Of a stretch of 64,000 nucleotides of DNA, positions 1 to 64,000 are shown one piece after another. Origin of the DNA: a virus; IMG/VR virus record IMGVR_UViG_3300040801_002290, positions 96,001 through 160,000 of that record; one strand, 5' to 3'. The notes beneath the pieces were generated by a model. It worked only from the letters and a program-made list of their open reading frames with translations, was not told the DNA's origin and searched no databases. How positions within the stretch are numbered: position 1 is the first letter of the stretch; every line of letters begins with the position of its first letter. A program made the translations under genes and the position numbers.

Positions 1-1273
1 TGCTAGTTAACATTTGGTCTAGATATGTATTCCCGGTTAGCCCTTCGCCACGAGTACCCTCGGTTTGATACCCCATGTTGTAGGAGGAACCGGCACCCAC
101 AGCCAAAAGACCAGCCCTTGAGACCTGGAATTCATTTAGAAGTCTACTTGGGTCTGAGAATTGTTTTGCTAGAGCCTGACCTAGAATCTCATCTTCCGGA
201 GTACTGAACCCTGCTCTTCTCAGCGCATCATCCCCCACCCCGGCGACTCCCATTGCACCTAAAGATAAGCCGCCAGCAAGAAGCGCACCCCCCGCAGCCT
301 TTTGCCAGACATTCGCCCCGCCAACCAACATAGAAGCACCAGCAAAGGTACTACCTACACCAGCACCAAACATCATTTGGTTTAATTCAACGTTATAGGC
401 TTCCAACTCACCGAAAGCAGAGCCCATAGCAGCACCCATCTGACCTTGCTGCCCCATAATCTGTAGCTGTGGCTGAGTCTCAAACCTGTACGGCTCACTA
501 ATCGCAAATCTGCTAATAGCCTGAGAAACACCAAGAGAAGTAAAAATCGTACTGATTGTTCCTAAGGCTGTGTTCCAAGCACTACGCTGTTGCTGTGCGT
601 TTAACTCAAATAGATTAACTATTTCGGCTTTTAATCTGTCTGTGGTTACAATTCTGCGAGAGAAATCTTCAAGCTTTCGGATATCTGCTGCATCGCCCTT
701 GGAACGCTCTTCCTCATACCCTTTTCTCAGGGTTTCAGAATGCTCGGCAAGCTGCTCTCTAACATCAGTTTTTAATCCACCGTAATCTTCTGGTAGTTGA
801 CCAGAGCCTTGTAGGCTTCTACCTACACGAACGTCTGCCCGCACTCTTTGAATATCATAATCAGGTCTAGGGACTCCATATCTCTCATAGAAATCCCTGG
901 GACCAGTTTCTCTTTTTGGCTGACCAGATGCCGCTGCCGCATTTCCAAGTCGTGCAATAGCTCCAGCGTCTTTAGTTGGCATATCAGAAGCGTCTGCAAG
1001 AATCTGTTTTACCACCTGAACTACTTCATTACTTAACTCAGTTTCTAATGTGGTTAAAACTGCCTGCTTAGCTTCATCTAAGCCACCCATAAACTTAGAC
1101 ATTTCTCTCAGAGACTCGACCTGAACCTTATGCTCTTGCACGAATTTAGTTAGTTCTGCAACTGTGCTACTAGCATCCTTTGTTACAGTGCTATAAATCT
1201 GTGCAGCCCTATCGGACTCCAGATATCTTCTGCTGGTATCTGCTGCATTTACTACAGGTCTATCTTCTGGCAT
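1..1273 (-). CDS. Tape measure protein, N-terminal part (runs off left edge)
   Basis: Not in the ORF track. Hand translation from ATG at 1273 (SD GAGGTGA) is open to base 1: MPEDRPVVNAADTSRRYLE..., helical with Gly/Ala-rich hydrophobic stretches. Lies directly after sheath, tubes and frameshifted chaperone. Confidence 0.75.
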   Translation of the reverse strand, partial: MPEDRPVVNAADTSRRYLESDRAAQIYSTVTKDASSTVAELTKFVQEHKVQVESLREMSKFMGGLDEAKQAVLTTLETELSNEVVQVVKQILADASDMPTKDAGAIARLGNAAAASGQPKRETGPRDFYERYGVPRPDYDIQRVRADVRVGRSLQGSGQLPEDYGGLKTDVREQLAEHSETLRKGYEEERSKGDAADIRKLEDFSRRIVTTDRLKAEIVNLFELNAQQQRSAWNTALGTISTIFTSLGVSQAISRFAISEPYRFETQPQLQIMGQQGQMGAAMGSAFGELEAYNVELNQMMFGAGVGSTFAGASMLVGGANVWQKAAGGALLAGGLSLGAMGVAGVGDDALRRAGFSTPEDEILGQALAKQFSDPSRLLNEFQVSRAGLLAVGAGSSYNMGYQTEGTRGEGLTGNTYLDQMLTS

Positions 1274-1275
1274 CT

Positions 1276-1659
1276 TTATTCACCTCGGAGGAATTGTTCC
1301 TCGTTTATTTCTTCAAACAAATCCTCTTTAATATTTAAGTCTCCAAAACCTTCCCCTTCCATAAGCTCCTGAATCTTACTCAACCAGTTCGGGTCGCCGC
1401 TGTCAACAAGTTCCTCGGCCTGACGAGCAATATCCATTTCCTTAACCTCTTCTTTGCTAAGCTCTTTTCTGTTTCCAAGTGCAAGCTCTACAAGACCGTA
1501 GAGTGAGTAATGGTCATCCGTCCACCTATCAATGGGAGGGGCAAACGGAAGAACACCTTTCTTACGCTTTCCTAACAAAGAATCCCCCTCTTCGTTACCA
1601 GAATATTTAACCCAAGCGTCTAATATATTCTGCCACCGATAGGTTTTTAGGAGTTTTTT
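1276..1659 (-). CDS. -1 frameshift extension of tail assembly chaperone (lambda gpT-like part of a G-T fusion)
   Basis: The -1 frame is open from the slippery site at 1653-1659 (KKLLKTYRWQNILDAWVKYSGNEEGDS) into track ORF 1276..1578, which has only a TTG start. Confidence 0.8.
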   Translation of the reverse strand, partial: KKLLKTYRWQNILDAWVKYSGNEEGDSLLGKRKKGVLPFAPPIDRWTDDHYSLYGLVELALGNRKELSKEEVKEMDIARQAEELVDSGDPNWLSKIQELMEGEGFGDLNIKEDLFEEINEEQFLRGE

Positions 1660-2153
1660 ATATCATCCTCCGAAACCTTTGTGCTTTCATTTATCCAGTT
1701 AGCGTGAAGAAGGATAACTTCTGAAACGAAAGTTTCTTCTGAAATTCCCTTATCGTAGATTTCTTGCATAACATACTTTTCGAACAGGCTCTTGTAATCA
1801 AGCTCCTTCTCACGGTCAAAGGTATATTCGGAATACTTCTTACCGGCGAGTTTTATAGCCCCGGAAGAATCTTCGATGTAAATCTTATTTACAAAAGCGT
1901 TTAGTGTACCCCAGTATCTAAAGAAAAATAAAAGCTGCGGGTCGTCATCCTCTGTTAGCTCAAGTTCCTTTAGTTTTCTAGAGGCCCATCCCCTTTGTCT
2001 GAACTTATCGACCATCGACGGGCGCTTAAACACTAATTTTACCTTGTATTTATCCACCTCAAAAGGCTCGCTAGGCTCATTGGTCAATGCAGCCATCACA
2101 AAATCTTCTGTGGCTTCTACTTGTTCTGGAGTTAGTTTCTCGTTATCTGGCAT
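1647..2153 (-). CDS. Tail assembly chaperone (gpG-like)
   Basis: 168 aa acidic protein between tube and tape measure genes, ending in a slippery sequence. Confidence 0.75.
   Translation of the reverse strand: MPDNEKLTPEQVEATEDFVMAALTNEPSEPFEVDKYKVKLVFKRPSMVDKFRQRGWASRKLKELELTEDDDPQLLFFFRYWGTLNAFVNKIYIEDSSGAIKLAGKKYSEYTFDREKELDYKSLFEKYVMQEIYDKGISEETFVSEVILLHANWINESTKVSEDDIKNS
1653..1659 (-). other. Programmed -1 frameshift heptamer A AAA AAC
   Basis: In-frame ATA AAA AAC TCC TAA at the end of the chaperone ORF fits X XXY YYZ; GGAGG lies 7 nt upstream. Confidence 0.8.
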
Positions 2154-2176
2154 ATAATACCCCTTTCATGTTCTTC

Positions 2177-2205
2177 ATTATACACTACTCTGAAAATATC
2201 CACAA
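2177..2205 (-). promoter_or_regulatory. Sigma70-like promoter TTGTGG-N17-TATAAT
   Basis: Perfect -10 and 17-bp spacer upstream of the chaperone gene; -35 overlaps the terminator U-tract. Confidence 0.7.
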
Positions 2206-2231
2206 TAAAATGGCCCCGGTTTCCCGAGGCC
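2204..2231 (-). terminator. Intrinsic terminator after tail tube 2
   Basis: GGCCTCGG-GAAA-CCGGGGCC followed by ATTTTATT. Confidence 0.75.
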
Positions 2232-2252
2232 AGATGTTTTTGATTAAAAACT

Positions 2253-2960
2253 TTAGTATCTGTATCCGAAGAGTACGCTGTTAACGATATCCCTCATGCC
2301 GTTCGTGGAATCTCCGTTGCGGGCGTATGCCTGACGAACTGCCTTGGTAAACCAAGTTCCAGTTAGTGGTCTGGCGATTGCCTGTACAGAGTCCATGATA
2401 ATGGCCTGCTGAGAGGACATGCTAATGCTGGCGCTTTGTAGAACACAAGCGTAGATTCCGAAGCTGTTACTTCTTGCCTCTCCACCAGAAACCGCTACTG
2501 GCTGGTTTTCGGTGTTGATATTAGACTGGCTGTAGCTGTTTGACACTCTGTTCTTAACCGCGAGAACAAACATGAATGGGTACATACCCTCGTTACCGCC
2601 GCTCTCAGCTAGTGCGGGCTCATTCATAGCCCCGGTTGCTGTTCCTAGAGTTACCAGGTTAGAGTCCAAGTAGGTACGCCCTACGTGAGCCCATAGAGGG
2701 TTAAACGCCCCGAGGTTTCGGAAATCGGCACCATCAATGGTCGCCTTGTCAATACTGATATTGGTTACTTGATATCCTGGGGCAAGAACTGGAAGCGGAG
2801 TTCCAATTACATTCTCTGCCCTGGTTCCGAAGTTATCATCTACCCTAAGGTTCTGAGCCATACCTACGGTTTTTAGGCGAGCGGTCTTATTGCCCGCCAA
2901 AACCTCGTAATCACTTGGAGGAACAATTACTTGTAGTGTAGCAAAATGTGAAACTCTCAT
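2253..2960 (-). CDS. Tail tube protein paralog 2 (possible tube initiator)
   Basis: KTVGMAQNLRVDDNFGT...IG matches the adjacent tube gene (RTVGIARNVRIDEDFGT...YGIG). Confidence 0.65.
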   Translation of the reverse strand: MRVSHFATLQVIVPPSDYEVLAGNKTARLKTVGMAQNLRVDDNFGTRAENVIGTPLPVLAPGYQVTNISIDKATIDGADFRNLGAFNPLWAHVGRTYLDSNLVTLGTATGAMNEPALAESGGNEGMYPFMFVLAVKNRVSNSYSQSNINTENQPVAVSGGEARSNSFGIYACVLQSASISMSSQQAIIMDSVQAIARPLTGTWFTKAVRQAYARNGDSTNGMRDIVNSVLFGYRY

Positions 2961-2962
2961 GA

Positions 2963-3616
2963 TTACACCACCCTATCCGTTATTGTTTCGTTGATTAGGT
3001 TGGTGGTATCGAAATAAGCTTCTTCATAGCTGTACTTGAACCCGGTTAGGCTAACGTTGTGAGCAATCATAACGTCATTGTTGGAAATTGCACGCTGAGA
3101 AGTTCTTGGCATCAAGGCGTAAATATCAGTCCTTAGACTATCCGTCCTGACTTCTTTACTCTTTACAAATAGGAAGGTGTAAAGAAGAACATCATCAATT
3201 CCAATTTCCCTCTGAACACCGTCAGAGTACCAGTACTCCGGACGAGTAATGTAGTGGTTCAAATCCCTTGTATCTAGCTGAATTCTTTCCACAGTTACGT
3301 TAGCAGAGAAGTTGTTAGGGACGATTCTGGGACGTGTTGGGGCTCCGATTCCGTAGATGTTCTGAGTACCAAAGTCCTCGTCAATTCTAACGTTTCTAGC
3401 GATTCCTACTGTCCTGAAAAGGGGCTCGCCATTAAAACTGTCTGTATTTTTTAAAGACTGCAACTCCGCAGGAGAGTTAATCTTTTCTCTCATAGACTCA
3501 AGTGCCTGTGATACAGTGCTAGAGGTTATTTGGGAGGTTGTTCCAGCCGTTTCATAAAGAACAGTAGCCAGAGAAAGCACCTTAATTTCAGCTAGTGTGC
3601 TTAGACGAATTGCCAT
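2963..3616 (-). CDS. Tail tube protein paralog 1
   Basis: Follows the sheath; VGIARNVRIDEDFGTQNIYGIG...ANVTVERIQL resembles phage K/A511-type tube proteins as recalled. Confidence 0.75.
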   Translation of the reverse strand: MAIRLSTLAEIKVLSLATVLYETAGTTSQITSSTVSQALESMREKINSPAELQSLKNTDSFNGEPLFRTVGIARNVRIDEDFGTQNIYGIGAPTRPRIVPNNFSANVTVERIQLDTRDLNHYITRPEYWYSDGVQREIGIDDVLLYTFLFVKSKEVRTDSLRTDIYALMPRTSQRAISNNDVMIAHNVSLTGFKYSYEEAYFDTTNLINETITDRVV

Positions 3617-3674
3617 TACTTACTCACCTCCCCTTTAGTATTATGTTGATTATTTTTGGTCATCTTCTATTTCC

Positions 3675-5597
3675 TTATGCTAGGTTGTAAAGAAGCTTGT
3701 TGGTTACAGGGATGAAGTCGATTTCTGTGATTGGCTGGAAGTCGTACTCGACGTAGTAAATGGTCTTGTCGTTATCGTCAGCGTACGCTCTTACATTTGC
3801 GTAAGTAACCAGAACCTCTTCTCTTACAAGTCTGTCTAGAAGCGCACTTACAAATTCAGAAATTCCTGCTGCTGTTTCTGCACCGCGTGACTTGCGACCA
3901 ATGAAGTTCTCTTCAAGGTTCTTGTACACGAAGGTGTTCATGTAATCAACTATACGACGAGTGATAAACAATTGCAAGCCACGGCTTGAGGCACCAGTGA
4001 AGCTGGTGTAGTTGTGAGCAGCTACGTACTCGATTGCTCCAACAGAGTTACGACGCTTCATTACGAAGGCTAGGCTACGAGTGTACAACTCGTCTTTCTG
4101 AGCCTGGTTAAAGGCAAACTCTAGACCGTCGGTGAAGATACCGGCAATCTGGGCAAAGGTTAGGGAAGTAGCAACCTGTCTGGAGGCATGTGCGCCCACT
4201 GCGAAGCTGGCGAGCATGTCCGCTCCGTAATTTTCTAGTCGGCTGCTAAATGCTCGGCTCTGGAACCCACCGGCCCATAGCTGAATCCTGTCGTTGTTAA
4301 TCAATCCGCTAATCTCTTCGACTGCATCCAAGAAATCCTGAGCAGTTCCATTAACCGTGCTTCCAGTCTTGTAGTAAGGAAGTCCAGCAATCATGGTGCG
4401 GAACTTTCTGTTCGCAATATTAGACATGGTGTTAATGTGTGCAAGGAACTTGGGCATCAAAGCCTTGAAGAATCCGTACCTATTTGCCCACTCAAATGTG
4501 GTTGATAGGCTTCCGTCAGAGTTCTTCTTGTAGTTGAATAGATAAGCAGGCTGAATGAAGTTTACATCCTCGTCTTCCATCACGGCTAGAGAGGTGTCCC
4601 AGACATCAGTAACGCCTGCGGTTCCGTAGGTGATGTTGTAGTCCATGTCGCCACTAACATCGTCTAGAATCCCGTAGAAGTTGGTTCCATCGTCACCATT
4701 GTTTCCACCGGACATCTGAACAAACGGGTGAGTTAGAAGCTCGTCTGCGGTGGCCGGGTCGTAGGTGTATCCTTCAACTAGAAGGTCTTCTACAGCCGGG
4801 TCCAAATCAGTTAGCTGCACTAGGGAGGAAGGAGCCTGTCCCAAACCACCGTTATTAAGAACAGATGCGATTAGAGCAATAGGATAAGGGTTGGTTCCTG
4901 CTCCGTAAGGGAAGGGTCCAAGCAAATCCTCTGTGGTGGACTTCAAATCCTCTACCTTCTCAAGGAAAGCATCCTCATCGGCATTTCCGAAAGTCCAAGT
5001 GTTAGGAATTTCTCTAATTACCCCGTTTTCCCTATCACGTAGGACGTAGTAGTCCCCCGTGTTTGCGGCCCAATAAAGACCAGTTCTATCAGGGACGTAT
5101 CTAGGAACAACAAAGGTTTCTCTAATATCATTTCCACGGGAATCTACGTACTTGATTCTGATAGCGTAGTTGTCGTCCCCAGTAGCTGGGGTACCCTGGT
5201 CCTGCTCTTCTACAGCAATGAAAATGTTGTTACCCAACGTTCCCTTTTCTCTTGCGACGAAGGTGTAATCCTTTGTTGGGTCTGCACCAGCAGCTTCGAT
5301 AGCAGTTAGGCTTGCTCCTGAGGGGTCACCGGTACGAACACATACTAGTTGGCTAGCTCCACCTACGTAAGCGGCTAGACCATGACGAACAAGAGGTCCG
5401 TCTCCGAAAGTTTCTACAAGTTGAGTGTAACCGTTGATTGTTACAGCTTTGTTAACCGGACCTTTTTCAGCTAGACCGATAACTCCGATGACGCCGCTGG
5501 CTACACCATTGATATCTACTAAGCCGGTAAGGTCAGTTCTGATGTAAGCCCCAAACTGCTTAAGCAGGGCACCACCAAAATTGATTTGCTTTGCCAT
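3675..5597 (-). CDS. Contractile tail sheath protein
   Basis: 640 aa; N-terminal GVIGLAEKGPVN...LVETFGDGPL and C-terminal RRIVDYM...YVEYDFQPITEIDFI are sheath hallmarks. Confidence 0.92.
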   Translation of the reverse strand: MAKQINFGGALLKQFGAYIRTDLTGLVDINGVASGVIGVIGLAEKGPVNKAVTINGYTQLVETFGDGPLVRHGLAAYVGGASQLVCVRTGDPSGASLTAIEAAGADPTKDYTFVAREKGTLGNNIFIAVEEQDQGTPATGDDNYAIRIKYVDSRGNDIRETFVVPRYVPDRTGLYWAANTGDYYVLRDRENGVIREIPNTWTFGNADEDAFLEKVEDLKSTTEDLLGPFPYGAGTNPYPIALIASVLNNGGLGQAPSSLVQLTDLDPAVEDLLVEGYTYDPATADELLTHPFVQMSGGNNGDDGTNFYGILDDVSGDMDYNITYGTAGVTDVWDTSLAVMEDEDVNFIQPAYLFNYKKNSDGSLSTTFEWANRYGFFKALMPKFLAHINTMSNIANRKFRTMIAGLPYYKTGSTVNGTAQDFLDAVEEISGLINNDRIQLWAGGFQSRAFSSRLENYGADMLASFAVGAHASRQVATSLTFAQIAGIFTDGLEFAFNQAQKDELYTRSLAFVMKRRNSVGAIEYVAAHNYTSFTGASSRGLQLFITRRIVDYMNTFVYKNLEENFIGRKSRGAETAAGISEFVSALLDRLVREEVLVTYANVRAYADDNDKTIYYVEYDFQPITEIDFIPVTNKLLYNLA

Positions 5598-5600
5598 TTA

Positions 5601-6272
5601 TTATTCCTCCTGATTAGCCTGTACGTCAACCCTTTCTATGCAATCAACGATTTGTCCTATTAGGTGTATTTTATAGCGTTCGTAATCGTTATCGCTCGTA
5701 GAGTGATAGAATGGGGCTATTAGGTTGTAAACTAGACTGCCAATATAGATAGGCCCGTTTCGATATATTTGGGAATTCACACCTTCGTAAGCTCGGATGA
5801 ACCTAATGGCAAAAATATCTTTGTCAAAAAAGAAAGGAAGTCCCAGTTCTATGCTCCCAGATTTGATATCCTGCTCCAATTCTAGCATCCAAAGCTTGAT
5901 TAATTCCACTATATTGTCTCTGTCTTTAGAATCTGGTGACCAGATAGAGATTTCCATGTTGTACAAATCAGCCCAACCAAAAACCTCGTGAAGTTCTAAG
6001 TCGTCGTCGTCAAACTCTCCACTCACCAATTGACCAAGGGCATACCTCTCTACGGTGTTACTCATTTGTCGAACGACGATGCGTCTTTTTATTCTTCTTG
6101 ACTCAGCGTCGTGGTCGTATGTTTCTCTGGACGGGTAATCTGTTGTAATGTCAAACCCTTGCCTAAGATTACCCTGTTCGGCAATCTTCTGCTCTAGCCC
6201 CCGAATCAAAATCTCCTTCGGGTTTCGTATTCCTAGTACATCTAATTCTTTACCTATGTTGGCCATAAACAA
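5601..6272 (-). CDS. Putative tail terminator/completion protein
   Basis: Immediately upstream of the sheath; DYP...IVVR and MEISIWSPDSKDRD pattern; assignment mainly positional. Confidence 0.5.
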   Translation of the reverse strand: MFMANIGKELDVLGIRNPKEILIRGLEQKIAEQGNLRQGFDITTDYPSRETYDHDAESRRIKRRIVVRQMSNTVERYALGQLVSGEFDDDDLELHEVFGWADLYNMEISIWSPDSKDRDNIVELIKLWMLELEQDIKSGSIELGLPFFFDKDIFAIRFIRAYEGVNSQIYRNGPIYIGSLVYNLIAPFYHSTSDNDYERYKIHLIGQIVDCIERVDVQANQEE

Positions 6273-6296
6273 ATTATTTTATCAGCAAAAGCTGGA

Positions 6297-6725
6297 CTAA
6301 GCAAATCTTCTAAAGGTTTCTCGGAACTTAGTCAAGTAAAGTTTCATTAGATTAATGATTCTATTTGACGAATACCTATCCAAAAGGCTCTGGTCTACGG
6401 CTTCTTCTTCATGCACCTGTACTAGGTTCGCCTCAGCTATCGCGCTGTCTATCATCATGTGCATGTCTAAGTAGTCAGGGGGTCTATGCTTCCAAATAGT
6501 TTCGTTGGATATAGGAACGAGACTGCATCTGCAATTCTCGTGAAAAACCTTAGTGTGGTATTCACCGTATGTTTCAAGCCCAGCATTTAAGGTGTTAGAA
6601 TCGTAGTAATTTCCCTCAAAGGAAAAGGGGAACTCAAGTCCCCCCTCTTCCATAGCATAAGCTTCTATTGCTTTGCAAAGCTCGCTAGACCTCTCGTCGT
6701 CTATTCTCAACACCATATACTTCAT
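6297..6725 (-). CDS. Small MuF-like (SPP1 gp7-like) head protein
   Basis: DERSSELC and HENCRCSLVP resemble the MuF DxRT..C and HPNCRC motifs. Confidence 0.45.
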   Translation of the reverse strand: MKYMVLRIDDERSSELCKAIEAYAMEEGGLEFPFSFEGNYYDSNTLNAGLETYGEYHTKVFHENCRCSLVPISNETIWKHRPPDYLDMHMMIDSAIAEANLVQVHEEEAVDQSLLDRYSSNRIINLMKLYLTKFRETFRRFA

Positions 6726-7225
6726 TAGTAGTTGTTCCTTACTCTAATTATCTGATAAATGCTTCCGGAGTTAATGAACGGTTGCACGGTATCGTCGTCA
6801 AGGTAAAGGGTCTCAATAATTTCCCTGGAACCATCAGGCTGACAACATCTACCCAAAAGCTGGAACTTATCCCTAAGAATCCTTCGTGCCGAGTCATTGT
6901 TCCTGGGCTTCATTAATTTAATATCTAGGTTGCGGGGTACCGAGAGCGTCTTATCTCCTCTGATAAATCCCCCAGACCCATCTGGTACAAACTCGTTGGA
7001 CTTATCTGAGTAAACTCCCTTGATAAATCTGGGGGAAGCGTAGACTACGCCCTCTCCACCACAGATGGGACACTCAATCCAGGAAGAGCCGCGAGACTCG
7101 TCGTAACATGGGTTACCGTCGTCACGTACATAAGGACAGAAAATAGCTTTATGCCAAGCTATGTCTGAACCCCCAAGCCTAAGTGCTGAGTCGGCTATTA
7201 GTTTGCTAATTGGAAATAAGTCCAT
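6725..7225 (-). CDS. Neck/head-closure protein with Cys motifs
   Basis: WHKAIFCP...C...ECPICGGEG in the neck module. Confidence 0.55.
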   Translation of the reverse strand: MDLFPISKLIADSALRLGGSDIAWHKAIFCPYVRDDGNPCYDESRGSSWIECPICGGEGVVYASPRFIKGVYSDKSNEFVPDGSGGFIRGDKTLSVPRNLDIKLMKPRNNDSARRILRDKFQLLGRCCQPDGSREIIETLYLDDDTVQPFINSGSIYQIIRVRNNY

Positions 7226-7226
7226 G

Positions 7227-8264
7227 TTAATATCCAGTCATAACAAGCTGGTAATACGGGTGTAGCAACTCGTCTGCTTCGTCCTTATAACGCTGCATAA
7301 CGTCTGCGTAAAGTCCCTTACCAAATGCGGCAGAGAATCCCTGCACGGAATAGCTCATCATACCCTTTGTGAAGGCGATGTTTACCAGTTCAAAGGTTTT
7401 AATCGCGGAATAAAGAGCAACTGCGTCTTGCAAATCCTGAGGAATTTCCTTTAACCCGAATTCATAATCCACAGCAATAATTTGAGGCATGTTTGGAACT
7501 ACCAACCCATACCCAGATGAGGCAATCATGTTGCTAGCACCAGTGGCACTAATCTTTGCCTGTGCTGGGAAGAGAATAACAGCCCCTTCCTTTTGGTAGA
7601 GAAAGTACTCGTTAGGGGCGTAAGTACGGTTCAGGTAAGGAATTCCAAGTCCCTGCGGGTCCTGAATTTCAAGAGCAAGCTTGTGAATCTTTGTTACGTA
7701 TCTTTCATAAAGCTTAATATAGCTTCTTCCCTTACCGTCGATTCTTTCCTCATTCTCTATTTTATTAGGCACAAAAATTACTTCTCTGGCGAACTCTTCC
7801 TTTTGTTCCTGAGTAAGCAAATCCCAAGGCAGGGTTCCTGGCGAGTAAAGCGTGGAGTCGTTATTGTACTGAGCCTGTTGGTCAGAAGATAAGTCGCTCC
7901 AAGTAGGATATTCTTTGGAAGAAGGGGTAATGAAGGAATCCAGTCCACCAAAACCGTACTTTACCCTGTCCTCATAAACCTCTTTCGGGGTCTGAGCAAA
8001 GTTGGTTTTTCTTCTTGGGTAAAGGGATAGCTTAATCTTATTTTCTACTCTAGCGACACTTCTCTGAATAGCTCTAAGCATGATTGCCTTAAAGCCAGGA
8101 AGGGATGAGGAGCCATCACTACACCTGGCTTCGTCTGGAAGACAGTCGTCGCTAGTGAGGTTTCCAAGGCCAAGTTGTTGAAGCCCAAAGATTCTATCTT
8201 CGGTGGCCTCAATCATTAGTTGGAGTTCTTTTCCTCGTAGTCCTAAACCCCTACTGAATTCCAT
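7227..8264 (-). CDS. Head-tail adaptor (neck) protein
   Basis: C-terminal VDYEFGLKEIPQDLQDAVALYSA...SYSVQGFS...ELLHPY is typical of gp15/gp6-like adaptors; position after capsid. Confidence 0.7.
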   Translation of the reverse strand: MEFSRGLGLRGKELQLMIEATEDRIFGLQQLGLGNLTSDDCLPDEARCSDGSSSLPGFKAIMLRAIQRSVARVENKIKLSLYPRRKTNFAQTPKEVYEDRVKYGFGGLDSFITPSSKEYPTWSDLSSDQQAQYNNDSTLYSPGTLPWDLLTQEQKEEFAREVIFVPNKIENEERIDGKGRSYIKLYERYVTKIHKLALEIQDPQGLGIPYLNRTYAPNEYFLYQKEGAVILFPAQAKISATGASNMIASSGYGLVVPNMPQIIAVDYEFGLKEIPQDLQDAVALYSAIKTFELVNIAFTKGMMSYSVQGFSAAFGKGLYADVMQRYKDEADELLHPYYQLVMTGY

Positions 8265-8274
8265 TTAATCCGCC

Positions 8275-8736
8275 TTAGAGAAGACCAGTTTCTTCTCGAT
8301 ACTTTCTTAATGTAGTAGTAGTAATTTTTAGATGATTAGCCACAGCAGACCAAGTACCGAGAGAGTCATACAAATCCTGAATTTCCTGAGCCGTTAAAAC
8401 CCCATCCTCAGTTTCCTCAACATCTGCTACAACATTGACGTGAGCCACTACTGCTTCTTCTGGCTCTTCCTCAGGTTCCTCCGCAACAGCCTCTTCCTCA
8501 ACAACAACTTCCGGAGCTTCTTCTGCAACAGGAAGCACTGTTTCTACAACTACAGGGACCTCAGCGGGAATTTCCTCTACTGACGCGATAAACCTTAATT
8601 TCTTAGCATTATCAGCGGTTTCTTTACTGGACACGTAAGCAACACCGTCCTGAAAGAGGACGAGCTTGCCTTTTATGTTTACGGGGTATCTACCCGAAAC
8701 CTTATACCTTTTATCAAAAACGAGTCTATATCTCAT
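8275..8736 (-). CDS. Acidic protein with C-terminal HTH-like segment
   Basis: E/V/A/P-rich linker, then YDSLGTWSAVANHLKITTTTLRKYR. Confidence 0.6.
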   Translation of the reverse strand: MRYRLVFDKRYKVSGRYPVNIKGKLVLFQDGVAYVSSKETADNAKKLRFIASVEEIPAEVPVVVETVLPVAEEAPEVVVEEEAVAEEPEEEPEEAVVAHVNVVADVEETEDGVLTAQEIQDLYDSLGTWSAVANHLKITTTTLRKYREETGLL

Positions 8737-8757
8737 GACTCCTCCTATCGAAATCTT

Positions 8758-8787
8758 AGTATATCATATCTAAGAAGTTAAACACAA
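8758..8787 (-). promoter_or_regulatory. Promoter TTGTGT-N18-TATACT (extended -10)
   Basis: TGA-TATACT upstream of SD AGGAGG of the 153-aa gene; -35 abuts the terminator U-tract. Confidence 0.6.
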
Positions 8788-8788
8788 T

Positions 8789-8817
8789 AAAAAAGGCGGG
8801 GAATTAACCCCGCCCTT
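8789..8817 (-). terminator. Intrinsic terminator after the capsid/Ig operon
   Basis: GGCGGGG-TTAATT-CCCCGCC followed by TTTTTTATT. Confidence 0.85.
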
Positions 8818-8834
8818 ACTTTAGTTAACTAATT

Positions 8835-9251
8835 TTAGTCAACGTTAATTACGGTGAAGGTAATGCTTCCGGAGACAGAAGGTGAGTAATCACTGGTTGC
8901 AGTGATAACCGTAGTTCCTACTCCAACGGCAGTTACAGTTCCAGCAGCAACGGTGGCAACTCCTTCGTCAGAAGAAGACCAGGTAACGTCCTCTGCGGCT
9001 CCACCCTGAGCAACGACAGTTGCGGTAACCACCTCGTCAGCATCTGTAGCGCCAGTACCTACTTCTAGCTCTGTGTCAGCGGCTTCTAGGGAGACGCTAA
9101 GCACGCGGGGTACTTCTCCATCAAGCTGGTTTACGACTCCAACCAACTCTTCAAAAAGTGCAAGAATAGGGCTGGAAGGAAGGTCGGTACCGGCGTACGG
9201 TACCTGATTCCTTAGGAGTTCCTTTGCTCTTTCGCTAATTGTGATAGCCAT
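8835..9251 (-). CDS. Ig-like (Big_2) capsid decoration protein
   Basis: VTWSSSDEGVATVAAGTVTAVGVGTTVITATS; directly after the major capsid gene. Confidence 0.8.
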   Translation of the reverse strand: MAITISERAKELLRNQVPYAGTDLPSSPILALFEELVGVVNQLDGEVPRVLSVSLEAADTELEVGTGATDADEVVTATVVAQGGAAEDVTWSSSDEGVATVAAGTVTAVGVGTTVITATSDYSPSVSGSITFTVINVD

Positions 9252-9256
9252 GTTAT

Positions 9257-9294
9257 CTCCTCTGTAGAGGAGGGGGGAGGGTTACTCCCCCCTC
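9257..9294 (-). promoter_or_regulatory. Overlapping RNA hairpins between capsid and Ig genes
   Basis: GAGGGGGGAG-TAACC-CTCCCCCCTC (10-bp stem, no U tail) overlaps CTCCTC-TACA-GAGGAG, which contains the Ig gene SD. Confidence 0.6.
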
Positions 9295-9298
9295 TTCA

Positions 9299-10714
9299 TT
9301 AGATTACGTTTTCCTGCGCTACGTTAACGATTAGGAAGTTAAATTCCGGGGCGCGTGAGAACAAGGAGGATACGTGGCGGATAGCGAAGTCGCGGTTTAG
9401 GGTCTGGGGTAGCGGAACCTGCTCAAGCGGAATCCACTGTGCAAGCATGGTGGTCATAAGGTCTACACCAACTACGAATCCAGTTCCGGGGACCTTGCGG
9501 TAAGTAAAGGTACCGTAAGCTGAAACAAGGGTCTCGTGTCCGTCGTCAACTACGTTGACAGTTCCACCAGCGTATACAGGAACCTTCTTGAGGAACTTGA
9601 AGTCGCCGCCAGCGTCGGAACGGTAAACAATTAGCCACTTGGCACCGGCAGGAACAGTTGCTACAGCAAGCTGAATCTGCTGTCCAGCAGTTGGGGTTAC
9701 GGGTGCGCCAGCTTCTACGGCTTCGGACTCTCCGTTGAAGTTAGCTGCCTTTACCATGTAGTTATACTCGATTGCCTCAAGACCGGCGTTTCCAGCAGCG
9801 TTGGCCTGAGCGGTCAAGGTTACTGCGGAAGGTGCGGCTGGACGTGCGAATTCTCCACCAGTGTTACCGAAGCCCTGGTCAGTGAACTTGTGCCAGTCAC
9901 CAAGGAAACGGTCGGTTACTAGCTCGGTCTCACCGTAAGCAGAGATGTAGGTCTGGGCATCGGTTCCGAGTACGCCAGCTACGCGGTCTGCCTGGGTGGT
10001 ACGAGCAATCTGGTAGAAGCTCTGCTGTAGGTTAATCTTGTCAACAGGTGACATCATAACTACGTTCGGGCGAGCAAGTCCCTGGGTTAGGTAGACCTTG
10101 TTCTCTGCGGCCCATAGAGCGTTTAGAGAAAGCGGGCGTCCACCCAAGTCAGTTACGTTCTGCGGGGCACCGCGCTTGACGATGTTCTCAAGGCCGTCGA
10201 ACTGTAGGTTCTGCGGGCTGGAGAAATCGGTTGAACCGAAGCGGCGGTCTCCGTGGAAGAGTAGGTACTCGGTTTCTTCCATGACGGCAACCATCTTTTC
10301 GGTGCGGGCGGTCTGCTCGGCGGTCTGAACACCGGCACGGGTGGTGGCAACAGCCAATTCCGTGATGGTGATGCGGTGTCCGAGTAGGGTAGGTAGGGTG
10401 CGCCTACGGGCTACTTCTACTTCGACGGTACGAGGAACGCCACCGTCGCGGTATGCGGCGTAACCAATCTTGTCCTGACGGCTGGTTACGACGTTGTACT
10501 CATGCTCGTAAGCAGTGGCCTGAATCTTCTGGAGCCTGTCGTAGAACGGGGTTTCCAAAATGTTTAGACGCTCTAGTTCACCTTCTAGGTCCTGACGCTC
10601 CAAGCTCTGGGCAACCTGGCTGGTTCCGTCAATGGCCTTAAGAACATCTAGGGGCAGATGCTCTAGGTAATCTAGGTGGTCTGCGTAATTTCTCTGAACG
10701 ACTTCTTTAGACAT
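9299..10714 (-). CDS. Major capsid protein precursor
   Basis: 471 aa between protease and neck genes; DVLK|A...LERQDLE and EYLLFHGD...QFDGL resemble K/A511-type capsids; C-ending codon bias. Confidence 0.92.
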   Translation of the reverse strand: MSKEVVQRNYADHLDYLEHLPLDVLKAIDGTSQVAQSLERQDLEGELERLNILETPFYDRLQKIQATAYEHEYNVVTSRQDKIGYAAYRDGGVPRTVEVEVARRRTLPTLLGHRITITELAVATTRAGVQTAEQTARTEKMVAVMEETEYLLFHGDRRFGSTDFSSPQNLQFDGLENIVKRGAPQNVTDLGGRPLSLNALWAAENKVYLTQGLARPNVVMMSPVDKINLQQSFYQIARTTQADRVAGVLGTDAQTYISAYGETELVTDRFLGDWHKFTDQGFGNTGGEFARPAAPSAVTLTAQANAAGNAGLEAIEYNYMVKAANFNGESEAVEAGAPVTPTAGQQIQLAVATVPAGAKWLIVYRSDAGGDFKFLKKVPVYAGGTVNVVDDGHETLVSAYGTFTYRKVPGTGFVVGVDLMTTMLAQWIPLEQVPLPQTLNRDFAIRHVSSLFSRAPEFNFLIVNVAQENVI

Positions 10715-10736
10715 AATCTTCTATATCCTCCTGGAA

Positions 10737-12395
10737 TTATAACTTGCCTTTATCAGCCATCTTGACGAAGTGCTTGAATTCTGGCTCTGAAAGGTTTAGG
10801 GTTTTTTGGGCCTCTTCCACAATGCGGGCGCGTTGCTGAGCATGTGCCCCAGTGTGTCCAATGATTGAGCGGTACTTTTCAGTGAATGACTTAAGTACCG
10901 TCTTGTCGTACTGTCTCTCTTCCCCGTCCTCAGTCACAGCCTTGATAACATCAAGCTTGGCTACCTCTGCGGCTTCTTCACCAGTTACAGAAGCACCTGG
11001 ATGTACTATTCTAGGCGATTCTTTTGAAGATGTCACGCTTTTGGTAACGATAGTGCTTTCTTCGGACAGCTTAGTGACAATACTTGCTGCGATTCTCTCT
11101 TCCATGTCGGCAAAGCCGCTCTGGAAAATAGACTTTAGGGCCTCGCCAAACTGAGTTGCAGAGTCTTCTGAAAGACTTACGGTTAGAGAGTCGAGGGATT
11201 CCTTAATGACCGACTTGATTATATCGGTTGGGGGTTCCGTAGTTACTTGCTCTTCGACAGGAGCTTCTTCCATCATTTCAGTAGCCTGAGAGGAGTCCGT
11301 TAGCTGCATGACCAAATCAATAAGGGTATCAACCTTATCCAATAGCATCTGAACGGAGGCATCCCCGTCTCCTGCCATTGCGTCAACTTCCTGACCTTCC
11401 TCAGAAGTTACTAGGCTGTCTAGCAAACCGCCAGCATCCTCTTCTCCTGCCTCAGCAGCACCTAGTTCTGCCATTTCCTCGGCTCCACCCTCTTCCATAG
11501 CGCCTTCTTCCTCACCAGCGAATGGTGCCTCAGCAGGGGCTTCTTCCATGGGTGCGCCTTCGGCTTCTGGAGCGGCTCCCTGAGCCTCTTCCTCTTCCAC
11601 CGGAGGGGCAGCTTTTAGTACAACTTTAACATCTTCTGCCATAGCGTTTCTAATTTCCTCCTTAACGTTTACATACGATTCGAAAACGTGAGTGGTTCCG
11701 TCCCCACCCTGAACGGTTGATTTTATAACCAACCTATCGTTTTCTTGGTCAAACAGCACGGAATCTGGTGCGATTGTGTGGTACTGAACTTCTTTTGTCT
11801 CCTCTTCATCGACCAGCATACTCTTTAGCACAGACGCCCAAGTCTTTGTGAATGGGTTTACGGGCTCCGGGGTCATAGACACTTCGTAAAGAAGAAGCTC
11901 TGGCAAATAGGTAACGTACTTACCCTTTTTGACATCGTACTCCCTACGAGGACTACCAAGATATTTAGCACCGATGGAGAGGCCGATTTGGTCGGCAAAG
12001 CTTGTGTCCTTGTTAGTAAGGAACTCCTCCCACATCTTTCTTGCCATCGGGTGAGACTTATTGAGAATTCCCTTGATGTATAAACCTTCTGGTCTAATCT
12101 GTGCATCAAGGGGCTTTCCAATTGGGGTCTTTAGACTTAGAATTTCGTCCTTGGAAAATCCGTACTTGCCCAACCAGTCATCATTCTTCTTAGCGTAATC
12201 GTGGTCGAAGTATATCTTTCCGTTGGACTTGAAAAACTCTATGGTCTGGGAGAAACTTTCTGGGTATACAACCTCACCGAATAAATCTACATCGGCGGTA
12301 GAAGCAATGCCTTCAAAGACCCAAGGCTCTTCTTCATTAGCTGAAAAAGATTTGGTAATGTCTACGGGCATGTAAAAATGAAAATTTCTATCCAT
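10737..12395 (-). CDS. Prohead protease fused to acidic scaffold
   Basis: First ~190 aa HK97-type protease (EGIAST..VDLFGEVV, YFDHD, PIG, GLSIG, EVSMTPEPVNP); rest E/A-rich with many xKS sites. Confidence 0.88.
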   Translation of the reverse strand: MDRNFHFYMPVDITKSFSANEEEPWVFEGIASTADVDLFGEVVYPESFSQTIEFFKSNGKIYFDHDYAKKNDDWLGKYGFSKDEILSLKTPIGKPLDAQIRPEGLYIKGILNKSHPMARKMWEEFLTNKDTSFADQIGLSIGAKYLGSPRREYDVKKGKYVTYLPELLLYEVSMTPEPVNPFTKTWASVLKSMLVDEEETKEVQYHTIAPDSVLFDQENDRLVIKSTVQGGDGTTHVFESYVNVKEEIRNAMAEDVKVVLKAAPPVEEEEAQGAAPEAEGAPMEEAPAEAPFAGEEEGAMEEGGAEEMAELGAAEAGEEDAGGLLDSLVTSEEGQEVDAMAGDGDASVQMLLDKVDTLIDLVMQLTDSSQATEMMEEAPVEEQVTTEPPTDIIKSVIKESLDSLTVSLSEDSATQFGEALKSIFQSGFADMEERIAASIVTKLSEESTIVTKSVTSSKESPRIVHPGASVTGEEAAEVAKLDVIKAVTEDGEERQYDKTVLKSFTEKYRSIIGHTGAHAQQRARIVEEAQKTLNLSEPEFKHFVKMADKGKL

Positions 12396-12411
12396 ATATT
12401 CACCAGAGTGT

Positions 12412-12441
12412 ATAGTATCATAAAAAAAGAGGAAAAATCAA
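12412..12441 (-). promoter_or_regulatory. Promoter TTGATT-N18-TACTAT (extended -10)
   Basis: TGA-TACTAT upstream of the protease-capsid operon. Confidence 0.55.
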
Positions 12442-12464
12442 TGTATTTCGTCTGTGTTTATATT

Positions 12465-14558
12465 TTACTTCTGTGGCTGTGAAAAACTCAACCCAGGGAT
12501 AAAATTAGAGGACTTTTGTGCGTTCCCGAAAAACTTTAGAACCTCAACCATGTCTGCTTGTTGTGGTCTGCCGCCTTTTTCTGCCATAAAAAGCCTACCG
12601 TTGTCTTTTCCGCGAAGAAGAGTGATAGACTTAGCTCCGTCTGAGACCTGGAATGCAGAGCCTGGAACAACAGTGTTTACCTGTAGCCCCCTTTCTTTTA
12701 CAAAGTCTGTGAAGTCTGTTAGGAAAGGAGTATCATCCTTATGAATAAAATCCTTAAACCCAAATACTCCTATTTCAGGAGTGGGCTCCTCTGACTCTTC
12801 AAGATTATTTTCGATAACCTTTCTGGCCTCGCGCAAAGCCTTCATTCTAGCCTTTACCGCACTTTCTCTGTCACTCGTCTTCTGAACGAAAACCTCTCCA
12901 ACCTTAGCTCCCTCTGGAGAGAATACCGGCCAGGTTCCACTTGGGTCTGGAGTAAGCTTCCACCCTTCGGGTGAAATGAAGGAGTCTCCAACCTTCTCAA
13001 AACCATGCATTGCTACGGGCTTCTTTATCTCGCTTGGGACCTCTAATTCCTTCTTCGGCTTTTCCTCTGGTCCCTTGGGCTTATGATACAGTTTAAGAGT
13101 TCTGTTCTTGTACATAGCCCGCTGTCTAGACTCATCATCAATGATGTTTCCTATTAGGTCTGGACCTTCACCCTTTTGTCTACCGGTGTTAAGAGAGGCG
13201 TCCTTCCACTTATTCTGAAAAGACCTAGCAGATGGATTTTCTTCATTAAGTAGGGAAAATGCGTGAATACCGTCGATTCTTCCCAGTCTGGCAGCTATCT
13301 CTTTCATGGCCTGGACTTTAGCCTGGGTAGTTCCGTTACTGGCTTTTGCCGCAAAGCGAAGGATTTCTTCCATTTCTTGTTCTATATCAACAGACATTCC
13401 GAGAGTTACTTTTCTCTGGTACACAGAGGAAAACTCAGACTTATGAATGGCATGAAGACCCTTAGACCCGTCACTCAATTCGGAAGCAACCATAGCTCTA
13501 TCCTTCTCTGGAATAGAGTCGTATAGTCTGGCTAGGGTGTGAAGAGCAACTCTGTTTGCACCGGCAGCAGGGGAGTTTTTAAAAGCCTTAAATACACCAT
13601 AAAGAGCGGTGGACTCTTCCCTCGTATATTCATCAGGAAGTTCCTGTGGAATACTTTCTCTGCTCATAGTGCTTTCTGCCATAGGCTTCATCGGAACAAA
13701 GGTTTCTTTGCCGGTGGTAAAGTCTTGATACATCATAGAATACTTAGAGTCCAACATCTCAGATAGCTGAGAAAATGACTCGGTGTTATTCCTCATATTT
13801 TCTCGTAAATTCTTAAGACCCAATATGATGTTCGCATCGAAGAAATATTCTCTTCCATCCGGTCTGTATTCTTTATACCGGTCGTTTAGATGCTTTTTGA
13901 GGGTCGGGTAATTCTCTTCAAGTTCTTTTTCGAGAATTCCCTTTAGGCTGATTTTAGAAGGACTCGCCCCGTCCCTTGCCAACTCCGATGCACGGACCAT
14001 AAGAACATCAAAAGCCTGAATTAGAAACCACTCGACAGAGTTTGGTTTAATGTCATTCTCCTTAATTATTCTCTCTGTGTATCCTTTAAGGTAAGACTCC
14101 CACCCCCTGTCGGGTAAATTCTTTCTGGGTACAGTTGACTCCTTATTGGCTTCGTAAGTTTGCTTTCTTTTTTCATGTAAAACGTGTGAAGGTACACCCT
14201 GCTGCTGGGCTTGATTCTCAAGAGCCTGCTGGTAATACTGCTGGGCGTGCTGATAATATTGTTGCCTTTGCTGGTTGAAGGCTTCTTCATATTGCTTTTG
14301 CAATTCTGGGCTTATTTCTGCCGCCCGCTCAAGCACATCTAGCTGGTCCTCAATCTGGTTAAGTTGGGTCTGGTCAGCAGGGTCAATCTCTACCCCCTGC
14401 TCTAAAAGCCATTCGGCATATTCCTCGGCGGTAACCTGAATAGGGGTTACTTTTCCGTTGATATTTCTGAATATGACGTGCTTACCGGAATCATCTAAAT
14501 AAAACTCATCCGTTGCACGAACAGATTTTAGTATTCTAAGTGACTCTATAATGTTCAT
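12465..14558 (-). CDS. Putative internal head/ejection protein (697 aa)
   Basis: N-terminal MNIIESLRILKS, IFRNINGKVTPI motif, Q-rich coil; in the head module. Confidence 0.6.
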   Translation of the reverse strand: MNIIESLRILKSVRATDEFYLDDSGKHVIFRNINGKVTPIQVTAEEYAEWLLEQGVEIDPADQTQLNQIEDQLDVLERAAEISPELQKQYEEAFNQQRQQYYQHAQQYYQQALENQAQQQGVPSHVLHEKRKQTYEANKESTVPRKNLPDRGWESYLKGYTERIIKENDIKPNSVEWFLIQAFDVLMVRASELARDGASPSKISLKGILEKELEENYPTLKKHLNDRYKEYRPDGREYFFDANIILGLKNLRENMRNNTESFSQLSEMLDSKYSMMYQDFTTGKETFVPMKPMAESTMSRESIPQELPDEYTREESTALYGVFKAFKNSPAAGANRVALHTLARLYDSIPEKDRAMVASELSDGSKGLHAIHKSEFSSVYQRKVTLGMSVDIEQEMEEILRFAAKASNGTTQAKVQAMKEIAARLGRIDGIHAFSLLNEENPSARSFQNKWKDASLNTGRQKGEGPDLIGNIIDDESRQRAMYKNRTLKLYHKPKGPEEKPKKELEVPSEIKKPVAMHGFEKVGDSFISPEGWKLTPDPSGTWPVFSPEGAKVGEVFVQKTSDRESAVKARMKALREARKVIENNLEESEEPTPEIGVFGFKDFIHKDDTPFLTDFTDFVKERGLQVNTVVPGSAFQVSDGAKSITLLRGKDNGRLFMAEKGGRPQQADMVEVLKFFGNAQKSSNFIPGLSFSQPQK

Positions 14559-14827
14559 AGATAATCCAAGTTAGTTGCTGGGAATCCAAACCTCTGTGCC
14601 TCTACTTTCAACTCTTCAATCCATTCGATTAGCTCTGCTTCTTCTAGGGTGGGATATTCTCCCTTTAAGGCATAGAAGGATTGTAGGAAGTCAAAATACT
14701 CGTTGAATAGGGTGCCTTCCGGGTCAGAGATTTCTTTGGGCATGTGATGAGTAACTACGTCAAAGTCTCTTTGCGCGTACAACTCAGTAAGTGTTCTTAA
14801 CGCGAAGCGTCTCTCTTCATCTATCAT
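14555..14827 (-). CDS. Hypothetical acidic protein (90 aa)
   Basis: 4-bp overlaps with both neighbours, indicating translational coupling. Confidence 0.7.
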   Translation of the reverse strand: MIDEERRFALRTLTELYAQRDFDVVTHHMPKEISDPEGTLFNEYFDFLQSFYALKGEYPTLEEAELIEWIEELKVEAQRFGFPATNLDYL

Positions 14828-17800
14828 AGTCGTCCCGCCTCTTCCTCTCTAATCCTCGGTCTGTATTGAGACATTCTCTTCAAGAAGGACATTGCTTCCT
14901 TCTCGTCAATATCATCTTCTTCCTCAGAAGCACCAGTAAGAACAGCGCCCCTGGTCTCAAGCTCCATCTTGCGCTTCTTCTGTTCTACTTCCCTCATATA
15001 TTGACATATACCATCTGGAACTACAACTGTTACCAGATTTTCTTGGCTGGGACTTCTATGGAATCTGCCCTCATACTGACCAGCCTTGGCTGAATTCCAT
15101 GTAGCAAGCCTAAAGCTTCTGGTAGAAGGAAGAGAAAGTCCGTAAAGTCCAGCGGAGGTAACGATAGTAATTACTGGTCTACCAGTTTCTGTCTGGTGCC
15201 TCTTCTGCTTCACGCTAACTTCTTCCGCTGGAGTGTCACCGTCAATAATCTGAATGACTGCCTTATCCCCGTATTTTTCTAGAAGCTTTCTATACACAGC
15301 GTTCATGGCAACCTTTGAGAACCCGGCCACACCAATTTTCGGAGGCTCTCCGGGAACTTGGTTAACAATCTCTGTCTCAATTCCATCTACAATAGAATCA
15401 AGAATTGGAGCATCCCACGAAAATACCGCTCTGTCCATAGCCGCTCTGGATGTTTCACTGAAAACAGCATTGTAGACAGCATTTCTTTCATTTACATCGC
15501 CCGACTTAGGCAAAATTCCTACACCAAATGACTCTTCGGTAACCTGGTTTCTGAATTCAAGCAATTCTTCACGGAATTTTACGTAGTCCTCTGGCTTTAG
15601 AATCTTAGACACTGAGTCCATCAATTCTCTCGCGCCCAAATCGTACTCTATAATTCTGGCTGGGCTCACAGCACCAAGCGAGGCTTGAGTTAGAACACTC
15701 ATTAGACCTAGAGCTTTTCTCATCTTCTTAGCTTCCGCTAGAGCCTGTAGCTTTCTTTCAGCGGCGAGATAAACTTTACCCCAGGTAGAACCCAACTCTG
15801 AGCCTATGTCAGTAGTTCTAGCAAGACCGTACTTATCTCCAGCGATTGTTTGTCCATCCAGAGTATAGATTTGCGGTCTAAACGTAGAAGTAAAGTCATT
15901 CATTCTTCTGACATCCTTCCAGATTCTTCGCCCCAAATCCTTAGATGCTCTAGTTTGCTGAGCATCGTGGTCCTTTTTAGTGTATTCATGCACCACAGTG
16001 TTGTAGTTATCCCTAACCAACTTATTTATAAAGGAAACCTCGGACACCGTATCACTAGCTGAGTTACCAGAAATATCACCGTTAAGGCTCCAGGTCAATC
16101 CTCCACCCTGATAAGTGGACTCAATAATCTCATGCAAAGCAGTATGTCTGGAGGAGCCTGGGTTTACGTATTGGCCCGACTCATCTATTACTATAGCGGA
16201 GACATGTCCCCCAGCTACGGGCTTTTCTCTATAAGAGCCCCCCAAGGCAAGAAGCTTCATGTACTGAGCATCTAACCCTAGCAAGTCTTCTTCCTCACCG
16301 GAGGTGTATCTGAACTTGGAGCTACCCAAAACAATCATGTTGGGTAGGTTACCAGTCTGGGCTCTGCTAATCAAATCTTCCCACTGGGCGGTGCGGGTCT
16401 CTCTGTCTCCATCAATGACAATAGCGTCTTCGTTTCTGAATTTAGCAATTTCGGACTGCCAAACATAAACATTCTTGTTTGGAGCAGTAACAATGGTTAC
16501 TTGCTCTCCAACCTTGAATCTACCTCTGTTTCTCATAATGGCGTCAGCGGCAGTTACGATAGCTGTCTTTCCAAGTCCGTAGGTAAAGTTTAGAAACTGA
16601 CCATGCCAACCCTGTGGTCCACCATAAATCTCATACTGAGACTCTTCGGTAAGTGCAAGTATTCCTGGACGCTGATAGTCAAACGGCTCCATAACGAAGT
16701 TTGCATAAAGTCCGTGCAAGTCATCCAGGGGAATCTTACCGGCCTCTTTTGAGATTTCATGTCGCCCGGTAACTTCGTTATACTCAGCCGTCATTGCCTT
16801 TATCTTCTTCATGTTCTCAGCGGCTAGTTTATACTTCTCTACGTACTCGGCACTTCTAGCCAGGTCCAGAGTCAGGCGTGTAGATGACATCTGATTAATC
16901 TCCATGTTGCCCTGGCCCGGAAGTGAAAACTTAAATCCGGAGGAAACATCTAAATTCTTTTCCGTCTGAACTACTCCACTCTCAAGACCTGTGATTAACT
17001 GAGGTGTCAACCCCGTGATAGAGGCATACATTTCTCTATCTGATTCATCAATGCCTAGGGTATCAAAAACATACCAAGAAAGTTTCTCGTACCCCTCGAT
17101 GGGCGGTGGCCAGTTCTCTGAGAGTAGTGCATACCCCGTAGTTGGAGAATACATAATTCTTCCGGGGGAAAGCGAGGTAGGTGTTGGGGCTTCTGGAACA
17201 ATTTCTTCTTCCCGTGGTTTCATTACCTCAGAAAGACGCTTACCAGATTGAGGCTTGAAATCAGTGTAATAGTACTCGCCTTCTTTTCTCTCTTCGTAAA
17301 CCTTCTCGTCTGCTCCGGGGTGGTATTCCTGAACATACATGTCCATATTTTCTTTGTCGGATTGGCGTTCTTCCGGAGACATATTTTCATAGGGGTTTTC
17401 TACTAAAGTCCAATCGGCATCTTCTTTGTCGATATTAGCGTTTATCCAACCACCAGCGGCGATAGTCCTTCCGTCTGTATGGACGGCTATATACCCTGTA
17501 GGCACACGCCTCACGATTCTTTCGCCCTGAGCATTATTATAAATATCACTAGCGGACTTGGTTACAAGAAAACCTAAGTCTAAAAGATTAATGGATTTAT
17601 GGGTTTCGTTGACAAAGCGGCAGTTATACCCCTTCCAAGAAAGAATCTCTGGCAATGCCTCTAAAAACTCTATTGTGTTCGGATAGACAACCAAAACACC
17701 ATCAGCAAAGAAGTTGGGACCAAAGCGGCCCGGAGCAAGAATGTACGCTTCGGTTGACATTAACCGCTCTATATGCTGCTTCATCTTTACATTGTCGCTA

Positions 17801-17901
17801 TAGACAGAGGTAGTAACAGTACCATCCATCTGATTGTATGGAACAATCTCGGCGGTACTCTTATCCATTGAATCGTTTATTAGGCTGACTTTATAGTACA
17901 T
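14824..17901 (-). CDS. SNF2/SWI2-family helicase-like protein, probably virion-associated
   Basis: FTYGLGKT (Walker A), VTAPNKNVYVWQSEIAKF (Ia), IVIDESG (II), IIDGDTP, TSAGLYGLSL (V), QYEGRFHR (VI). Confidence 0.8.
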   Translation of the reverse strand: MYYKVSLINDSMDKSTAEIVPYNQMDGTVTTSVYSDNVKMKQHIERLMSTEAYILAPGRFGPNFFADGVLVVYPNTIEFLEALPEILSWKGYNCRFVNETHKSINLLDLGFLVTKSASDIYNNAQGERIVRRVPTGYIAVHTDGRTIAAGGWINANIDKEDADWTLVENPYENMSPEERQSDKENMDMYVQEYHPGADEKVYEERKEGEYYYTDFKPQSGKRLSEVMKPREEEIVPEAPTPTSLSPGRIMYSPTTGYALLSENWPPPIEGYEKLSWYVFDTLGIDESDREMYASITGLTPQLITGLESGVVQTEKNLDVSSGFKFSLPGQGNMEINQMSSTRLTLDLARSAEYVEKYKLAAENMKKIKAMTAEYNEVTGRHEISKEAGKIPLDDLHGLYANFVMEPFDYQRPGILALTEESQYEIYGGPQGWHGQFLNFTYGLGKTAIVTAADAIMRNRGRFKVGEQVTIVTAPNKNVYVWQSEIAKFRNEDAIVIDGDRETRTAQWEDLISRAQTGNLPNMIVLGSSKFRYTSGEEEDLLGLDAQYMKLLALGGSYREKPVAGGHVSAIVIDESGQYVNPGSSRHTALHEIIESTYQGGGLTWSLNGDISGNSASDTVSEVSFINKLVRDNYNTVVHEYTKKDHDAQQTRASKDLGRRIWKDVRRMNDFTSTFRPQIYTLDGQTIAGDKYGLARTTDIGSELGSTWGKVYLAAERKLQALAEAKKMRKALGLMSVLTQASLGAVSPARIIEYDLGARELMDSVSKILKPEDYVKFREELLEFRNQVTEESFGVGILPKSGDVNERNAVYNAVFSETSRAAMDRAVFSWDAPILDSIVDGIETEIVNQVPGEPPKIGVAGFSKVAMNAVYRKLLEKYGDKAVIQIIDGDTPAEEVSVKQKRHQTETGRPVITIVTSAGLYGLSLPSTRSFRLATWNSAKAGQYEGRFHRSPSQENLVTVVVPDGICQYMREVEQKKRKMELETRGAVLTGASEEEDDIDEKEAMSFLKRMSQYRPRIREEEAGRL

Positions 17902-18784
17902 GTCCGTAGTCCTTAAGTATACCTTCGATTAGGTCCAACTTCTCAGGAAAAGCTCTTTCAAGATACTTTTGATTGGTGAAGTAAAGAGCGAATAACTCAG
18001 CGAAGTCATCCATTGGTGTGAACTTACTAGCCTCGGTCTTTACCCTTTTCCCCAGACCGCGCTTCCAAACAGTCTCTTCGTTTACGTACTCAAGATAACC
18101 AGCCTGAGTGTTCTCATTAGATTCATGCTTAGACCAACCACTGAATTCTAGTAAAGAGCCTAACTGCTTTATCTTACCATCATGCATGAGTCTTGCAAAC
18201 ATTAGGTGTCCAAGGGAATGAAAAACAGAGTAAGCTGCAACACTAAGTCCCTGGTCTAGCCCTGGAATTTTCCCTATTAGAGGGGCAGAGACATACTTAT
18301 AAAAACTAGGGTAGACTATCAGCTTTCCGGTAAATCCGTTTCCGGAGGTGTACTGAGCCTTGATTACGGTTTCTCCGTAAATAGACAAAGCATCCTGTTC
18401 TTCCCTAGTACCAGCATCCACATAAGATAGACCCAAAGACTTTATGAAACTATCTCTTCCATCAAGAACATCTACCAAGACGGCTGATGAATATTTAGGA
18501 ACATTGGAGTTGATGTGAACCCCGGAAATTTCTGGAGTCCAAGCTTCCAGCCTCTTCTCGTCAACATTTCCTGCATCATCATAAATAGGTAGTTTTTTAG
18601 ACACAAGTCCAGCATTGTCAGCCTGAGCCAAAGAAAGGCTTGACAATTCGTCCATTGTAGGGGCGAACTGACCACCACGGTACACACCGCCGCCCGGTGT
18701 GGGGTCTCCAGGCATAATAGGAGAACCTGGTTCTCCAATTCTGGTTCTAAGAAGCCTTTTGTCAATTTTACCAGTTTCAGGCAT
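17891..18784 (-). CDS. Zincin-like protein with degenerate HSLGH motif
   Basis: VFHSLGHL and downstream DDFAELFALY; N-terminal GGVYRGGQFAP; start moved to ATG 18784 (SD GGAG). Confidence 0.6.
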   Translation of the reverse strand: MPETGKIDKRLLRTRIGEPGSPIMPGDPTPGGGVYRGGQFAPTMDELSSLSLAQADNAGLVSKKLPIYDDAGNVDEKRLEAWTPEISGVHINSNVPKYSSAVLVDVLDGRDSFIKSLGLSYVDAGTREEQDALSIYGETVIKAQYTSGNGFTGKLIVYPSFYKYVSAPLIGKIPGLDQGLSVAAYSVFHSLGHLMFARLMHDGKIKQLGSLLEFSGWSKHESNENTQAGYLEYVNEETVWKRGLGKRVKTEASKFTPMDDFAELFALYFTNQKYLERAFPEKLDLIEGILKDYGHVL

Positions 18785-19124
18785 CTTTATCTCCAAAGCT
18801 GGAAAGAACGTCGTATAGAGTTTTCTCTGCGTTTGGAATCTTCATATTCACAGAGGAAATCTTTTCCTGAAAGTATTTAGCTAAGGACTTTGCGTCGTTG
18901 TCATTGTACACCCTGACATCTCCAAGCCCTAGGTTAGAAAATAATAAATTCTTAGAACCGTCGATTATATCGTCCAGAGAAAAGTTATGAAGAATAGGAG
19001 TGTACCCATCGCTCTTTCTGAGTACATAGGTAACCTCTCCGTCTGAAACGTAAATTTCCTTAAGCTCAAACTTATTGTCTTGATTATACATAACACGAGA
19101 AGATATCTTTAGCATTTCATTCAC
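18777..19124 (-). CDS. Hypothetical protein (about 112-115 aa)
   Basis: Overlaps both neighbours; likely start is ATG 19115. Confidence 0.65.
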   Translation of the reverse strand: MNEMLKISSRVMYNQDNKFELKEIYVSDGEVTYVLRKSDGYTPILHNFSLDDIIDGSKNLLFSNLGLGDVRVYNDNDAKSLAKYFQEKISSVNMKIPNAEKTLYDVLSSFGDKDA

Positions 19125-20605
19125 CCCACGATAATCTTTCTGGCTTTTTCAAAATACCGCTTGATACCTTCAAACTGGTATGGGTAAGAGGACAGGTCCA
19201 AGTTGTAAGAAGCTATCTTAGTTTTAACATTCTCTGGGACAGAGTTTATCATTGAGGAGAGAACCTCTGGATTAGTCACAGAAAAGAAGGTTTGAAAGGA
19301 CTCGGGCGAAAGCTCTCCAAATTCTCCTAGAGAAAGTGTGTCCAATACACCTTCATCCATCGTAAAGTAATCTAGAGAGTGGTTACTGAAAACCTTTCCG
19401 GAAACACTATCCACAGAGAATGAGGACGGGCTGAACCACATGTTTCCAAGAAGAAGTCCGTCTATAACAACCAATGTTGAGATACTAGCCATCAGGTTGG
19501 AAGAAAAACCAGAGGAACGCTTTGATGAAAACACTCTATTAATAATGTCAAGAGTTTCACTAAACGTAGCATCTGAAAATTCAGCCGGGTAAAGTTCTGT
19601 CATCAATGCAATTGTGTTCCTAAAGTCCTTTATTTCTACGACCTCAGGGAAAACTACTTTGGTGCCTTGCAATAAGTCCATCTTTACTTTAGCGGCTATA
19701 GAGGAAAGTAAGTACTTGTTAACCATGTAAGGCTTGTTTACATCATCCTCTACAGCCTTCATGCTATAGCGAGTTTCGCCCTTCTCAAAAATTGCTTTTT
19801 CTGAGAATGGGAAGGTTAGCTGGCTGGAAAGTCTATAGCCCTCTTTGTAAATATCTACCATAGAAACACCGTCAATTATGGTGTTATACCGGGAGGACTT
19901 TTTAAGTATTCTTCTTAGGGCGTTGTAATTGATTACATAACCCGCAAATTTATCATCAGAAACTCTGGCCAAAAGAACGTCTAGGTTTCCAGTTGCAGCT
20001 AAAGAGTCTGCATCGTGACCAAGTGTTTTTGCAAGGGCGGAAATCTTAGAAGCAACTCCGTCTTCTAAGAAAACATGGGCAGAAGATTCATCAAATGAGA
20101 GGGTGGCAACCTCTTTAAATAAAGGAGCCCTACCCGTCATCTCAATAATTCTCTGTAAGTCTCCGTTTACCAACCAGTACTGGTTTGCTTCCTTCCTTAT
20201 TTGCCATCCCTTTAGAATCATCTGCTCTGAGTAAAGAACAATTTCCTTATCTGTCTTGCCATCTAAGTCCTTGTCCTTAAGGTAGTGAAAAATTCCCATA
20301 TGATTCTCAGAACCGAAAATGTTTTCTAAAAGAGCTTGTCTATATCTACTAGCATACCCTAGAGTAAGTAATTTGGAAGCAACATAGGGCTGTAGTATCT
20401 CTTCCAAACTGTCGCTATACAAAGCTACAAACTCCTCTGTAACTATATCTGGTAGAGGAGCTAGCCTATTGGGGTCTCCAAGAGTAGCATAGACAATCTG
20501 CTTCTTTTGGGCCTTTTTGGGTTTGGAGTTTTTAGCCCTCGGTGAACTCTTCGTCACAGTTGGCTTAATGTTATCAAGTATTTTGGAAAAGTCTAACTTT
20601 AGCAT
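19121..20605 (-). CDS. 494-aa protein with possible degenerate PI3K/HipA-like kinase fold at C-terminus
   Basis: Start moved to ATG 20605 (SD GAGG) because the track start lies inside a promoter. IDGLLLGNMWFSPSSF...NHSLDYF is loosely like DxLIGNxDRHxxN...IDHG. CDS confident, fold weak. Confidence 0.55.
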   Translation of the reverse strand: MLKLDFSKILDNIKPTVTKSSPRAKNSKPKKAQKKQIVYATLGDPNRLAPLPDIVTEEFVALYSDSLEEILQPYVASKLLTLGYASRYRQALLENIFGSENHMGIFHYLKDKDLDGKTDKEIVLYSEQMILKGWQIRKEANQYWLVNGDLQRIIEMTGRAPLFKEVATLSFDESSAHVFLEDGVASKISALAKTLGHDADSLAATGNLDVLLARVSDDKFAGYVINYNALRRILKKSSRYNTIIDGVSMVDIYKEGYRLSSQLTFPFSEKAIFEKGETRYSMKAVEDDVNKPYMVNKYLLSSIAAKVKMDLLQGTKVVFPEVVEIKDFRNTIALMTELYPAEFSDATFSETLDIINRVFSSKRSSGFSSNLMASISTLVVIDGLLLGNMWFSPSSFSVDSVSGKVFSNHSLDYFTMDEGVLDTLSLGEFGELSPESFQTFFSVTNPEVLSSMINSVPENVKTKIASYNLDLSSYPYQFEGIKRYFEKARKIIVG

Positions 20606-20623
20606 GTGTTGTCCTCTTTGAGG

Positions 20624-20653
20624 ATTATACCACAGAACTTTAGCGGAGTCCAA
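20624..20653 (-). promoter_or_regulatory. Promoter TTGGAC-N18-TATAAT (extended -10)
   Basis: TGG-TATAAT; -35 sits in the terminator U-tract. Confidence 0.7.
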
Positions 20654-20682
20654 AGAAAAAGCGGGATTGAAGCCCCGCTTTT
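20652..20682 (-). terminator. Intrinsic terminator (possibly bidirectional)
   Basis: AAAAGCGGG-GCTTCAAT-CCCGCTTTTTCTTT. Confidence 0.8.
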
Positions 20683-20702
20683 ATTATAGACTTTAATTTA
20701 TT

Positions 20703-22688
20703 TTATGCCTTATCAGCATCTACAAACTTGCCCTCAGCAGTGACCGTGGTTCCCCTCTTCGGGTGACCTGGTTCGTTTGCGTATTCTTTAGAAGTAAGAA
20801 TTGTATGGGGTGCCTTTTCCTTCATAGCCTTGCCCTGGGCATCAAGAGAATCCTTTCTCTTTTTGTCATCAGGCCAACTGCCAACGTCCGGGTTGTAGCC
20901 TTTTAGAACATCCTCTACAATTTCTGAAACAGACTTCTTGCTATCGTCAAGTGTGGAAAGTACGCCAGAAACGATGTCAAGCATAACGGACTTTAGACTT
21001 TCTCCCGAAAGAATCGCCGCTCTTACCTTGCTGCTAGACTTCTCTTCCTTAGGCTTTGCTTCCTTCTTTTCCTTACTAGCCAGGTACTTATCCTCTCGGT
21101 TAATTACCTTATCTTCCCAGAACTTGGACTTCAATACTTCCTGAACAATGTCTGAGACAATGGACTTAGCTACCTTCTTTACCTTTGGAGTTTGTGGAGA
21201 GTCGTCGGAGTAATCATCGTCGTCGTTATCGTCATCGTCCTTTCCTCCCCAATGGCTGTCGAAGTATGCTCTACCATAAATTCCGCTATCCCCAGGAATT
21301 CCACCACCGGAATTCTTATCATACGCTTTTCGTAATTCCTTCTGGCTCTCTTCTGAGTCTGCAAAACCAGAGCCATCAGAGCCGTGAGAGTGAGGTGGTT
21401 GAACCATAGATTCGCCCTTTGGACCCTTGTATCTGTGGGCTAGTACTGTGGCTGGGTTTTTTCCTGCTGCATCAAGTTGCTCATCCATGTGCTTGGTTGG
21501 GTTCTTAACATCGTGAACAACCGTGTCCTTGGGCATTAGTTTCTTGTCCCCACGAAGAGTGTCCTTCTTGGGGTTGTACTTAGCTCCCTTCACAACACGG
21601 TTTCCGAAAGCACCAACAGCCTCTCGCTGAGGAATTTCGTCAACGATAAAGCGCATTCTAGGACCAAACTCTCTTCTCTCTGAGGTTGTGGTGGGACGAA
21701 CCTTATAAAGACTAGGGTCTGGGTTGTTCCAAGCGCGTGCCTCACTTAGGGACTTAAAAACAATTCCCTTCTTAGTGCCGTGCTTCTTGTCCCAGTTTCT
21801 TGCTGCTTCTGCATCAGTTTTTCCATAATCTAAAGCCGCATCACTCATGCCACCAACCTGTCTCTTTGGCTTCTTGGCATTGAATTCAGCATCGCTCATT
21901 TCTTCTAGCTCTCTGTCCTTTGCGGCGTGGTAATCATAATCCGCTTTCTCGTAGTCAGCGTCTGAAAAAGCCTTTTTAGCGTCTTCCTCCTTAAGGTCTT
22001 CTTTCAGGGGCTTGTTTGTAGCTACTGCATTGTCAATTTCGGCTGCTCTTGCGCCCTGAGGAGCAAACTCACCAAACTTATCGTAATGGTCCTGATAGGG
22101 GTTGGTCTTTGGCATTTTAATGCGAGCCTTCATAGTGTCTGGCTCTTCTGCGGACTTCTTGGTGTCCTTACCCTTACCCTTCATCTTCTTTGCTTTTTCA
22201 TCTACCATTTTTCCAGCGGCGTCATCGTCACCCTTTTCTGGTTTTGATGTGCCCTGAACATCGTCATCCATCTTTGTTTCTTTCGGGGAGAGGTTCTTCT
22301 TGATAGTCTCTCTGACTGACTTGGACACAAGCTCATTGATAGGCAAGTCACTTCCAGAGGACAATTCTTCAATAACCTGTTGAACAATAATGGAAGCTAA
22401 TTTTCTGCCGTGCTTCTTGTCATCCCAGTCCTTAGGGTCAATACCATCAGCGTTTTCAAGCTTTTCTTTCATTGGGGCATTTTTCCCGCTGTGCCCTGGG
22501 TGAGTTCTGGATGGGATTGAATAAGGCTCCTTGGGAACAGTAGATACTGGACGGCCCTCTGAAATAGCTTCATGGGTGGCGTCCATATCCCCCTTTTCAT
22601 AGTCAGGTTTGGCGACGTAACCAGCCAGCTTTACGTCTTCTGACTGTAGAGCCTCTAATAGACTAGTTTTAAGAGCTTCGTAGTCCAT
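20703..22688 (-). CDS. Highly charged internal head/scaffold-like protein (661 aa)
   Basis: K/D/E-rich low complexity with repeated xKS sites and KSxxxIVxEVL motifs. Confidence 0.7.
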   Translation of the reverse strand: MDYEALKTSLLEALQSEDVKLAGYVAKPDYEKGDMDATHEAISEGRPVSTVPKEPYSIPSRTHPGHSGKNAPMKEKLENADGIDPKDWDDKKHGRKLASIIVQQVIEELSSGSDLPINELVSKSVRETIKKNLSPKETKMDDDVQGTSKPEKGDDDAAGKMVDEKAKKMKGKGKDTKKSAEEPDTMKARIKMPKTNPYQDHYDKFGEFAPQGARAAEIDNAVATNKPLKEDLKEEDAKKAFSDADYEKADYDYHAAKDRELEEMSDAEFNAKKPKRQVGGMSDAALDYGKTDAEAARNWDKKHGTKKGIVFKSLSEARAWNNPDPSLYKVRPTTTSERREFGPRMRFIVDEIPQREAVGAFGNRVVKGAKYNPKKDTLRGDKKLMPKDTVVHDVKNPTKHMDEQLDAAGKNPATVLAHRYKGPKGESMVQPPHSHGSDGSGFADSEESQKELRKAYDKNSGGGIPGDSGIYGRAYFDSHWGGKDDDDNDDDDYSDDSPQTPKVKKVAKSIVSDIVQEVLKSKFWEDKVINREDKYLASKEKKEAKPKEEKSSSKVRAAILSGESLKSVMLDIVSGVLSTLDDSKKSVSEIVEDVLKGYNPDVGSWPDDKKRKDSLDAQGKAMKEKAPHTILTSKEYANEPGHPKRGTTVTAEGKFVDADKA

Positions 22689-23914
22689 TATTCCTCCCTT
22701 GCAGGAAGTAAGTCTTCTACTACCTCGTCAATGATGGACTTTAGAATCTGCTCGTCGTCCAACATGCTCTTTAGTGCGTCTACTTTCTTAGCCCTGGCTT
22801 CTACGGCATCGGTGCCACCGTCATCGGACACAGACTCTGGAGCGGTAAGCCCCTGAGTCCTCTTATCGGCTTCGGTGGAAGTAGCAGACTTTAGAGAGTG
22901 TTCGTACCACTCAAAGCGTCCACGAACTACGTACTTAGCGTCTTCACCAAAAAGCTTTCTTTCGCTTTCTGAAACAGGAGCCACCTGGTAAACACCGATA
23001 TCTGGGTTCTTCCAAGCACGGGCTTCATCTACTGACTTGAAGGTCATGTACATGTAATCATCGGCGTCTTCAACGCTCTTACGGGCAGTATTTCCGGGCT
23101 GGGCTAGAACTTCCTTACCTGAGTTATGGTCAGCTTCGTGAGTTGCAGAGTCAACTGCCTCGTCACTTACTGCCTCGCCGTCCATTTCTGGGTCGCGTAC
23201 ATCTGCGGCGGGGGCGTCATGCTCAAACCCGGCCTTAGCTTCTGCGTCAGAAATTGCCTCGTTGTCCCTTAGGGCATGTCCAAAGTCAGCGTTTTCAGTA
23301 GCTTCACCCATTGAGGCGAGAGCTTCTGAATCCTCAAGAGCCTTCATTACCGTCTCTAGGGACTTGATAACCATTTCCGCGTCGGTACTTACTTCACCAT
23401 CGAAATCGTAGGTGTATTCTCCAGCGGACTTTAGGGCGTCCTTCAAAGCTGAGGAAATGTAGTCCTTAACCATCTTATGCCACTTCTCAGTTAGGCACGG
23501 TCCAAAGGAGTCTACTTCCATGTAACCCTTGTCCATCATTACCTTGATAATTTCTCCAACGTCGCTCTTCTTTAGAACATTAACAACGGGGGACAAATCT
23601 TCTTCCATGATAACGTGGCTAGCACTTGGCATTGGGTTAACCGGTGGCAACCCAAGCGGGTCCATGAGGCTACCGTAGGACTTTAGTGTTTCAGTATCTA
23701 CAACCTTGGCATTTGGGTACTTAGAACGCATGAGACGAGCCCAGTCTTCCGCACCAGCAGAAGTCCTCATGCTCTTTAGGACTATAGCTTTCTTCGTCAT
23801 TTTAACTCCTTTTTTGGCCTTTTTGATGGAAGCCTGACAAATAGCCCAAGCGGAGGATTCATCGTGACCCTCGTCCATGAGCTTCTTGACGCATCTGTCT
23901 AGTTTTTCTGGCAT
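22688..23914 (-). CDS. Acidic internal head protein with 10 KS sites
   Basis: ATG 23914; N-terminal CVKKLMDEG...SAWAICQAS; repeated (L/I/F)KS. Confidence 0.7.
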   Translation of the reverse strand: MPEKLDRCVKKLMDEGHDESSAWAICQASIKKAKKGVKMTKKAIVLKSMRTSAGAEDWARLMRSKYPNAKVVDTETLKSYGSLMDPLGLPPVNPMPSASHVIMEEDLSPVVNVLKKSDVGEIIKVMMDKGYMEVDSFGPCLTEKWHKMVKDYISSALKDALKSAGEYTYDFDGEVSTDAEMVIKSLETVMKALEDSEALASMGEATENADFGHALRDNEAISDAEAKAGFEHDAPAADVRDPEMDGEAVSDEAVDSATHEADHNSGKEVLAQPGNTARKSVEDADDYMYMTFKSVDEARAWKNPDIGVYQVAPVSESERKLFGEDAKYVVRGRFEWYEHSLKSATSTEADKRTQGLTAPESVSDDGGTDAVEARAKKVDALKSMLDDEQILKSIIDEVVEDLLPAREE

Positions 23915-23931
23915 ATTTAACACCTGTGGAC

Positions 23932-23960
23932 ATTATGCCACATTTTAGTGGAGTCCACAA
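23932..23960 (-). promoter_or_regulatory. Promoter TTGTGG-N17-CATAAT (extended -10)
   Basis: TGG-CATAAT, 17-bp spacer, immediately after the nuclease stop codon. Confidence 0.65.
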
Positions 23961-23961
23961 A

Positions 23962-24369
23962 TTAAGACTCAAGAAACCTTTTGAATCTTTCTACCTCGGA
24001 TTTAGAGGGAACATACTCCTTCATATCCGGTGAAGATAAAAATGCCGCGCTTCTTCCGCTTATTTGCATAAGTTCCTTCTTTCCTAGGTATTTCAGTTTA
24101 TGAGTTCTAGTAAAGATGGACAATAGAAGCTTGTCTTTCTTTGAGAGGCTTCCCTTTACTTCTACATATGTTCCGTATGAGGGAAGATAAAAATCCGGTA
24201 GATAGCTTAGACTCTTAGAGAAGAAGAACCTTCTGGGCTCATACATGAAGTATATGTCTCCGTATAGTAGTAGCTTGGCTACGTATACTTCCCATCTACT
24301 TCTGTATTTTATTCCTCTATAGGTAGTTTCAGAACCCTTTTTAAATACTCGTTTTAAAGGCATATTCAC
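23962..24369 (-). CDS. PD-(D/E)XK endonuclease
   Basis: YRSRWE...YEP...YLPDFYLP...YVEVKG. Confidence 0.8.
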   Translation of the reverse strand: MNMPLKRVFKKGSETTYRGIKYRSRWEVYVAKLLLYGDIYFMYEPRRFFFSKSLSYLPDFYLPSYGTYVEVKGSLSKKDKLLLSIFTRTHKLKYLGKKELMQISGRSAAFLSSPDMKEYVPSKSEVERFKRFLES

Positions 24370-24402
24370 CAGAATAACAAATCCTGATGAATATTTCTAT
24401 GA

Positions 24403-25071
24403 TTAGTATGTATTTTTTCCCGTTGCGTACGGACCAAAGTGGTCGTACTCAGATTTCGGAGTAGCTCTGCTAATCTCATATTCAAGCATAGCAAGCTGCT
24501 CTGTTGAATACATATCAGATAGTTGAGGCTTGTCTACGATTCTGTCGGACACAGCCCTAACCCCATCAGCAACAGCAAGGGGTAGGGGGTCTACACCATT
24601 GTTGGTAACTCGGTCATAAACTTCTTGGTTATAGAAGGCGTCTGGATTTTCATACGTGCCGCCGCTTTCACTCATGTATGGTGAAACTCTCGGAGCATCA
24701 ATACGAATTTCTTCTCCATCACTAATAATTCCACTAATGTAGGCAGAGTCCTCTACATTAATAGTTTCGCTTTCGGTGCTGTACAGGTAGAACTTAATAG
24801 CCTCCTGTAAGCGTACCGCGTCTTCTGGAGAATATGCAGGAGCAGAACCAGCAAAATCGGTTCCCTCGTAATATAGGTCCCAAGCGGTTGGGTAAAGAGT
24901 AACCATTTCATCGTAGGCTTCTTCACTGCTTAGGTCGAACTCTACTACCTTCCTGTACCTCTCGCCAAGAGAGTCTACAGGGGTATCCAAAGTGATTTTT
25001 GCAGCCGGTACTGGCTGATAAGTGTTTAGGGTATCTAAATCGGTGACACCACCGTATTCATCTCTTGCCAT
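24403..25071 (-). CDS. Acidic Tyr-rich hypothetical (probably virion) protein
   Basis: 222 aa with strong SD AGGAGGAGG and an upstream TATAAT. Confidence 0.7.
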   Translation of the reverse strand: MARDEYGGVTDLDTLNTYQPVPAAKITLDTPVDSLGERYRKVVEFDLSSEEAYDEMVTLYPTAWDLYYEGTDFAGSAPAYSPEDAVRLQEAIKFYLYSTESETINVEDSAYISGIISDGEEIRIDAPRVSPYMSESGGTYENPDAFYNQEVYDRVTNNGVDPLPLAVADGVRAVSDRIVDKPQLSDMYSTEQLAMLEYEISRATPKSEYDHFGPYATGKNTY

Positions 25072-25095
25072 AGGAATACCTCCTCCTAAAGTTTA

Positions 25096-25124
25096 ATTAT
25101 AGCGCAAAAAAACTGGTAATGCGA
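25096..25124 (-). promoter_or_regulatory. Possible promoter TCGCAT-N17-TATAAT
   Basis: Perfect -10 in the intergenic gap; weak -35. Confidence 0.45.
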
Positions 25125-25139
25125 ACTCTTTAGAGATAT

Positions 25140-25439
25140 TTAATACTCTCTCCAGGGGTCTACGTCTCCACGTCTTTCAACAGCCCTGGCGTTTAGGTAT
25201 TCCACAAGAGCGTTAATTGCCCTAAGGGACTCCGCTAAAACCATTTTATGAACAGAGTCTTTGGGGTTTACCAGTCGTTTTTGTATCGCTCGGCTTATCT
25301 CTGTCCATCTCCTAGCTTCTTGCTCTAGTTTTAGAGTTTCGTCTTCCTCGCAGTTGCAGGGGGAAGAAACAACCGGTAGTCTCCAAATTTTTTGCACTTC
25401 AACAGGAATTTCCTTAGTTCTCTCCTTTATTTTTATCAT
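25140..25439 (-). CDS. Hypothetical protein (99 aa)
   Basis: SD AAGGA; co-oriented, non-overlapping. Confidence 0.65.
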   Translation of the reverse strand: MIKIKERTKEIPVEVQKIWRLPVVSSPCNCEEDETLKLEQEARRWTEISRAIQKRLVNPKDSVHKMVLAESLRAINALVEYLNARAVERRGDVDPWREY

Positions 25440-25452
25440 TTTAATTCCTTTC

Positions 25453-25839
25453 TTAATTTATTGTTGTACATGTAGCCCCTGCTGACGTACCAAAGTACCT
25501 TGGGGCAACGTTCCCTGGGTCAAGTTGAATGTGAAGTTGACTACCAGAAACCCAAATGGAGCCCTGAGTTGTAGCAGAAAAAGAGGATAGATTACTTGGT
25601 CTAGCGTCGGCGTAGTAACCGTTAGCCGGTGAGAATCCACAAAATTGCCATAAATTGGAAATGTAGTCAACAAACACTTCACCAGCAACCACTGTTGTGG
25701 GCCAATCCGCCGGTTTGGTGGTAGTAAGGGCGGGCTGAGCTTCTGTTGCCGTGCCTGTAGAACTATCAAACATTATATGCCACCTACATTGTGATAATAT
25801 ATATATTCTTTTCTGCCAATATATCTCTCCTGCTGCCAT
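25453..25839 (-). CDS. Hypothetical protein (128 aa)
   Basis: SD GGAG; fills the gap between co-oriented genes. Confidence 0.6.
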   Translation of the reverse strand: MAAGEIYWQKRIYILSQCRWHIMFDSSTGTATEAQPALTTTKPADWPTTVVAGEVFVDYISNLWQFCGFSPANGYYADARPSNLSSFSATTQGSIWVSGSQLHIQLDPGNVAPRYFGTSAGATCTTIN

Positions 25840-25852
25840 AATAAAAACTCCT

Positions 25853-26575
25853 TTACTTAACAGGTATAACTAAAGTTCCACTAACATTAAGCCCAGCCTG
25901 TGCATATACCAACCCGTTTGTATCTATTTTTATACCCTTGCTAGCGGTTCCACCGCGAGCGCCGAAATAAGCATCATTTCCATCAGCATAAATTCTGGTG
26001 GTACCCCCGGTTGCCCCGTTAAAGGTTATTCCCCCGTTGGCTCCGGTGGTGCCAATGCTGAGAAATCCGTTTGAAAGACTAGTAGTACCTAGACCCATAC
26101 CCTCACTAGTAATCCTAGCTCTTTCTGTTCCTCCGTTAACGAAAAGAGTTTCTCCACCGCGATATATTCTAATTTCTCCGGAGATTGTAGCTGCATCAGC
26201 GTTTCTATGAAGAAAGCGGGCGGACCCGTTTCCACTCATAACATCTACAAGAGCCTGGTCATTTTGGCCAGCGGCGGACTGGTCCGACCTCTTTACCGAA
26301 ATTGAGGTATAGTTTGACCCATTATCTGTAGTTAAAGACCCCGTTAAAGTTCCTCCGGTAAGGGGTAGAAAATCTCCTCCCCCGGAAATCTCTTCCCACG
26401 CGGAACCACTCCAAACCTCAAGGTAGGGAGAGGTGCTGTTGAATCTGATGTACTCAGAGGAGCCAGAGCCCAACCGCATAGTTCCGTCAGCAACGGTAGG
26501 CTGCTGCAAAAAGAAATTATTCGTTGCAGTTGCACTGTCGCCTATTTGTATTTTTTTGGTTTTAACTAGACTCAT
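25853..26575 (-). CDS. Fibre-like protein (G/S/T-rich beta repeats)
   Basis: FLPLTGGTLTG and GGTERARIT..GMGLGTT are fibre repeat motifs. Confidence 0.7.
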   Translation of the reverse strand: MSLVKTKKIQIGDSATATNNFFLQQPTVADGTMRLGSGSSEYIRFNSTSPYLEVWSGSAWEEISGGGDFLPLTGGTLTGSLTTDNGSNYTSISVKRSDQSAAGQNDQALVDVMSGNGSARFLHRNADAATISGEIRIYRGGETLFVNGGTERARITSEGMGLGTTSLSNGFLSIGTTGANGGITFNGATGGTTRIYADGNDAYFGARGGTASKGIKIDTNGLVYAQAGLNVSGTLVIPVK

Positions 26576-26583
26576 GGTTTTCC

Positions 26584-26793
26584 TTATTCGATATAGGGGT
26601 ATCTAGCTTTTATTTCTTCTACTTTTATGACCCACTCTTCTTTCTCTATCTCTCCCCTTTGATATTTAAAAAACAGCGGGTCTGCTTCAAGCTTATACGC
26701 ATCCATTCTAGCATATTTCTGATTCTGATTGTAATTGGCCAGTTTTTCGGCCTCAATGTCTTCCTTTTTCTTTAGCTTGGTCCAATCAATCAT
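26584..26793 (-). CDS. Tail fibre assembly-type small protein
   Basis: MIDWTKLK...AYKLEADPLFFKYQRGE...VEEIKARYP; start moved to ATG 26793. Confidence 0.7.
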   Translation of the reverse strand: MIDWTKLKKKEDIEAEKLANYNQNQKYARMDAYKLEADPLFFKYQRGEIEKEEWVIKVEEIKARYPYIE

Positions 26794-27094
26794 CTTGTAT
26801 TCCACCTTCCGGTAGTCTGATTATACCATCTTTTGGGTTTTCTATTGGGGTTGGAAACCTAGCTTCATAGGGTGCGTCTTTTCCATGGGGGAAAATCAGA
26901 TGTATCTGTAAAGCCCCGTTTTTTCTTGTAACATCATGCTCCAAGAATTCACACCCAACAGCCTCTCTCGGAAGGATGTCACCCTCCTCTACGGGGGAGA
27001 AATCATACTCTTCTCCGTTTACTGTCAACACTTCTCCTGACTTCTCAAGCGAGAGTTTTCCTTTTCTTCTTTGGGGCGAAAGATATATTATCAT
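26786..27094 (-). CDS. Tail fibre assembly-type protein
   Basis: MIIYLSPQRR...LTVNGEEYDFS...ARFPTPI resembles fibre-assembly proteins of proteobacterial (pro)phages as recalled; ATGA overlap. Confidence 0.7.
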   Translation of the reverse strand: MIIYLSPQRRKGKLSLEKSGEVLTVNGEEYDFSPVEEGDILPREAVGCEFLEHDVTRKNGALQIHLIFPHGKDAPYEARFPTPIENPKDGIIRLPEGGIQDD

Positions 27095-27576
27095 TGTTCG
27101 TACCACCTTCCTATGGCTATTAATGAGTATGTCATGGAGTTTATTGTGCCCCCGTAGGAGTACCCGGCGCGAAGCGCAAAGCTCCAGTGAGTTAAATTGT
27201 CGGTATCAACCCTGACACCCGCAACTGGCCACGAGTCATACCCGGCAGCACCAGTTGTGGAAGAGGTGTTTCCTCCATCAACCCCTATGGGAGTGCTAGA
27301 AAAAGAAGCTGGAAAGGGGACGGGAACTCCTGCACTGGTTCTGTAGACTACAGAGTCATTGCTAAATACGTTGCCAACACTCCAGTGTGTCCCGGACCCG
27401 TTAACAGTAACGGAAGAGGCATCGCTGGGAGAAACTGTCCTCCAACATATCTGAACACCATTTCCAAACCTAACATACTTGCCGTTAGAGTTTTCTCCGT
27501 ATTCAATTACTTTATAGCCTCCCTCAGTAGCATCTGGAGCATAGATTTTACCATCACCAGTAATTGTAATAGGCAT
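27091..27576 (-). CDS. Fibre tip protein, one gp53-like/H-lectin-like domain
   Basis: YGENSNGKYVRFGNGVQICW...FPASFSSTP...YSLIAIGRW; TAATG overlap start. Confidence 0.7.
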   Translation of the reverse strand: MPITITGDGKIYAPDATEGGYKVIEYGENSNGKYVRFGNGVQICWRTVSPSDASSVTVNGSGTHWSVGNVFSNDSVVYRTSAGVPVPFPASFSSTPIGVDGGNTSSTTGAAGYDSWPVAGVRVDTDNLTHWSFALRAGYSYGGTINSMTYSLIAIGRWYEQ

Positions 27577-28529
27577 TATTTCCACCTGCCCATAGCAAAC
27601 AGGTTAAAACTGGCGGCACTTACATTAGACTGGGAATACCCGCACCTAACGGCAAAGCCCCAATTGCTTGCGTCCCCAGTTACACTACCCCAAACATCGT
27701 TCCCAGCGGCGTTTCCTGAAATTCCAACAAAAGTAACTGGGTCCTCAATAAATGCGGCGGGATAGGATACTGCTACACCACTTGATGTTCTATAAACAGA
27801 AGATTCTGACGAATACCTGTTGGTTATTTCCCAATTTGTACCGGAACCATTGGTAGTTATTGAAGTTAAATCACTGGGGGAAACCTGTCTCCAACAAATC
27901 TGAGTTCCGTCCCCAAATCTAACATAGTTACCAGTAGCACTAGTAACATCTTCTTCAATAATCTCTATTCTATCATCCCCGAGATAAAGGTTGTTGAATA
28001 TAACCCCGCTGTCACCAATTTCTATCGGGTCAGTGTATGTGAGGGGGGTTCCAGAGTCGCGCCAACCAACAACCACTAGGGAGTAGTCGTTATTATCCTC
28101 ACCACTATGGCTTCTTCCTGAGCGTATGGAGTAGCTTGCAGCGGAGGTGCTAGAAATTCCGGTAGAAATCCAGTCATCATACCCGGCAGGAGAGCCCCGT
28201 CTACCGCCTGAGCTTACCATATAACTGGTAGAAAAATAAGTTAGCGGTAGGGTTATACTAGCCCCTACGGAAGTCCTGTAAACAGCAGAGTTTGTGCTGG
28301 CTCGGTTGGTAACTATCCAAAAAGTATCTGTATTAAGAAACTCTGCAATACCGCTAGTAATACCATTACCCCGAGTAATTGGTTTCCAACTAATAGTAAG
28401 CCCAACAGATGTGATGATATACTCCCCGTTTAGATTACTTCCATACTCTATAATAGATACACCCCTATCCAGAAATGCTCCTAGTAGAGTTGAGTGTATT
28501 CCACTTGACGGGTCTAGAGTTATGGCCAT
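27576..28529 (-). CDS. Fibre tip protein with two gp53-like domains
   Basis: YGSNLNGEYII...VVGWR and TGNYVRFGDGTQICW...FAMGRW. Confidence 0.7.
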   Translation of the reverse strand: MAITLDPSSGIHSTLLGAFLDRGVSIIEYGSNLNGEYIITSVGLTISWKPITRGNGITSGIAEFLNTDTFWIVTNRASTNSAVYRTSVGASITLPLTYFSTSYMVSSGGRRGSPAGYDDWISTGISSTSAASYSIRSGRSHSGEDNNDYSLVVVGWRDSGTPLTYTDPIEIGDSGVIFNNLYLGDDRIEIIEEDVTSATGNYVRFGDGTQICWRQVSPSDLTSITTNGSGTNWEITNRYSSESSVYRTSSGVAVSYPAAFIEDPVTFVGISGNAAGNDVWGSVTGDASNWGFAVRCGYSQSNVSAASFNLFAMGRWK

Positions 28530-28774
28530 TGGGGAGTTCTTTCTTTAGCCGCCGCTAATTTAGCTGGTGTTCTAGCGGCCATGACTATTGCTATACTATC
28601 CTCGTCCAGACGACTCAAGTCGGGGGAGTCGTCTTCGATGTTTATAACATATCTGTGATAAGTTCTAGCTATGACCTCTTCACCCTTAACCACTTCTTTT
28701 GCCTCTCTAACCTGTACAGTTCCGTCTCGTAAAACTTCTAATTGGTCGATAACAATTCTTTCTGTAATTTCCAT
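28520..28774 (-). CDS. Small fibre-associated protein
   Basis: IDQLEVLRDGTVQVR...IARTYHRYV, a pattern familiar from aquatic-phage fibre loci. Confidence 0.65.
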   Translation of the reverse strand: MEITERIVIDQLEVLRDGTVQVREAKEVVKGEEVIARTYHRYVINIEDDSPDLSRLDEDSIAIVMAARTPAKLAAAKERTPQWP

Positions 28775-28776
28775 AG

Positions 28777-29220
28777 TTATAACCTCACTACAGCGTTAAG
28801 GATTATATCAAAATAAGTGGTTCCTTGCATAGTTCCAGTTACTACGTCCCAACCAGCAGCGGGACCGCTCTGATAAAGTGCTAGAGAAGTGGTATTTGTA
28901 CACCAAAGACCCAAAACAGGCTTAGAGGAAGTTAATTGAACTCCCAAATACATCTCAACAGAACCAGCTACCTGACTCTGGGCGAAGGCAAATGGAAAAC
29001 CAGTTATAGTTATAGATGAACTACCTCCGCTAGGTGTTCCAGGTATGCGAGCCCACAAGTGCAAAATCTTACCTATTCTTATGTACTGCCCAGCCCTATT
29101 TCCGCCATATGAAATAGTCCCACACCCATTTAAAGAGGGGGTCCATGTTCCCTCTTCATAGTCCTTAAAAGAGTCTCCACCAAAACTAATTCCATCTGTA
29201 CCACTTAATGTAATAGGCAT
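28777..29220 (-). CDS. Fibre tip protein with DYEEGTWTP domain
   Basis: MPITLSGTDGI...DYEEGTWTP...YIRIGKILHL; TGATG overlap start at 29220. Confidence 0.7.
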   Translation of the reverse strand: MPITLSGTDGISFGGDSFKDYEEGTWTPSLNGCGTISYGGNRAGQYIRIGKILHLWARIPGTPSGGSSSITITGFPFAFAQSQVAGSVEMYLGVQLTSSKPVLGLWCTNTTSLALYQSGPAAGWDVVTGTMQGTTYFDIILNAVVRL

Positions 29221-32200
29221 CAAACCACCGTCCAAGTAGAGCCAGAAGGTACCGTAACAGTAACGCCGTTGGCCACAGTTACCGGACCCGCTGTCATAGC
29301 GTTTTTATTTGTAGTAATTGTGTAGTCAGTAGTTATAGCAACATCATTTTCCCAGAAAATTTGGTCAGACCCACCACCCGTAGCTCCGAGGTCTTCCAGT
29401 CTAGCAAAGGTTCCGGTAGCATCGGGTAGTGTTAAGGTTCTGTCTGCTGTCAAAGTAGCAGGAACTAAAAACACTGTGCTGCCGTTAGACGCAACATCAT
29501 TACCTTGGATATTAATAGCATCTCCAGCGGCATTTTTTCTAACGGTCAAACCACCGTTAAGACCTATTAAAGCTCCTGCTGTTGTGCTTTGAATTAATTG
29601 GCCGACTGTAAATATATTTGCACTAGTTGATAAGGCAACGGTGCCAGAGTCGTTTGGTAGAGTCAAAGTTTGCGGACCAGTTAATGAGCCAGGAGTAATT
29701 GTAACCGCATAACCGTTAGTCCCCCCAGCCCTACCGGAAATAGTTACGCCATCCTGACTAGCAGAAGCTCTAACAGTTTGAGCGGCTAAAAATGTTTGTG
29801 AATTGTTTACACTAACCCAATTTTCCCAACTGGTTCCATTAAAAAGTTCAACGTAGGGGAATGTATCCTTAACTCTAAGCCTTTCAACCGGGGAGGTGGG
29901 ATTGTTTGTGTAAAATTGAAATCTACTTCCATAAAGGCGCATATCTTCTTCTGCCAGGATAAAAAGCCTACCAAGAGTAGACCCAACGTCATATGCAGCA
30001 ATCCTACCAACATTATTAACAGTGCCAGCAAAAAATGTCTGGTTGTTAGAGCTATCGTGGAACCCTATATTTGCGCTGTCCCCACTTGGGTCTTTTATAA
30101 TAACACTTTCAAATCCAGCCGTGCTACTGCCGGTATTAGAGAAGGTTTTTTCCCCGGTAATAGTTTGGTCACCGGTTAGTTTAACAGCAAAACCGTCTAC
30201 CTCTGTTTCTGTATAATACCTAGAGTCAAATCCGGTGTAAGTAGAAAGTGCTGTATTTTCTACGTTATTTATAGAAAGGTCTGTTTTTACTTCCGAAGCA
30301 GTTCTTTTTTGCAAAACCCCAGTTGCCGACGCGGTAACGAAGTCTCCAGTAGCGTTATCTATTGTTCTGGCCCGAATTCTTCCATCAATATCTAGCTGCT
30401 CTGATGGTACAATTCCCCCCACGGCTAATTTTGCGTTAACAACACGAACATCAGTGTCTCTAAAGGCAATAGTAGAGTCTGCAACACCGTCCTTTAGTCT
30501 CTTTAAGTTGCCTACTCCGTTATCAAGAAGCTCAAACCCAAGTTGATATATGGAAGTATCAGTTCCTTCTCTTTGTACCCTGATAGAGCGAAAAGCCGTC
30601 CCTCCATCGTTTGCATCGACTAGCAGGCTGTTTCTAAAGGTCTTAGCACCATCAATTGTCTGGTCTCCGGTCAATTTAACCGCGAAATTATCAACTTCAG
30701 TCTCGGTGTAATACCTAGAGTCCAACCCCGTATAGCTGGAGAGGTTGGTAATGTCTGTAGTTGTATGAGTGTGAGAGGACGCTGCCGCCCCTACGGTGTT
30801 ATAAGAAATAGTCCTAGCAGTAGTTCCGTCAAAGGTAGTGCCAGAAGCAGCGCCCGCGCCTCCATTGTTAAATGTAGCAGCAGCAAGGGTTAGGGCGTGA
30901 GTGTGTGAAGTTGCTGTCACACTGTTTGTAGTAGCCCCGGTAATTGTTCCTGGGGTGCCCAGTGTCACAGAACCAGACCCAGTAATTGTCGTAAAGTCTA
31001 GACCATTCCCTGCGGCTACAGAAGTGACCGTACCTGTCGTGGAGCTAGTACCAGCACCAATAGCACTTCTAAATGTAGCAGCGTCTAGTGCCGAGACGCT
31101 ATTATCTGCATTGATTCTAATGAAGCGAATTGCGCTAGGGTTTGTAAGCTTAACGAGATTTTGACCAACTGTCGTTGAGTCGTTAATTGTAGAAACCGGG
31201 GTAGAAAGAGTCCCACCCAGAGTAAGATTACCAGAGCTTGTGACTGTACCAGAAAGAGTAATTCCAGCAACAGTTCCCGTTCCACCAACAGAGGTTACAG
31301 TTCCTACGGTAGAGCTTGTTCCAGCGCCGATATCCCCTCTGAAATCTGCTGCTGTTCTAGCTGTTACGGTATTATCCGCATTAATTCGGATAAATCTTAT
31401 TGCGCCGGGATTAGCAAACTTTACAAGGTTCTGACCCAAAGTAGTAGAGTCAGAAACCTCGGAAACCGGGTGAGTGTGAGACGAGGCCGCTGCACCAACG
31501 TCCCCGGCGGTTAGGGTCCAGGTTCTGTTAGCCTGTAAATTTTGTGTTGTTCCATTTATGGTTATGCTTCTATCTGCTCTTACGGCAGAGGTAGAGCCAG
31601 TGCCCTGAGTTGAAAGGGTTATATCCCCAGCAATAAGCTGTAAAGTACCTTGACCTAAGGTTCCACTTCCACCAGAGGCTAGTATACGAGCATCAAAGTC
31701 AGTTAACGAGGTCCCAGAGTGAAAATCAATAAAGGGGGTACTAGCTGTCCCGTTAACCAAGCCCAGTTCTATATTTGGGTTTCCAGTGGACCCTTCAATC
31801 TTTAAAGAACCAGAACCGCCAGTAGGTATCAGGTTTACGTTACCAGTAAACGTAGCTCCAGAGAGATTAGCTTTTCCATCTAAGGAAGTCTGTAAATTGG
31901 TTATTTCACTAATTGGGTGGGTGTGACTTGAGGCAGAAGCACCAATGTCAGAAAGAGTTTCGGCAGCGGTGCGCTTTTGTAAAACCCCGGTGGCAGAAAC
32001 GGTAGCGAAGTCTCCTGTGGCATTGTTTACTGTTCTAGCCCGGAAAGTTCCATTAACATCCAAGGTGTTGGTAGGAGTGTCTACACCTATACCTACTTCG
32101 CCAGAAGTTTTTACATAAGCTACAGCAGTGTCGTTAGAGCCTAGGATTAAGTCGGTGGATGAGTATAATCCATCATTGGTTCTTATAGCCCCGGCTACAT

Positions 32201-32501
32201 CTAGTTTTTGTGTCGGGCTAGAAGTACCAATACCAACATTGCCATCAAATTCCGCTATAGAAACAGTACCATCAGCATTGACTTCAAGAGAAGGAATACC
32301 CGAGATATCGTTTACACTAAAGATAGTTCCGGTTAAATCATCGGAGATAGAAAACAACTGACCCGCGCTACCAGAATAGGATAGCGTGGGCGTAGTCAAG
32401 TCCAGCATTTCTGCTGTTATAACTTTATCGTCAAGGGTATAATCGACCTTAGGGGTCGTAACTCCAAGTTTGACCTTGAAGTTCTTCTCATTAGAAGCCA
32501 T
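29220..32501 (-). CDS. Long fibre protein (1093 aa) with internal tandem modules
   Basis: GNVGIGTSSPTQKLDVAG repeats, three pairs of duplicated modules, C-terminal GGGSDQIFWEND...NAMTAGPVTV...TWTVV. Confidence 0.85.
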   Translation of the reverse strand: MASNEKNFKVKLGVTTPKVDYTLDDKVITAEMLDLTTPTLSYSGSAGQLFSISDDLTGTIFSVNDISGIPSLEVNADGTVSIAEFDGNVGIGTSSPTQKLDVAGAIRTNDGLYSSTDLILGSNDTAVAYVKTSGEVGIGVDTPTNTLDVNGTFRARTVNNATGDFATVSATGVLQKRTAAETLSDIGASASSHTHPISEITNLQTSLDGKANLSGATFTGNVNLIPTGGSGSLKIEGSTGNPNIELGLVNGTASTPFIDFHSGTSLTDFDARILASGGSGTLGQGTLQLIAGDITLSTQGTGSTSAVRADRSITINGTTQNLQANRTWTLTAGDVGAAASSHTHPVSEVSDSTTLGQNLVKFANPGAIRFIRINADNTVTARTAADFRGDIGAGTSSTVGTVTSVGGTGTVAGITLSGTVTSSGNLTLGGTLSTPVSTINDSTTVGQNLVKLTNPSAIRFIRINADNSVSALDAATFRSAIGAGTSSTTGTVTSVAAGNGLDFTTITGSGSVTLGTPGTITGATTNSVTATSHTHALTLAAATFNNGGAGAASGTTFDGTTARTISYNTVGAAASSHTHTTTDITNLSSYTGLDSRYYTETEVDNFAVKLTGDQTIDGAKTFRNSLLVDANDGGTAFRSIRVQREGTDTSIYQLGFELLDNGVGNLKRLKDGVADSTIAFRDTDVRVVNAKLAVGGIVPSEQLDIDGRIRARTIDNATGDFVTASATGVLQKRTASEVKTDLSINNVENTALSTYTGFDSRYYTETEVDGFAVKLTGDQTITGEKTFSNTGSSTAGFESVIIKDPSGDSANIGFHDSSNNQTFFAGTVNNVGRIAAYDVGSTLGRLFILAEEDMRLYGSRFQFYTNNPTSPVERLRVKDTFPYVELFNGTSWENWVSVNNSQTFLAAQTVRASASQDGVTISGRAGGTNGYAVTITPGSLTGPQTLTLPNDSGTVALSTSANIFTVGQLIQSTTAGALIGLNGGLTVRKNAAGDAINIQGNDVASNGSTVFLVPATLTADRTLTLPDATGTFARLEDLGATGGGSDQIFWENDVAITTDYTITTNKNAMTAGPVTVANGVTVTVPSGSTWTVV

Positions 32502-32536
32502 CAGAGTTCACTCTCCCGCTGTGGCAATTTTATCTA

Positions 32537-33859
32537 TTATACTACTCCATAAAGACCTTTGGTAGCAAGGTAATGTTGTTTCACTTCTTCTGCCGTCAAA
32601 ATTCTATTATAGATATTTAGATTTGGCAGTTTTCCTATTAACCTATAAGATGTTCCATTAGCCCTAGCTCCTAAATACCAATACCCAGTCCACCCGGCTG
32701 GGTCATATGTAGACGTAGTTTCTGACGCGAATTCTCCGTTAATATACATATTTCTATATCTGTCAGAAATGTTACATGAGAAATGTGACCATGTGTTTAA
32801 CGGAACGGAGTTTGTTGTGCTATAAATTGCGTGATTGTTAACATCAGCCGCCTCAGTTACCTGAAAGGCCAATCTTTTTTGAGAGTTGTCATATCGTATG
32901 AAATGGTCGGAACCAGCGGAACTTGGAGAAATAAAAAAGGTTGATTGGTCTCCTGGGTAAATCCATCCGGTAATGCTGAAAACATTAGGAGAAACGGACA
33001 CATTTGGTTGAGCTATTCTTATATAATCAGAAGTCCCGTTAAACTCAAATTCATTATTTGAAGAGTAAGTTAGGCTATAGGAAATCGTCTCGGTGTCACT
33101 GATTGAGTCCACAAGAGACTGAGAGTTTGTTCTATCCAGGGTGTTGCTGTACGGAGAGGGTATGTCACCAATCTCTAACTGAACGTCAGAAAGTTTTATC
33201 GTACCCCCACCACCACGGTGACCATACATGTATAAGTTAACGCTGGCGGACAGATTGACTGATGTACTGACTTGAAACGTAGCATAAATACGCTGCCATG
33301 TGTTGGCCTTTGTATTATACGCATTCGCTCCTGCGTTTGGACTCATTCCATCATAAAAAGAGCGTACTCCAGTGTCTATGTGTGCTACATATAACCCAGC
33401 GTTAATCGTCTTATTTATATCATTTGTCCATTGTAACCAAGAAAGTGTGTAATAATCCCCGTGAGAAAGACCCATACTAGTGTAGGTGGTGCTTGGTAGA
33501 GCAAAACTCTTTGCCTTCCATACATTGTCAACGTCTCTGAGGGTGACAACTGGTTTTTTTAATTCCTGTTCATAAGTCCAAATAGCGTGATAAGTAGTCT
33601 CCCACACCCCACCATTAACACCTTCGTTTACATAGTTACTTATATTACCACCGTCAGTGTTGTAAACGGTTATAGCGTCTGGATGGTTTGTATTCCAAGT
33701 TGCGGTTCTCGTGTAAGGAGCATAGGACTCATCTATTCTTGGGTTTTGGTAGTATATATGGTTTGTGGTAGGCTTTCCCCTCCATGACTTTGAATTATTC
33801 ATGTCGTAGGAAAAAACCAAACTATCAGAAACTATTCGTTTCCCTGCTACTACAGTCAT
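32537..33859 (-). CDS. LamG/ConA-like lectin protein 1
   Basis: LVFSYDM...FNGTSDYI...WSHFS...YINGE...IYNRILTAEEVKQHY. Confidence 0.8.
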   Translation of the reverse strand: MTVVAGKRIVSDSLVFSYDMNNSKSWRGKPTTNHIYYQNPRIDESYAPYTRTATWNTNHPDAITVYNTDGGNISNYVNEGVNGGVWETTYHAIWTYEQELKKPVVTLRDVDNVWKAKSFALPSTTYTSMGLSHGDYYTLSWLQWTNDINKTINAGLYVAHIDTGVRSFYDGMSPNAGANAYNTKANTWQRIYATFQVSTSVNLSASVNLYMYGHRGGGGTIKLSDVQLEIGDIPSPYSNTLDRTNSQSLVDSISDTETISYSLTYSSNNEFEFNGTSDYIRIAQPNVSVSPNVFSITGWIYPGDQSTFFISPSSAGSDHFIRYDNSQKRLAFQVTEAADVNNHAIYSTTNSVPLNTWSHFSCNISDRYRNMYINGEFASETTSTYDPAGWTGYWYLGARANGTSYRLIGKLPNLNIYNRILTAEEVKQHYLATKGLYGVV

Positions 33860-34506
33860 AGTCCGAACCTACTTTTTGTGAATAGGTAGATGGAACGTAT
33901 TTCCGCTTCGGATAGAAGCCTATAGTAAAAGGTTGCAGAAGTTATTTTCCCAGACCAATAACCTCCACCAGACCAGTTCCCTATGGAGCCAATTGGTGAG
34001 ACTGCCAAATCTAAAGAAGTACTAACCGTGGAAATAAAAACCCCGTCTACATATAAAGAGGCCGATAAACCGCTGTTGTAAAGAACTGTGTAATTATGAA
34101 ACATCCCATCTACCGGAGGTAGATAACCAAAATCCCTAAAACTCCCATCCCACACACCAAGATTTCTTGAGGTTTGCTGAGAAATTAAATGATGTATATT
34201 TGTTGATGTGGTTGCTAAAATTGTCCTCCAGCTTCCAGAACTAGAGGATTCATCTCTTTGATACCACACCGAAGCTGTAATATTAGTATTAGAAAGAGGT
34301 GAGCTTATGGTCGCCCTCTTGCCGGAAGCATCAAAATTAAAGGAGTTTTCGGAAAAACTTGGGGAGTTTAATAGAGTTGCATTGTTAAAGCTATCCACTA
34401 AATTTCCCCAAACACTCCCCGTACCAGAGTAGGACTTTTCATTAGCAGAGTCCAGAGATAAAACAAGTGCAGAAGTTGGGATTTTAGGAGAGTGAGTAAG
34501 TGCCAT
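33856..34506 (-). CDS. LamG/ConA-like lectin protein 2
   Basis: LVLSLDSANEKSYSGTGSVWGNL...LYVDG...YYRLLSEAEIRSIY. Confidence 0.8.
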   Translation of the reverse strand: MALTHSPKIPTSALVLSLDSANEKSYSGTGSVWGNLVDSFNNATLLNSPSFSENSFNFDASGKRATISSPLSNTNITASVWYQRDESSSSGSWRTILATTSTNIHHLISQQTSRNLGVWDGSFRDFGYLPPVDGMFHNYTVLYNSGLSASLYVDGVFISTVSTSLDLAVSPIGSIGNWSGGGYWSGKITSATFYYRLLSEAEIRSIYLFTKSRFGL

Positions 34507-35687
34507 TATATACCGTACCTATGTCTTGACATTTCAAAGATATGCCTAACTTCATCGTCCGAAAGCTGCCTATTGTACACAGACGTTGAATATAAACCTC
34601 CGATAAAGTCATTAGTATACCCATCTCCAATAATTATGTTTGAGGTTCCGTTTGCTGTAGTGGTGTACCCTCCAGCGGTTCCAGAATTTGAAAAAATACC
34701 ATTCTTATACCACCTGGTAGAGTTTGTGGCTTGGTCTCTGGTTACAGCGACAAAGGCCAATTCGTTTGGCTCTACAGTAAATGTAGAAAGAAGGCTAGCG
34801 TACGGAGAAGAATTCCCACCATGAGTACCAAAGAAATATGTTAGACTTCTGTTTGTTTCATGCGTAATGGTCCCTGGACCCCCATAGGCTTGGTTATAGG
34901 GGTTCCTTCTGGCAGAAGAAGAACCTGTACCTGGCTCTATCCACATGCAAATTGTCTGGCCCAAAGAAAAATCCATAGTAGTTGCGTTATGCGGTATTGT
35001 GAGATTTGAGGTAGTACCATCAAAGGCAAATACATTTTCCGATGAATAAGAAAGGTTATTTGCTGTTAATTCATGTTTTTTAGTTAAATCTATAACTGCT
35101 TGGGTGCTGCTTCTAGTTCCTGGAGTATACGGTGTGTTATACGGCTTCTGTTCTATCTGCCCTTCTTTGATATACATAAAATCTGTAGCGGAATTGAAAA
35201 CGGTTCCGTCTGCTACCGGGCGAGAAAATATATAACCTGTCTGAGTGGTAGTAGAGACATATGCAAAACCGTACTTTCCTATCCTATGTACCCCATCACC
35301 TAAATCTTCTGTAAAAGTGGTTCCTGGCGGGTCTTGTGTCTGATTGACATATGCTATCCCTATAGAAAATAAATTATCAAACTTACTAGGGACATTTGTT
35401 TTAATCAAAACAGAGGCGCTGTGTACAACACCCGCTCCAAAAGAGTGCGAAGTAATACCAACACTGTACGGATAACTTCCACCGGCCCAAGTTCCATTTA
35501 GAGAGTATTTTTTCCAACCGTCCTCTATGCCGACATAGGCTACAGTAAGAGAGTTTATAGCTACAAGTCCCATATTAGGGGCAAGGTTAGTAGTAGGCTC
35601 TCCCTTCCACGACTTAGGATTATGCATATCATAGTAAAGCACCAACCCGTCGGTTGGCACTTTCTGGTTATTATAGGCTACCGCCAT
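34506..35687 (-). CDS. LamG/ConA-like lectin protein 3
   Basis: LVLYYDMHNPKSWKGEPTTN...FDGTTS...WYKNG...VYNRQLSDDEVRHIF. Confidence 0.8.
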   Translation of the reverse strand: MAVAYNNQKVPTDGLVLYYDMHNPKSWKGEPTTNLAPNMGLVAINSLTVAYVGIEDGWKKYSLNGTWAGGSYPYSVGITSHSFGAGVVHSASVLIKTNVPSKFDNLFSIGIAYVNQTQDPPGTTFTEDLGDGVHRIGKYGFAYVSTTTQTGYIFSRPVADGTVFNSATDFMYIKEGQIEQKPYNTPYTPGTRSSTQAVIDLTKKHELTANNLSYSSENVFAFDGTTSNLTIPHNATTMDFSLGQTICMWIEPGTGSSSARRNPYNQAYGGPGTITHETNRSLTYFFGTHGGNSSPYASLLSTFTVEPNELAFVAVTRDQATNSTRWYKNGIFSNSGTAGGYTTTANGTSNIIIGDGYTNDFIGGLYSTSVYNRQLSDDEVRHIFEMSRHRYGI

Positions 35688-35689
35688 GT

Positions 35690-36586
35690 TTAAACAACCT
35701 CATTCCACCCGTATACTCCAGGCTCCCAGACGTTGTTTGCAACAATGCTTATCCATGTTGAGCCGTTATGGGTGACAACATCATCAATTTGGTATTCTGT
35801 ACCAGCACCACCAGGCTGTACCCAAGCTTCAATGGTAGGCTCTCCGGTAATCGTGGATTCGTCTGTCCAGCCCGAAACTCCTGGTTCCCAAACGTTTCCA
35901 TCTACATTACTAACCCACGTTATTGAATTATGAGTAACTCTAAAACCAGCGGGGTAAGCGTCGTGCGCTCCTAGTGGCTGGCTCCAAGCAGGAACCGTGT
36001 CTCCTAGATGTACTTGCTTCCAGATTGAGTAAGAAACTTCTGGAAACCAGGTTGGCTGAGAAGTGTGAGTTACTATAGCCTGGTAAAATTTTCCGCTTCT
36101 AGAAACTATGTCATCAGCAAGGTATCTCTTCCAAGCAGTCCAGGTTGGGACTATTTCCGCAACAGTGGTTAAATCTTCTTCTGTAGTGGTTTCATCCTCG
36201 ATAATATCCTGAACATACAAAGCAGACGCCCTCTGAATACTTTCAACAATTTGGTCTGTCTCAGATGGCATAGGCAAAGCGACCCAGAATAGAGAAGCCT
36301 CAACAGGTTCTTCACCAGTGCTAGTCTGAGAAGCCTGCCAGAAACCGCTGATATGAGAGACTACATCTCCCTCTGCATAGGCCGTTTCTACATCCCAAGG
36401 CCCCAGTGAAACATCTGAATATATTTCCTGTGCATCGGCTACTGGAACTGATTTTCTTACCGGGCTTAGTCTTCCTAATAGGCTTCCATCTTCGTAAACC
36501 TCAACGGTCTCAAGGTATGTAACGCTCTGTCTATCTGCCCCATACTCCACAACGAATTGGTCTACTATGACTTTTTTAGTTAACAT
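35690..36586 (-). CDS. Protein with four CBM5/12-like carbohydrate-binding repeats
   Basis: W...Y..GD.V.H/Y.G..W/Y repeats, e.g. YQIDDVVTHNGSTWIS...WEPGVYGW. Confidence 0.75.
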   Translation of the reverse strand: MLTKKVIVDQFVVEYGADRQSVTYLETVEVYEDGSLLGRLSPVRKSVPVADAQEIYSDVSLGPWDVETAYAEGDVVSHISGFWQASQTSTGEEPVEASLFWVALPMPSETDQIVESIQRASALYVQDIIEDETTTEEDLTTVAEIVPTWTAWKRYLADDIVSRSGKFYQAIVTHTSQPTWFPEVSYSIWKQVHLGDTVPAWSQPLGAHDAYPAGFRVTHNSITWVSNVDGNVWEPGVSGWTDESTITGEPTIEAWVQPGGAGTEYQIDDVVTHNGSTWISIVANNVWEPGVYGWNEVV

Positions 36587-36593
36587 ATCATCC

Positions 36594-36947
36594 TCACTGT
36601 AAGGTTACCGAGATTTTAAAGGTTCGTGAAGTAGCCGTGGTGGGTGTAACATACAAATGGAAATTACCCGTTGCTACATTGGCCGAAAAAACATCATCCA
36701 TCAAGTCACTAGTCTCATCTGTGGATACTATAGCATACTCAGTAATAAAACCATTAGTACCATCGTGAATAGCTAGAAACTCTCTGACAACATACTCTGT
36801 ACCTAAGGTTGCCTGCACTATGAACTTAGCGGAGCGAAAATCCGTTGTACTAAGGGAAAATAGAGATGTCAAAGAGGCGCTAGCCACGACAACCGTCTGG
36901 CTATCGTGTCTAGCATCCTTCAAGTCTATAGGTACTAATACCCGCAT
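36594..36947 (-). CDS. Small fibre-associated protein
   Basis: FRSAKFIVQ...LAIHDGTNGFITEYA; N-terminal LVPIDL shared with the neighbour (LTPIDL). Confidence 0.7.
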   Translation of the reverse strand: MRVLVPIDLKDARHDSQTVVVASASLTSLFSLSTTDFRSAKFIVQATLGTEYVVREFLAIHDGTNGFITEYAIVSTDETSDLMDDVFSANVATGNFHLYVTPTTATSRTFKISVTLQ

Positions 36948-36950
36948 TTA

Positions 36951-38906
36951 TTATCCAATCACGACTACCCTAAATTCATCCGTTGTTGGCGCTACCGAGA
37001 AACGCAGTTTTACGGCGTTGGTAGTCTCATGTTCTACTTCTGGGAAAACCCTATCGTAAGGAGTTGAGTTGTCATACACTTCGACTACAACGTCTCTAGT
37101 TCCAAAGTTGTGGGTAATGGTAAATTCTGTAGCAGAATTATTACCCACGTTAGCTACATGCCTTGTCATAAAGCCAAGGTTTGTCTTAGCCCCGGCTTCC
37201 GTAGTAGCTCCGGTACCACCCCTGGCGATAGCGATGGTGGTGCCGCTCCACGTACCAGTAGCAATTGTTCCTAGGGTAGTAATGCTCGTTGAGCCAGCCC
37301 AAGTAGAAAGAGCAACATTTTCTACGTTATTAAGAGACAAGTCGGTTTTTACTTCGGCGTAGGTGCGCTGTACTAGGTTTCCAGTTCCGTTACCCTTTAG
37401 ATAGGAGTTAGTCGTAACGGAAGTAAGACCTGTACCGCCCTTAGCTACGGTAATGGTTGGAATTCGGGCTATATCAAAGGTACCGGTTGTAATCTTATCT
37501 GCATCAAGGCTTGGAATATCGCTCGCAATCAGAGTTGTACCAGCGGTAACCAGTCCCTTTGCGTCATAAGTAATTTTTGTAGCAGTACCACCCGTGATAG
37601 CAGCATTAGCGGCTACCGCCCCAATATCCGAAAGAACCTGTGCAGGAGTACGCTGCTGTAGCGTCGATGCAGAAGCGGCATTAATGTAGTTACCAGCGGT
37701 GTAGGAGGAGATTCCAGTACCACCACGGTTGGCTGCAATTGTGGTTGCGCTCCAGGTTCCTGTAGTTACTGTACCTAGTGTAACGATTGTGGACTGACCA
37801 GCGTACGTAGAAGCAATGTCTACCGAGTCTGCTCCAACAGTGATTCTATCCGCAGTTCCACCAACGTTAAGAGTGTTTCCAGTCTTTGTTAAACCGTTAC
37901 CGGCAAGAATTTCACCCTGGCTGCTGAACTTTACGAAAGAAAGTGCAGTAGTATTTAGTGTAATTGGGTTTGCGGTGGAAAGGACCCACCCGGTGTTATC
38001 GTTCTCTGTACCTTCTTCAACGAAGGTAAACATTCCGGAATTAACTTCTTCATCGCTGTTTGCGTCGTCGGCTCGTGACCATGCACCAGCAGCCACAACG
38101 TAAATACCATTCTGAGAAGCAGTGCCCTGATTCTTGACAAGAACTCTGTCTCCTGCAATTAGAGCAACATCGTCAACCGTCTGAGTTCCTGAAAGCGTAA
38201 TGCTGCCTACGGTAGCTGCTCTTACAGACTCTTTGGCATCCAAACCACTTCTAGAAGCGTCAACGTATGCTTTGTTAGCAGCATCACTTGGGTTAACCGG
38301 GTCTGCCAAACTGGTGATTATCTGGTTATTTAGAGAGACAGAGGCTGTAGGAGCAGCCATCTGGTCGAGACGGCTTGTCCTTACCTGTGTATCAAAGTCT
38401 GAAATAGTGGAGGCAAGTTGGGTGCCTGTGTGGTTTGTTCTACTTAGATAATAAGCTCCGTTTTGGCTATCTAAGTTGGTAGCGTTCGAAGCCGTACCCG
38501 TTAGATTGGCTGTAATTGTACCGGCGGTAAAATTCCCTGAGCCATCCCTGAGTACTAACGTACTTACCGTATTAGCAGAAGTAGCATTGTTTACAAGAGT
38601 AAAGTGAGCAGAGGACATACTACCGGCGTTAGAACCACTGGCTGCTAATATGCTTACAGTAATGTCTCCGGTAGAAGCACTAACCTGAATAGGAGAGGTT
38701 GCAGCTAGGCTAGTTACACCAGAACCGCCAGCGGAGTCATCCAAATCGACCCAGGCAGAGCCGTTATAAAATCTAATCTTTCCAGAATTAGAATTAAAAT
38801 AAATTCTAGCGTCCGCTGCTGTTGGGTCCGCTGTTAGTGACTGTAAGCGAACGTTTCGTATTTCGTTTACAGTAAGGTCAATAGGTGTTAGGAACCTCTG
38901 TGCCAT
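36951..38906 (-). CDS. Fibre protein (651 aa)
   Basis: DAANKAYVD...GLDAKESVRAAT...GDRVLVKNQ...NGIYVV...WSRADDA fibre domain. Confidence 0.85.
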   Translation of the reverse strand: MAQRFLTPIDLTVNEIRNVRLQSLTADPTAADARIYFNSNSGKIRFYNGSAWVDLDDSAGGSGVTSLAATSPIQVSASTGDITVSILAASGSNAGSMSSAHFTLVNNATSANTVSTLVLRDGSGNFTAGTITANLTGTASNATNLDSQNGAYYLSRTNHTGTQLASTISDFDTQVRTSRLDQMAAPTASVSLNNQIITSLADPVNPSDAANKAYVDASRSGLDAKESVRAATVGSITLSGTQTVDDVALIAGDRVLVKNQGTASQNGIYVVAAGAWSRADDANSDEEVNSGMFTFVEEGTENDNTGWVLSTANPITLNTTALSFVKFSSQGEILAGNGLTKTGNTLNVGGTADRITVGADSVDIASTYAGQSTIVTLGTVTTGTWSATTIAANRGGTGISSYTAGNYINAASASTLQQRTPAQVLSDIGAVAANAAITGGTATKITYDAKGLVTAGTTLIASDIPSLDADKITTGTFDIARIPTITVAKGGTGLTSVTTNSYLKGNGTGNLVQRTYAEVKTDLSLNNVENVALSTWAGSTSITTLGTIATGTWSGTTIAIARGGTGATTEAGAKTNLGFMTRHVANVGNNSATEFTITHNFGTRDVVVEVYDNSTPYDRVFPEVEHETTNAVKLRFSVAPTTDEFRVVVIG

Positions 38907-38918
38907 TATTTTCTCCTA

Positions 38919-39527
38919 TTAATTCAAATAAGCCTTTCCTAGAATATTACTAGTAAGATAAAGATAGAGTTCATTAGTGTTTATATACTCCACCTGTCCT
39001 TCTATAACTCTTTCGTTACTGCTATCATACGCTGTAACAGTTGGAAACTTCCCCAAAGAGTGAACTATGTGAAACCTATAAAAAGTCAACCCCAACTCTT
39101 CATTATCCATACCAGTAAGAAACTCTGTAGTTCCAGACGTTGGTGTATATATGAATCTGGCATCTCCTGGGGTTCCAGAAAGAAGTGTATTAACTGTGTT
39201 AGTTACGAATTCGGTAGTAGCGATTCGTGTAGAATAGTCTCCTGCTGTTGGTGTCACTGAGACAGAATTTCCACGCAAGTCTGCGTCATAAAAAACAGCA
39301 GCCTCCATATCTAGACGAAGGTCCTCAAGGCTCTTTAGCAAGGCACTGTCGTATTTTATTGTCCCTTTAACCTGTTTAAGAATAGAGCGGAGATAGTTCA
39401 AATCATCTTCCAGAGACTTCTGAGAAGTGTAGGACAAGGTAGGTACAGCAAGACTATCAGTGACACTTGCGCTTTTGTCAACCTGTCTTTGTTTTACCTG
39501 TGTACCATCTGGAAGAAGTATTGGCAT
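38919..39527 (-). CDS. Fibre-associated protein
   Basis: TRIATTEFV; C-terminal HSLGKFPTVTAYD...GQVEY is like the C-terminus of the 651-aa fibre. Confidence 0.7.
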   Translation of the reverse strand: MPILLPDGTQVKQRQVDKSASVTDSLAVPTLSYTSQKSLEDDLNYLRSILKQVKGTIKYDSALLKSLEDLRLDMEAAVFYDADLRGNSVSVTPTAGDYSTRIATTEFVTNTVNTLLSGTPGDARFIYTPTSGTTEFLTGMDNEELGLTFYRFHIVHSLGKFPTVTAYDSSNERVIEGQVEYINTNELYLYLTSNILGKAYLN

Positions 39528-39528
39528 A

Positions 39529-39765
39529 TTAATTCTCTAGGGATTCTACCTCTGGTGCTACCTGTGGCTCTTCATCCGTTCCAAGAGTGTCAACATATTC
39601 AAGTATGGCCTTAACTTCCATGAGTCGGCCTTCCAGCAGGGAAATATCCTTTCTAGTAGCAACGAGAACCTTGTCAAGCTCGGCCTCCTGGCCCTTCTTT
39701 TCCTTTAGCTGGTTGAGGATGCTGTCTCTCTCACTGTTTAGGTCGGAAATGATTCTTTCTTTCAT
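39529..39765 (-). CDS. Small coiled-coil protein
   Basis: Continuous heptad pattern; SD AAGGA. Confidence 0.7.
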   Translation of the reverse strand: MKERIISDLNSERDSILNQLKEKKGQEAELDKVLVATRKDISLLEGRLMEVKAILEYVDTLGTDEEPQVAPEVESLEN

Positions 39766-39779
39766 GTGTTTGTTCCTTT

Positions 39780-40490
39780 CTATGAAACGTCTACCCCTAT
39801 CAATCTTCCTAATCCATCATAAACCAATGTTTTAGTAGACGTAGGTGTGACAACCTGGGAAATATTTCCCTGTAAATCATATATTAACACGGTCTCACTG
39901 GTATCATCAAATACCAGTTTTTCAATCTGACCAAAGTCATTATACACTATTTCAAAGCCTTGTTCTACTAAAAGAGATTCTAAGGCTTGAAGTCTAGCCT
40001 CAAGAGTAACATCTAGATAATTCTGAATAGAGACTAGAGTAAGCTCTATAGTATCGACATCAGAAAACAAATCGTTGAGATTTGTTTCTAACAGGCTTAC
40101 ATCTCCTGCCAAAGTGAGCAAGTCTCCCTGAGTAGAGGTAAGGTCAATCTCTAAGTCTGAAAGCCACTGTTGCAAATCCCCGATGTCTGATTCTATGAGG
40201 TCAATCTCTGCTTGAGTTGGTAAAGCGGCTATTTCTAAATAAATATTGGAAATGTCACCGTTTATCGTCCCAATGTCGATAAGAACATCATCAACCCTCT
40301 GATGAAGAGAAACTATCTCTCCCTCATTTATAGTGACTCTACCATCTAAGGCATTTATGTCTGCAACAATATTTCCCGCATCGACAGACAAAGAATTAAT
40401 AGCGGCCTTTAGCGCCGCTATCTCTTCTAGGAGGTCGGCATATTGCGGCTCCCCTCCCCTAATTTGTCCCTGACGGACTCTAGTGGCCAT
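39780..40490 (-). CDS. Coiled-coil fibre-like protein with C-terminal YD-like repeats
   Basis: Long acidic heptads followed by YNDFGQI, YDLQGNI, YDGLGRL. Confidence 0.7.
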   Translation of the reverse strand: MATRVRQGQIRGGEPQYADLLEEIAALKAAINSLSVDAGNIVADINALDGRVTINEGEIVSLHQRVDDVLIDIGTINGDISNIYLEIAALPTQAEIDLIESDIGDLQQWLSDLEIDLTSTQGDLLTLAGDVSLLETNLNDLFSDVDTIELTLVSIQNYLDVTLEARLQALESLLVEQGFEIVYNDFGQIEKLVFDDTSETVLIYDLQGNISQVVTPTSTKTLVYDGLGRLIGVDVS

Positions 40491-40492
40491 TT

Positions 40493-41086
40493 TTAAATCC
40501 TATATTGCAAGGCTACCAAATCCCCTGCTAGTGGGGTGTTGATGAACTCTATAACGTTCGTACTTCTCTTAACATAGTCGATTCCAGAGGACTGTACAAC
40601 ACCGTTCAACGCTACAAAATAAACCTCACCAGAAGCAGAAAAGACACTGGTAGTTCCATCTGCGACAAGAGTCTGCCACATGAACATTCCAACCAATTCT
40701 TGGGGAAGTGTAACAGGGTTTGGATTAATCGTCTGGTTAAGGTTACCAAGTAGAGGAGTACGCTGTTTGGGGGGAACGTAGTCCGGAAGCTCATCAAAGT
40801 CTACTACGGTAAGAGTTCCATTAACTATCTTATTATAAATGTTGGTGGTGTCCTTAACAATTTTAAAGGTGTAATAATTCTCTCTTTTTCCATCGAAGGA
40901 ACTGGGAACTAATTGAAAAGAGAATCTTCCGTAAGAGTTAGAGAACTCTCTTCTCATCTCATTTCCATAAAGAGAGGAGCTATAAGACATTTGAGAATTT
41001 AGCCATACCTCTATCAAAGCCCCGTCGTAGGGCTTTCCATTTACATCTCTTACAGTTCCGTTTACCGTTACAGTGTTAACAGGCAT
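40493..41086 (-). CDS. Virion protein with carboxypeptidase-regulatory-like beta domain
   Basis: VNGTVRDVNGKPYDGALIEV...YGRFSFQL; C-terminal VALNGVVQ...DY...IEF...P..GD. Confidence 0.65.
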   Translation of the reverse strand: MPVNTVTVNGTVRDVNGKPYDGALIEVWLNSQMSYSSSLYGNEMRREFSNSYGRFSFQLVPSSFDGKRENYYTFKIVKDTTNIYNKIVNGTLTVVDFDELPDYVPPKQRTPLLGNLNQTINPNPVTLPQELVGMFMWQTLVADGTTSVFSASGEVYFVALNGVVQSSGIDYVKRSTNVIEFINTPLAGDLVALQYRI

Positions 41087-41092
41087 GGTTTA

Positions 41093-41815
41093 TTACCCCG
41101 GCTGATAGCTGAGTAGTGTTTGAGTGGTCAACTCCACAGAAGGTAGATTAGGTACGAATCCTCTTGTTGTGAATCCAACAATCGGTACATTAATTGTTAC
41201 GTCTAGACCTACAACCAATGGCAGTTCAAAATACCCACTATCGTCGGTAACCGTAGTAGACGCATACCCAATAAGTCCAGCTTTGTGGGTAAAGAACCCA
41301 GCCCTATTAAGGTAAGCTTCAATCTTTTGCCCAGACAGTGGCTTCCCGGCCACATCTTTTAGGGTACCAAACACCTTACACAGACTTGGCTCTACTGTTG
41401 TCGGAGCCCCGCCGAAAAGGTGCCTTTCAAAGAAATATTCAAATGTTGATACATCAGGAATGTCGATAAACTCAACAGACTCGGGAACAAGGGGGTCATA
41501 GTCGGGGTTTGGAACTGTTTCATAATCAAAGGACTGATATTCAAAAACCAAGTCCTGAACAATGCTGGGCAAAGTAATAATGGTTCTAGTCTTTAGAAGT
41601 GGGTCACCGAAGAACACATCAAAAAGATACCAAAAATCTTCTAAATCATATGTAGCTTCCGGGTCTGCAACATCTACAAAGTTATTTAGTGCTGGGCTAA
41701 AATAAAACCCATCACGAAGCCTTCTTATTCTGACCCTAAGACCGGCTTTTGGAGTAGAGCGAACAAGTTCTAGTCGCTCATTTATTTTGTGAGTATATTC
41801 TGGTATGCTTTCCAT
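41093..41815 (-). CDS. Virion protein with carboxypeptidase-regulatory-like beta domain
   Basis: VFGTLKDVAGKPLSGQKIE...TDDSGYFELPL; paralogous to the neighbour. Confidence 0.65.
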   Translation of the reverse strand: MESIPEYTHKINERLELVRSTPKAGLRVRIRRLRDGFYFSPALNNFVDVADPEATYDLEDFWYLFDVFFGDPLLKTRTIITLPSIVQDLVFEYQSFDYETVPNPDYDPLVPESVEFIDIPDVSTFEYFFERHLFGGAPTTVEPSLCKVFGTLKDVAGKPLSGQKIEAYLNRAGFFTHKAGLIGYASTTVTDDSGYFELPLVVGLDVTINVPIVGFTTRGFVPNLPSVELTTQTLLSYQPG

Positions 41816-41824
41816 ATGTCTCCA

Positions 41825-41853
41825 ATTATATCCTTAAGGTCAGGAGGTTTCAA
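41825..41853 (-). promoter_or_regulatory. Promoter TTGAAA-N17-TATAAT heading the fibre block
   Basis: Near-consensus; -35 overlaps the end of the CCA gene. Confidence 0.65.
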
Positions 41854-43573
41854 TTATTTTTCGTATGAAGTCCTCGCCCTTGTCCCAAAGTTGCTCCATT
41901 TCCATACCGTTTGCTTGGGCAAAAGCTATGAGAGTGTTCTTGTCTTGAGTGCTTAGGCTACTGGTATAAGAAACTGCGTTTTGGTATTGGGCCGAAAAAA
42001 GTCTAGTAGCATAGAGAATGCCACCAGCTTCATCCTCAAATAACCCCTCCATCTGAGCTTCAAATAGGGTTTTTAGAACCTCTGAATAATGCAGTCCACC
42101 GGTTTTATACTCTTCCGGTAGGTAACCATCCTGAGCCAAGCTCATCAGGTGACGGCCAAGTACAACCGGCTTTATTCTCTCTTCGGATAGGGAAAGCTGA
42201 TTTGCCATGAACAGCAACTCTTTAGCCTTCTCAGGTACTCCCTTTTCTAATGGAGGGCGACCAGAATGGTCTGCTTCTATGACTCTAACCAACATCTCAA
42301 CATTAGCTGGGTGAAGCCTTAGAGAAAGCCTTCTAACAGCCCGAGGAGTTATGTCGTTTAGGTGAGACATATGCTCAGAAACTAGAGGCCAAACCTTAGC
42401 GATTACGGTCTCCTGAACACCAATTGAGCGAAGAAAAGACTTGGTTGGGTCAACCCCGGCCTGTGCATGTCCCGGAGCATGGTACTCTCCGTTTTCTACA
42501 ATTGTGGTTGTAGGTTTTCCGAAATCGTGACATAGGGCTGCCATTAGTAGAACAAACCTATCCTCACCCTGTAGTCCGTCTCTTTCGGCAATTAGAGCGG
42601 CTTCATCAACTACATGAAGAGTATGCTCCCAAACATCTCCCTCTGGATGCCACTTCTCTTCCTGCTTTACTCCTATGAGTTCTTTTATTTCTGGATAAAA
42701 GTCAATCCATCCTGTCTGTCTAAGAACCTTTAATCCAGCACTGGGTTTTTTGCCTTTTAAAGCCCATTTCTGCCATTCAGTAAAAATTCTTTCTTTTGCA
42801 ATGGTTGGATATTCGTGCTTAATGTCGTTGGCTAGTTTCGCCGTGGAGTCATCCATAGTCATGTCAAACCTAGCGGCAAACTGCATACCACGAAGAACAC
42901 GTAGAGGGTCTTCCGAGAATTTGTCAGAGATATGACGAAGCCTTCTCTGCTGCAAGTCCTTCATTCCCCCGAAAAAGTCCAGAATTTTGCCTTCCGGAGT
43001 CATGGAGAGACCGTTAATTGTGTAGTCTCTACGTGAGGTTGCTTCCTCGGCAGACATCGTATGGTCTGGCTCAACTACGAACCCTCTGTGACCTTCACCC
43101 TCTTTGTTTTCTCTTCTGGGCAAAGAAAAGTCATAGTCACCATTCTGAGTGGTAAGTTTTATAACCCCGAAACTAGCTCCAACTACATCCACCTTTCCGT
43201 AGTTAGAAAGAATCTTTTGAAGCTCTTCTGACGGGACATTATAAACCTCTATGTCAACATCCTTATTCTCCGAGCCCATGTACCTGTCTCTCACTGCTCC
43301 ACCCACAAACAACATGTCGCCGCCAAGTTGTCTAATGTCATTTGCGATATGGTAAACCTCTTGGTCAACCTGTAGAGGCTCGTGTGTCTCAGTTTCCAGG
43401 TTGCTACTCTCTAGTGTCCAACCGGGAATAAGTCCGGTGGAAACGTCGGCAAATCTGTAAGGACCCCCGGAAAATTCACCTGGGGTCTTCACAACCTCGC
43501 CTTTTTCGGAGCTTATTCTAAGCACATAGCCAGACGGGACTACGAATCCTTTTAACGAATCTATTCTGTTCAT
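41840..43573 (-). CDS. cca: CCA-adding tRNA nucleotidyltransferase with HD domain
   Basis: VGGAVRD...DVDIE, RRDYTIN, EDPLRVLR...FAARF, ERI..EW, HPEGDVWEHT, ALCHDFGK; about 75-aa N-terminal extension. CCA versus poly(A) specificity not proven. Confidence 0.88.
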   Translation of the reverse strand: MNRIDSLKGFVVPSGYVLRISSEKGEVVKTPGEFSGGPYRFADVSTGLIPGWTLESSNLETETHEPLQVDQEVYHIANDIRQLGGDMLFVGGAVRDRYMGSENKDVDIEVYNVPSEELQKILSNYGKVDVVGASFGVIKLTTQNGDYDFSLPRRENKEGEGHRGFVVEPDHTMSAEEATSRRDYTINGLSMTPEGKILDFFGGMKDLQQRRLRHISDKFSEDPLRVLRGMQFAARFDMTMDDSTAKLANDIKHEYPTIAKERIFTEWQKWALKGKKPSAGLKVLRQTGWIDFYPEIKELIGVKQEEKWHPEGDVWEHTLHVVDEAALIAERDGLQGEDRFVLLMAALCHDFGKPTTTIVENGEYHAPGHAQAGVDPTKSFLRSIGVQETVIAKVWPLVSEHMSHLNDITPRAVRRLSLRLHPANVEMLVRVIEADHSGRPPLEKGVPEKAKELLFMANQLSLSEERIKPVVLGRHLMSLAQDGYLPEEYKTGGLHYSEVLKTLFEAQMEGLFEDEAGGILYATRLFSAQYQNAVSYTSSLSTQDKNTLIAFAQANGMEMEQLWDKGEDFIRKIIETS

Positions 43574-43636
43574 TCTACCTCTTCGTAGTCTTTGCCTAGT
43601 AGTTTGTATATTAGAGAGGGGTATTTCTGAGGGTTA

Positions 43637-44410
43637 CTAGTCTTTTTGTTTATCTCCATTGTCTTCATCAGTTTCAACTGCTTTAGGATTAACTCCTCCA
43701 GTTCGTATTTGTTTGCTGGCTGCATTAGTAACACCTCCCTCTAAATCCTGTCTTTCTAGTGCCTGAGCAACACCACCGGCTGCCGTCAACGCCCTAAGTA
43801 TATCGTATGTAAGGTAGTAATTTCCATCTTTTTCTACTATGGAAGTAGAGTCTAAAGCATATGGTGGAACTTCCGATGGATTAACGGGGTCTGCTAGATT
43901 CGTGAAAGAAACCGCCTTCAAAACATCTTTCTCGGAGAACTCCTTCATCATCTTCTTGGCAGTTACATTAACCTTGAATCCCAGGTAAATATCCTTAAGC
44001 AACTCTTCGTTTTCTTCCAACGCGGCTTTAAAAAGATACTTTTCTGTTATCCCCCCGAACAAAATCATTACCATAGCGTGCATGTAGAAGAAATCCCCGG
44101 TCTTTTTTAGAAGAGAAACAGCCTCTTCCACCTTATCCAAATCTACTGCTAGAGTCCATGGGGTATCATCGTAGATATTCCATGTAGGTTCATATTCTTT
44201 CCCGTTTATAGAATTATCCAGGTGCTTAAGGAGAGTTACGTATTTTGCGTCTACGGTACCAATAGAGCCGTGCTTAAATCCCGCTTCGGCTCTAAGAAAT
44301 TCGCTAACAGAGTTTGTCAACTCCCCGGTGAACTCCATATTCATGTCCCCTACGAAACTTGAGACCCACTCATTTAATTTGTCTGTACAGTAAGTCCAAA
44401 TTCTTATCAT
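43637..44410 (-). CDS. Portal-linked protein carrying a copy of the capsid N-terminal arm
   Basis: DILRALTAAGGVAQALERQDLEG versus capsid DVLKAIDGTSQVAQSLERQDLEG. Confidence 0.75.
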   Translation of the reverse strand: MIRIWTYCTDKLNEWVSSFVGDMNMEFTGELTNSVSEFLRAEAGFKHGSIGTVDAKYVTLLKHLDNSINGKEYEPTWNIYDDTPWTLAVDLDKVEEAVSLLKKTGDFFYMHAMVMILFGGITEKYLFKAALEENEELLKDIYLGFKVNVTAKKMMKEFSEKDVLKAVSFTNLADPVNPSEVPPYALDSTSIVEKDGNYYLTYDILRALTAAGGVAQALERQDLEGGVTNAASKQIRTGGVNPKAVETDEDNGDKQKD

Positions 44411-47400
44411 ATAGTCATTCTCCTTTGAAGCTCATCTGCTGTAAGTAGGTTACCATGGGACATGGTTCTTCCTGGTGCCTGAATACTCTGTACTTCATAG
44501 TTCATACTCAATTCATGCACGGCTACTGAATGGTCTTTTGAGCCGTTAGGCATATTTAGGACCATTGTTGGGTGAATATTCATTTTTCCCTTGTTAGACT
44601 TCCACATTTGAGTTACAAGTTTATTAAAGTTGTCGGAGTTTCCGTGGTGTGGAATGTTTCCTCCAGAAGACTCCATTTTACCTTCTCCTGGAAAAATATC
44701 AGTACCAGAGGGAGACTGTTTTATGACCATGTAATCAACTGTACCATTCTGAGCGTAATCCATCTTTCCAAATGTGTAAACTTCTCCACCTTTACCCGTC
44801 CAAGAGAGTCCAACCACTCCGGAGACAGAGCTTTCTCGTATGTCAGAACCAGAAGAAGATTCAAGATGTTGAAGAAGCATTGGAACTGCGCTTAGAGACT
44901 CAAGTGCGTGACCGATTGTACTTACAGAGCCAAGTCGAAGATTTTGAGAGACATAAGTTGACAAAACCTCTCCGTACTCGGGACTTAGTTTTTTAATTCT
45001 GTTTTCTACAACTGCTCGATAGTTGTTTTGTAGCTTTTCAAACTCACCCCGCCCAATTTCCCCTCTTCTATCCATATCATAAGCACGCTTGAGGGAGGTC
45101 GCAAGGGAAGAAAGGGTATACCTCTCAGAATTCTCCACAGGGCTCTCAGATAAAAGCACACCTCTTGAGGTAGCCGCGTTAGCCACTTCCCCCGCCGAAA
45201 AATTCTCCATGATTCTGGAGGCCCCACGGAGAGACTCTGTAGTCTCGGTGAGGGACTTCTTATCGAACAGGTTGGTTGACTGAACGTCTCTCATCATCTC
45301 TAGAGCCTCTTCTTCACTGTCGAGAATGGTGAGCCCGTCATCCCCTACAATTGTGGAAGCACGGGAGTGAATGTTTGCAGTGAGCATTGAGTGTGCCGGG
45401 ACAGCACTCTCATCTTGAGACATGAATCGAACGAGAGTCATATCATCAATTATCTCTCCCGTATCACCGTTTTTTCTAATGTAATTAGCTAAAACAGCTT
45501 CTCTAAGTGAGGCATCCCAGACAAAGTTATCCTCACTGTCCTGGTTGGGAAGAAACCTGGCCCTGTTCAAAGCTTCAGCAAAAAGAGCCTGAGACGCACT
45601 ATGGAAGGAGCCAGTTACACTGTTATACCCATCAACCGCATCCATCAGCACAGTTGAAAATAACCTAGCAATCTTGGGAGAGAGAGTCATTCCAACGTTA
45701 AATCTACCCGCTGCTGATTGAACCGCGTGTACAACAAGAGCAGAAAAGCCTCTTGCAGCATATTCGCTGAGTCTGGAAGTAGAAGAATTATTGAAGGCGG
45801 AATTCAAATGCCCTTGGAAAATTCCTGCTCTTTCAACTAGTCTTTGAGTAGCAGACTCGGCAAGGTCTAAAGGCACAGATAAGTCGGAGACCATAAAATC
45901 TCTGATTTTATCAGAAAATTCTGGAGTATTCATGTAGTCTATCGGAGACATTCCTGTTCTATTATTTCCTACCAATGCTGTTATTCTGCTCGCTAATTTA
46001 GGTGCAATATGCTCTTTAAAGATGGCCCCATATTGAGCATTACTGTCTCGATAGTAGTCCGTGAAAACTTTGCCCACAGAAGGAATACTGGTCCCCCTGG
46101 AACCAGACAAAACCATGGTTGTAAGAATCTTGGACGGGTCCTTTTTAAACATAGAAGTTATTTCAGAGAAAATCTCATTCTGTAGCTTAACAGAGAACTC
46201 TTCCTGTCGCTTTCCTCCACGAAGAATGAGTGGGGACTCGACTATCTTATTCTTTAAAACCTCACGAATATGTTCCATGTGGTCGGGAGTAATATCACCG
46301 GTTTTTGGTGCCAAGGAATCAAAGATTCCGGTGAAGGATAGATTCGTATCTCTGAATACAAAGATTTTGTCTAACCTATCTAGAATACCGCGAGTCATTT
46401 CAGCCCCGGAATCATTAGTCATACCGAGTTCAAGAGCCATTTGAACAACGAAGTTTCCTGTTTCTACGGAGTCTATGATGTCCCTTACGGCCTTTATCTT
46501 AGAGATATCCGAGGATATTTTCTTTATCTCGGCAGAGGTACCGGAAGAATTCTGAGCCAAAATTAAAGACTTCTCAAGGCGAAGCAAAAGCTCCTGATGC
46601 TTTAGCTTTTTCTTCTGCTCCGCGACCGTGGCGGCAGACGGTGGAGACATGTACTCTGCCATTCTAATTCCTGCTGCCAAAGCTGCTTTTCGCTCTGCTT
46701 CACGAGAGTCTGTTGGAATCTTGCTAGAATCGAGTATGTCATAAAAGGAGTCATAAGCCTCCGTCTGATTCTTACCAAAAGCCGGGAAGAGTTTTGCAAT
46801 GTTAATGCTTGCCTGAGAGTCCTTATTCCACCCGCCACGAATACCTTCAAGAAGTTTTGCCGCTTCCTGATTACCATTCTTACTAGCAACAAACAGAGCG
46901 GTTACCAGCGCCTTAGGGTGAATGTCCTTTCTGTCTGGCTTGTTTGCATCTCTTACACCGGGCCTAAACTTAATCTTAAATTTAGCCTTTATTTGCCCTG
47001 GAAAACTGATTCCTTTCTTGTCTTCCTGAGTTGGCTCGTGTACAATCTTTCCCTCTGCCTCTTTTAGCAAAGGCTCTAGTTCCTCTATCAAGCTCTGCTC
47101 CACGTTTCCACCGCTTACCTCGTGAAGTAAGTCAACTCTGTGTGCCCAAGCGTCAATCAACTCGTTAAAGGTCTCCGTTACTAGAGCTTCCTCATCGTCA
47201 ATTCTAGCTAAGGACTCTGGGTCATTTCCGTAAGCAGCCCTTTGCATGTCGTAATACTGTTGGTAGTAAGCAGCAACCTTCAAAACATCCCCGTAGGTGT
47301 AATCTAGACCCATGTACTGCTTCAACTGACTGGGATTAAAGCCTTCGGGAATTTCTTCATCGCTTGAAACTGAGTCATCGAGTTCTGGCTCTTCTTCCTC

Positions 47401-47745
47401 GCCAACGACTTCCTCTATCTTCCACCCTCGACTGGGTGCATTCTGCATGAAGGAATCCCAGTCGCTTTCTCCAGCGGCAGTGGGAACCATATGTGGGGCT
47501 CTATATTCCTTGTTTTTGTTTGGGCTATAGACTACATACCCCCTTTTTACGGGAATGGCTTTTAGTGCTTCCAATGCCAAATCTTGGTAAAGCTCGACCC
47601 CGATTCCCATTTTTTGGAGGTAGTCATAGGAATCCAAAGCAGACATATTCCCCTCTGCGTATCCAGAAGGGACTGTCATGCTTTTAAACGTGGTTAGTTT
47701 GTACTTAGAGTTCAAGGTACTCACCAACTTTTTCCACCTGAGCAT
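44407..47745 (-). CDS. Large portal-linked helical protein, putative ejection/core protein
   Basis: About 1100 aa; overlaps portal end; alternative TTG start behind SD GGTGA gives MNSKYKLTTFKS. Confidence 0.65.
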   Translation of the reverse strand: MLRWKKLVSTLNSKYKLTTFKSMTVPSGYAEGNMSALDSYDYLQKMGIGVELYQDLALEALKAIPVKRGYVVYSPNKNKEYRAPHMVPTAAGESDWDSFMQNAPSRGWKIEEVVGEEEEPELDDSVSSDEEIPEGFNPSQLKQYMGLDYTYGDVLKVAAYYQQYYDMQRAAYGNDPESLARIDDEEALVTETFNELIDAWAHRVDLLHEVSGGNVEQSLIEELEPLLKEAEGKIVHEPTQEDKKGISFPGQIKAKFKIKFRPGVRDANKPDRKDIHPKALVTALFVASKNGNQEAAKLLEGIRGGWNKDSQASINIAKLFPAFGKNQTEAYDSFYDILDSSKIPTDSREAERKAALAAGIRMAEYMSPPSAATVAEQKKKLKHQELLLRLEKSLILAQNSSGTSAEIKKISSDISKIKAVRDIIDSVETGNFVVQMALELGMTNDSGAEMTRGILDRLDKIFVFRDTNLSFTGIFDSLAPKTGDITPDHMEHIREVLKNKIVESPLILRGGKRQEEFSVKLQNEIFSEITSMFKKDPSKILTTMVLSGSRGTSIPSVGKVFTDYYRDSNAQYGAIFKEHIAPKLASRITALVGNNRTGMSPIDYMNTPEFSDKIRDFMVSDLSVPLDLAESATQRLVERAGIFQGHLNSAFNNSSTSRLSEYAARGFSALVVHAVQSAAGRFNVGMTLSPKIARLFSTVLMDAVDGYNSVTGSFHSASQALFAEALNRARFLPNQDSEDNFVWDASLREAVLANYIRKNGDTGEIIDDMTLVRFMSQDESAVPAHSMLTANIHSRASTIVGDDGLTILDSEEEALEMMRDVQSTNLFDKKSLTETTESLRGASRIMENFSAGEVANAATSRGVLLSESPVENSERYTLSSLATSLKRAYDMDRRGEIGRGEFEKLQNNYRAVVENRIKKLSPEYGEVLSTYVSQNLRLGSVSTIGHALESLSAVPMLLQHLESSSGSDIRESSVSGVVGLSWTGKGGEVYTFGKMDYAQNGTVDYMVIKQSPSGTDIFPGEGKMESSGGNIPHHGNSDNFNKLVTQMWKSNKGKMNIHPTMVLNMPNGSKDHSVAVHELSMNYEVQSIQAPGRTMSHGNLLTADELQRRMTI

Positions 47746-49981
47746 CCGTCAGATAGTTAGGTTGGAATTTGTAGAAATCCTCATATAGATAATTCTGTAG
47801 CGGAGCATCGAGGGACTTGTAAATAGCCCGCTCAATAGCTTCTTCCATTTGCATTGGATTTCCGATTACCTCAGAAATCTTCTGTCTCTTTTCATCAGAA
47901 AGGGTTTCTTTGATTCCCTTCGTAATAGATTTGATTAATGGCTCTTCACCATTCTCATCAACGATTACCTGTCCACTACCTACGTAGCGGGAGAAGATGA
48001 TTGGGTCTGCCGAATCAACATCAACAGACTTGTGAATTGTTATACCCGCGTTTTTGGAGAACATCTCGTAAGAATCAATAGGGGTTCTTAGGAACTGTCC
48101 ACCTGGGTAATTGTTTATGTCGTAAAGCTTCAACATGTCGTGATAGTTGGATTCATCTTCATACATGCTAGAGAATCCCTTAATCATCAACTCATGCGCC
48201 TCGTCCTCGTTCGCAGCATTCATGGAAAAGAAACGAGAAGACTTGAGGTTTGAAGGAGAGCCGACAGGAGAGGGACCTTGCGGCGGTTGCGGAGGCCCCC
48301 CTGCCATCGGGTTGTCCCCACCCATAGGCCCACCTGGGTTTTCGGGAGACGGCATTCCAGGAAGTGGTGGAAGGTTTCCGAGGTTGGGCATACCGGGCAT
48401 ACCGCCGCCCTCCTCTTCCTCGGGTTTCCAATTTCTGAGTCCCTGTAGAGGGGTATTTCCCCAAGGTACTGGGTGAAGACCCTCTTGGGCTCGATATTGG
48501 TTAATAGTTAGTACACCGGAGACAATCTTTTGCTGACTAATCATCCAGCGTTCGCGTTCTTTTTCTACATCGTCGTCTTCGAACCAAAGTCGGAGGTCAT
48601 TCTCTTCACGAAGCTCTGCAAGAACCTCTGTGGTTAGGTACTCAGAGATAACGCGCATGATGGTCTCTAGGCCCTTACTCTTTGTCATTTCGGCCTGAGT
48701 CTGAGACGTGCTTCGGTTAACGTCGGAAATAATTCCTACGTCCTGAGGAGAAACCTGATATACAGCGCAGATTTTACGAGTTAGGTATTCTGCCAACTCT
48801 CTAAACTGCATGTCCTTTCTCTTACCCTTGAAATCAATCCAGGAGACCTTACCGCCTGAAATAATCGGGACTTGAGTGTAGTCACCCATCATAATGGACT
48901 GTAGGTGACGCTGAATGGACTCTAGCTGCTCTTGGTCAATTTGTGAAATCATACCTTCGCGGGAAGGTGGGGGTTCAATAGAGATAAAGCCTTCGGGAAT
49001 GGAGCCACCCTTACGGTAGTAATCCAGATTTCCCTTGTCAATGAAGATGTCAGAAAGGACAGTGGTGTAAAGAGTCTCCATTGGAGAGAAGCCATAACCA
49101 AAGTACTTGATATCTGCCATCGGATAAGCGGAAAGAATGATTACGTCTTCCTGTCTTAGATAAACCTGTGGAGAGCCGTTAATTACCTGAACAAAGGCTT
49201 TCGTGGGGTCAACAAAACCGTACTCGTTGATTAGGGGTCGAACAGTGGTCCCGTCAACAGGCATCAATCCTTTTAGCTTGCCGTCTTCGTCCCTGATTTT
49301 AATAAGAATTCCACGGTCAATAACCAACATGTCGTTAAGAATCTTCTTAAGCATGTTTTCCCATGTCTTAGTTTGGGTAAACCACGGGTCAGGCGAAGAC
49401 AAGAGCTTTTTAATCTCTTTTATGTCACGAGTGCGCTTTCTGTAAAATTCCTCGTGCTTCTTCTGTAGAAACTTTATGGTTGAGTGTTCCAGGGAAGTAA
49501 ACTCTTCTGGCATCGCCTCGTAAAGCTCTTTTTTATCAGCTATGTAACCTTTTGGGTCCAGCCTGGTGTAAACCTTGATTAGAAATTCAACCTCATGCTC
49601 ATCGAAGGCTGGGTGATGTTCAATGTTATAGACACTGTATTCCAAAATGCTGGTTTGCTTGGGCGGCTCATCCTTGTCCTTTGGAATAACGGTAAAGGGA
49701 AGCTTGGCCACCTGGTGAGAGCGTAGCGTAAGAATGGACTTTACAACGGTGCTGTTGTAAGCAAGCATTCTTTGAGTCGGGAAATTGACTCGTCCAGGAT
49801 AGGTCTTACCAACGATATCGTTTCTGTAATAATCACTTGAAACGAAAACGCCTTCGCTACCGTGGTCTCTAGCCCCGGCCTGACCCACTCCTGCGATGCT
49901 TAAAGAGGGTTTTTGATTTTGAGAACGGGCCGAGGTTGTTCTTATTCGCCTCTTAGCCCCATTAATATCAATTTCTGCCAT
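47705..49981 (-). CDS. Portal protein with Pro/Gly linker and C-terminal extension
   Basis: RDEDGKLKGLMPVDGTTV, YGFSPMET, GSIPEG, KDMQFRE...RKICAVYQVSP, LTINQYR..EGL.P. Confidence 0.9.
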   Translation of the reverse strand: MAEIDINGAKRRIRTTSARSQNQKPSLSIAGVGQAGARDHGSEGVFVSSDYYRNDIVGKTYPGRVNFPTQRMLAYNSTVVKSILTLRSHQVAKLPFTVIPKDKDEPPKQTSILEYSVYNIEHHPAFDEHEVEFLIKVYTRLDPKGYIADKKELYEAMPEEFTSLEHSTIKFLQKKHEEFYRKRTRDIKEIKKLLSSPDPWFTQTKTWENMLKKILNDMLVIDRGILIKIRDEDGKLKGLMPVDGTTVRPLINEYGFVDPTKAFVQVINGSPQVYLRQEDVIILSAYPMADIKYFGYGFSPMETLYTTVLSDIFIDKGNLDYYRKGGSIPEGFISIEPPPSREGMISQIDQEQLESIQRHLQSIMMGDYTQVPIISGGKVSWIDFKGKRKDMQFRELAEYLTRKICAVYQVSPQDVGIISDVNRSTSQTQAEMTKSKGLETIMRVISEYLTTEVLAELREENDLRLWFEDDDVEKERERWMISQQKIVSGVLTINQYRAQEGLHPVPWGNTPLQGLRNWKPEEEEGGGMPGMPNLGNLPPLPGMPSPENPGGPMGGDNPMAGGPPQPPQGPSPVGSPSNLKSSRFFSMNAANEDEAHELMIKGFSSMYEDESNYHDMLKLYDINNYPGGQFLRTPIDSYEMFSKNAGITIHKSVDVDSADPIIFSRYVGSGQVIVDENGEEPLIKSITKGIKETLSDEKRQKISEVIGNPMQMEEAIERAIYKSLDAPLQNYLYEDFYKFQPNYLTDAQVEKVGEYLEL

Positions 49982-50007
49982 TTACGACACTCCCGTTAAC
50001 TTTGTAC

Positions 50008-50037
50008 ATTATAAGCTATTAACACTTAAACAATCAA
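50008..50037 (-). promoter_or_regulatory. Promoter TTGATT-N18-TATAAT for the portal operon
   Basis: Perfect -10; same -35 and spacing as the protease promoter. Confidence 0.65.
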
Positions 50038-50108
50038 GCTTGGGAATGGGTAAAAGACAGAATTGATAGTATACTCTCTATTTTACTATTTTAGTTCAAA
50101 AAAGTAGG

Positions 50109-52250
50109 TCAAAACGGTAGGGAGTCATTGGCTCTCTCAACCGCATTGACGATATCCTTGTTTTCTTTTAGCCATTCCGGGGTCTGAATTCTCAGCAACT
50201 CAGTAAGTTTTACTATCGCCCCGTTATAGTCCTTACTGGCGTCAAATCCCTGCTGAATGAGCAGACCGAATACTCTTGGCTCAACCCAAGTGTCGTTTTC
50301 CCTGACTTCTCCGTCTTTGAAAACGTGACTGTAAACAGAAAAGTCGATTCCGGTAACCTTACAGGAGCGGTGTACCTTATGTCCAAGGTCCACATCTACT
50401 GGAACAAGCATTCCAGGGAAAATCTTGGGACCCGCTTCTTCCATGATTCGAATGATGTTTGAAACAGTAGTTCCGCTGTCTTCTTCGTTAATTTCAAAGA
50501 TAACGGAGTCGTGAATTGTCAACACCATGTATCCCCTACCTGTCTCTTCAAGATACTCGTGAAGGTCTACGATGGCCTGCTTCGTAATATTAGCACTCAT
50601 GGACTGAATCTTGTGGTTCTGAGCCTGCCTAGCGGCACGATTTGTTGCCTGCCTAATCTCGTCCTCAGGCGCTCTCTTTGGAATTTCATACCAGCGAATT
50701 CTACCAAAAGGGTCCTGAGTATAACCGCGAGTCAAAGCCTCGGTAACGGAGGACTTTAGAAACTTCGCTACCTGTGGGTACTGTCCGAGGAATCCATCAA
50801 TCAAATCCTGCCCAATATCAGCGTTTTCAGCAAAACCCCGGTTAACAAGACCAACTGCGGAAATACCGTAAGGAATACCGAAAGATACACCCTTACTCAT
50901 ACGTCTAAGTGCATCACCAGGGAGAGTCTTACCTAGAGTTTCTACAGTAAACATGTCTCCCTTATTGGCGTTCTCTGGTAGCCCGAAGATTTTCTTAGCA
51001 TTCTCCCAGTGAACGTCCTTTGAGTTTACTGACTTGATAAAGTTAGCGTCGTCAGCCGCATAAGCCAAGATTCTCGACTCCATAGCCGAGTAGTCAGCAA
51101 AGACAAGCAGCTTTCCCTCTGCGGAAGAAAGGAAAGATTTAAGCATCTCAGGGGGAATATTTTGAAGGTTTGGCTTTCTGGACTTGAATCTACCGGTGGC
51201 TGTCTCTGTCTGCGGAAGAAGGGAATGAATTCTCCCGTCGGCCATGATGAAATCAAGGTATCCTTTACCGTAAGTAGAAGCAATCTTCTGACTTTCCTTG
51301 TACTTTAGAATCTTAGGAATTAGTGGGTGGTCAACCCCTTTTAGAATTGCTTCATCGGCGTTATCAAGGCCAAAGAATTTAGCTAGCTGAGTTGGAGAAG
51401 AGACCTTAAAGGATTTCGGAATGAAAGTTCCAAACACGGTTTCATTACCCTCTCGTTGAGCAAGCTCAAGTCCTAAGGCGTAGTTCAACTCTTTCTCTAA
51501 CGCTTCGGCCTCCTTGCCGTAGTCACTAGCAGCCTTTAGCCATTGATTTTTATCAATCAGAATTCCGCGATACTTCATTTCGTTAACAGCGATAGCAACC
51601 TTCATTTCAAGGGCTACAACGGCTTCCATTTTGAATCTCTTGATAAAGTCCCATTGATTTCTGGCAACCTCAACAAGATACCTAACGTCGTCCTTCGCGT
51701 ACCTAAGTTGCTCATCCGTCAACTCAGCAGCCCAGTCCGAGTTTCCCTGGTCTTTCTGTATCTTAGCCCCGTTCGCATAGCGATAAACAGTTGCCTGCAA
51801 GCTATGTGAAAATCTACCGGCTTTAGAAACACCGAGATTCTCATCATTCTCAGACAAAAGTGGTGTCCAATGTCCTAAATAATCCAGGTTCTTAGACTCA
51901 GACCGTCCAGAGACAGCCGTAGCAGAATCAACGTCAGCCTTACCGGCATTGAGAATCTGAGAAGCGAGCATAGTACACCAAATCTTATCGAACCTTAACC
52001 CGGCTTTAACCAAAAACCAGTCAAGTTCGAAAGAGGCGTTATGAATGAGAAACCTATAGTCCTCAGAGATTAGTCTCTTGATAGTGTTAAGAGTAGACTC
52101 GTTCCACCTGAGAACTTCTATTCTTCCGTCCTCATACGCTAATTGCACCAGGGCTATCTGACTACCCTCGTGTCTAGGCTCCAAAGCACCGCTACCCTTG
52201 CCATTACTCGTTTCAATGTCAAGGGCAACGAGTTTTTCGTTATCAATCAT
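50109..52250 (-). CDS. polA: Family A DNA polymerase with 3'-5' exonuclease
   Basis: DIET, HNASFE, YAKDD (exo I-III); DYSAMESR (A), RRMSKGVSFGIPYG (B), TIHDS (C); no 5' nuclease domain. Confidence 0.95.
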   Translation of the reverse strand: MIDNEKLVALDIETSNGKGSGALEPRHEGSQIALVQLAYEDGRIEVLRWNESTLNTIKRLISEDYRFLIHNASFELDWFLVKAGLRFDKIWCTMLASQILNAGKADVDSATAVSGRSESKNLDYLGHWTPLLSENDENLGVSKAGRFSHSLQATVYRYANGAKIQKDQGNSDWAAELTDEQLRYAKDDVRYLVEVARNQWDFIKRFKMEAVVALEMKVAIAVNEMKYRGILIDKNQWLKAASDYGKEAEALEKELNYALGLELAQREGNETVFGTFIPKSFKVSSPTQLAKFFGLDNADEAILKGVDHPLIPKILKYKESQKIASTYGKGYLDFIMADGRIHSLLPQTETATGRFKSRKPNLQNIPPEMLKSFLSSAEGKLLVFADYSAMESRILAYAADDANFIKSVNSKDVHWENAKKIFGLPENANKGDMFTVETLGKTLPGDALRRMSKGVSFGIPYGISAVGLVNRGFAENADIGQDLIDGFLGQYPQVAKFLKSSVTEALTRGYTQDPFGRIRWYEIPKRAPEDEIRQATNRAARQAQNHKIQSMSANITKQAIVDLHEYLEETGRGYMVLTIHDSVIFEINEEDSGTTVSNIIRIMEEAGPKIFPGMLVPVDVDLGHKVHRSCKVTGIDFSVYSHVFKDGEVRENDTWVEPRVFGLLIQQGFDASKDYNGAIVKLTELLRIQTPEWLKENKDIVNAVERANDSLPF

Positions 52251-52254
52251 AGTC

Positions 52255-52650
52255 TTACCTTTCGTGAGGGTTGAAGAAGGCGAAAACGTTCACAAAGGTG
52301 TTAAACAGTCCGAGCTTAGCCCTACCAATCGGAGTTTTAGCCTCTAAAGAAACTGCGTATCCCTGATTTTCCAACCACTCGGCAAGCATATGTGCCCCGC
52401 GAAGAAACTCTCTGAACTTATTAGACTGAACAATGGGATAAACCAAGTCTCTACGAGTTCTAAAAAGAACAACCAGAGGCCAGGAAGGGTCCTCTAGGCT
52501 GCTGTCATTACAGAAGATGTTAACTTGCCACTGCTGATTTCCAAGACTAATAACGGTATCGGTCTCGGGCCTAAACATCTCTGAATCGTAGTTTTCTATC
52601 TCCTTCTCAAAGGAGGTGCAGAGTTCGTGAAAGTCATTGTCTTCAATCAT
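52255..52650 (-). CDS. Hypothetical protein (131 aa)
   Basis: Coupled between the SLOG-like gene and polA. Confidence 0.65.
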   Translation of the reverse strand: MIEDNDFHELCTSFEKEIENYDSEMFRPETDTVISLGNQQWQVNIFCNDSSLEDPSWPLVVLFRTRRDLVYPIVQSNKFREFLRGAHMLAEWLENQGYAVSLEAKTPIGRAKLGLFNTFVNVFAFFNPHER

Positions 52651-53089
52651 TTTGGCTCCAATGCAGATTGTGGGTTGCTCTTCCCAATCTTCTTAAGGAT
52701 AGCATGACACTATGAGCTACTGATGAGCGAGAAAGGTCAATGTAGCACAGAGCGGCATCCGAGTAAGACAACACCCAAGACGCATAGGGTTTTGGGTTCT
52801 TGAGAAACGCCATGTAGTCCTTCTCAAAGACTATCTTGTTAGACACTCCGCGAAGTGCCTTTTTTCTAGCCGCTTGGTATGCCTTGCTACCTAGCACCTC
52901 ACCGTGGGGAAAGACTCCCATGAGAGGTATCGCAAGGGCTTCGGCTTCTTCTGCTACTAGTAGTCCCCACCCATTCTCAAAGTCTGACATGACTAGAGAG
53001 GGCTTTAGGGAATAAAGAGAGCCTTTAACAAGCTCCCTCAGAATCTCCTCATTTTCTAGTTTTTTCTCTCCCAGAGCTATAAGTTTCAT
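52643..53089 (-). CDS. Divergent SLOG/YspA-like protein
   Basis: GWGLLVAEEAEALAIPLMGVFPH resembles the YspA GxD...A...GIP....PF segment; CDS confident, family tentative. Confidence 0.5.
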   Translation of the reverse strand: MKLIALGEKKLENEEILRELVKGSLYSLKPSLVMSDFENGWGLLVAEEAEALAIPLMGVFPHGEVLGSKAYQAARKKALRGVSNKIVFEKDYMAFLKNPKPYASWVLSYSDAALCYIDLSRSSVAHSVMLSLRRLGRATHNLHWSQND

Positions 53090-53097
53090 ATAGGCTC

Positions 53098-53127
53098 ATT
53101 CTACTCCCTCACTAGCAGGCTGGTCAA
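53098..53127 (-). promoter_or_regulatory. Leftward promoter TTGACC-N18-TAGAAT, probably leaderless
   Basis: -10 ends 8 nt before ATG 53089; no SD; -35 flanked by inverted repeat CAGGCT/AGCCTG (53116-53136). Confidence 0.65.
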
Positions 53128-53218
53128 GTGAGCCTGTTTGTTAGTATCTATTCTACTTTATCTATTCTTAGGAGTATGAGTGACTTCAAGACCCCCGACA
53201 AGAACGCTAGAAACCGAG

Positions 53219-53227
53219 TTATCCACA
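53219..53227 (+). promoter_or_regulatory. DnaA-box consensus TTATCCACA
   Basis: Exact 9-mer in the strand-switch region; only one copy seen. Confidence 0.4.
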
Positions 53228-53235
53228 GGAGAAGT

Positions 53236-53279
53236 TTTGGAAAAATTTTTCCCAACTCTCGGAAGAATTTTTCCCAACT
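53236..53279. repeat. Tandem 22-bp repeat with palindromic core GGAAAAATTTTTCC
   Basis: TTTGGAAAAATTTTTCCCAACT / CTCGGAAGAATTTTTCCCAACT, 19 of 22 identical. Confidence 0.85.
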
Positions 53280-53308
53280 TGCCTTCTTACCACTCCGCAG
53301 TGTAGAAT
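53279..53308 (+). promoter_or_regulatory. Rightward promoter TTGCCT-N18-TAGAAT
   Basis: Upstream of SD AAGGGAG and ATG 53329; abuts the second palindrome. Confidence 0.6.
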
Positions 53309-53328
53309 AATTGCAGAAGGGAGTTGTT

Positions 53329-53562
53329 ATGTATATCTTCGGATTTCCCATAACAGACGACAATTCCTGGGATGAAGACCCCTTCGAAATGGTGGGTCAT
53401 GTTCCGGAGGACGATATCTGTGAAGTGTGTCATGTGTACAAGGATTCACAAGGTCAAAAGTACATAGGCATTGAGGTTGCCTTGGGCATAAGCGTATCGG
53501 ATATGAAGGACTTGTTACTCCCCTTCTCGGAGGACTTAGATATAAGAAAGGTCATAAAGTGA
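53329..53562 (+). CDS. Small acidic hypothetical protein
   Basis: SD-supported ATG 53329 (MYIFGFP...), preferred to track TTG 53311. Confidence 0.7.
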   Translation: MYIFGFPITDDNSWDEDPFEMVGHVPEDDICEVCHVYKDSQGQKYIGIEVALGISVSDMKDLLLPFSEDLDIRKVIK

Positions 53563-53798
53563 AAAAACTTGTTGTGCATACAAGCGAGTTAGACCAAGAA
53601 CTTACCAACCAAATCGAGCTTCATTCTACCATGCAGATGTCTTACGGTCTATACGAATTCAATAGGGACAAGCTAGTAAAAGAGTTGTGTAAGGTTTTTA
53701 ATTTGGAGATGGTAGGCGAGGAACCCCCGATATTCATCCTTCAAGATAAGGAGGGGAAAACCATAAGCCTTATCATGAAGGAAGAGTATTTTGGATAA
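53559..53798 (+). CDS. Hypothetical protein (79 aa)
   Basis: GTGA overlap with the previous gene. Confidence 0.65.
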   Translation: MKKLVVHTSELDQELTNQIELHSTMQMSYGLYEFNRDKLVKELCKVFNLEMVGEEPPIFILQDKEGKTISLIMKEEYFG

Positions 53799-54003
53799 AC
53801 ATAGTCTGGAAATTTATTATAGTAGGTTCGGTGTACTCGTTAGACCCATTCTTCACACACTCGGGTTTGACTACAATCGAGTCTACTATTCTATTGATGC
53901 AGTTATCGAAGATTTTTGGAGAAACGGCTGGAAGGTGACCGATATTCAAGGAAGTATAGAGCCCCACTCTGGGAGTTTTTACACTTTCGAAAAAAGGACT
54001 TAG
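53791..54003 (+). CDS. Hypothetical protein (70 aa)
   Basis: Overlap-coupled in the plus-strand operon. Confidence 0.55.
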   Translation: MDKHSLEIYYSRFGVLVRPILHTLGFDYNRVYYSIDAVIEDFWRNGWKVTDIQGSIEPHSGSFYTFEKRT

Positions 54004-54006
54004 CCA

Positions 54007-54366
54007 ATGAAATTCCTGCAAAAAATAAACCCAGATACCTGGATGACCGTGCAAGGTTCTATTGCCTTGGTCTGGGGTATATGGTACGCAAATCCTGTGG
54101 TTAGAAACATTCTAGACGGTAGTGCTTCTTATTTTGAGCCGCCCCTTATTGTTGGTGTTTTTGCCGCCGTTTTAGGTATTCTATCTGTCACACCCATAAG
54201 AAAAACATTTAAAAGAGCCCTAGGAATAGCTCATATACTTTTTTGGACCTATTTGACTATATTCTTAGCTCTGACAAACATTGCCTCTTCTATATTTCCG
54301 GTCGGCGTTGTTTTAGTGATAGTCTCTGTTCTAGTCTACGTACTACAGGAAAGTTATGTTCGATAA
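54007..54366 (+). CDS. Multi-pass membrane protein (holin candidate)
   Basis: 119 aa with about four hydrophobic segments. Confidence 0.6.
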   Translation: MKFLQKINPDTWMTVQGSIALVWGIWYANPVVRNILDGSASYFEPPLIVGVFAAVLGILSVTPIRKTFKRALGIAHILFWTYLTIFLALTNIASSIFPVGVVLVIVSVLVYVLQESYVR

Positions 54367-54778
54367 TGTTCCCCCAGAAATTCTTATTCCCGCCTTGTCT
54401 GCTATAGGGTTAGCTGCTCTAGCTCATATAGTTACTATTCTTATGCAGATTAGGTCTAATAAGCATGATTTTAGCATGAAGACCTTTGAAAGCGTCACAA
54501 AAGAGTTATCAGACAAGAACGATGAACTATCTGACGAGAGGAAGGACAACAGGGAGTTGTCTGCCACAAACGTGCAATTGTTAGGAGAGAAGTACCTACT
54601 AGAAGCAAACCTACAGGTCATGCAAAACCAGAGAGACGAGTCTAGAGAAGAAGTTACAGAGCTAGAGAATGATAACAGAAGGCTAAAGGAAAAAATCTTT
54701 CAACTTAACACAGAGGTTGAAGTTCTTAAAAAGACCAATGAGAAACTGACTCAAAAAATAGAAGAGCTAGACTCATAG
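54356..54778 (+). CDS. Single-TM plus coiled-coil protein
   Basis: ILIPALSAIGLAALAHIVTILM followed by about 100 aa of heptads. Confidence 0.7.
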   Translation: MFDNVPPEILIPALSAIGLAALAHIVTILMQIRSNKHDFSMKTFESVTKELSDKNDELSDERKDNRELSATNVQLLGEKYLLEANLQVMQNQRDESREEVTELENDNRRLKEKIFQLNTEVEVLKKTNEKLTQKIEELDS

Positions 54779-54808
54779 GATACTCATAGTCTCAGTGTAG
54801 ACTGAGGC

Positions 54809-55279
54809 ATGAACATCTTCGTACTAGACAGAGACCCGCGCTTAGCCGCTGAATACCACTGCGACAAGCATGTGATTAAAATGATACTAGAGACGGCACA
54901 ACTGCTGTCTGCCGCGCACCATGTTTTAGATGGTGAGAAGCCCGGACTTTACAAGCTCACTCATAAGAACCATCCCTGCTCTCTGTGGACCCGTGAGAGC
55001 CGGGAGAATTATTTTTGGACCCTCAACCTAGGGCTCTGGCTACTTTATGAGTATGAAAAAAGATATGGGAAAACCCATAAGACCTCAGAGGTAATGGAGA
55101 GGCTTAAGACGGCCCCGAAAAACACCCCCTACGGTAGACTCACCACTTTCGCCCAAGCAATGCCAGAAATATACCAAAGAGAAGATGCGGTAGAAGCCTA
55201 CCGCACCTACTACATAGCTGAAAAAGCGCCTATCTGTAAATGGAAAACTCAAACTCCCTGGTGGTTCGTCACGTCATAG
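54809..55279 (+). CDS. Pyrimidine-dimer DNA glycosylase (endonuclease V/DenV family)
   Basis: MNIFVLD...HCDKHVIKMILETAQLLS...THKNHPC..W...NY.W...YEYEKRYGKTH. Confidence 0.8.
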   Translation: MNIFVLDRDPRLAAEYHCDKHVIKMILETAQLLSAAHHVLDGEKPGLYKLTHKNHPCSLWTRESRENYFWTLNLGLWLLYEYEKRYGKTHKTSEVMERLKTAPKNTPYGRLTTFAQAMPEIYQREDAVEAYRTYYIAEKAPICKWKTQTPWWFVTS

Positions 55280-58200
55280 TGTCGAACCATTCTTTTGCTA
55301 TATTTAGGGCGACCTCACTGGCTCCTAGATTTCCGCCACTAATACCGGCTGCTATAGCTGAACTTGTGGGGGCAAGAGAAAAGTCATAGGTTGCAGCATC
55401 AGAAAAATCCGGGTCTGAAATACCCAAAGTCCAGGTATTGTTTACTTCTGTAGCGTTTGCTCCGATATATCTAGGAGAAACGTCGTTGAAGGAAATACAG
55501 TCCTCGGCTCTGTTAAGATGGTTTGCTCCATCTCCACCCAAATCGTACCCGTTTAGCCCACTTCCGTAGGATGTGCAACGCTGGAAGAAGATGTTTGGGT
55601 TACTTTGAGTAGTGTTCAGAGCCTCGTTGTGAGCAAAGCCGTTTGAGCGAGAGTCGATAGAAATGCACCCAATAGCGTAGTTATTTCCAGCATCACTATC
55701 GCTACCCCCCATCTTAAACCCAGCACCATCTCCCATTGATTCACTACCTGGGTTGCCGTTCCAGTAATACCCAGCACCAATACTTACACAGTCAATCAAA
55801 CGAGTTCCACGACCACGGAATAGGTCATAATTGTCATCAGGACCGTTAGCCCCAAGACATCTTACAAAAACGTTATCTCTAGTTACGGAACCCACACTTG
55901 CCGTGACCGTGTAGGCATCCCCGGTATTGGTGCCAACAGAAACACCGTCTCCTAACCTGTATGCCCACGTATCCATAATCAGGTTTCCACCAGCGTTCTC
56001 TCCGCTGAAATTTCCAATCATGATGGCATCGCCTATACAATCGTGAATTCTAAAATCCTCTATAGTGTATTCAGTAGCTGGTCCACTTAGAAGAATAGCT
56101 GGTTCAGTGGGCTTTCCATTAATGACTTCGAAACCTTTCCAATGCTCTCTTCTTCCGTATAAATTAAGAATTCTACCCGCAGAACCAGTACCTAGATTAA
56201 CACAGTCTAGCACTGGTCTTTCATTTCCATAAGCGAAGATTTCTATACCGGTAGTCCAGTTTGTACTTCTGTTAAATCTTAGCGTAGGTGCAATGGTTCC
56301 AGAACGAACAAGGATTCTCTGTCCGTCTTGAACAGCAGAGAGCGCACTACTAAGGCTATTGAATGGGCTAGATTGGGAACCGTTTCCATTTATTGGAAGC
56401 TTAGGGTCAACCCACCAGTCTCCGGTATAAACAAGCCCTGTTTTTGGGTAATCCACTAAGCTGGTACTGAAGCTTCCAACTCCAAGTAGATTACTCCCAT
56501 CTTCGACTGGAAGCTGGTCGTTTTCTATTGCAAAAATCCATTTTTTAGCTAGGGCTAGCGAAACATTGCTTGCTCCTATGTTTCCTCCGTTGCTTGAGGA
56601 GCTTATCGCAGGACTTCCTGTGCTTAGTGACCAGTCAAACTCGCTAGTGTTAGCAAAGGAAGGGTTAGAAATCCCTAAATTCCAAGAGTTAAATGTATCA
56701 TCAACCCTAAGGGAATTCAAGCCAGGACCAGAAACATTGTTATAGTCAATATTGTCCGTAGCGATGTGCCTGTTTCCGTCTGTCGTAGCGTTGTTTAGGT
56801 TCCAGCCATACCCGTCCGAATCTACACAAGTATTTCGTAAAAAAGTAGAAGCTAATGGGGAACTATTTGGTTTTATAGCCTCACTCTTACACGCAATAGC
56901 TATACTTCCAACAAGGAAGTTATTACCAATTCCAGTTCGACTTCCACCCATTTTAAATCCGCTTCCATCCCCTGCGCTGAGCCCGTTTGAATAATACCCT
57001 CCTTTGTAAGCAACACAGTCTAGAATTAGGGTGTTAGTTCCTCCCCAAAGGTCGAATACATCATCTGCTCCGTGGGCTCCAAAGCACCTAACAAAAGACA
57101 CTCCAGAGGAAGTAGTTGAAGCGGCAACTTGATAGCAGTCTGGAGCATTGGTTCCCGTAGTAATTCCGTCCCCACAATTCCAGACAACACAATCTTGGAC
57201 AACGATTCCTACATCCACCCCACTTCTATATGCACGAATCATTCCCCTTCCCTCTGTCGTACTTAAATCTTTACCGCACTCGTGAACCCACATGTCTTCT
57301 ATCTTTATATTTTGACCTAAAATATCAAAAGCAATATTTGTCGCATTTTTTACCTCAAATCCCTTCCAATGCTCATTTCCAGAAGAAGAATCAAAGGCCA
57401 CTGCACGGCCATTATTTCCAACATTAACGTTGGTTGTGCAGTCAATGACTGGCCTCTCGTTACCATAATTAAACACCCTAACAGTTTCTATCCAATTAGA
57501 AGTTCTATAAAAAACAGTTGTGGGATACAGTGTCCCAGCACGAACTAAGATAGTCTCTCCAGAGCTTACAGAGCTTAACGCACTTTCTAAAGAGTTAAAT
57601 GGGTCTTCAAAGGAGCCAACTCCATTAGACATCGCGTTGGGGTCTACGTACCAATCTCCTATAGTCGTGCTTAAAGTTTTTGGAAAGTCCGTAAAGCTTG
57701 AACTCTGGCTTCCAACGCCCAAAAGCTCAGAAGAAGAAGATTCGACCCAAACACCATCCGCCATATCATCTGCGTAATTCTCAATAATCATTCTTCCTGT
57801 TCCACCAGAGTCTATTTCGTACCACTCCCTGGTTTCTTCATTCGCACTTCTCCAGGCATCACTTATAATTCCGTCCGACGCGGTTGGTAAAAATCCGGTA
57901 TCTAAAGCTGGGTATCCACCGGCAGAGGAAGCCGACGTGTACATGGAGGAGGGTCCCGTTGTGTTGGTTGCCTCTGAAACGGCGCGGCTATCAATAAAGT
58001 CTCTATATAAATTATTACCCGCTGTAGAAAGTACCGAAGAGTAGAATTGACTTGCGGTGAGCATAGGAAGAGTTGGAGTTCCTACACTGGAAGTAGAAAC
58101 CCACTCACTAACTATCGCCGGGTCTGACGGAACCGTTGTTGGGCTGGCGGCTAGAACTCTAGCCATTTCCTGTTGTTCCGAAAGGGTATTAATATTTGTA

Positions 58201-60608
58201 ACAAACCTACTAGCATTACCCTCTAAAAAGGTAGTAACCCTACGATTATAAATACCGCTTCTATTTCTAAATCTAATATCCTTGTCTGTGTCTGTCCACG
58301 GCCCCGCTTTATATGTATTCCTTTGAAAATCTATTGCGCTCAAAATATTGTTTGATTGAACAGTCAGAACAGAGCCAGACTTAGAATTATAGATAACATT
58401 ACCTACCCATTGAAGTTTTTCGGTGGCATAAACTTCTGGAACCCTCTCCCTAACACTGGAAATTAGATTTCTATACATTGTTGTTCTTCCGGTGTTATAT
58501 ACCAAAGCAGCATACCCGTGGGTTGTTTCTGGGTGTCCAGCGTACTCAAGCGGATAAGAAATCAAGCAATTTTGAACAGTTACCAAGTCACTGCCAGCTA
58601 TACCGACAATTTCATCTGTGGCATAACTAGCACTAACGTGGTCTACAATAATGTTAGTAGAATTAGTTATTCTCACACAGTCGTTACTAGTGTAGCCAGC
58701 GGAATTTTCCCCAGAGCGAACAGTTAGGTATCTAACAATGGCATTGCTTATTCCGCTAAGTCTCAAGTAGGCACTTATATCTTTTGGAAGAGAATCTGGT
58801 CTAATTCCAAAACCACCCGGAGCTAACTGCCCTAAAAAGGTAAAGTCTCCGGTCGCCTCTATTCTAGAAGCAAGAGGTACATATCCAGATACCCTCGGAA
58901 CAATAATTCTTTTTCCAACGGCGGTAAGAGCCTCCCTCAAACTTCCTGGGCCACTATCGTTTAGATTATCAACAAACATTATTTGAGTGCTACCAGGAGT
59001 ACCGTCTCCACGCCCACCAGTTGCATTAGCCCCATAACCAACAGCACCTCGAAAAGCTATGGTGCTGTTATAGAACGGGTCACTCGTGTAATCTCCCTCA
59101 GAAGCGGAAACAACAGAAACAGAGTGATTTAGGCTATTTCTTCCGGTAGCAGCGTCCCACATATTCACATTACTTAGACGAACCATATATCTTACGTCGT
59201 TAACCAGGGGAGTAGAAACAACTCCGCTAACCGTAGAGACAGAATTGTCTGGCATTTTAAGGTGAATGGAATATGGTTGTCCCTCTATTAGACCAGCAGG
59301 CGCAACAAACGTAAATGTAGAATCTATCGTCTGACCGCCTAGAGGCATTTTTAGTCTACAATCTGACTCAAGAGTTACTTCTACTGTGTTAGACCCTACA
59401 AACACTAAGTTAAGTGGTCTAGGATTATACATTTTACCGAAGCCTGAGTTTTTAAGTTTTAATGTTATTTCATAAGTTTGGCCAGGAATTATTGTATTTG
59501 GCAAAAGAGACTCTAGAAGAGAAATCCTGTAACCAAGTCTTCTAGTAATCTCGTCGTAGTAACCCTCGCTAATCCACCTGTTGTAGTGAGTCTCTGAATA
59601 CTCCCTGTTTAGAAGGTCTGGCCCTCCCATAAGCTCCATCTCAGCAATGGAGGCCAAGCTTTCATTGTACTCGTTCAGGCTAGTTCCGCATGTTTCAGCA
59701 GATGCAACAGTGTACGGCCCTACGGCAGAGAAGGTAGCTCTATCCAAAATAAATCTCTGCGGTTGGGGGGCGTCCCAGGTACTATAAGTTCCCGTGTTAG
59801 ACTCACCGGAAAGAAAACAATCATTCAACCAACCAACTCTGCTTCTATCGGAGCCATTAAATCTTATACTCTCATCAAATGCATAGTCTGTTGGGTATGG
59901 CTGACTGTTGTATGTAAAGCCGGTGTAAACTTCTCCCTCTGGGAAAGCCTCTCTAATATAAGGTGGGTATCTATTTCCAATCATCCTGGATACAGGAAGG
60001 GCATCTAGAAGAGCATTAAGAATGTTAGACCTTGCCTGACGAGATTCTGGGGTGTCGCTGCTCAGTCCGTTTGTGCTGCTGTGCTGCTCTCCCCACTTTC
60101 CGATAAATCCATGGTCAAGCATTGTTATAACATCTTCATACTCTTCAAAAATTGGAGTAAGTTGAGTGATGTGTTGAAGTATTATGGCTTCGCTAGCGTC
60201 CTCAGCGAATTCCGGTATAGGGTTTCCGTTATAAGCAAACCTAACCTTTATTTTTAGCCCGTTATTTCTAGCCGCCTGAAAATAGTCTCTAATCTGATTC
60301 AGTCTAGTAGTACTTATAGCACTATACCTAAACGCATCTAGCCTAAACGGAGAGCCCTCGTAGGTACTAGCCCAGACCACGGTATACCCCTGACTTCTGA
60401 GGTTAGCAAAGTCCCAAGTTCCGGTTCTAGGAACTATCCATCCCCTTTCGGGGTTGTTAAAATTGGTTGTGGTGTCCTCGGTGTAATAAACTATTTCTGT
60501 TCCGGGAGTAGGGGTTGTCAGGTGAGAAACAGTGACAGCCTTACCGTCCCTGTAACCATTCAGAGCTTTTAGGTCGCCAAAAGGCCCTTTCCACGCTCTA
60601 TAGGGCAT
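55269..60608 (-). CDS. Four-module polysaccharide-degrading virion protein (DUF4874/DUF4832 GH-like + PL1 + two PL9-like beta helices)
   Basis: VRFAY, GFIGKWGEQH, NDCFL, RLGYR; AFRGAVGYG..ATGGRG, NLNDSGPGSLR, IVDHVS; two copies of WxVDP...PFNSL..AL and GDGxGFKMGG. Confidence 0.85.
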   Translation of the reverse strand: MPYRAWKGPFGDLKALNGYRDGKAVTVSHLTTPTPGTEIVYYTEDTTTNFNNPERGWIVPRTGTWDFANLRSQGYTVVWASTYEGSPFRLDAFRYSAISTTRLNQIRDYFQAARNNGLKIKVRFAYNGNPIPEFAEDASEAIILQHITQLTPIFEEYEDVITMLDHGFIGKWGEQHSSTNGLSSDTPESRQARSNILNALLDALPVSRMIGNRYPPYIREAFPEGEVYTGFTYNSQPYPTDYAFDESIRFNGSDRSRVGWLNDCFLSGESNTGTYSTWDAPQPQRFILDRATFSAVGPYTVASAETCGTSLNEYNESLASIAEMELMGGPDLLNREYSETHYNRWISEGYYDEITRRLGYRISLLESLLPNTIIPGQTYEITLKLKNSGFGKMYNPRPLNLVFVGSNTVEVTLESDCRLKMPLGGQTIDSTFTFVAPAGLIEGQPYSIHLKMPDNSVSTVSGVVSTPLVNDVRYMVRLSNVNMWDAATGRNSLNHSVSVVSASEGDYTSDPFYNSTIAFRGAVGYGANATGGRGDGTPGSTQIMFVDNLNDSGPGSLREALTAVGKRIIVPRVSGYVPLASRIEATGDFTFLGQLAPGGFGIRPDSLPKDISAYLRLSGISNAIVRYLTVRSGENSAGYTSNDCVRITNSTNIIVDHVSASYATDEIVGIAGSDLVTVQNCLISYPLEYAGHPETTHGYAALVYNTGRTTMYRNLISSVRERVPEVYATEKLQWVGNVIYNSKSGSVLTVQSNNILSAIDFQRNTYKAGPWTDTDKDIRFRNRSGIYNRRVTTFLEGNASRFVTNINTLSEQQEMARVLAASPTTVPSDPAIVSEWVSTSSVGTPTLPMLTASQFYSSVLSTAGNNLYRDFIDSRAVSEATNTTGPSSMYTSASSAGGYPALDTGFLPTASDGIISDAWRSANEETREWYEIDSGGTGRMIIENYADDMADGVWVESSSSELLGVGSQSSSFTDFPKTLSTTIGDWYVDPNAMSNGVGSFEDPFNSLESALSSVSSGETILVRAGTLYPTTVFYRTSNWIETVRVFNYGNERPVIDCTTNVNVGNNGRAVAFDSSSGNEHWKGFEVKNATNIAFDILGQNIKIEDMWVHECGKDLSTTEGRGMIRAYRSGVDVGIVVQDCVVWNCGDGITTGTNAPDCYQVAASTTSSGVSFVRCFGAHGADDVFDLWGGTNTLILDCVAYKGGYYSNGLSAGDGSGFKMGGSRTGIGNNFLVGSIAIACKSEAIKPNSSPLASTFLRNTCVDSDGYGWNLNNATTDGNRHIATDNIDYNNVSGPGLNSLRVDDTFNSWNLGISNPSFANTSEFDWSLSTGSPAISSSSNGGNIGASNVSLALAKKWIFAIENDQLPVEDGSNLLGVGSFSTSLVDYPKTGLVYTGDWWVDPKLPINGNGSQSSPFNSLSSALSAVQDGQRILVRSGTIAPTLRFNRSTNWTTGIEIFAYGNERPVLDCVNLGTGSAGRILNLYGRREHWKGFEVINGKPTEPAILLSGPATEYTIEDFRIHDCIGDAIMIGNFSGENAGGNLIMDTWAYRLGDGVSVGTNTGDAYTVTASVGSVTRDNVFVRCLGANGPDDNYDLFRGRGTRLIDCVSIGAGYYWNGNPGSESMGDGAGFKMGGSDSDAGNNYAIGCISIDSRSNGFAHNEALNTTQSNPNIFFQRCTSYGSGLNGYDLGGDGANHLNRAEDCISFNDVSPRYIGANATEVNNTWTLGISDPDFSDAATYDFSLAPTSSAIAAGISGGNLGASEVALNIAKEWFDTMT

Positions 60609-60609
60609 G

Positions 60610-61389
60610 TTAGACCTCCTGGAACCAAACGTCTTCTGCGGTCAACCACGGAGGAGCAGAGGTGTGACCTACGGCACTAACATGAACAGCTATCGGTCTT
60701 GACGCAGGCCAACCAGATGAGTAAATGACGGTTTTTGTGTCGGGAGTAACCCAAACAGCGTCATAATTTGTGGCGCTACTCTTTTCAAGAATTTGGCCTA
60801 CTGTTCCACCGGTAGGAACACCCTCTCCAGCGGGGCCTTGTGGTCCATCTGCTCCAGTCGGCCCTACCGGGCCAACGGGACCAGTTGCTCCAACTGGGCC
60901 AGTATTCCCAGTGTCACCCTTCTCTCCCTTTAGGTTTCCTCTTAATGCCCAGGTAGAAACCCCGGTTTTTTCGTAAAAGTTACCGTTACTGCCGTTTAAG
61001 TAGAAGTCTCCTACCTCTCCCAAAGCAGAGGAGGGGAAAACTGTACCGGTGTACCAAGTTGAGCCCTCTGTAGGAATTGGAGCGGTAATTGAGCTAAATA
61101 ACTCGGCTAGAATTCCCTCCAAGTCCTCAGCAGTGAAGTTGTTTGCAACATCTTCAACAGATACATCAGACGCAGCGACAGAAGTTAAAAACCCATCCAC
61201 ATAAACAGGGTTTATCTTTCCATCTATGAGAAGGGTATCAATGTCTTCCGGGCCGAGAGAATTAACCTGAGATTCTAGTGCGTTGGAAAACAGTCTTATA
61301 AGAGTTAGAGACGTGTTTAGCTTCTGTCTTCCCTGGTCTAGGGAATCAGAGATGAGAACATCATTTAATTCTGCAATCGGCATTTTCAA
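60610..61389 (-). CDS. Collagen-like fibre protein
   Basis: Gly-X-Y run GEKGDTGNTGPVGATGPVGPVGPTGADGPQGPAGEG; G..GDFYL..SNG domain. Confidence 0.85.
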   Translation of the reverse strand: MKMPIAELNDVLISDSLDQGRQKLNTSLTLIRLFSNALESQVNSLGPEDIDTLLIDGKINPVYVDGFLTSVAASDVSVEDVANNFTAEDLEGILAELFSSITAPIPTEGSTWYTGTVFPSSALGEVGDFYLNGSNGNFYEKTGVSTWALRGNLKGEKGDTGNTGPVGATGPVGPVGPTGADGPQGPAGEGVPTGGTVGQILEKSSATNYDAVWVTPDTKTVIYSSGWPASRPIAVHVSAVGHTSAPPWLTAEDVWFQEV

Positions 61390-61715
61390 CCACCTTCCGT
61401 ATAAATATTTCCTTCAAAGTCAACAGGGTCTTCAAAACTAACAACTTCACTTCCCCAAGTTATATCCTCTGCCCAGTATACAAATATAAAAGTCCCTCTC
61501 TCGGTTTTTACATACATAATGTCAGTTCTCGTGCCGAGTCCCTGTTCAAGAGGCTCAAAAATCTCCTCTTCTGCGGTAGTCCCAGCGTCAAGCGCCTCCC
61601 AGGACTCAAAAACATCCTGTAGAAAAGGCTCCTCACTGAGTATGGTGAATTTCGGGTAAAAATCGTTTACAGAGTCTTTGTAAACAACTTGTCCCCTAAT
61701 TCTTTTTTTATCCAT
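61386..61715 (-). CDS. Acidic hypothetical protein
   Basis: Overlap-coupled; SD GGTGA. Confidence 0.7.
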   Translation of the reverse strand: MDKKRIRGQVVYKDSVNDFYPKFTILSEEPFLQDVFESWEALDAGTTAEEEIFEPLEQGLGTRTDIMYVKTERGTFIFVYWAEDITWGSEVVSFEDPVDFEGNIYTEGG

Positions 61716-62037
61716 AAATCACCATTTTCATAGTTTGTATACCGGCTCTTTTCAGTTTGAGAAGAAGTTGTCTAGTACTGACGCTCTCGTCTTGATAAAT
61801 AAAAAGCCTATTTTTCCAACCCTTAGTTACACTAAGTCTCTGGTGTAGGTCGTTACCACCTACTGTTCCAGTAAAAATTATTATATCATACGAGCCGACC
61901 TGTTGACTTGGAACGGTAGTTATATCTGTTACCCAGTTAACTTCGTAACTATCCAGAGAGGGAAAGTTAAGGTCGAGCCATCTCTCTATATTTGAAAGAA
62001 ACTCTTCCCTGTCTTCAAGTACTAGAATCTTTTTCAT
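61708..62037 (-). CDS. Receiver (CheY)-like domain, degenerate
   Basis: KILVLEDREE...YDIIIFTG; Thr in place of the phospho-accepting Asp. Confidence 0.45.
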   Translation of the reverse strand: MKKILVLEDREEFLSNIERWLDLNFPSLDSYEVNWVTDITTVPSQQVGSYDIIIFTGTVGGNDLHQRLSVTKGWKNRLFIYQDESVSTRQLLLKLKRAGIQTMKMVIYG

Positions 62038-62222
62038 TACTCTACCTCTCTCGGAAATTCTAAATAAGTCACTGTGATGTCCGGGTTTTTTAGCCGGGAA
62101 GAAACATCAACTCCAAAAATAATATCTGGAACAGTCGTAGACAAAACAACCACAAATGGGTAGTTTCTCTTTTCCCACTCGTATAGTGCTATGTTGCTTT
62201 GGAATGTGGCTGTTTTTATCAT
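62037..62222 (-). CDS. Hypothetical protein (61 aa)
   Basis: TAATG overlap with the next gene. Confidence 0.6.
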   Translation of the reverse strand: MIKTATFQSNIALYEWEKRNYPFVVVLSTTVPDIIFGVDVSSRLKNPDITVTYLEFPREVE

Positions 62223-62224
62223 GT

Positions 62225-62791
62225 TTAATAAGGAAAAAGTGTAAGGAAAAACTCAACGTCTAGTACCTGAAACCCAGCCAAATCAGACTCAAGGAACCAC
62301 ACATCTATGTAGGTAGAGGTTACGGTTACATGTGAGGGAGAAACCTGAGCAGCAGTCAGGAGGGGCTGAACTCCACCGCCAGATATAATGCTGTTGATGC
62401 GTTGAACCTGTACAGCGAAGTTTGTGTTACCTTGGCTGTGAGTAATACGGAACTGTGAATCTCCGGGAAATGCAGCTACTCCCAGATTTGCGTGCCCAGA
62501 TACCTTAGTGGGGGTCGTCGCAGCGTACGCCACTCGTATAGATTGAGGCAATTTGTCTAATTGTGGTTGAATTGCACTCGTCACACCACTCAACCACACT
62601 AGTTCCGTTGAGGTGGTCGTGGAAAAATTAATATTACCCAAACTGTCTGAAATCAAGGCCCGACTCGCAACAAGGACAGGCGCTGTGCTTAGGGTACCCC
62701 CAACAACTCCATTTGCGCTCTTTACAATAGCGTCCCCCTCTGCGACATCATCCCAACCAGGGGGAAGAAATTTCTTTAATGTGCTAGCCAT
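62225..62791 (-). CDS. Virion fibre-associated protein
   Basis: SRALISDSLGNI..STTTSTELVWLSGVTSAIQPQL is a common fibre motif. Confidence 0.7.
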   Translation of the reverse strand: MASTLKKFLPPGWDDVAEGDAIVKSANGVVGGTLSTAPVLVASRALISDSLGNINFSTTTSTELVWLSGVTSAIQPQLDKLPQSIRVAYAATTPTKVSGHANLGVAAFPGDSQFRITHSQGNTNFAVQVQRINSIISGGGVQPLLTAAQVSPSHVTVTSTYIDVWFLESDLAGFQVLDVEFFLTLFPY

Positions 62792-62933
62792 AAATCACCT
62801 CTGCCGTGTTTACTAAAACCGCTTCATTCCATATAGCCCTTAAAGAGAGGGCAACAAAAAACCAGGTATGAGTATGCCCTATAATCACCCAGTAAAGAAT
62901 AAACAGGACTGCCAGAGCCCCATAAATCCACAT
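62784..62933 (-). CDS. 49-aa hydrophobic peptide (below ORF-track cutoff)
   Basis: Hand translation MWIYGALAVLFILYWVIIGHTHTWFFVALSLRAIWNEAVLVNTAEVIYG; TAATG overlap upstream and 8-nt overlap downstream. Confidence 0.5.
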   Translation of the reverse strand: MWIYGALAVLFILYWVIIGHTHTWFFVALSLRAIWNEAVLVNTAEVIYG

Positions 62934-64000
62934 TAAAAATCTAGCTCCGAAATATCAACTCGCGCAGTCCAAGTTATATTTTTAGCCGCTTCTCCGGTAA
63001 CCTGAATTCTGGCATTAGCAAAGTTGGCAAGCGGGTCAACAGGAGCCGGGGTAATGGTTTCTACGTCAATAGACACATCCCACGCAGGAACGTCTTTGTG
63101 AATCTCGTTAATAATCGGAGTTCCCAAGAGCCTACCAACACCCTCTCTTACATCAGTTGCGAAGGTAATCTCCCAATAGGCAGACTCGTCTGCAACTTCA
63201 TCGAAGTTGGTGGCTACTAGATAAACCTTAAATCCCGTCACGGTTCTGTCAAGTAGCGGAACGTGGTCGGAGGTATCCAGCCTCAAGTACGTGGGAGTAG
63301 CGTCAGTGGTTCTGACAAGCATCTGCATACTGCTGGCCTTTCCTCCAGTTCTTATAGCGTTAGGGGTGCCAGTCCTGTTTAAATCGGCATTAACAGAGTT
63401 ATAACCTGAAATTACAAACTCTACGTCCCTACGAGCATAAGAGGCCCTTGAAGCCGGGGAAATTCCCACGTACTCAACTCCCGCCCTGTCTATAACGTTG
63501 CTCTCTCCTCCAAGGATTGAGCGGAACCAGGCGTTTCCTGAAATTTCATTAAAAGAGCCGCCTAAAATAAAACCATGGTCAGAGGAGGTTGTTATTGAGT
63601 TACTGCTTCCGCCAAAAATAGCGTTGTTATTTCCCACATTCTCAATATTGTTTGAAACTCCGCTAACTATCATTCCATAACCATTGGCACTTGTTACTGT
63701 GGAGCCCTCAGAGGAAATTATTGCCCCTAAATAAGAGTCTGTAACAACCCCGGTGGCTGACCCTATAACAGTAGAATAGCTAGAGGTGACTACCTCTGAG
63801 CTATCTCCCCCAAAAAGACTGTTGGCAAATCCAACATTTCCCACAAGTCCGGTGATTCTGCCAAACCCGCCGTCTGAGGTTACCGTTACGCTTGAGTCCG
63901 AGTAATTTATGTATGCATTAGCACCTACAGCTACAGAGTCAGACGAGTTTCTTACCTCGGCCAACGTTCCCAATACTACACCATTAGCGGAGTCCCTAAG
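62933..64000 (-). CDS. Fibre/adhesin with Gly-Ser-Asn beta-roll repeats, C-terminal part (runs off right edge)
   Basis: Frame open to base 64000; repeats IxGGSSN, ILGGSFN, ILGGESN. Confidence 0.75.
   Translation of the reverse strand, partial: LRDSANGVVLGTLAEVRNSSDSVAVGANAYINYSDSSVTVTSDGGFGRITGLVGNVGFANSLFGGDSSEVVTSSYSTVIGSATGVVTDSYLGAIISSEGSTVTSANGYGMIVSGVSNNIENVGNNNAIFGGSSNSITTSSDHGFILGGSFNEISGNAWFRSILGGESNVIDRAGVEYVGISPASRASYARRDVEFVISGYNSVNADLNRTGTPNAIRTGGKASSMQMLVRTTDATPTYLRLDTSDHVPLLDRTVTGFKVYLVATNFDEVADESAYWEITFATDVREGVGRLLGTPIINEIHKDVPAWDVSIDVETITPAPVDPLANFANARIQVTGEAAKNITWTARVDISELDF

Follow-up and report, generated by a model that had tools for sequence, protein, structure and literature searches.

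A conserved, over-represented Lys-Ser motif is probably the cut site of the capsid-maturation protease in a relative of Thermus phage phiYS40

Introduction

In Herelleviridae (SPO1, A511, phage K), the portal gene lies directly upstream of the protease gene, which is followed by genes for a separate scaffold and the capsid protein. The N-terminus of the A511 capsid protein Cps was reportedly sequenced as Ser24 by Loessner and Scherer in 1995, that is, after a cut at Lys23. In phage P2, gpO is a fusion of an N-terminal protease with a C-terminal scaffold that the protease itself cuts away; it belongs to a different protease lineage and uses a different site from the protease described here.

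Maturation proteases may also act on internal proteins of the head. T4 gp21, phiKZ gp175 and SPN3US gp245 process head proteins and ejection proteins, and both processing and ejection have been measured (PMC10052503, PMC7411985). One short consensus is common there to the capsid propeptide, the scaffold or core, the protease and further internal proteins, and substrates can be predicted from it. In the Dar system of phage P1, DarA, Hdf and DarB are loaded into the head and co-ejected, and the protease Pro cuts the N-terminus of DarA (PMC12810830).

We analyzed a window of 64,000 nucleotides (positions 96,001 to 160,000 of IMG/VR record IMGVR_UViG_3300040801_002290), part of an uncultured phage with a genome of 194 kb; among named phages, phiYS40 is its closest relative. 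In contrast to T4, phiKZ and SPN3US, this phage is known from sequence alone. An initial annotation had noticed hydrophobic-K|S/A motifs in many head-linked proteins and proposed that about 13 kb of genes encode proteins that are packaged, cut by the prohead protease and partly injected, enzyme-like effectors included. Here we propose that the over-represented, conserved Lys-Ser motif is probably the cut site of the capsid-maturation protease of this phage.

Results

A Herelleviridae-type capsid protein and prohead protease

9299..10714, minus strand: major capsid protein (MCP) precursor, 471 aa, matching PF17236 SU10_MCP (E 3e-15) and phrog_752 (E 2e-64)
nt 10634-10639, minus strand: predicted maturation cut K26|A27 of MCP, motif DVLK|A
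11823..12350, minus strand: prohead serine protease domain, residues 16-191 of a 552-aa fusion, assigned by PF04586, phrog_32465 and hhalign
10740..11822, minus strand: residues 192-552 of the fusion, its acidic (pI 4.25), scaffold-like C-terminal part, assigned by position and composition

The capsid precursor contains DVLK26|A27, as first annotated. The site is identical in the relatives L006 and L007 and reads TLK|A in phiYS40, whose MCP is 51% identical to ours. By tblastn, MCP shares 26% identity across 80% of its length with that of SP-10, which is linked to 781 Herelleviridae-type records. The propeptide ends align: K26|A in the window and in SP-10, ALK23|S24 in the A511-type Listeria phage LMTA-34 and VVK23|S24 in Team1. 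The capsid protein is thus of the Herelleviridae type, with a homologous shell protein and an N-terminal propeptide of 23-26 residues that ends in hydrophobic-K|S/A. The folded shell protein itself has a conserved K322|A as well, and presence of the motif is therefore not enough to conclude that a site is cut.

The protease domain scored 20.8 bits against PF04586 Peptidase_S78 (cut-off, 21), which was its sole Pfam match at E<=10, and no match to the T4 gp21 family appeared. It also matched two PHROGs of head maturation proteases (phrog_32465, E 3e-21; phrog_1028, E 3e-10) and, by hhalign, the prohead protease of the phage K-type Staphylococcus phage Team1 (97.7% probability, E 2e-12, 164 columns). 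H65 and S140 (G-L-S-I-G context) are invariant in 47 homologues, and the Team1 protease has His and Ser at the aligned positions. By this sequence match and its conserved catalytic His and Ser, the enzyme is of the Peptidase S78, SPO1/HK97 type. Two candidate self-sites, K15|S16 and K191|S192, flank the domain and align with K16|S17 and K164|S165 of the Team1 protease.

From its composition and position, the C-terminal part is probably the scaffold. It showed no homology to the scaffold candidate of Team1, and none was detectable between the scaffold parts of the window phage and Herelleviridae. In the C-terminal part, the motif is conserved at K225|S, K261|A, K394|S, K421|S, K485|A/S and K502|S. 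Among the 47 homologues, 6/8 site Lys of this part were at least 90% conserved vs 1/15 other Lys (Fisher p=0.0017), and in the whole fusion the fractions were 8/11 and 4/30 (Fisher p=6e-4). K394 and K485 are among only nine invariant columns of the C-terminal part, and the motif is retained within acidic linkers of the fusion that otherwise do not align.

The locus differs from Herelleviridae in several respects. Protease and scaffold-like part form one fusion protein, an arrangement that brings to mind P2 gpO with its N-terminal protease and C-terminal scaffold. The portal gene lies 33 kb away, and the Herelleviridae order of portal, protease, separate scaffold and capsid is replaced here by an unrelated 697-aa ORF upstream of the protease. 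Further upstream are genes for multi-site proteins of 411 and 661 aa and a SNF2 ATPase, which had no counterparts in the four portal-to-capsid genes of three Herelleviridae loci. From T4 gp21 and phiKZ gp175 the protease differs in being S78-like and in having Lys, not Glu, as the conserved P1 residue. The system may work like those of T4 and phiKZ, but it is not a member of them.

Enrichment and conservation of the motif

Literal counting recovered all motifs named in the initial annotation. KS occurs 10 times in the 411-aa ORF, 9 times in the 552-aa fusion (along with VLKA and VIKA, and with VLK191|S192 closing the protease domain), 8 times in the 661-aa ORF, for which about 8 had been claimed, and at K14S, K102S and K115S of the SNF2 protein. 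The four KS assigned to the portal tail are also present, but the portal ORF sits outside the region in question (10,737 to 23,914).

We then compared the observed number of [ILVFM]K[SA] with shuffles of each protein in which its composition was kept. The 411-aa protein has 9 vs 1.83 expected, and 9 or more were seen in 4/100,000 shuffles (p=4e-5); the 552-aa fusion has 8 vs 1.81 expected (31/100,000, p=3e-4). The counts were 4 vs 2.8 for the 661-aa protein, 1 vs 2.2 for SNF2 and 4 vs 2.1 for the 697-aa protein. Thus, enrichment holds after composition correction for the 411-aa and 552-aa proteins, but not for the seven remaining ORFs of the region when pooled (12 vs 10.8, p=0.40). The remaining window ORFs outside the region were not enriched either (26 vs 24.6, p=0.41). 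Ranked within the whole genome (254 ORFs), the 411-aa protein came first and the 552-aa fusion third; the second was a RecA-like protein, which we judged to be a false positive. The contrast between head and tail proteins is partly due to composition: Lys makes up 1-3% of tail and fibre proteins and 6-14% of head-module proteins, and expected KS counts differ several-fold (7.2 in the 661-aa protein, 1.1 in the sheath).

A second, P3-based motif, [VAIT]xK[SA], was tried on 51 window ORFs and picks up slightly more proteins. It gave p<0.1 in 5/51, four of them within the region: 9 vs 1.9 expected in the 552-aa fusion, 11 vs 2.0 in the 411-aa protein, 6 vs 1.8 in the 697-aa protein (p=0.008) and 8 vs 3.4 in the 661-aa protein (p=0.018). 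Scaffold candidates of cultured Herelleviridae carry this motif many times as well (Team1, 8 vs 1.9, and LMTA-34, 8 vs 1.6, p=3e-4 each; SP-10, 5 vs 1.6). The enrichment of the 411-aa protein and of the protease-scaffold recurred in their orthologues, with 8 vs 1.5 and 7 vs 1.8 in L006 and 7 vs 1.5 and 9 vs 1.7 in L007, respectively; the phiYS40 protease has 6 vs 2.3.

A PSSM trained on the protease-scaffold sites alone finds K26 of MCP, 11 sites in the 411-aa protein, K115 of SNF2 and two sites in the 661-aa protein. As in T4, phiKZ and SPN3US, the capsid propeptide, scaffold, protease and candidate internal proteins therefore have one consensus in common, with conserved sites. The PSSM also matches a clamp-loader-like protein (two sites), and the regular expression flags both clamp-loader-like and RecA-like proteins. 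Exchange of Lys for Arg is rare at site columns compared with other Lys columns (0.9% vs 13% in the protease-scaffold family, 0 vs 7% in the 411-aa family, 0 vs 15% in the SNF2 family), which fits a strict P1 pocket.

The 411-aa and 661-aa proteins

22688..23923, minus strand: acidic protein of 411 aa (408 aa when started at the ATG at 23914), largely disordered, 9 sites, pI 4.7, AF2 model
22904..23053, minus strand: residues 291-340 of the 411-aa protein, its W-x-NPD module, AF2 pLDDT about 71-81
20703..22688, minus strand: 661-aa protein rich in Lys and Asp/Glu, partly paralogous to the 411-aa protein, possible substrate
21588..21770, minus strand: W-x-NPD module of the 661-aa protein, about 60 aa, residues 307-367, starting FK|S

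Among possible additional substrates cut at several sites, the 411-aa protein is the strongest candidate by its motifs. Across 14 homologues, its sites K50, K81, K165, K194 and K296 vary little or not at all, and 5/9 site Lys vs 5/29 other Lys are at least 90% conserved (p=0.036). The AF2 model has a mean pLDDT of 50.6 and is mostly disordered, with the W-x-NPD module alone confidently folded, and no enzyme fold was found. The reading of this acidic protein as an enzyme-like effector is thus not borne out; a prohead core or scaffold protein is more likely. The W-x-NPD module also occurs in about 20 metagenomic proteins (158-921 aa) in one to three copies, usually C-terminal. Because this module is folded and the F, K and S that open it are invariant in the 411-aa protein, its KS may be structural instead of a cut site.

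Cutting of the 661-aa paralogue is moderately supported by comparison with its homologues, which are few. Its orthologue in L006 has 9 motifs vs 3.3 expected (p=0.004), and K312, K508, K520 and K566 are retained in a 58%-identical orthologue.

The SNF2 ATPase

14824..17901, minus strand: SNF2-family ATPase, 1025 aa, with an intact motor, assigned by Foldseek, profile and Walker A
17515..17598, minus strand: K102-I129 of the SNF2 ATPase, that is, K102 and the linker S103-I129 behind a folded N-domain, with K102|S103 and K115|S116

Foldseek matched this protein to SMARCAD1, ALC1, ISWI and Ino80 (E 7e-18 to 1e-15 and weaker), and a profile search to Ino80 (E 1.5e-4). It has two RecA-like lobes with SNF2-specific inserts, and both Walker A (G442/G444/K445) and the DExx residues D573/E574 are invariant. 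The gene is syntenic with that of the phiYS40 helicase gp79. K102 is present in 26/26 homologues and S103 in 25/26, and gp79 has TLK103|S at the equivalent place. Near position 115, hydrophobic-K-S/A is retained despite the variable length of the linker. In the AF2 model, pLDDT is 78-91 at residues 1-100 and below 50 at 103-129.

Conservation thus gives moderate support to K102|S103 as a cut site. The ATPase is a fair candidate for a packaged enzyme, since an invariant K|S edges a disordered linker right behind a folded N-domain. As in P1 Dar, the head may carry a very large enzyme of SF2 type, the maturation protease may cut off an N-terminal piece of it, and the gene of the enzyme is linked to head morphogenesis genes. 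Unlike P1 DarB, this candidate passenger has no methyltransferase domain detectable in Pfam and fold searches.

The other ORFs and the portal

12465..14558, minus strand: 697-aa protein adjoining the protease gene, with a conserved N-terminal K11|S12 (nt 14523-14528)
14555..14827, minus strand: 90-aa ORF, syntenic, order kept in L006 and L007
17891..20653, minus strand: 301-, 115- and 510-aa ORFs, syntenic, order kept in L003, L005, L006 and L007
47708..48337, minus strand: C-terminal tail of the portal protein, residues 549-758, with four KS

Gene calls in the region overlap their neighbours by a few bases. The 697-aa protein had no Pfam, PHROG or PDB match. We rejected it as the portal; the true portal is the 758-aa ORF at 47705-49981 (phrog_37955 portal, E 4e-150). 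K11|S12 of the 697-aa protein recurs in three orthologues, down to 39% identity, as ILK|S, IIK|S and TLK|A, and cutting there is moderately supported by this comparison; its other sites are not conserved. The portal tail has more KS than expected (4 vs 1.16, p=0.019). Three relatives (about 60% identity) retain NLK|S, xK|S and IYK|S but not LIK|S, which moderately supports the first three as putative cut sites.

The 301-aa protein matches phiYS40 gp80. In motif counts and in the comparison with relatives, the 510-, 301-, 115- and 90-aa proteins had neither enriched nor conserved sites, which leaves the reading of the whole 13 kb as cargo unsupported. The motif does behave like a protease recognition site in the MCP propeptide, at the N-terminus and domain boundary of the protease, in the scaffold part and in the 411-aa protein, as seen in enrichment, replication in orthologues, strict Lys with Ser, Ala or Gly at P1' and alignment with Herelleviridae. 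Most of the cluster is without motif signal; what it holds is a familiar head-maturation system and a few candidate passengers.

Discussion

We consider it likely that the motif is the cleavage site of the phage's own SPO1/HK97-type (Peptidase S78-like) prohead protease, which is fused to its scaffold, and that its substrates would be the canonical ones, the 411-aa protein and probably the 661-aa protein. Enrichment, conservation and the homology of protease and MCP are observed; every cut, all packaging and any injection we infer from them. The recognition motif would be [V/A/T/I]-[L/I/M/V or other]-K|S/A(/G), in many cases with two hydrophobic residues and then an acidic one behind it. Inside the prohead, the protease would take 26 residues off the capsid protein, trim its own N-terminus after K15 and separate from the scaffold part after K191. 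The acidic scaffold part would then be cut into pieces of about 17-133 residues, able to leave, and the acidic, disordered 411-aa protein would likewise be cut up, probably together with its 661-aa paralogue. These two may act as prohead core or internal proteins, in the roles of T4 gp22, gp67, gp68 and IPs, and not as enzymes. The SNF2 ATPase is possibly a true enzymatic passenger whose N-domain of about 100 residues could be a cut-off loading domain, and the N-terminus of the 697-aa protein and the portal C-tail are possibly trimmed, too.

It is possible, though we doubt it, that cutting is limited to the canonical substrates (capsid propeptide, protease, scaffold), that the motifs in the 411-aa, 661-aa, SNF2 and 697-aa proteins and the portal tail are unused, and that SNF2 and its neighbours stay outside the head as ordinary late proteins or proteins of DNA metabolism. 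The first motif is indeed not enriched in SNF2, the 661-aa or the 697-aa protein, SNF2 helicases are frequent in phage replication modules (BFVD matches), and a Holliday-junction-resolvase-like gene in the same operon indicates that this operon is not purely structural. SNF2 is, moreover, conserved throughout (57% mean column identity), which makes its invariant KS less telling. However, no other protein of the genome is as strongly enriched as the 411-aa protein, whose orthologues are enriched too, the SNF2 sites bracket a variable disordered linker, with the second site shifting along with the linker while its motif is kept, and the SNF2 site persists in phiYS40, where BLAST otherwise detects the helicase core only. 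Far less probable is that the whole pattern is an artefact of composition and by-eye reading of Lys/Ser/Ala-rich head and Lys-poor tail proteins. The Lys contents, the several-fold differences in expected counts and the pooled count without the 411-aa and 552-aa proteins speak for it, and it stands for the 510-, 301-, 115- and 90-aa ORFs; for the 411-aa and 552-aa proteins it is refuted by the per-protein shuffles, which so rarely reach the observed counts, and the enrichment is replicated in three further genomes with conserved sites.

The motif could instead be a structural or assembly element, such as a strand-Lys-Ser-helix cap or an amphipathic-helix module, duplicated in scaffold-like proteins that pack against the shell or each other; this we regard as improbable. 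It would explain why about 30 copies of the folded W-x-NPD module all start with FK|S, why in the AF2 model of the 411-aa protein VLKS and TLKS fall at turns from strand to helix, and why modules of K|S, a helix of about 12 residues and LK|S recur in the 411-aa, 661-aa and 246-aa proteins. The N-terminus of the 411-aa protein resembles a degenerate W-x-NPD copy, so two KS would stem from repeats. K-[SG]-x-x-VP-x-GY at the N-terminus of a 1112-aa protein and a CCA protein is part of a small domain, where phiYS40 carries Val or Arg instead of Ser. On the other hand, a structural Lys should tolerate Arg, which site columns almost never show, and the motif is located at expected or known cuts (the end of the MCP propeptide, reportedly cut after Lys23 in A511, and the end of the protease domain) and kept in otherwise unalignable acidic linkers. 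Moreover, the 411-aa protein without its two module copies still has 7 sites vs about 1.8 expected.

As a speculative extension of the protease-site reading, which we think rather unlikely in full, SNF2 would be loaded via its N-domain of about 100 residues, freed at K102|S103 and delivered with the DNA, and the 1112-aa protein of the portal operon and the CCA-adding enzyme may travel likewise. The W-x-NPD module of the 411/661 family would then be a portable head anchor, and the Lys|Ser-specific SPO1/HK97-type protease would make up an address-and-release system in phiYS40-like phages. In T4, phiKZ and SPN3US cargo is targeted by N-terminal propeptides, whereas the targeting element named here is a guess.

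The core of our finding, a maturation protease that cuts capsid and scaffold, is of an already known kind. If the Lys|Ser code holds, head-internal proteins would become predictable from their genes in a large group of phages, including phiYS40-like phages and Herelleviridae. It would also account for substrates possibly missed by standard proteomics, since trypsin cuts after Lys, too, and native K|S ends resemble ordinary tryptic ends. Candidates are at hand in phiYS40 and TMA, cultivable relatives that grow on Thermus thermophilus, namely self-processing of gp74 and trimming of the helicase gp79 at K103|S104. A virion-borne SNF2 motor, if true, would be a new kind of phage passenger.

Results

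Residues 1-191 of the 552-aa protease-scaffold fusion matched Peptidase_S78 at threshold as well as the PHROG head maturation proteases, and hhalign paired them, with a probability of 97.7%, with the protease of Staphylococcus phage Team1, which is of the phage K type. His65 and Ser140 of the protease are invariant, and its flanking K|S sites, predicted cuts between Lys at P1 and Ser at P1', correspond in the alignment to K16|S17 and K164|S165 of the Team1 protease. The major capsid protein (MCP) is a member of the SU10/Herelleviridae capsid family, and the predicted end of its propeptide, K26|A27, aligns with ALK23|S24 of LMTA-34 (an A511-type Listeria phage), VVK23|S24 of Team1 and K26|A27 of SP-10. 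N-terminal sequencing of the A511 capsid reportedly gave K23|S24, in agreement with the LMTA-34 sequence and with the alignment of propeptide ends. In these three cultured Herelleviridae loci, the ORF between protease and MCP contains more [VAIT]xK[SA] motifs than expected:

Team1 (L010), 3375-4331: 8 vs 1.9, p=3e-4
LMTA-34 (L009), 3370-4263: 8 vs 1.6, p=3e-4
SP-10 (L008), 3241-3903: 5 vs 1.6, p=0.013

No homology to the Team1 scaffold candidate was found by hhalign for either the protease-scaffold or the 411-aa family. Following K164|S165 of the Team1 protease, the sequence is similar to that of the mature capsid N-terminus (SFLTGHG vs SFQTGYG). In the window, a copy of the mature capsid N-arm occurs in a 257-aa protein (43637-44410, minus strand), about 35 residues after a conserved hydrophobic-K|[S/A/G] at K165. 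This copy has Arg, Lys or Asn at the position of the MCP P1 Lys, so the capsid mimic retains the arm and not the cut site.

The initial annotation had described a whole head-linked region of cargo proteins studded with such sites. Every motif that it listed was found in the proteins. When each protein was shuffled individually, which retains its composition, the excess was concentrated in two of them.

Table. Occurrence of [ILVFM]K[SA] against individually shuffled proteins (observed; expected; p)
411-aa protein: 9; 1.83; 4e-5
552-aa protease-scaffold: 8; 1.81; 3e-4
Remaining seven ORFs of the region, pooled: 12; 10.8; 0.40
Rest of the window: 26; 24.6; 0.41

The predicted enrichment held for the 411-aa and 552-aa proteins but not for the other seven ORFs, and the cargo reading of the entire region was not supported, the 510-, 301-, 115- and 90-aa proteins being without signal. 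The contrast with sheath and fibre proteins drawn by eye was partly compositional, as Lys makes up 1-3% of tail proteins vs 6-14% of head-module proteins. Ranked by this motif among 254 genome ORFs, the 411-aa protein came first and the 552-aa protein third; RecA-like and clamp-loader-like proteins were dismissed as false positives of the genome-wide regex scan. With the P3-keyed motif [VAIT]xK[SA], five of 51 window ORFs reached p<0.1, and four of these lie in the region (552-, 411-, 697- and 661-aa).

The source record, an IMG/VR virus sequence of which the window covers bases 96001-160000, is 194,021 bp long and rated 97% complete, and all genes of the head-linked region are on its minus strand. 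The nearest named phages are the Thermus phages phiYS40 and TMA, whose MCP is 51% identical and which share synteny of MCP, protease, helicase and the 301-aa protein. A search for near-identical DNA among named phages found none, and an IMG/VR search for related loci with the SNF2 protein returned no relatives; relatives were found through protein look-ups and through the portal. Two closer uncultured ones, L006 (orthologues 58-89% identical) and L007 (39-83%), were compared as whole head modules. Both conserve the order 411-type, (661-type), 510, 115, 301, SNF2, 90, 697-type, protease-scaffold, MCP. The enrichment was repeated in the same orthologues of L006, L007 and phiYS40, and the SNF2, 697-type, 510, 301, 115 and 90 orthologues of these three showed none. 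Directly upstream of the 411-aa gene, within the otherwise structural operon and syntenic in relatives, there is a 135-aa Holliday-junction-resolvase or endonuclease-like gene (23962-24369, minus strand; phrog_9019, E 2e-20).

Conservation was assessed on 47 protease-scaffold homologues with 37-100% identity. K15, K191, K394 and K485 are invariant, with at least 90% conservation at K225, K421 and K502. The sites have Ser, Ala or Gly at P1', mostly Leu, Ile, Met or Val at P2, and Val, Ala, Thr or Ile at P3. Conserved lysines make up 8 of 11 at sites vs 4 of 30 elsewhere (p=6e-4), and still 6 of 8 vs 1 of 15 when the poorly conserved acidic C-terminal part is taken alone. Alignment of 14 homologues of the 411-aa protein showed five of its sites to be invariant or almost invariant. 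Such lysines might be retained for structure, but in the protease-scaffold family Lys gives way to Arg in 0.9% of site cells vs 13% at other lysine columns, and Arg is likewise rarer at site lysines in the 411-aa and SNF2 families. This strictness is expected of a P1 pocket and not of a structural lysine. A PSSM built solely from the protease-scaffold sites picked up the MCP site and K115 of the SNF2 protein, together with 11 sites of the 411-aa protein and two of the 661-aa protein; at a score of at least 10, there were 33 matches in the genome vs 6.8 in shuffles. Four of the strongest matches of the genome fall in a charged 246-aa ORF distant from the head genes (genome positions 24639-25379, minus strand, about 71 kb ahead of the window). 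As in the 661-aa and 411-aa proteins, a K|S is followed there by a short amphipathic helix and then LK|S, and the product could be a further head-internal protein.

The 411-aa protein is acidic (pI 4.7) and mostly disordered in the AF2 model (mean pLDDT 50.6), and the predicted cuts would divide it into pieces of 7-88 residues. Searches of Pfam, PHROG and PDB sequences with the 411-, 661-, 510- and 697-aa proteins gave nothing usable. For the 411-aa protein there was no noteworthy family or fold match: the ESM Atlas TM of about 0.25 is meaningless, and VIA-align reached a Z of only about 5, with 51 residues matched to winged-helix pieces. These properties suit a prohead core or scaffold-type protein better than the effector that had been suggested. 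Its first ~40 residues (23795-23914, minus strand) form a Cys-containing helical hairpin (…RCVKKL…AWAICQ…; pLDDT 63-78) in about half of the homologues; the others begin directly at MKKA-VLKS. The 411-aa and 661-aa proteins also have in common an undescribed folded module of about 60 residues, W-x-NPD:

21588-21770, minus strand: W-x-NPD module of the 661-aa protein
22904-23053, minus strand: W-x-NPD module of the 411-aa protein

Its pattern is FKS…A..W.NPD…Y.V.P…G…IV…G.(F/H)GN(R/K), and about 20 metagenomic proteins with lengths of 158-921 aa (including P0108-P0119) contain 1-3 copies of it, mostly C-terminal. The module may serve as a portable domain for head anchoring or nucleic-acid binding. 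It always starts with FK|S. This opening KS may be structural, in which case the count drops by one or two sites and the enrichment persists.

The SNF2 protein (1025 aa) is a true, intact SNF2 ATPase. K102|S103 is invariant among 26 homologues, a second hydrophobic-K|S/A lies within a linker of variable length, and gp79 of phiYS40 retains the first site. AF2 predicted a confident N-domain at residues 1-100 followed by disorder at 103-129. This anatomy, a single feature of a well-conserved protein, would be that expected of a cleavable loading domain, and we regard packaging of the ATPase in the head as possible rather than probable. In one SNF2 homologue, P0087 (1405 aa), about 380 additional residues and a match to PF14528 (LAGLIDADG_3) suggest that an intein or homing endonuclease has been inserted.

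Other ORFs with K|S or related motifs are as follows:

12465-14558, minus strand: 697-aa ORF in the Herelleviridae portal position, of no recognisable family
41840-43573, minus strand: CCA-adding/HD enzyme
44407-47745, minus strand: 1112-aa protein, after the portal
47705-49981, minus strand: portal, 758-aa ORF, phrog_37955 (E 4e-150), 33 kb from the capsid gene

The 697-aa ORF had been taken for the portal by its position, which was dropped when PHROGs placed the portal at 47705-49981. Only the N-terminal K11|S12 of the 697-aa protein is conserved; its L007 orthologue has 1363 aa and carries PF26820 (Phage_T4_Y00F). Of the four KS in the portal tail, three are conserved in relatives; K81 of the portal is not conserved. 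A conserved N-terminal motif, hydrophobic-K-[S/G]-x-x-VP-x-GY, is common to the CCA-adding/HD enzyme and the 1112-aa protein, which has it twice, also in the related loci L011-L013, and the N-termini of phiYS40 gp76 and gp77 have a similar K-x-VPEG-x-VLY that lacks the Ser. The motif resembles a small N-terminal domain common to these proteins more than a bare cut site.

Discussion

The enrichment, conservation and strict lysine, the homology of protease and MCP to Herelleviridae, and the alignment of the self-sites and of the propeptide end, all established by sequence comparison, are consistent with a prohead protease that would cut at K|S/A sites. Within the fusion, the C-terminal 360 residues would serve as scaffold and then be degraded, the 411-aa and 661-aa proteins would be co-assembled core proteins, and the SNF2 protein may be loaded into the head and trimmed. 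Standard virion proteomics would overlook native K|S ends, since these resemble the ends left by trypsin.

Such a system would work similarly to those of T4 gp21 and phiKZ gp175 and to phage P1 Pro with DarA (PMC12810830). Unlike them, however, its protease is of the SPO1/HK97 type and has Lys at the P1 site. The module is related to that of Herelleviridae heads, from which it differs in gene order and in the fusion of protease with scaffold. In our literature search, a Lys|Ser consensus for SPO1-type proteases was found stated nowhere. Because sites are shared with Herelleviridae and motif-rich ORFs occur there too, the lysine code would characterise the protease lineage rather than this phage alone.

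Follow-up and report, generated by a model that had tools for sequence, protein, structure and literature searches.

Encapsulin cargo-loading peptides and the C-terminal tail of the HK97 protease dock cargo inside HK97-fold shells. These peptides are short and C-terminal, and they are not copies of the shell protein's own N-arm. In the phages T4 and P1, short linear signals, namely the CTS of T4 IPIII as well as the 30 N-terminal residues of P1 DarB, send non-structural proteins into the prohead, and the T4 prohead protease removes the targeting signal (PMC9024508). The T4 enzyme cuts after Glu in the sequence I/LxE (PMC12991175). Head-loading signals of phages are known, and the few that have been characterized follow no obvious logic.

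In the 194-kb phage genome that contains the window (the 64-kb stretch of DNA analyzed here), such a signal apparently copies the N-terminus of the major capsid protein (MCP). The candidate signal is carried by an accessory protein of 257 amino acids and shares with the signals of IPIII and DarB the proposed nature of a short linear head-targeting element. However, those signals are N-terminal and are not reported as capsid copies in PMC9024508, whereas the segment described here lies near the C-terminus and imitates the MCP. It also departs from a T4-type CTS, which is an N-terminal signal of about 10 residues with I/LxE, used together with a gp21-type protease, in that the protease of this phage is of the HK97 type and the putative sites follow Lys. 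Compared with the docking peptides of encapsulins and the HK97 protease, it differs in its resemblance to the N-arm of the shell protein. The closest known counterpart is a copy borne by the prohead proteases of Herelleviridae, for which we found no published description in the limited literature searched. In both cases, the MCP maturation site (K↓S or K↓A) and N-arm residues are copied onto a non-capsid head protein, the MCPs are of one structural lineage (Z 30 to SPO1), and the copy starts at a K/R↓small-residue site and runs into the mature N-arm. The carriers differ: in Herelleviridae the protease itself bears a copy of 25-45 residues, whereas here the copy comprises about 27 residues, the protease is fused to a scaffold and lacks it, and the carrier has an unknown fold or, in certain phages, is a free mini-protein.

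Genome context of the accessory protein

Judged by the head genes, the nearest relatives of the phage are the Thermus phages phiYS40 and TMA (identity of 51% for the MCP and 49% for the portal protein). The genes and segments considered below are:

9299..10714, minus strand: MCP, 471 aa, HK97 fold of the SPO1/phi812 type (Pfam SU10_MCP 3e-15; phrog_752 2e-64)
10580..10660, minus strand: MCP residues 19-45, comprising the putative maturation site DVLK26↓A27 and the presumed first 19 residues of the mature N-arm
10737..12395, minus strand: prohead protease fused to a scaffold-like region, 552 aa (phrog_32465 3e-21; phrog_1028, head maturation protease, 2.5e-10)
43637..44410, minus strand: gene of the 257-aa accessory protein; its ATG and the stop of the preceding 1112-aa gene overlap by 4 nt
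43640..43735, minus strand: charged, disordered C-terminal tail of the 257-aa protein, residues 226-257 (pLDDT 33-41)
43736..43816, minus strand: look-alike of the capsid N-terminus, residues 199-225 of the 257-aa protein, with DILR (P4-P1-like), then A207, then the invariant AAGG.AQALERQDLEG
43913..43927, minus strand: upstream DVLK165↓A166, a candidate protease site between the N-terminal domain and the motif-bearing tail
43931..44410, minus strand: helical N-terminal domain (N-domain) of the 257-aa protein, residues 1-160
44407-47745, minus strand: 1112-aa gene between the portal gene and the 257-aa gene, in the same orientation, without Pfam or PHROG family
47705-49981, minus strand: portal gene (Pfam Phage_portal 1e-28; phrog_37955 4e-150)

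The 257-aa gene is the second gene downstream of the portal gene, and its product has neither a Pfam or PHROG family match nor a protease domain. The order of portal gene, gene of about 1000-1100 aa, 257-aa homologue and CCA enzyme is kept in the relatives L006-L011 and L041, and the order of portal gene, 741-aa gene and 257-aa homologue is kept in L020. The CCA enzyme is a tRNA nucleotidyltransferase (CCA-adding type) with an HD domain, encoded directly downstream of the 257-aa gene (41840-43573, minus strand), and its placement within an otherwise structural gene block is retained in the relatives.

A selected copy of the capsid N-terminal region

A BLASTP comparison of the two proteins places residues 199-225 of the accessory protein opposite residues 19-45 of the MCP (15/27 identical, pair E 2e-6), and no other part of the 257-aa protein matches the MCP. 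DILR206↓A207 is paired with DVLK26↓A27, and the alignment extends to residue 225, which corresponds to MCP residue 45. Within this stretch, the core VAQ.LERQDLEG is identical at 11 of 12 residues, and LERQDLEG is absent from every other six-frame ORF of the window. The initial annotation of this locus had arrived at the same count for the core and had called the two genes otherwise dissimilar, which agrees with the absence of any BLASTP match beyond the 27 residues. The positions it had given for the two segments were accurate to within a few bases (residues 203-225 at 43736-43804 and MCP residues 23-45 at 10580-10648, both on the minus strand); it had also correctly described the gene as the second one 3' of the portal gene, the motifs as 33 kb apart, and a further DVLKA in the same protein, which we find at residues 162-166, 41 residues upstream of the motif.

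An HMM built from 69 MCP N-termini alone, run on the 1938 ORFs of the whole genome, retrieved the 257-aa ORF (E 1.2e-9) as the sole other match, the next E being 1.3, and conversely an HMM built from the 257-aa family alone matched the MCP in the same genome (E 2.4e-8). At the DNA level, the two cores are identical at 23 of 36 nucleotides and in 3 of 12 codons. The likeness is maintained at the protein level, because 11 of the 12 core residues but just these 3 codons are identical, and a recent DNA duplication or gene conversion was rejected on the same nucleotide and codon counts. The mimicry is a real, selected copy of the capsid N-terminal region, far beyond what chance would produce. A general cleavage motif common to many head proteins, as in phiKZ, was likewise rejected, since only two proteins in the genome carry the segment; the protease-scaffold does not contain it (motif HMM E>8).

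The MCP and its putative maturation site

The MCP belongs to the HK97-fold lineage of SPO1 and phi812 (Herelleviridae type). Its AF2 model matched SPO1 chain 9vel_C with Z 30.4 (372 residues aligned, rmsd 3.7) and phi812 5lii with Z 23.5, and a profile match to Gp6.1 was obtained at 1e-11. The structural core that it has in common with SPO1 and phi812 begins at residue 48, just past the motif. Among its structural neighbours are shells with a bound targeting peptide or an encapsidated protease (7s2t, 3qpr).

K26, R40 and L43 are invariant in 45 MCPs with 46-89% identity, and conservation amounts to 34% in residues 1-20 vs 73% in residues 21-46. The SPO1 MCP is 468 residues long and reads K23↓A24 at the equivalent position; 445 residues are modelled in chain 9vel_B, which equals 468 minus 23. 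Given the invariance of K26, the weak conservation of the propeptide and the fit of the SPO1 count, the MCP is probably cut after K26, and the motif would then represent the first ~19 residues of the mature N-arm, as had been supposed when the similarity was first noticed. By the same count, the mature N-arm of SPO1 appears to be ordered in the shell from its first residue. Cleavage after Glu, either as LE↓G or at a phiKZ-like small-x-E site, was considered and dropped, since every Glu site has exceptions in the MCP family, whereas K26 is invariant and the SPO1 count fits K↓A.

Conservation and split genes in the 257-aa family

The 257-aa family has 11 close members (23-75% identity), all of which contain the block AAGG.AQALERQDLE without change. 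A motif profile search among 1.84 billion proteins yielded 41 representative clusters with a near invariant block, nearly all of them proteins of 240-300 aa that carry the motif near the C-terminus, ahead of a charged tail. Identity to the window protein averages 81% within the motif vs 27-34% elsewhere in the family. According to a manual count, the residue before the invariant Ala (P1) is K or R in 25 of 40 representatives, L in 11 and N or Q in 4. Since P1 is K or R in 25 of 40 representatives only, the conserved property would be binding and not cleavage at 206↓207. The C-terminal tail is basic in 23 of the 40 representatives, acidic in 7 and near neutral in 10. The upstream site shows the strict four-residue pattern in 4 of the 11 close members; in an alignment read by eye, about 10 of 11 members have K followed by A, S or G at this place.

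AF2 models the N-domain (residues 1-160) with confidence, block means of pLDDT being mostly 85-96 and 72 in one block. The motif is predicted as two short helices (201-210 and 214-224), across which pLDDT drops from ~73 to <50, a pattern typical of a segment that folds on binding. Searches for fold relatives of the N-domain gave no Foldseek match at E<=0.001 in PDB or BFVD, a best Z of 4.5 in VIA, where the matches were unrelated bundles of helices, bromodomains and Cas12-type proteins among them, and TM values of at most 0.29 in the ESM Atlas.

Three relatives encode the family as two overlapping ORFs in different frames (L038:981-1644, L040:5499-6174 and L041:5502-6114). An N-domain ORF of 172-175 aa is followed by a mini-ORF of 37-57 aa with its own Shine-Dalgarno sequence and ATG, and the mini-ORF product consists in all three phages of little beyond an acidic tail and the capsid-like motif. 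In place of the Arg of LERQ, which is otherwise invariant, these mini-proteins have A, T or E. The N-domain ORF terminates at profile position 165-166, so the split point coincides with the likely protease site, as the window protein reads DVLK↓A at 165↓166. A programmed frameshift joining the two ORFs seems unlikely, given that every mini-ORF is equipped with a separate ATG and Shine-Dalgarno site. In L040, the portal-to-CCA gene order is interrupted by additional genes, among them an IS605-type transposase; the IS605 OrfB/TnpB-type (Cas12f-like) gene (L040:4203-5393) is encoded on the opposite strand and is flanked by the large portal-proximal gene and the N-domain ORF.

The protease-scaffold fusion

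The 552-aa protein carries an HK97-type (S78/U35) prohead protease domain in residues 1-195, with FDHD and GLSIGA and with H65 and S140 invariant; Pfam gave no match for this protein. A conserved 55-residue extension (196-250) follows the domain. The protein contains six hydrophobic-K↓S/A sites, four of them with an invariant or near-invariant Lys (191, 225, 485 and 502). In 36 sequences, K191 and K485 are invariant and S192, K225, S226 and K502 are near invariant, and the conserved site at 191 marks the end of the protease domain. These are probably self-processing sites that dismantle the scaffold.

Identity is 74% in the MCP core, 71% in the protease domain and 40-41% in the scaffold C-terminus, compared with 81% in the motif. 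The shell or the protease is favored over the scaffold as partner of the motif, because the rate of change of the motif fits the MCP core and the protease domain but not the scaffold part. BLAST detected no homology of the scaffold C-terminus with Herelleviridae scaffolds (E>1) and a marginal one with phiYS40 (E 0.02).

The same copy on other carriers

In Team1 (Kayvirus), LP-124 (A511-like), SP-10 and SPO1, the prohead protease has a capsid copy right after the protease domain, in which K↓S (K↓T in SP-10) and the 25-45 residues after it correspond to the K↓A or K↓S and the N-arm of the MCP. Local scores are 111-115 in SP-10, Team1, LP-124 and SPO1, and a weaker score of 58 was obtained for Deep Blue. 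The initial annotation had mentioned a capsid-like segment in the protease of phage K, and indeed both the protease and the MCP of the Kayvirus Team1 read KSF.TG, then after 11 residues ALR; its remark that the mimic of the present phage sits on a protein separate from the protease is equally in line with the absence of a copy from the protease-scaffold. In phiYS40, a weaker copy is found at residues 268-289 of YS40_168, a protein unrelated to the 257-aa family. The 257-aa family profile detected no N-domain homologue in phiYS40, and no YS40_168 homologue was detectable in the genome of the window phage. The copy is portable, being found in three lineages on three unrelated carriers.

Discussion

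We tentatively favor the interpretation that the capsid-N-terminus module is a portable label for head incorporation and processing. The module would consist of the MCP maturation site (hydrophobic-K/R↓A) and the first ~19 residues of the mature N-arm, and during prohead assembly it would be taken up by a slowly evolving partner of the real MCP N-terminus, for which the inner face of the MCP shell is our first choice and the protease domain the second. The carrier would thereby be incorporated into the prohead beside the protease-scaffold, and the protease would cut K165↓A166 and, where P1 is K or R, also 206↓207, which would separate the helical N-domain from a short peptide made up of the motif and the charged tail. 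In Herelleviridae, the protease, which is not fused to the scaffold, would label itself with the copy; in the present phage and in phiYS40, the protease fused to the scaffold would go without the label and an accessory protein would carry it instead. A label of this kind would account for the occurrence of the copy on the protease when the scaffold is unfused and on an accessory protein when it is fused. Cleavage and incorporation of the carrier and the identity of the partner are steps that we infer, beside the observed mimicry, its selection and portability and the conserved K sites.

In favor of a label, the motif is the sole strongly conserved part of the 257-aa family, and the gene sits by the portal gene and overlaps the stop of the preceding gene. 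Against it, cleavage at 206↓207 is not universal, given K or R at P1 in 25 of 40 representatives only, the mini-proteins of the split sub-clade have lost the Arg of LERQ, and a finished lattice has all its N-arm sites occupied by MCP arms. The initial annotation had proposed that the motif docks in the N-arm groove of the capsid and either supplies an arm missing at the portal vertex or tethers cargo to the shell. Of this proposal, the true copy of the capsid N-terminus stands, with a parallel in the Herelleviridae proteases, but simple tethering of cargo faces two counter-arguments: the N-domain is set apart from the motif by a likely protease site, K165↓A166, and the split sub-clade has no covalent bond between these parts at all, which also speaks against a simple tag on cargo. 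Comparison of the mimic with its own MCP in five genome pairs revealed no pattern of co-variation at the small residue preceding LE (S/A, S/A, S/T, G/G and, for the Thermus phage, S/A). A single complex prediction with MCP residues 47-471, protease residues 1-200 and motif residues 196-235 gave an ipSAE of 0.00, which speaks neither for nor against binding.

Instead of serving as a label, the motif peptide, freed by processing or made as a mini-protein, might stay in the virion as a spare capsid arm that fills N-arm sites of the shell without a natural arm, for example in the hexamers bordering the portal, where five penton subunits are missing, or it might keep such sites free in the prohead for the later entry of the real arms. 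We regard this as unlikely. The N-arm of SPO1, apparently ordered from its first mature residue (445 modelled), would imply a defined docking site, mini-proteins of little but the motif would suit a self-sufficient structural peptide, the 257-aa gene is close to the portal gene, and the motif changes as slowly as the MCP core; however, no result puts the motif peptide at the portal vertex, the Herelleviridae copy sits on a protease, an enzyme normally cleared from heads, and the highly variable tails, basic or acidic, are unlike a precise structural patch. Rather improbable, too, is a shared substrate determinant, in which the protease reads an extended P' segment and the 257-aa protein is a substrate or is tethered to an exosite of the enzyme without contact to the shell. 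The R and M sites of herpesvirus assemblin, which share a consensus, are a precedent, the similarity starts at P4-P1 of the presumed site in all three lineages, and the protease domain is conserved as strongly as the motif. Yet about 38% of the representatives lack K or R at P1 while the P' block is unchanged, known prohead proteases require far fewer than 20 to 40 conserved P' residues, and the six K↓S/A-type sites of the protease-scaffold have no such P' block.

The slow change of the motif also bears on a role of the scaffold. In the procapsids of P22, T7 and 80alpha, the MCP N-arm docks the scaffold C-terminus, a principle established in other phages. The copy would allow the scaffold part of the protease-scaffold to bring the protein in, and the motif is acidic and the scaffold C-terminus basic. 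We nevertheless doubt that such docking explains the copy, because the scaffold region, at 40-41% identity, changes much faster than the motif and shows no detectable conservation with Herelleviridae scaffolds and a marginal one with phiYS40, whereas the motif core is conserved. A pseudo-substrate regulator, with the motif peptide controlling the timing of maturation by occupying the protease or the MCP N-terminus, is very improbable: variants with L, N or Q at P1, which would not be cleavable, retain a perfect P' block, and free-standing mini-ORFs occur, but most members retain K or R at P1, and we know of no precedent for such a regulator.

If the label interpretation is correct, it would explain how the proteases that carry the copy, including those of therapeutic Staphylococcus and Listeria phages, enter the prohead. 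It would also provide a sequence rule to spot packaged proteins in uncultured phages and, for phage-host systems in the laboratory, a simple way of tagging cargo to be loaded into such capsids. Should the peptide instead be a spare arm, it would represent a new class of vertex or lattice patch derived from a copied part of the capsid protein.

In the MCP of the Bacteroides phage SJC03 (L017:2958-5952), a K↓A site precedes an N-arm of this type, but the neighbouring protease-like ORF contains no clear capsid copy (score 40); in this lineage, the label may be located elsewhere or be absent. In the relative L020 (13383-14780), a 465-aa homologue of YS40_168, in which the motif was not seen, occurs together with a 248-aa motif-bearing member of the 257-aa family, while in phiYS40 the motif is on YS40_168 and the family is not detectable; the label appears to have passed from one carrier to another.
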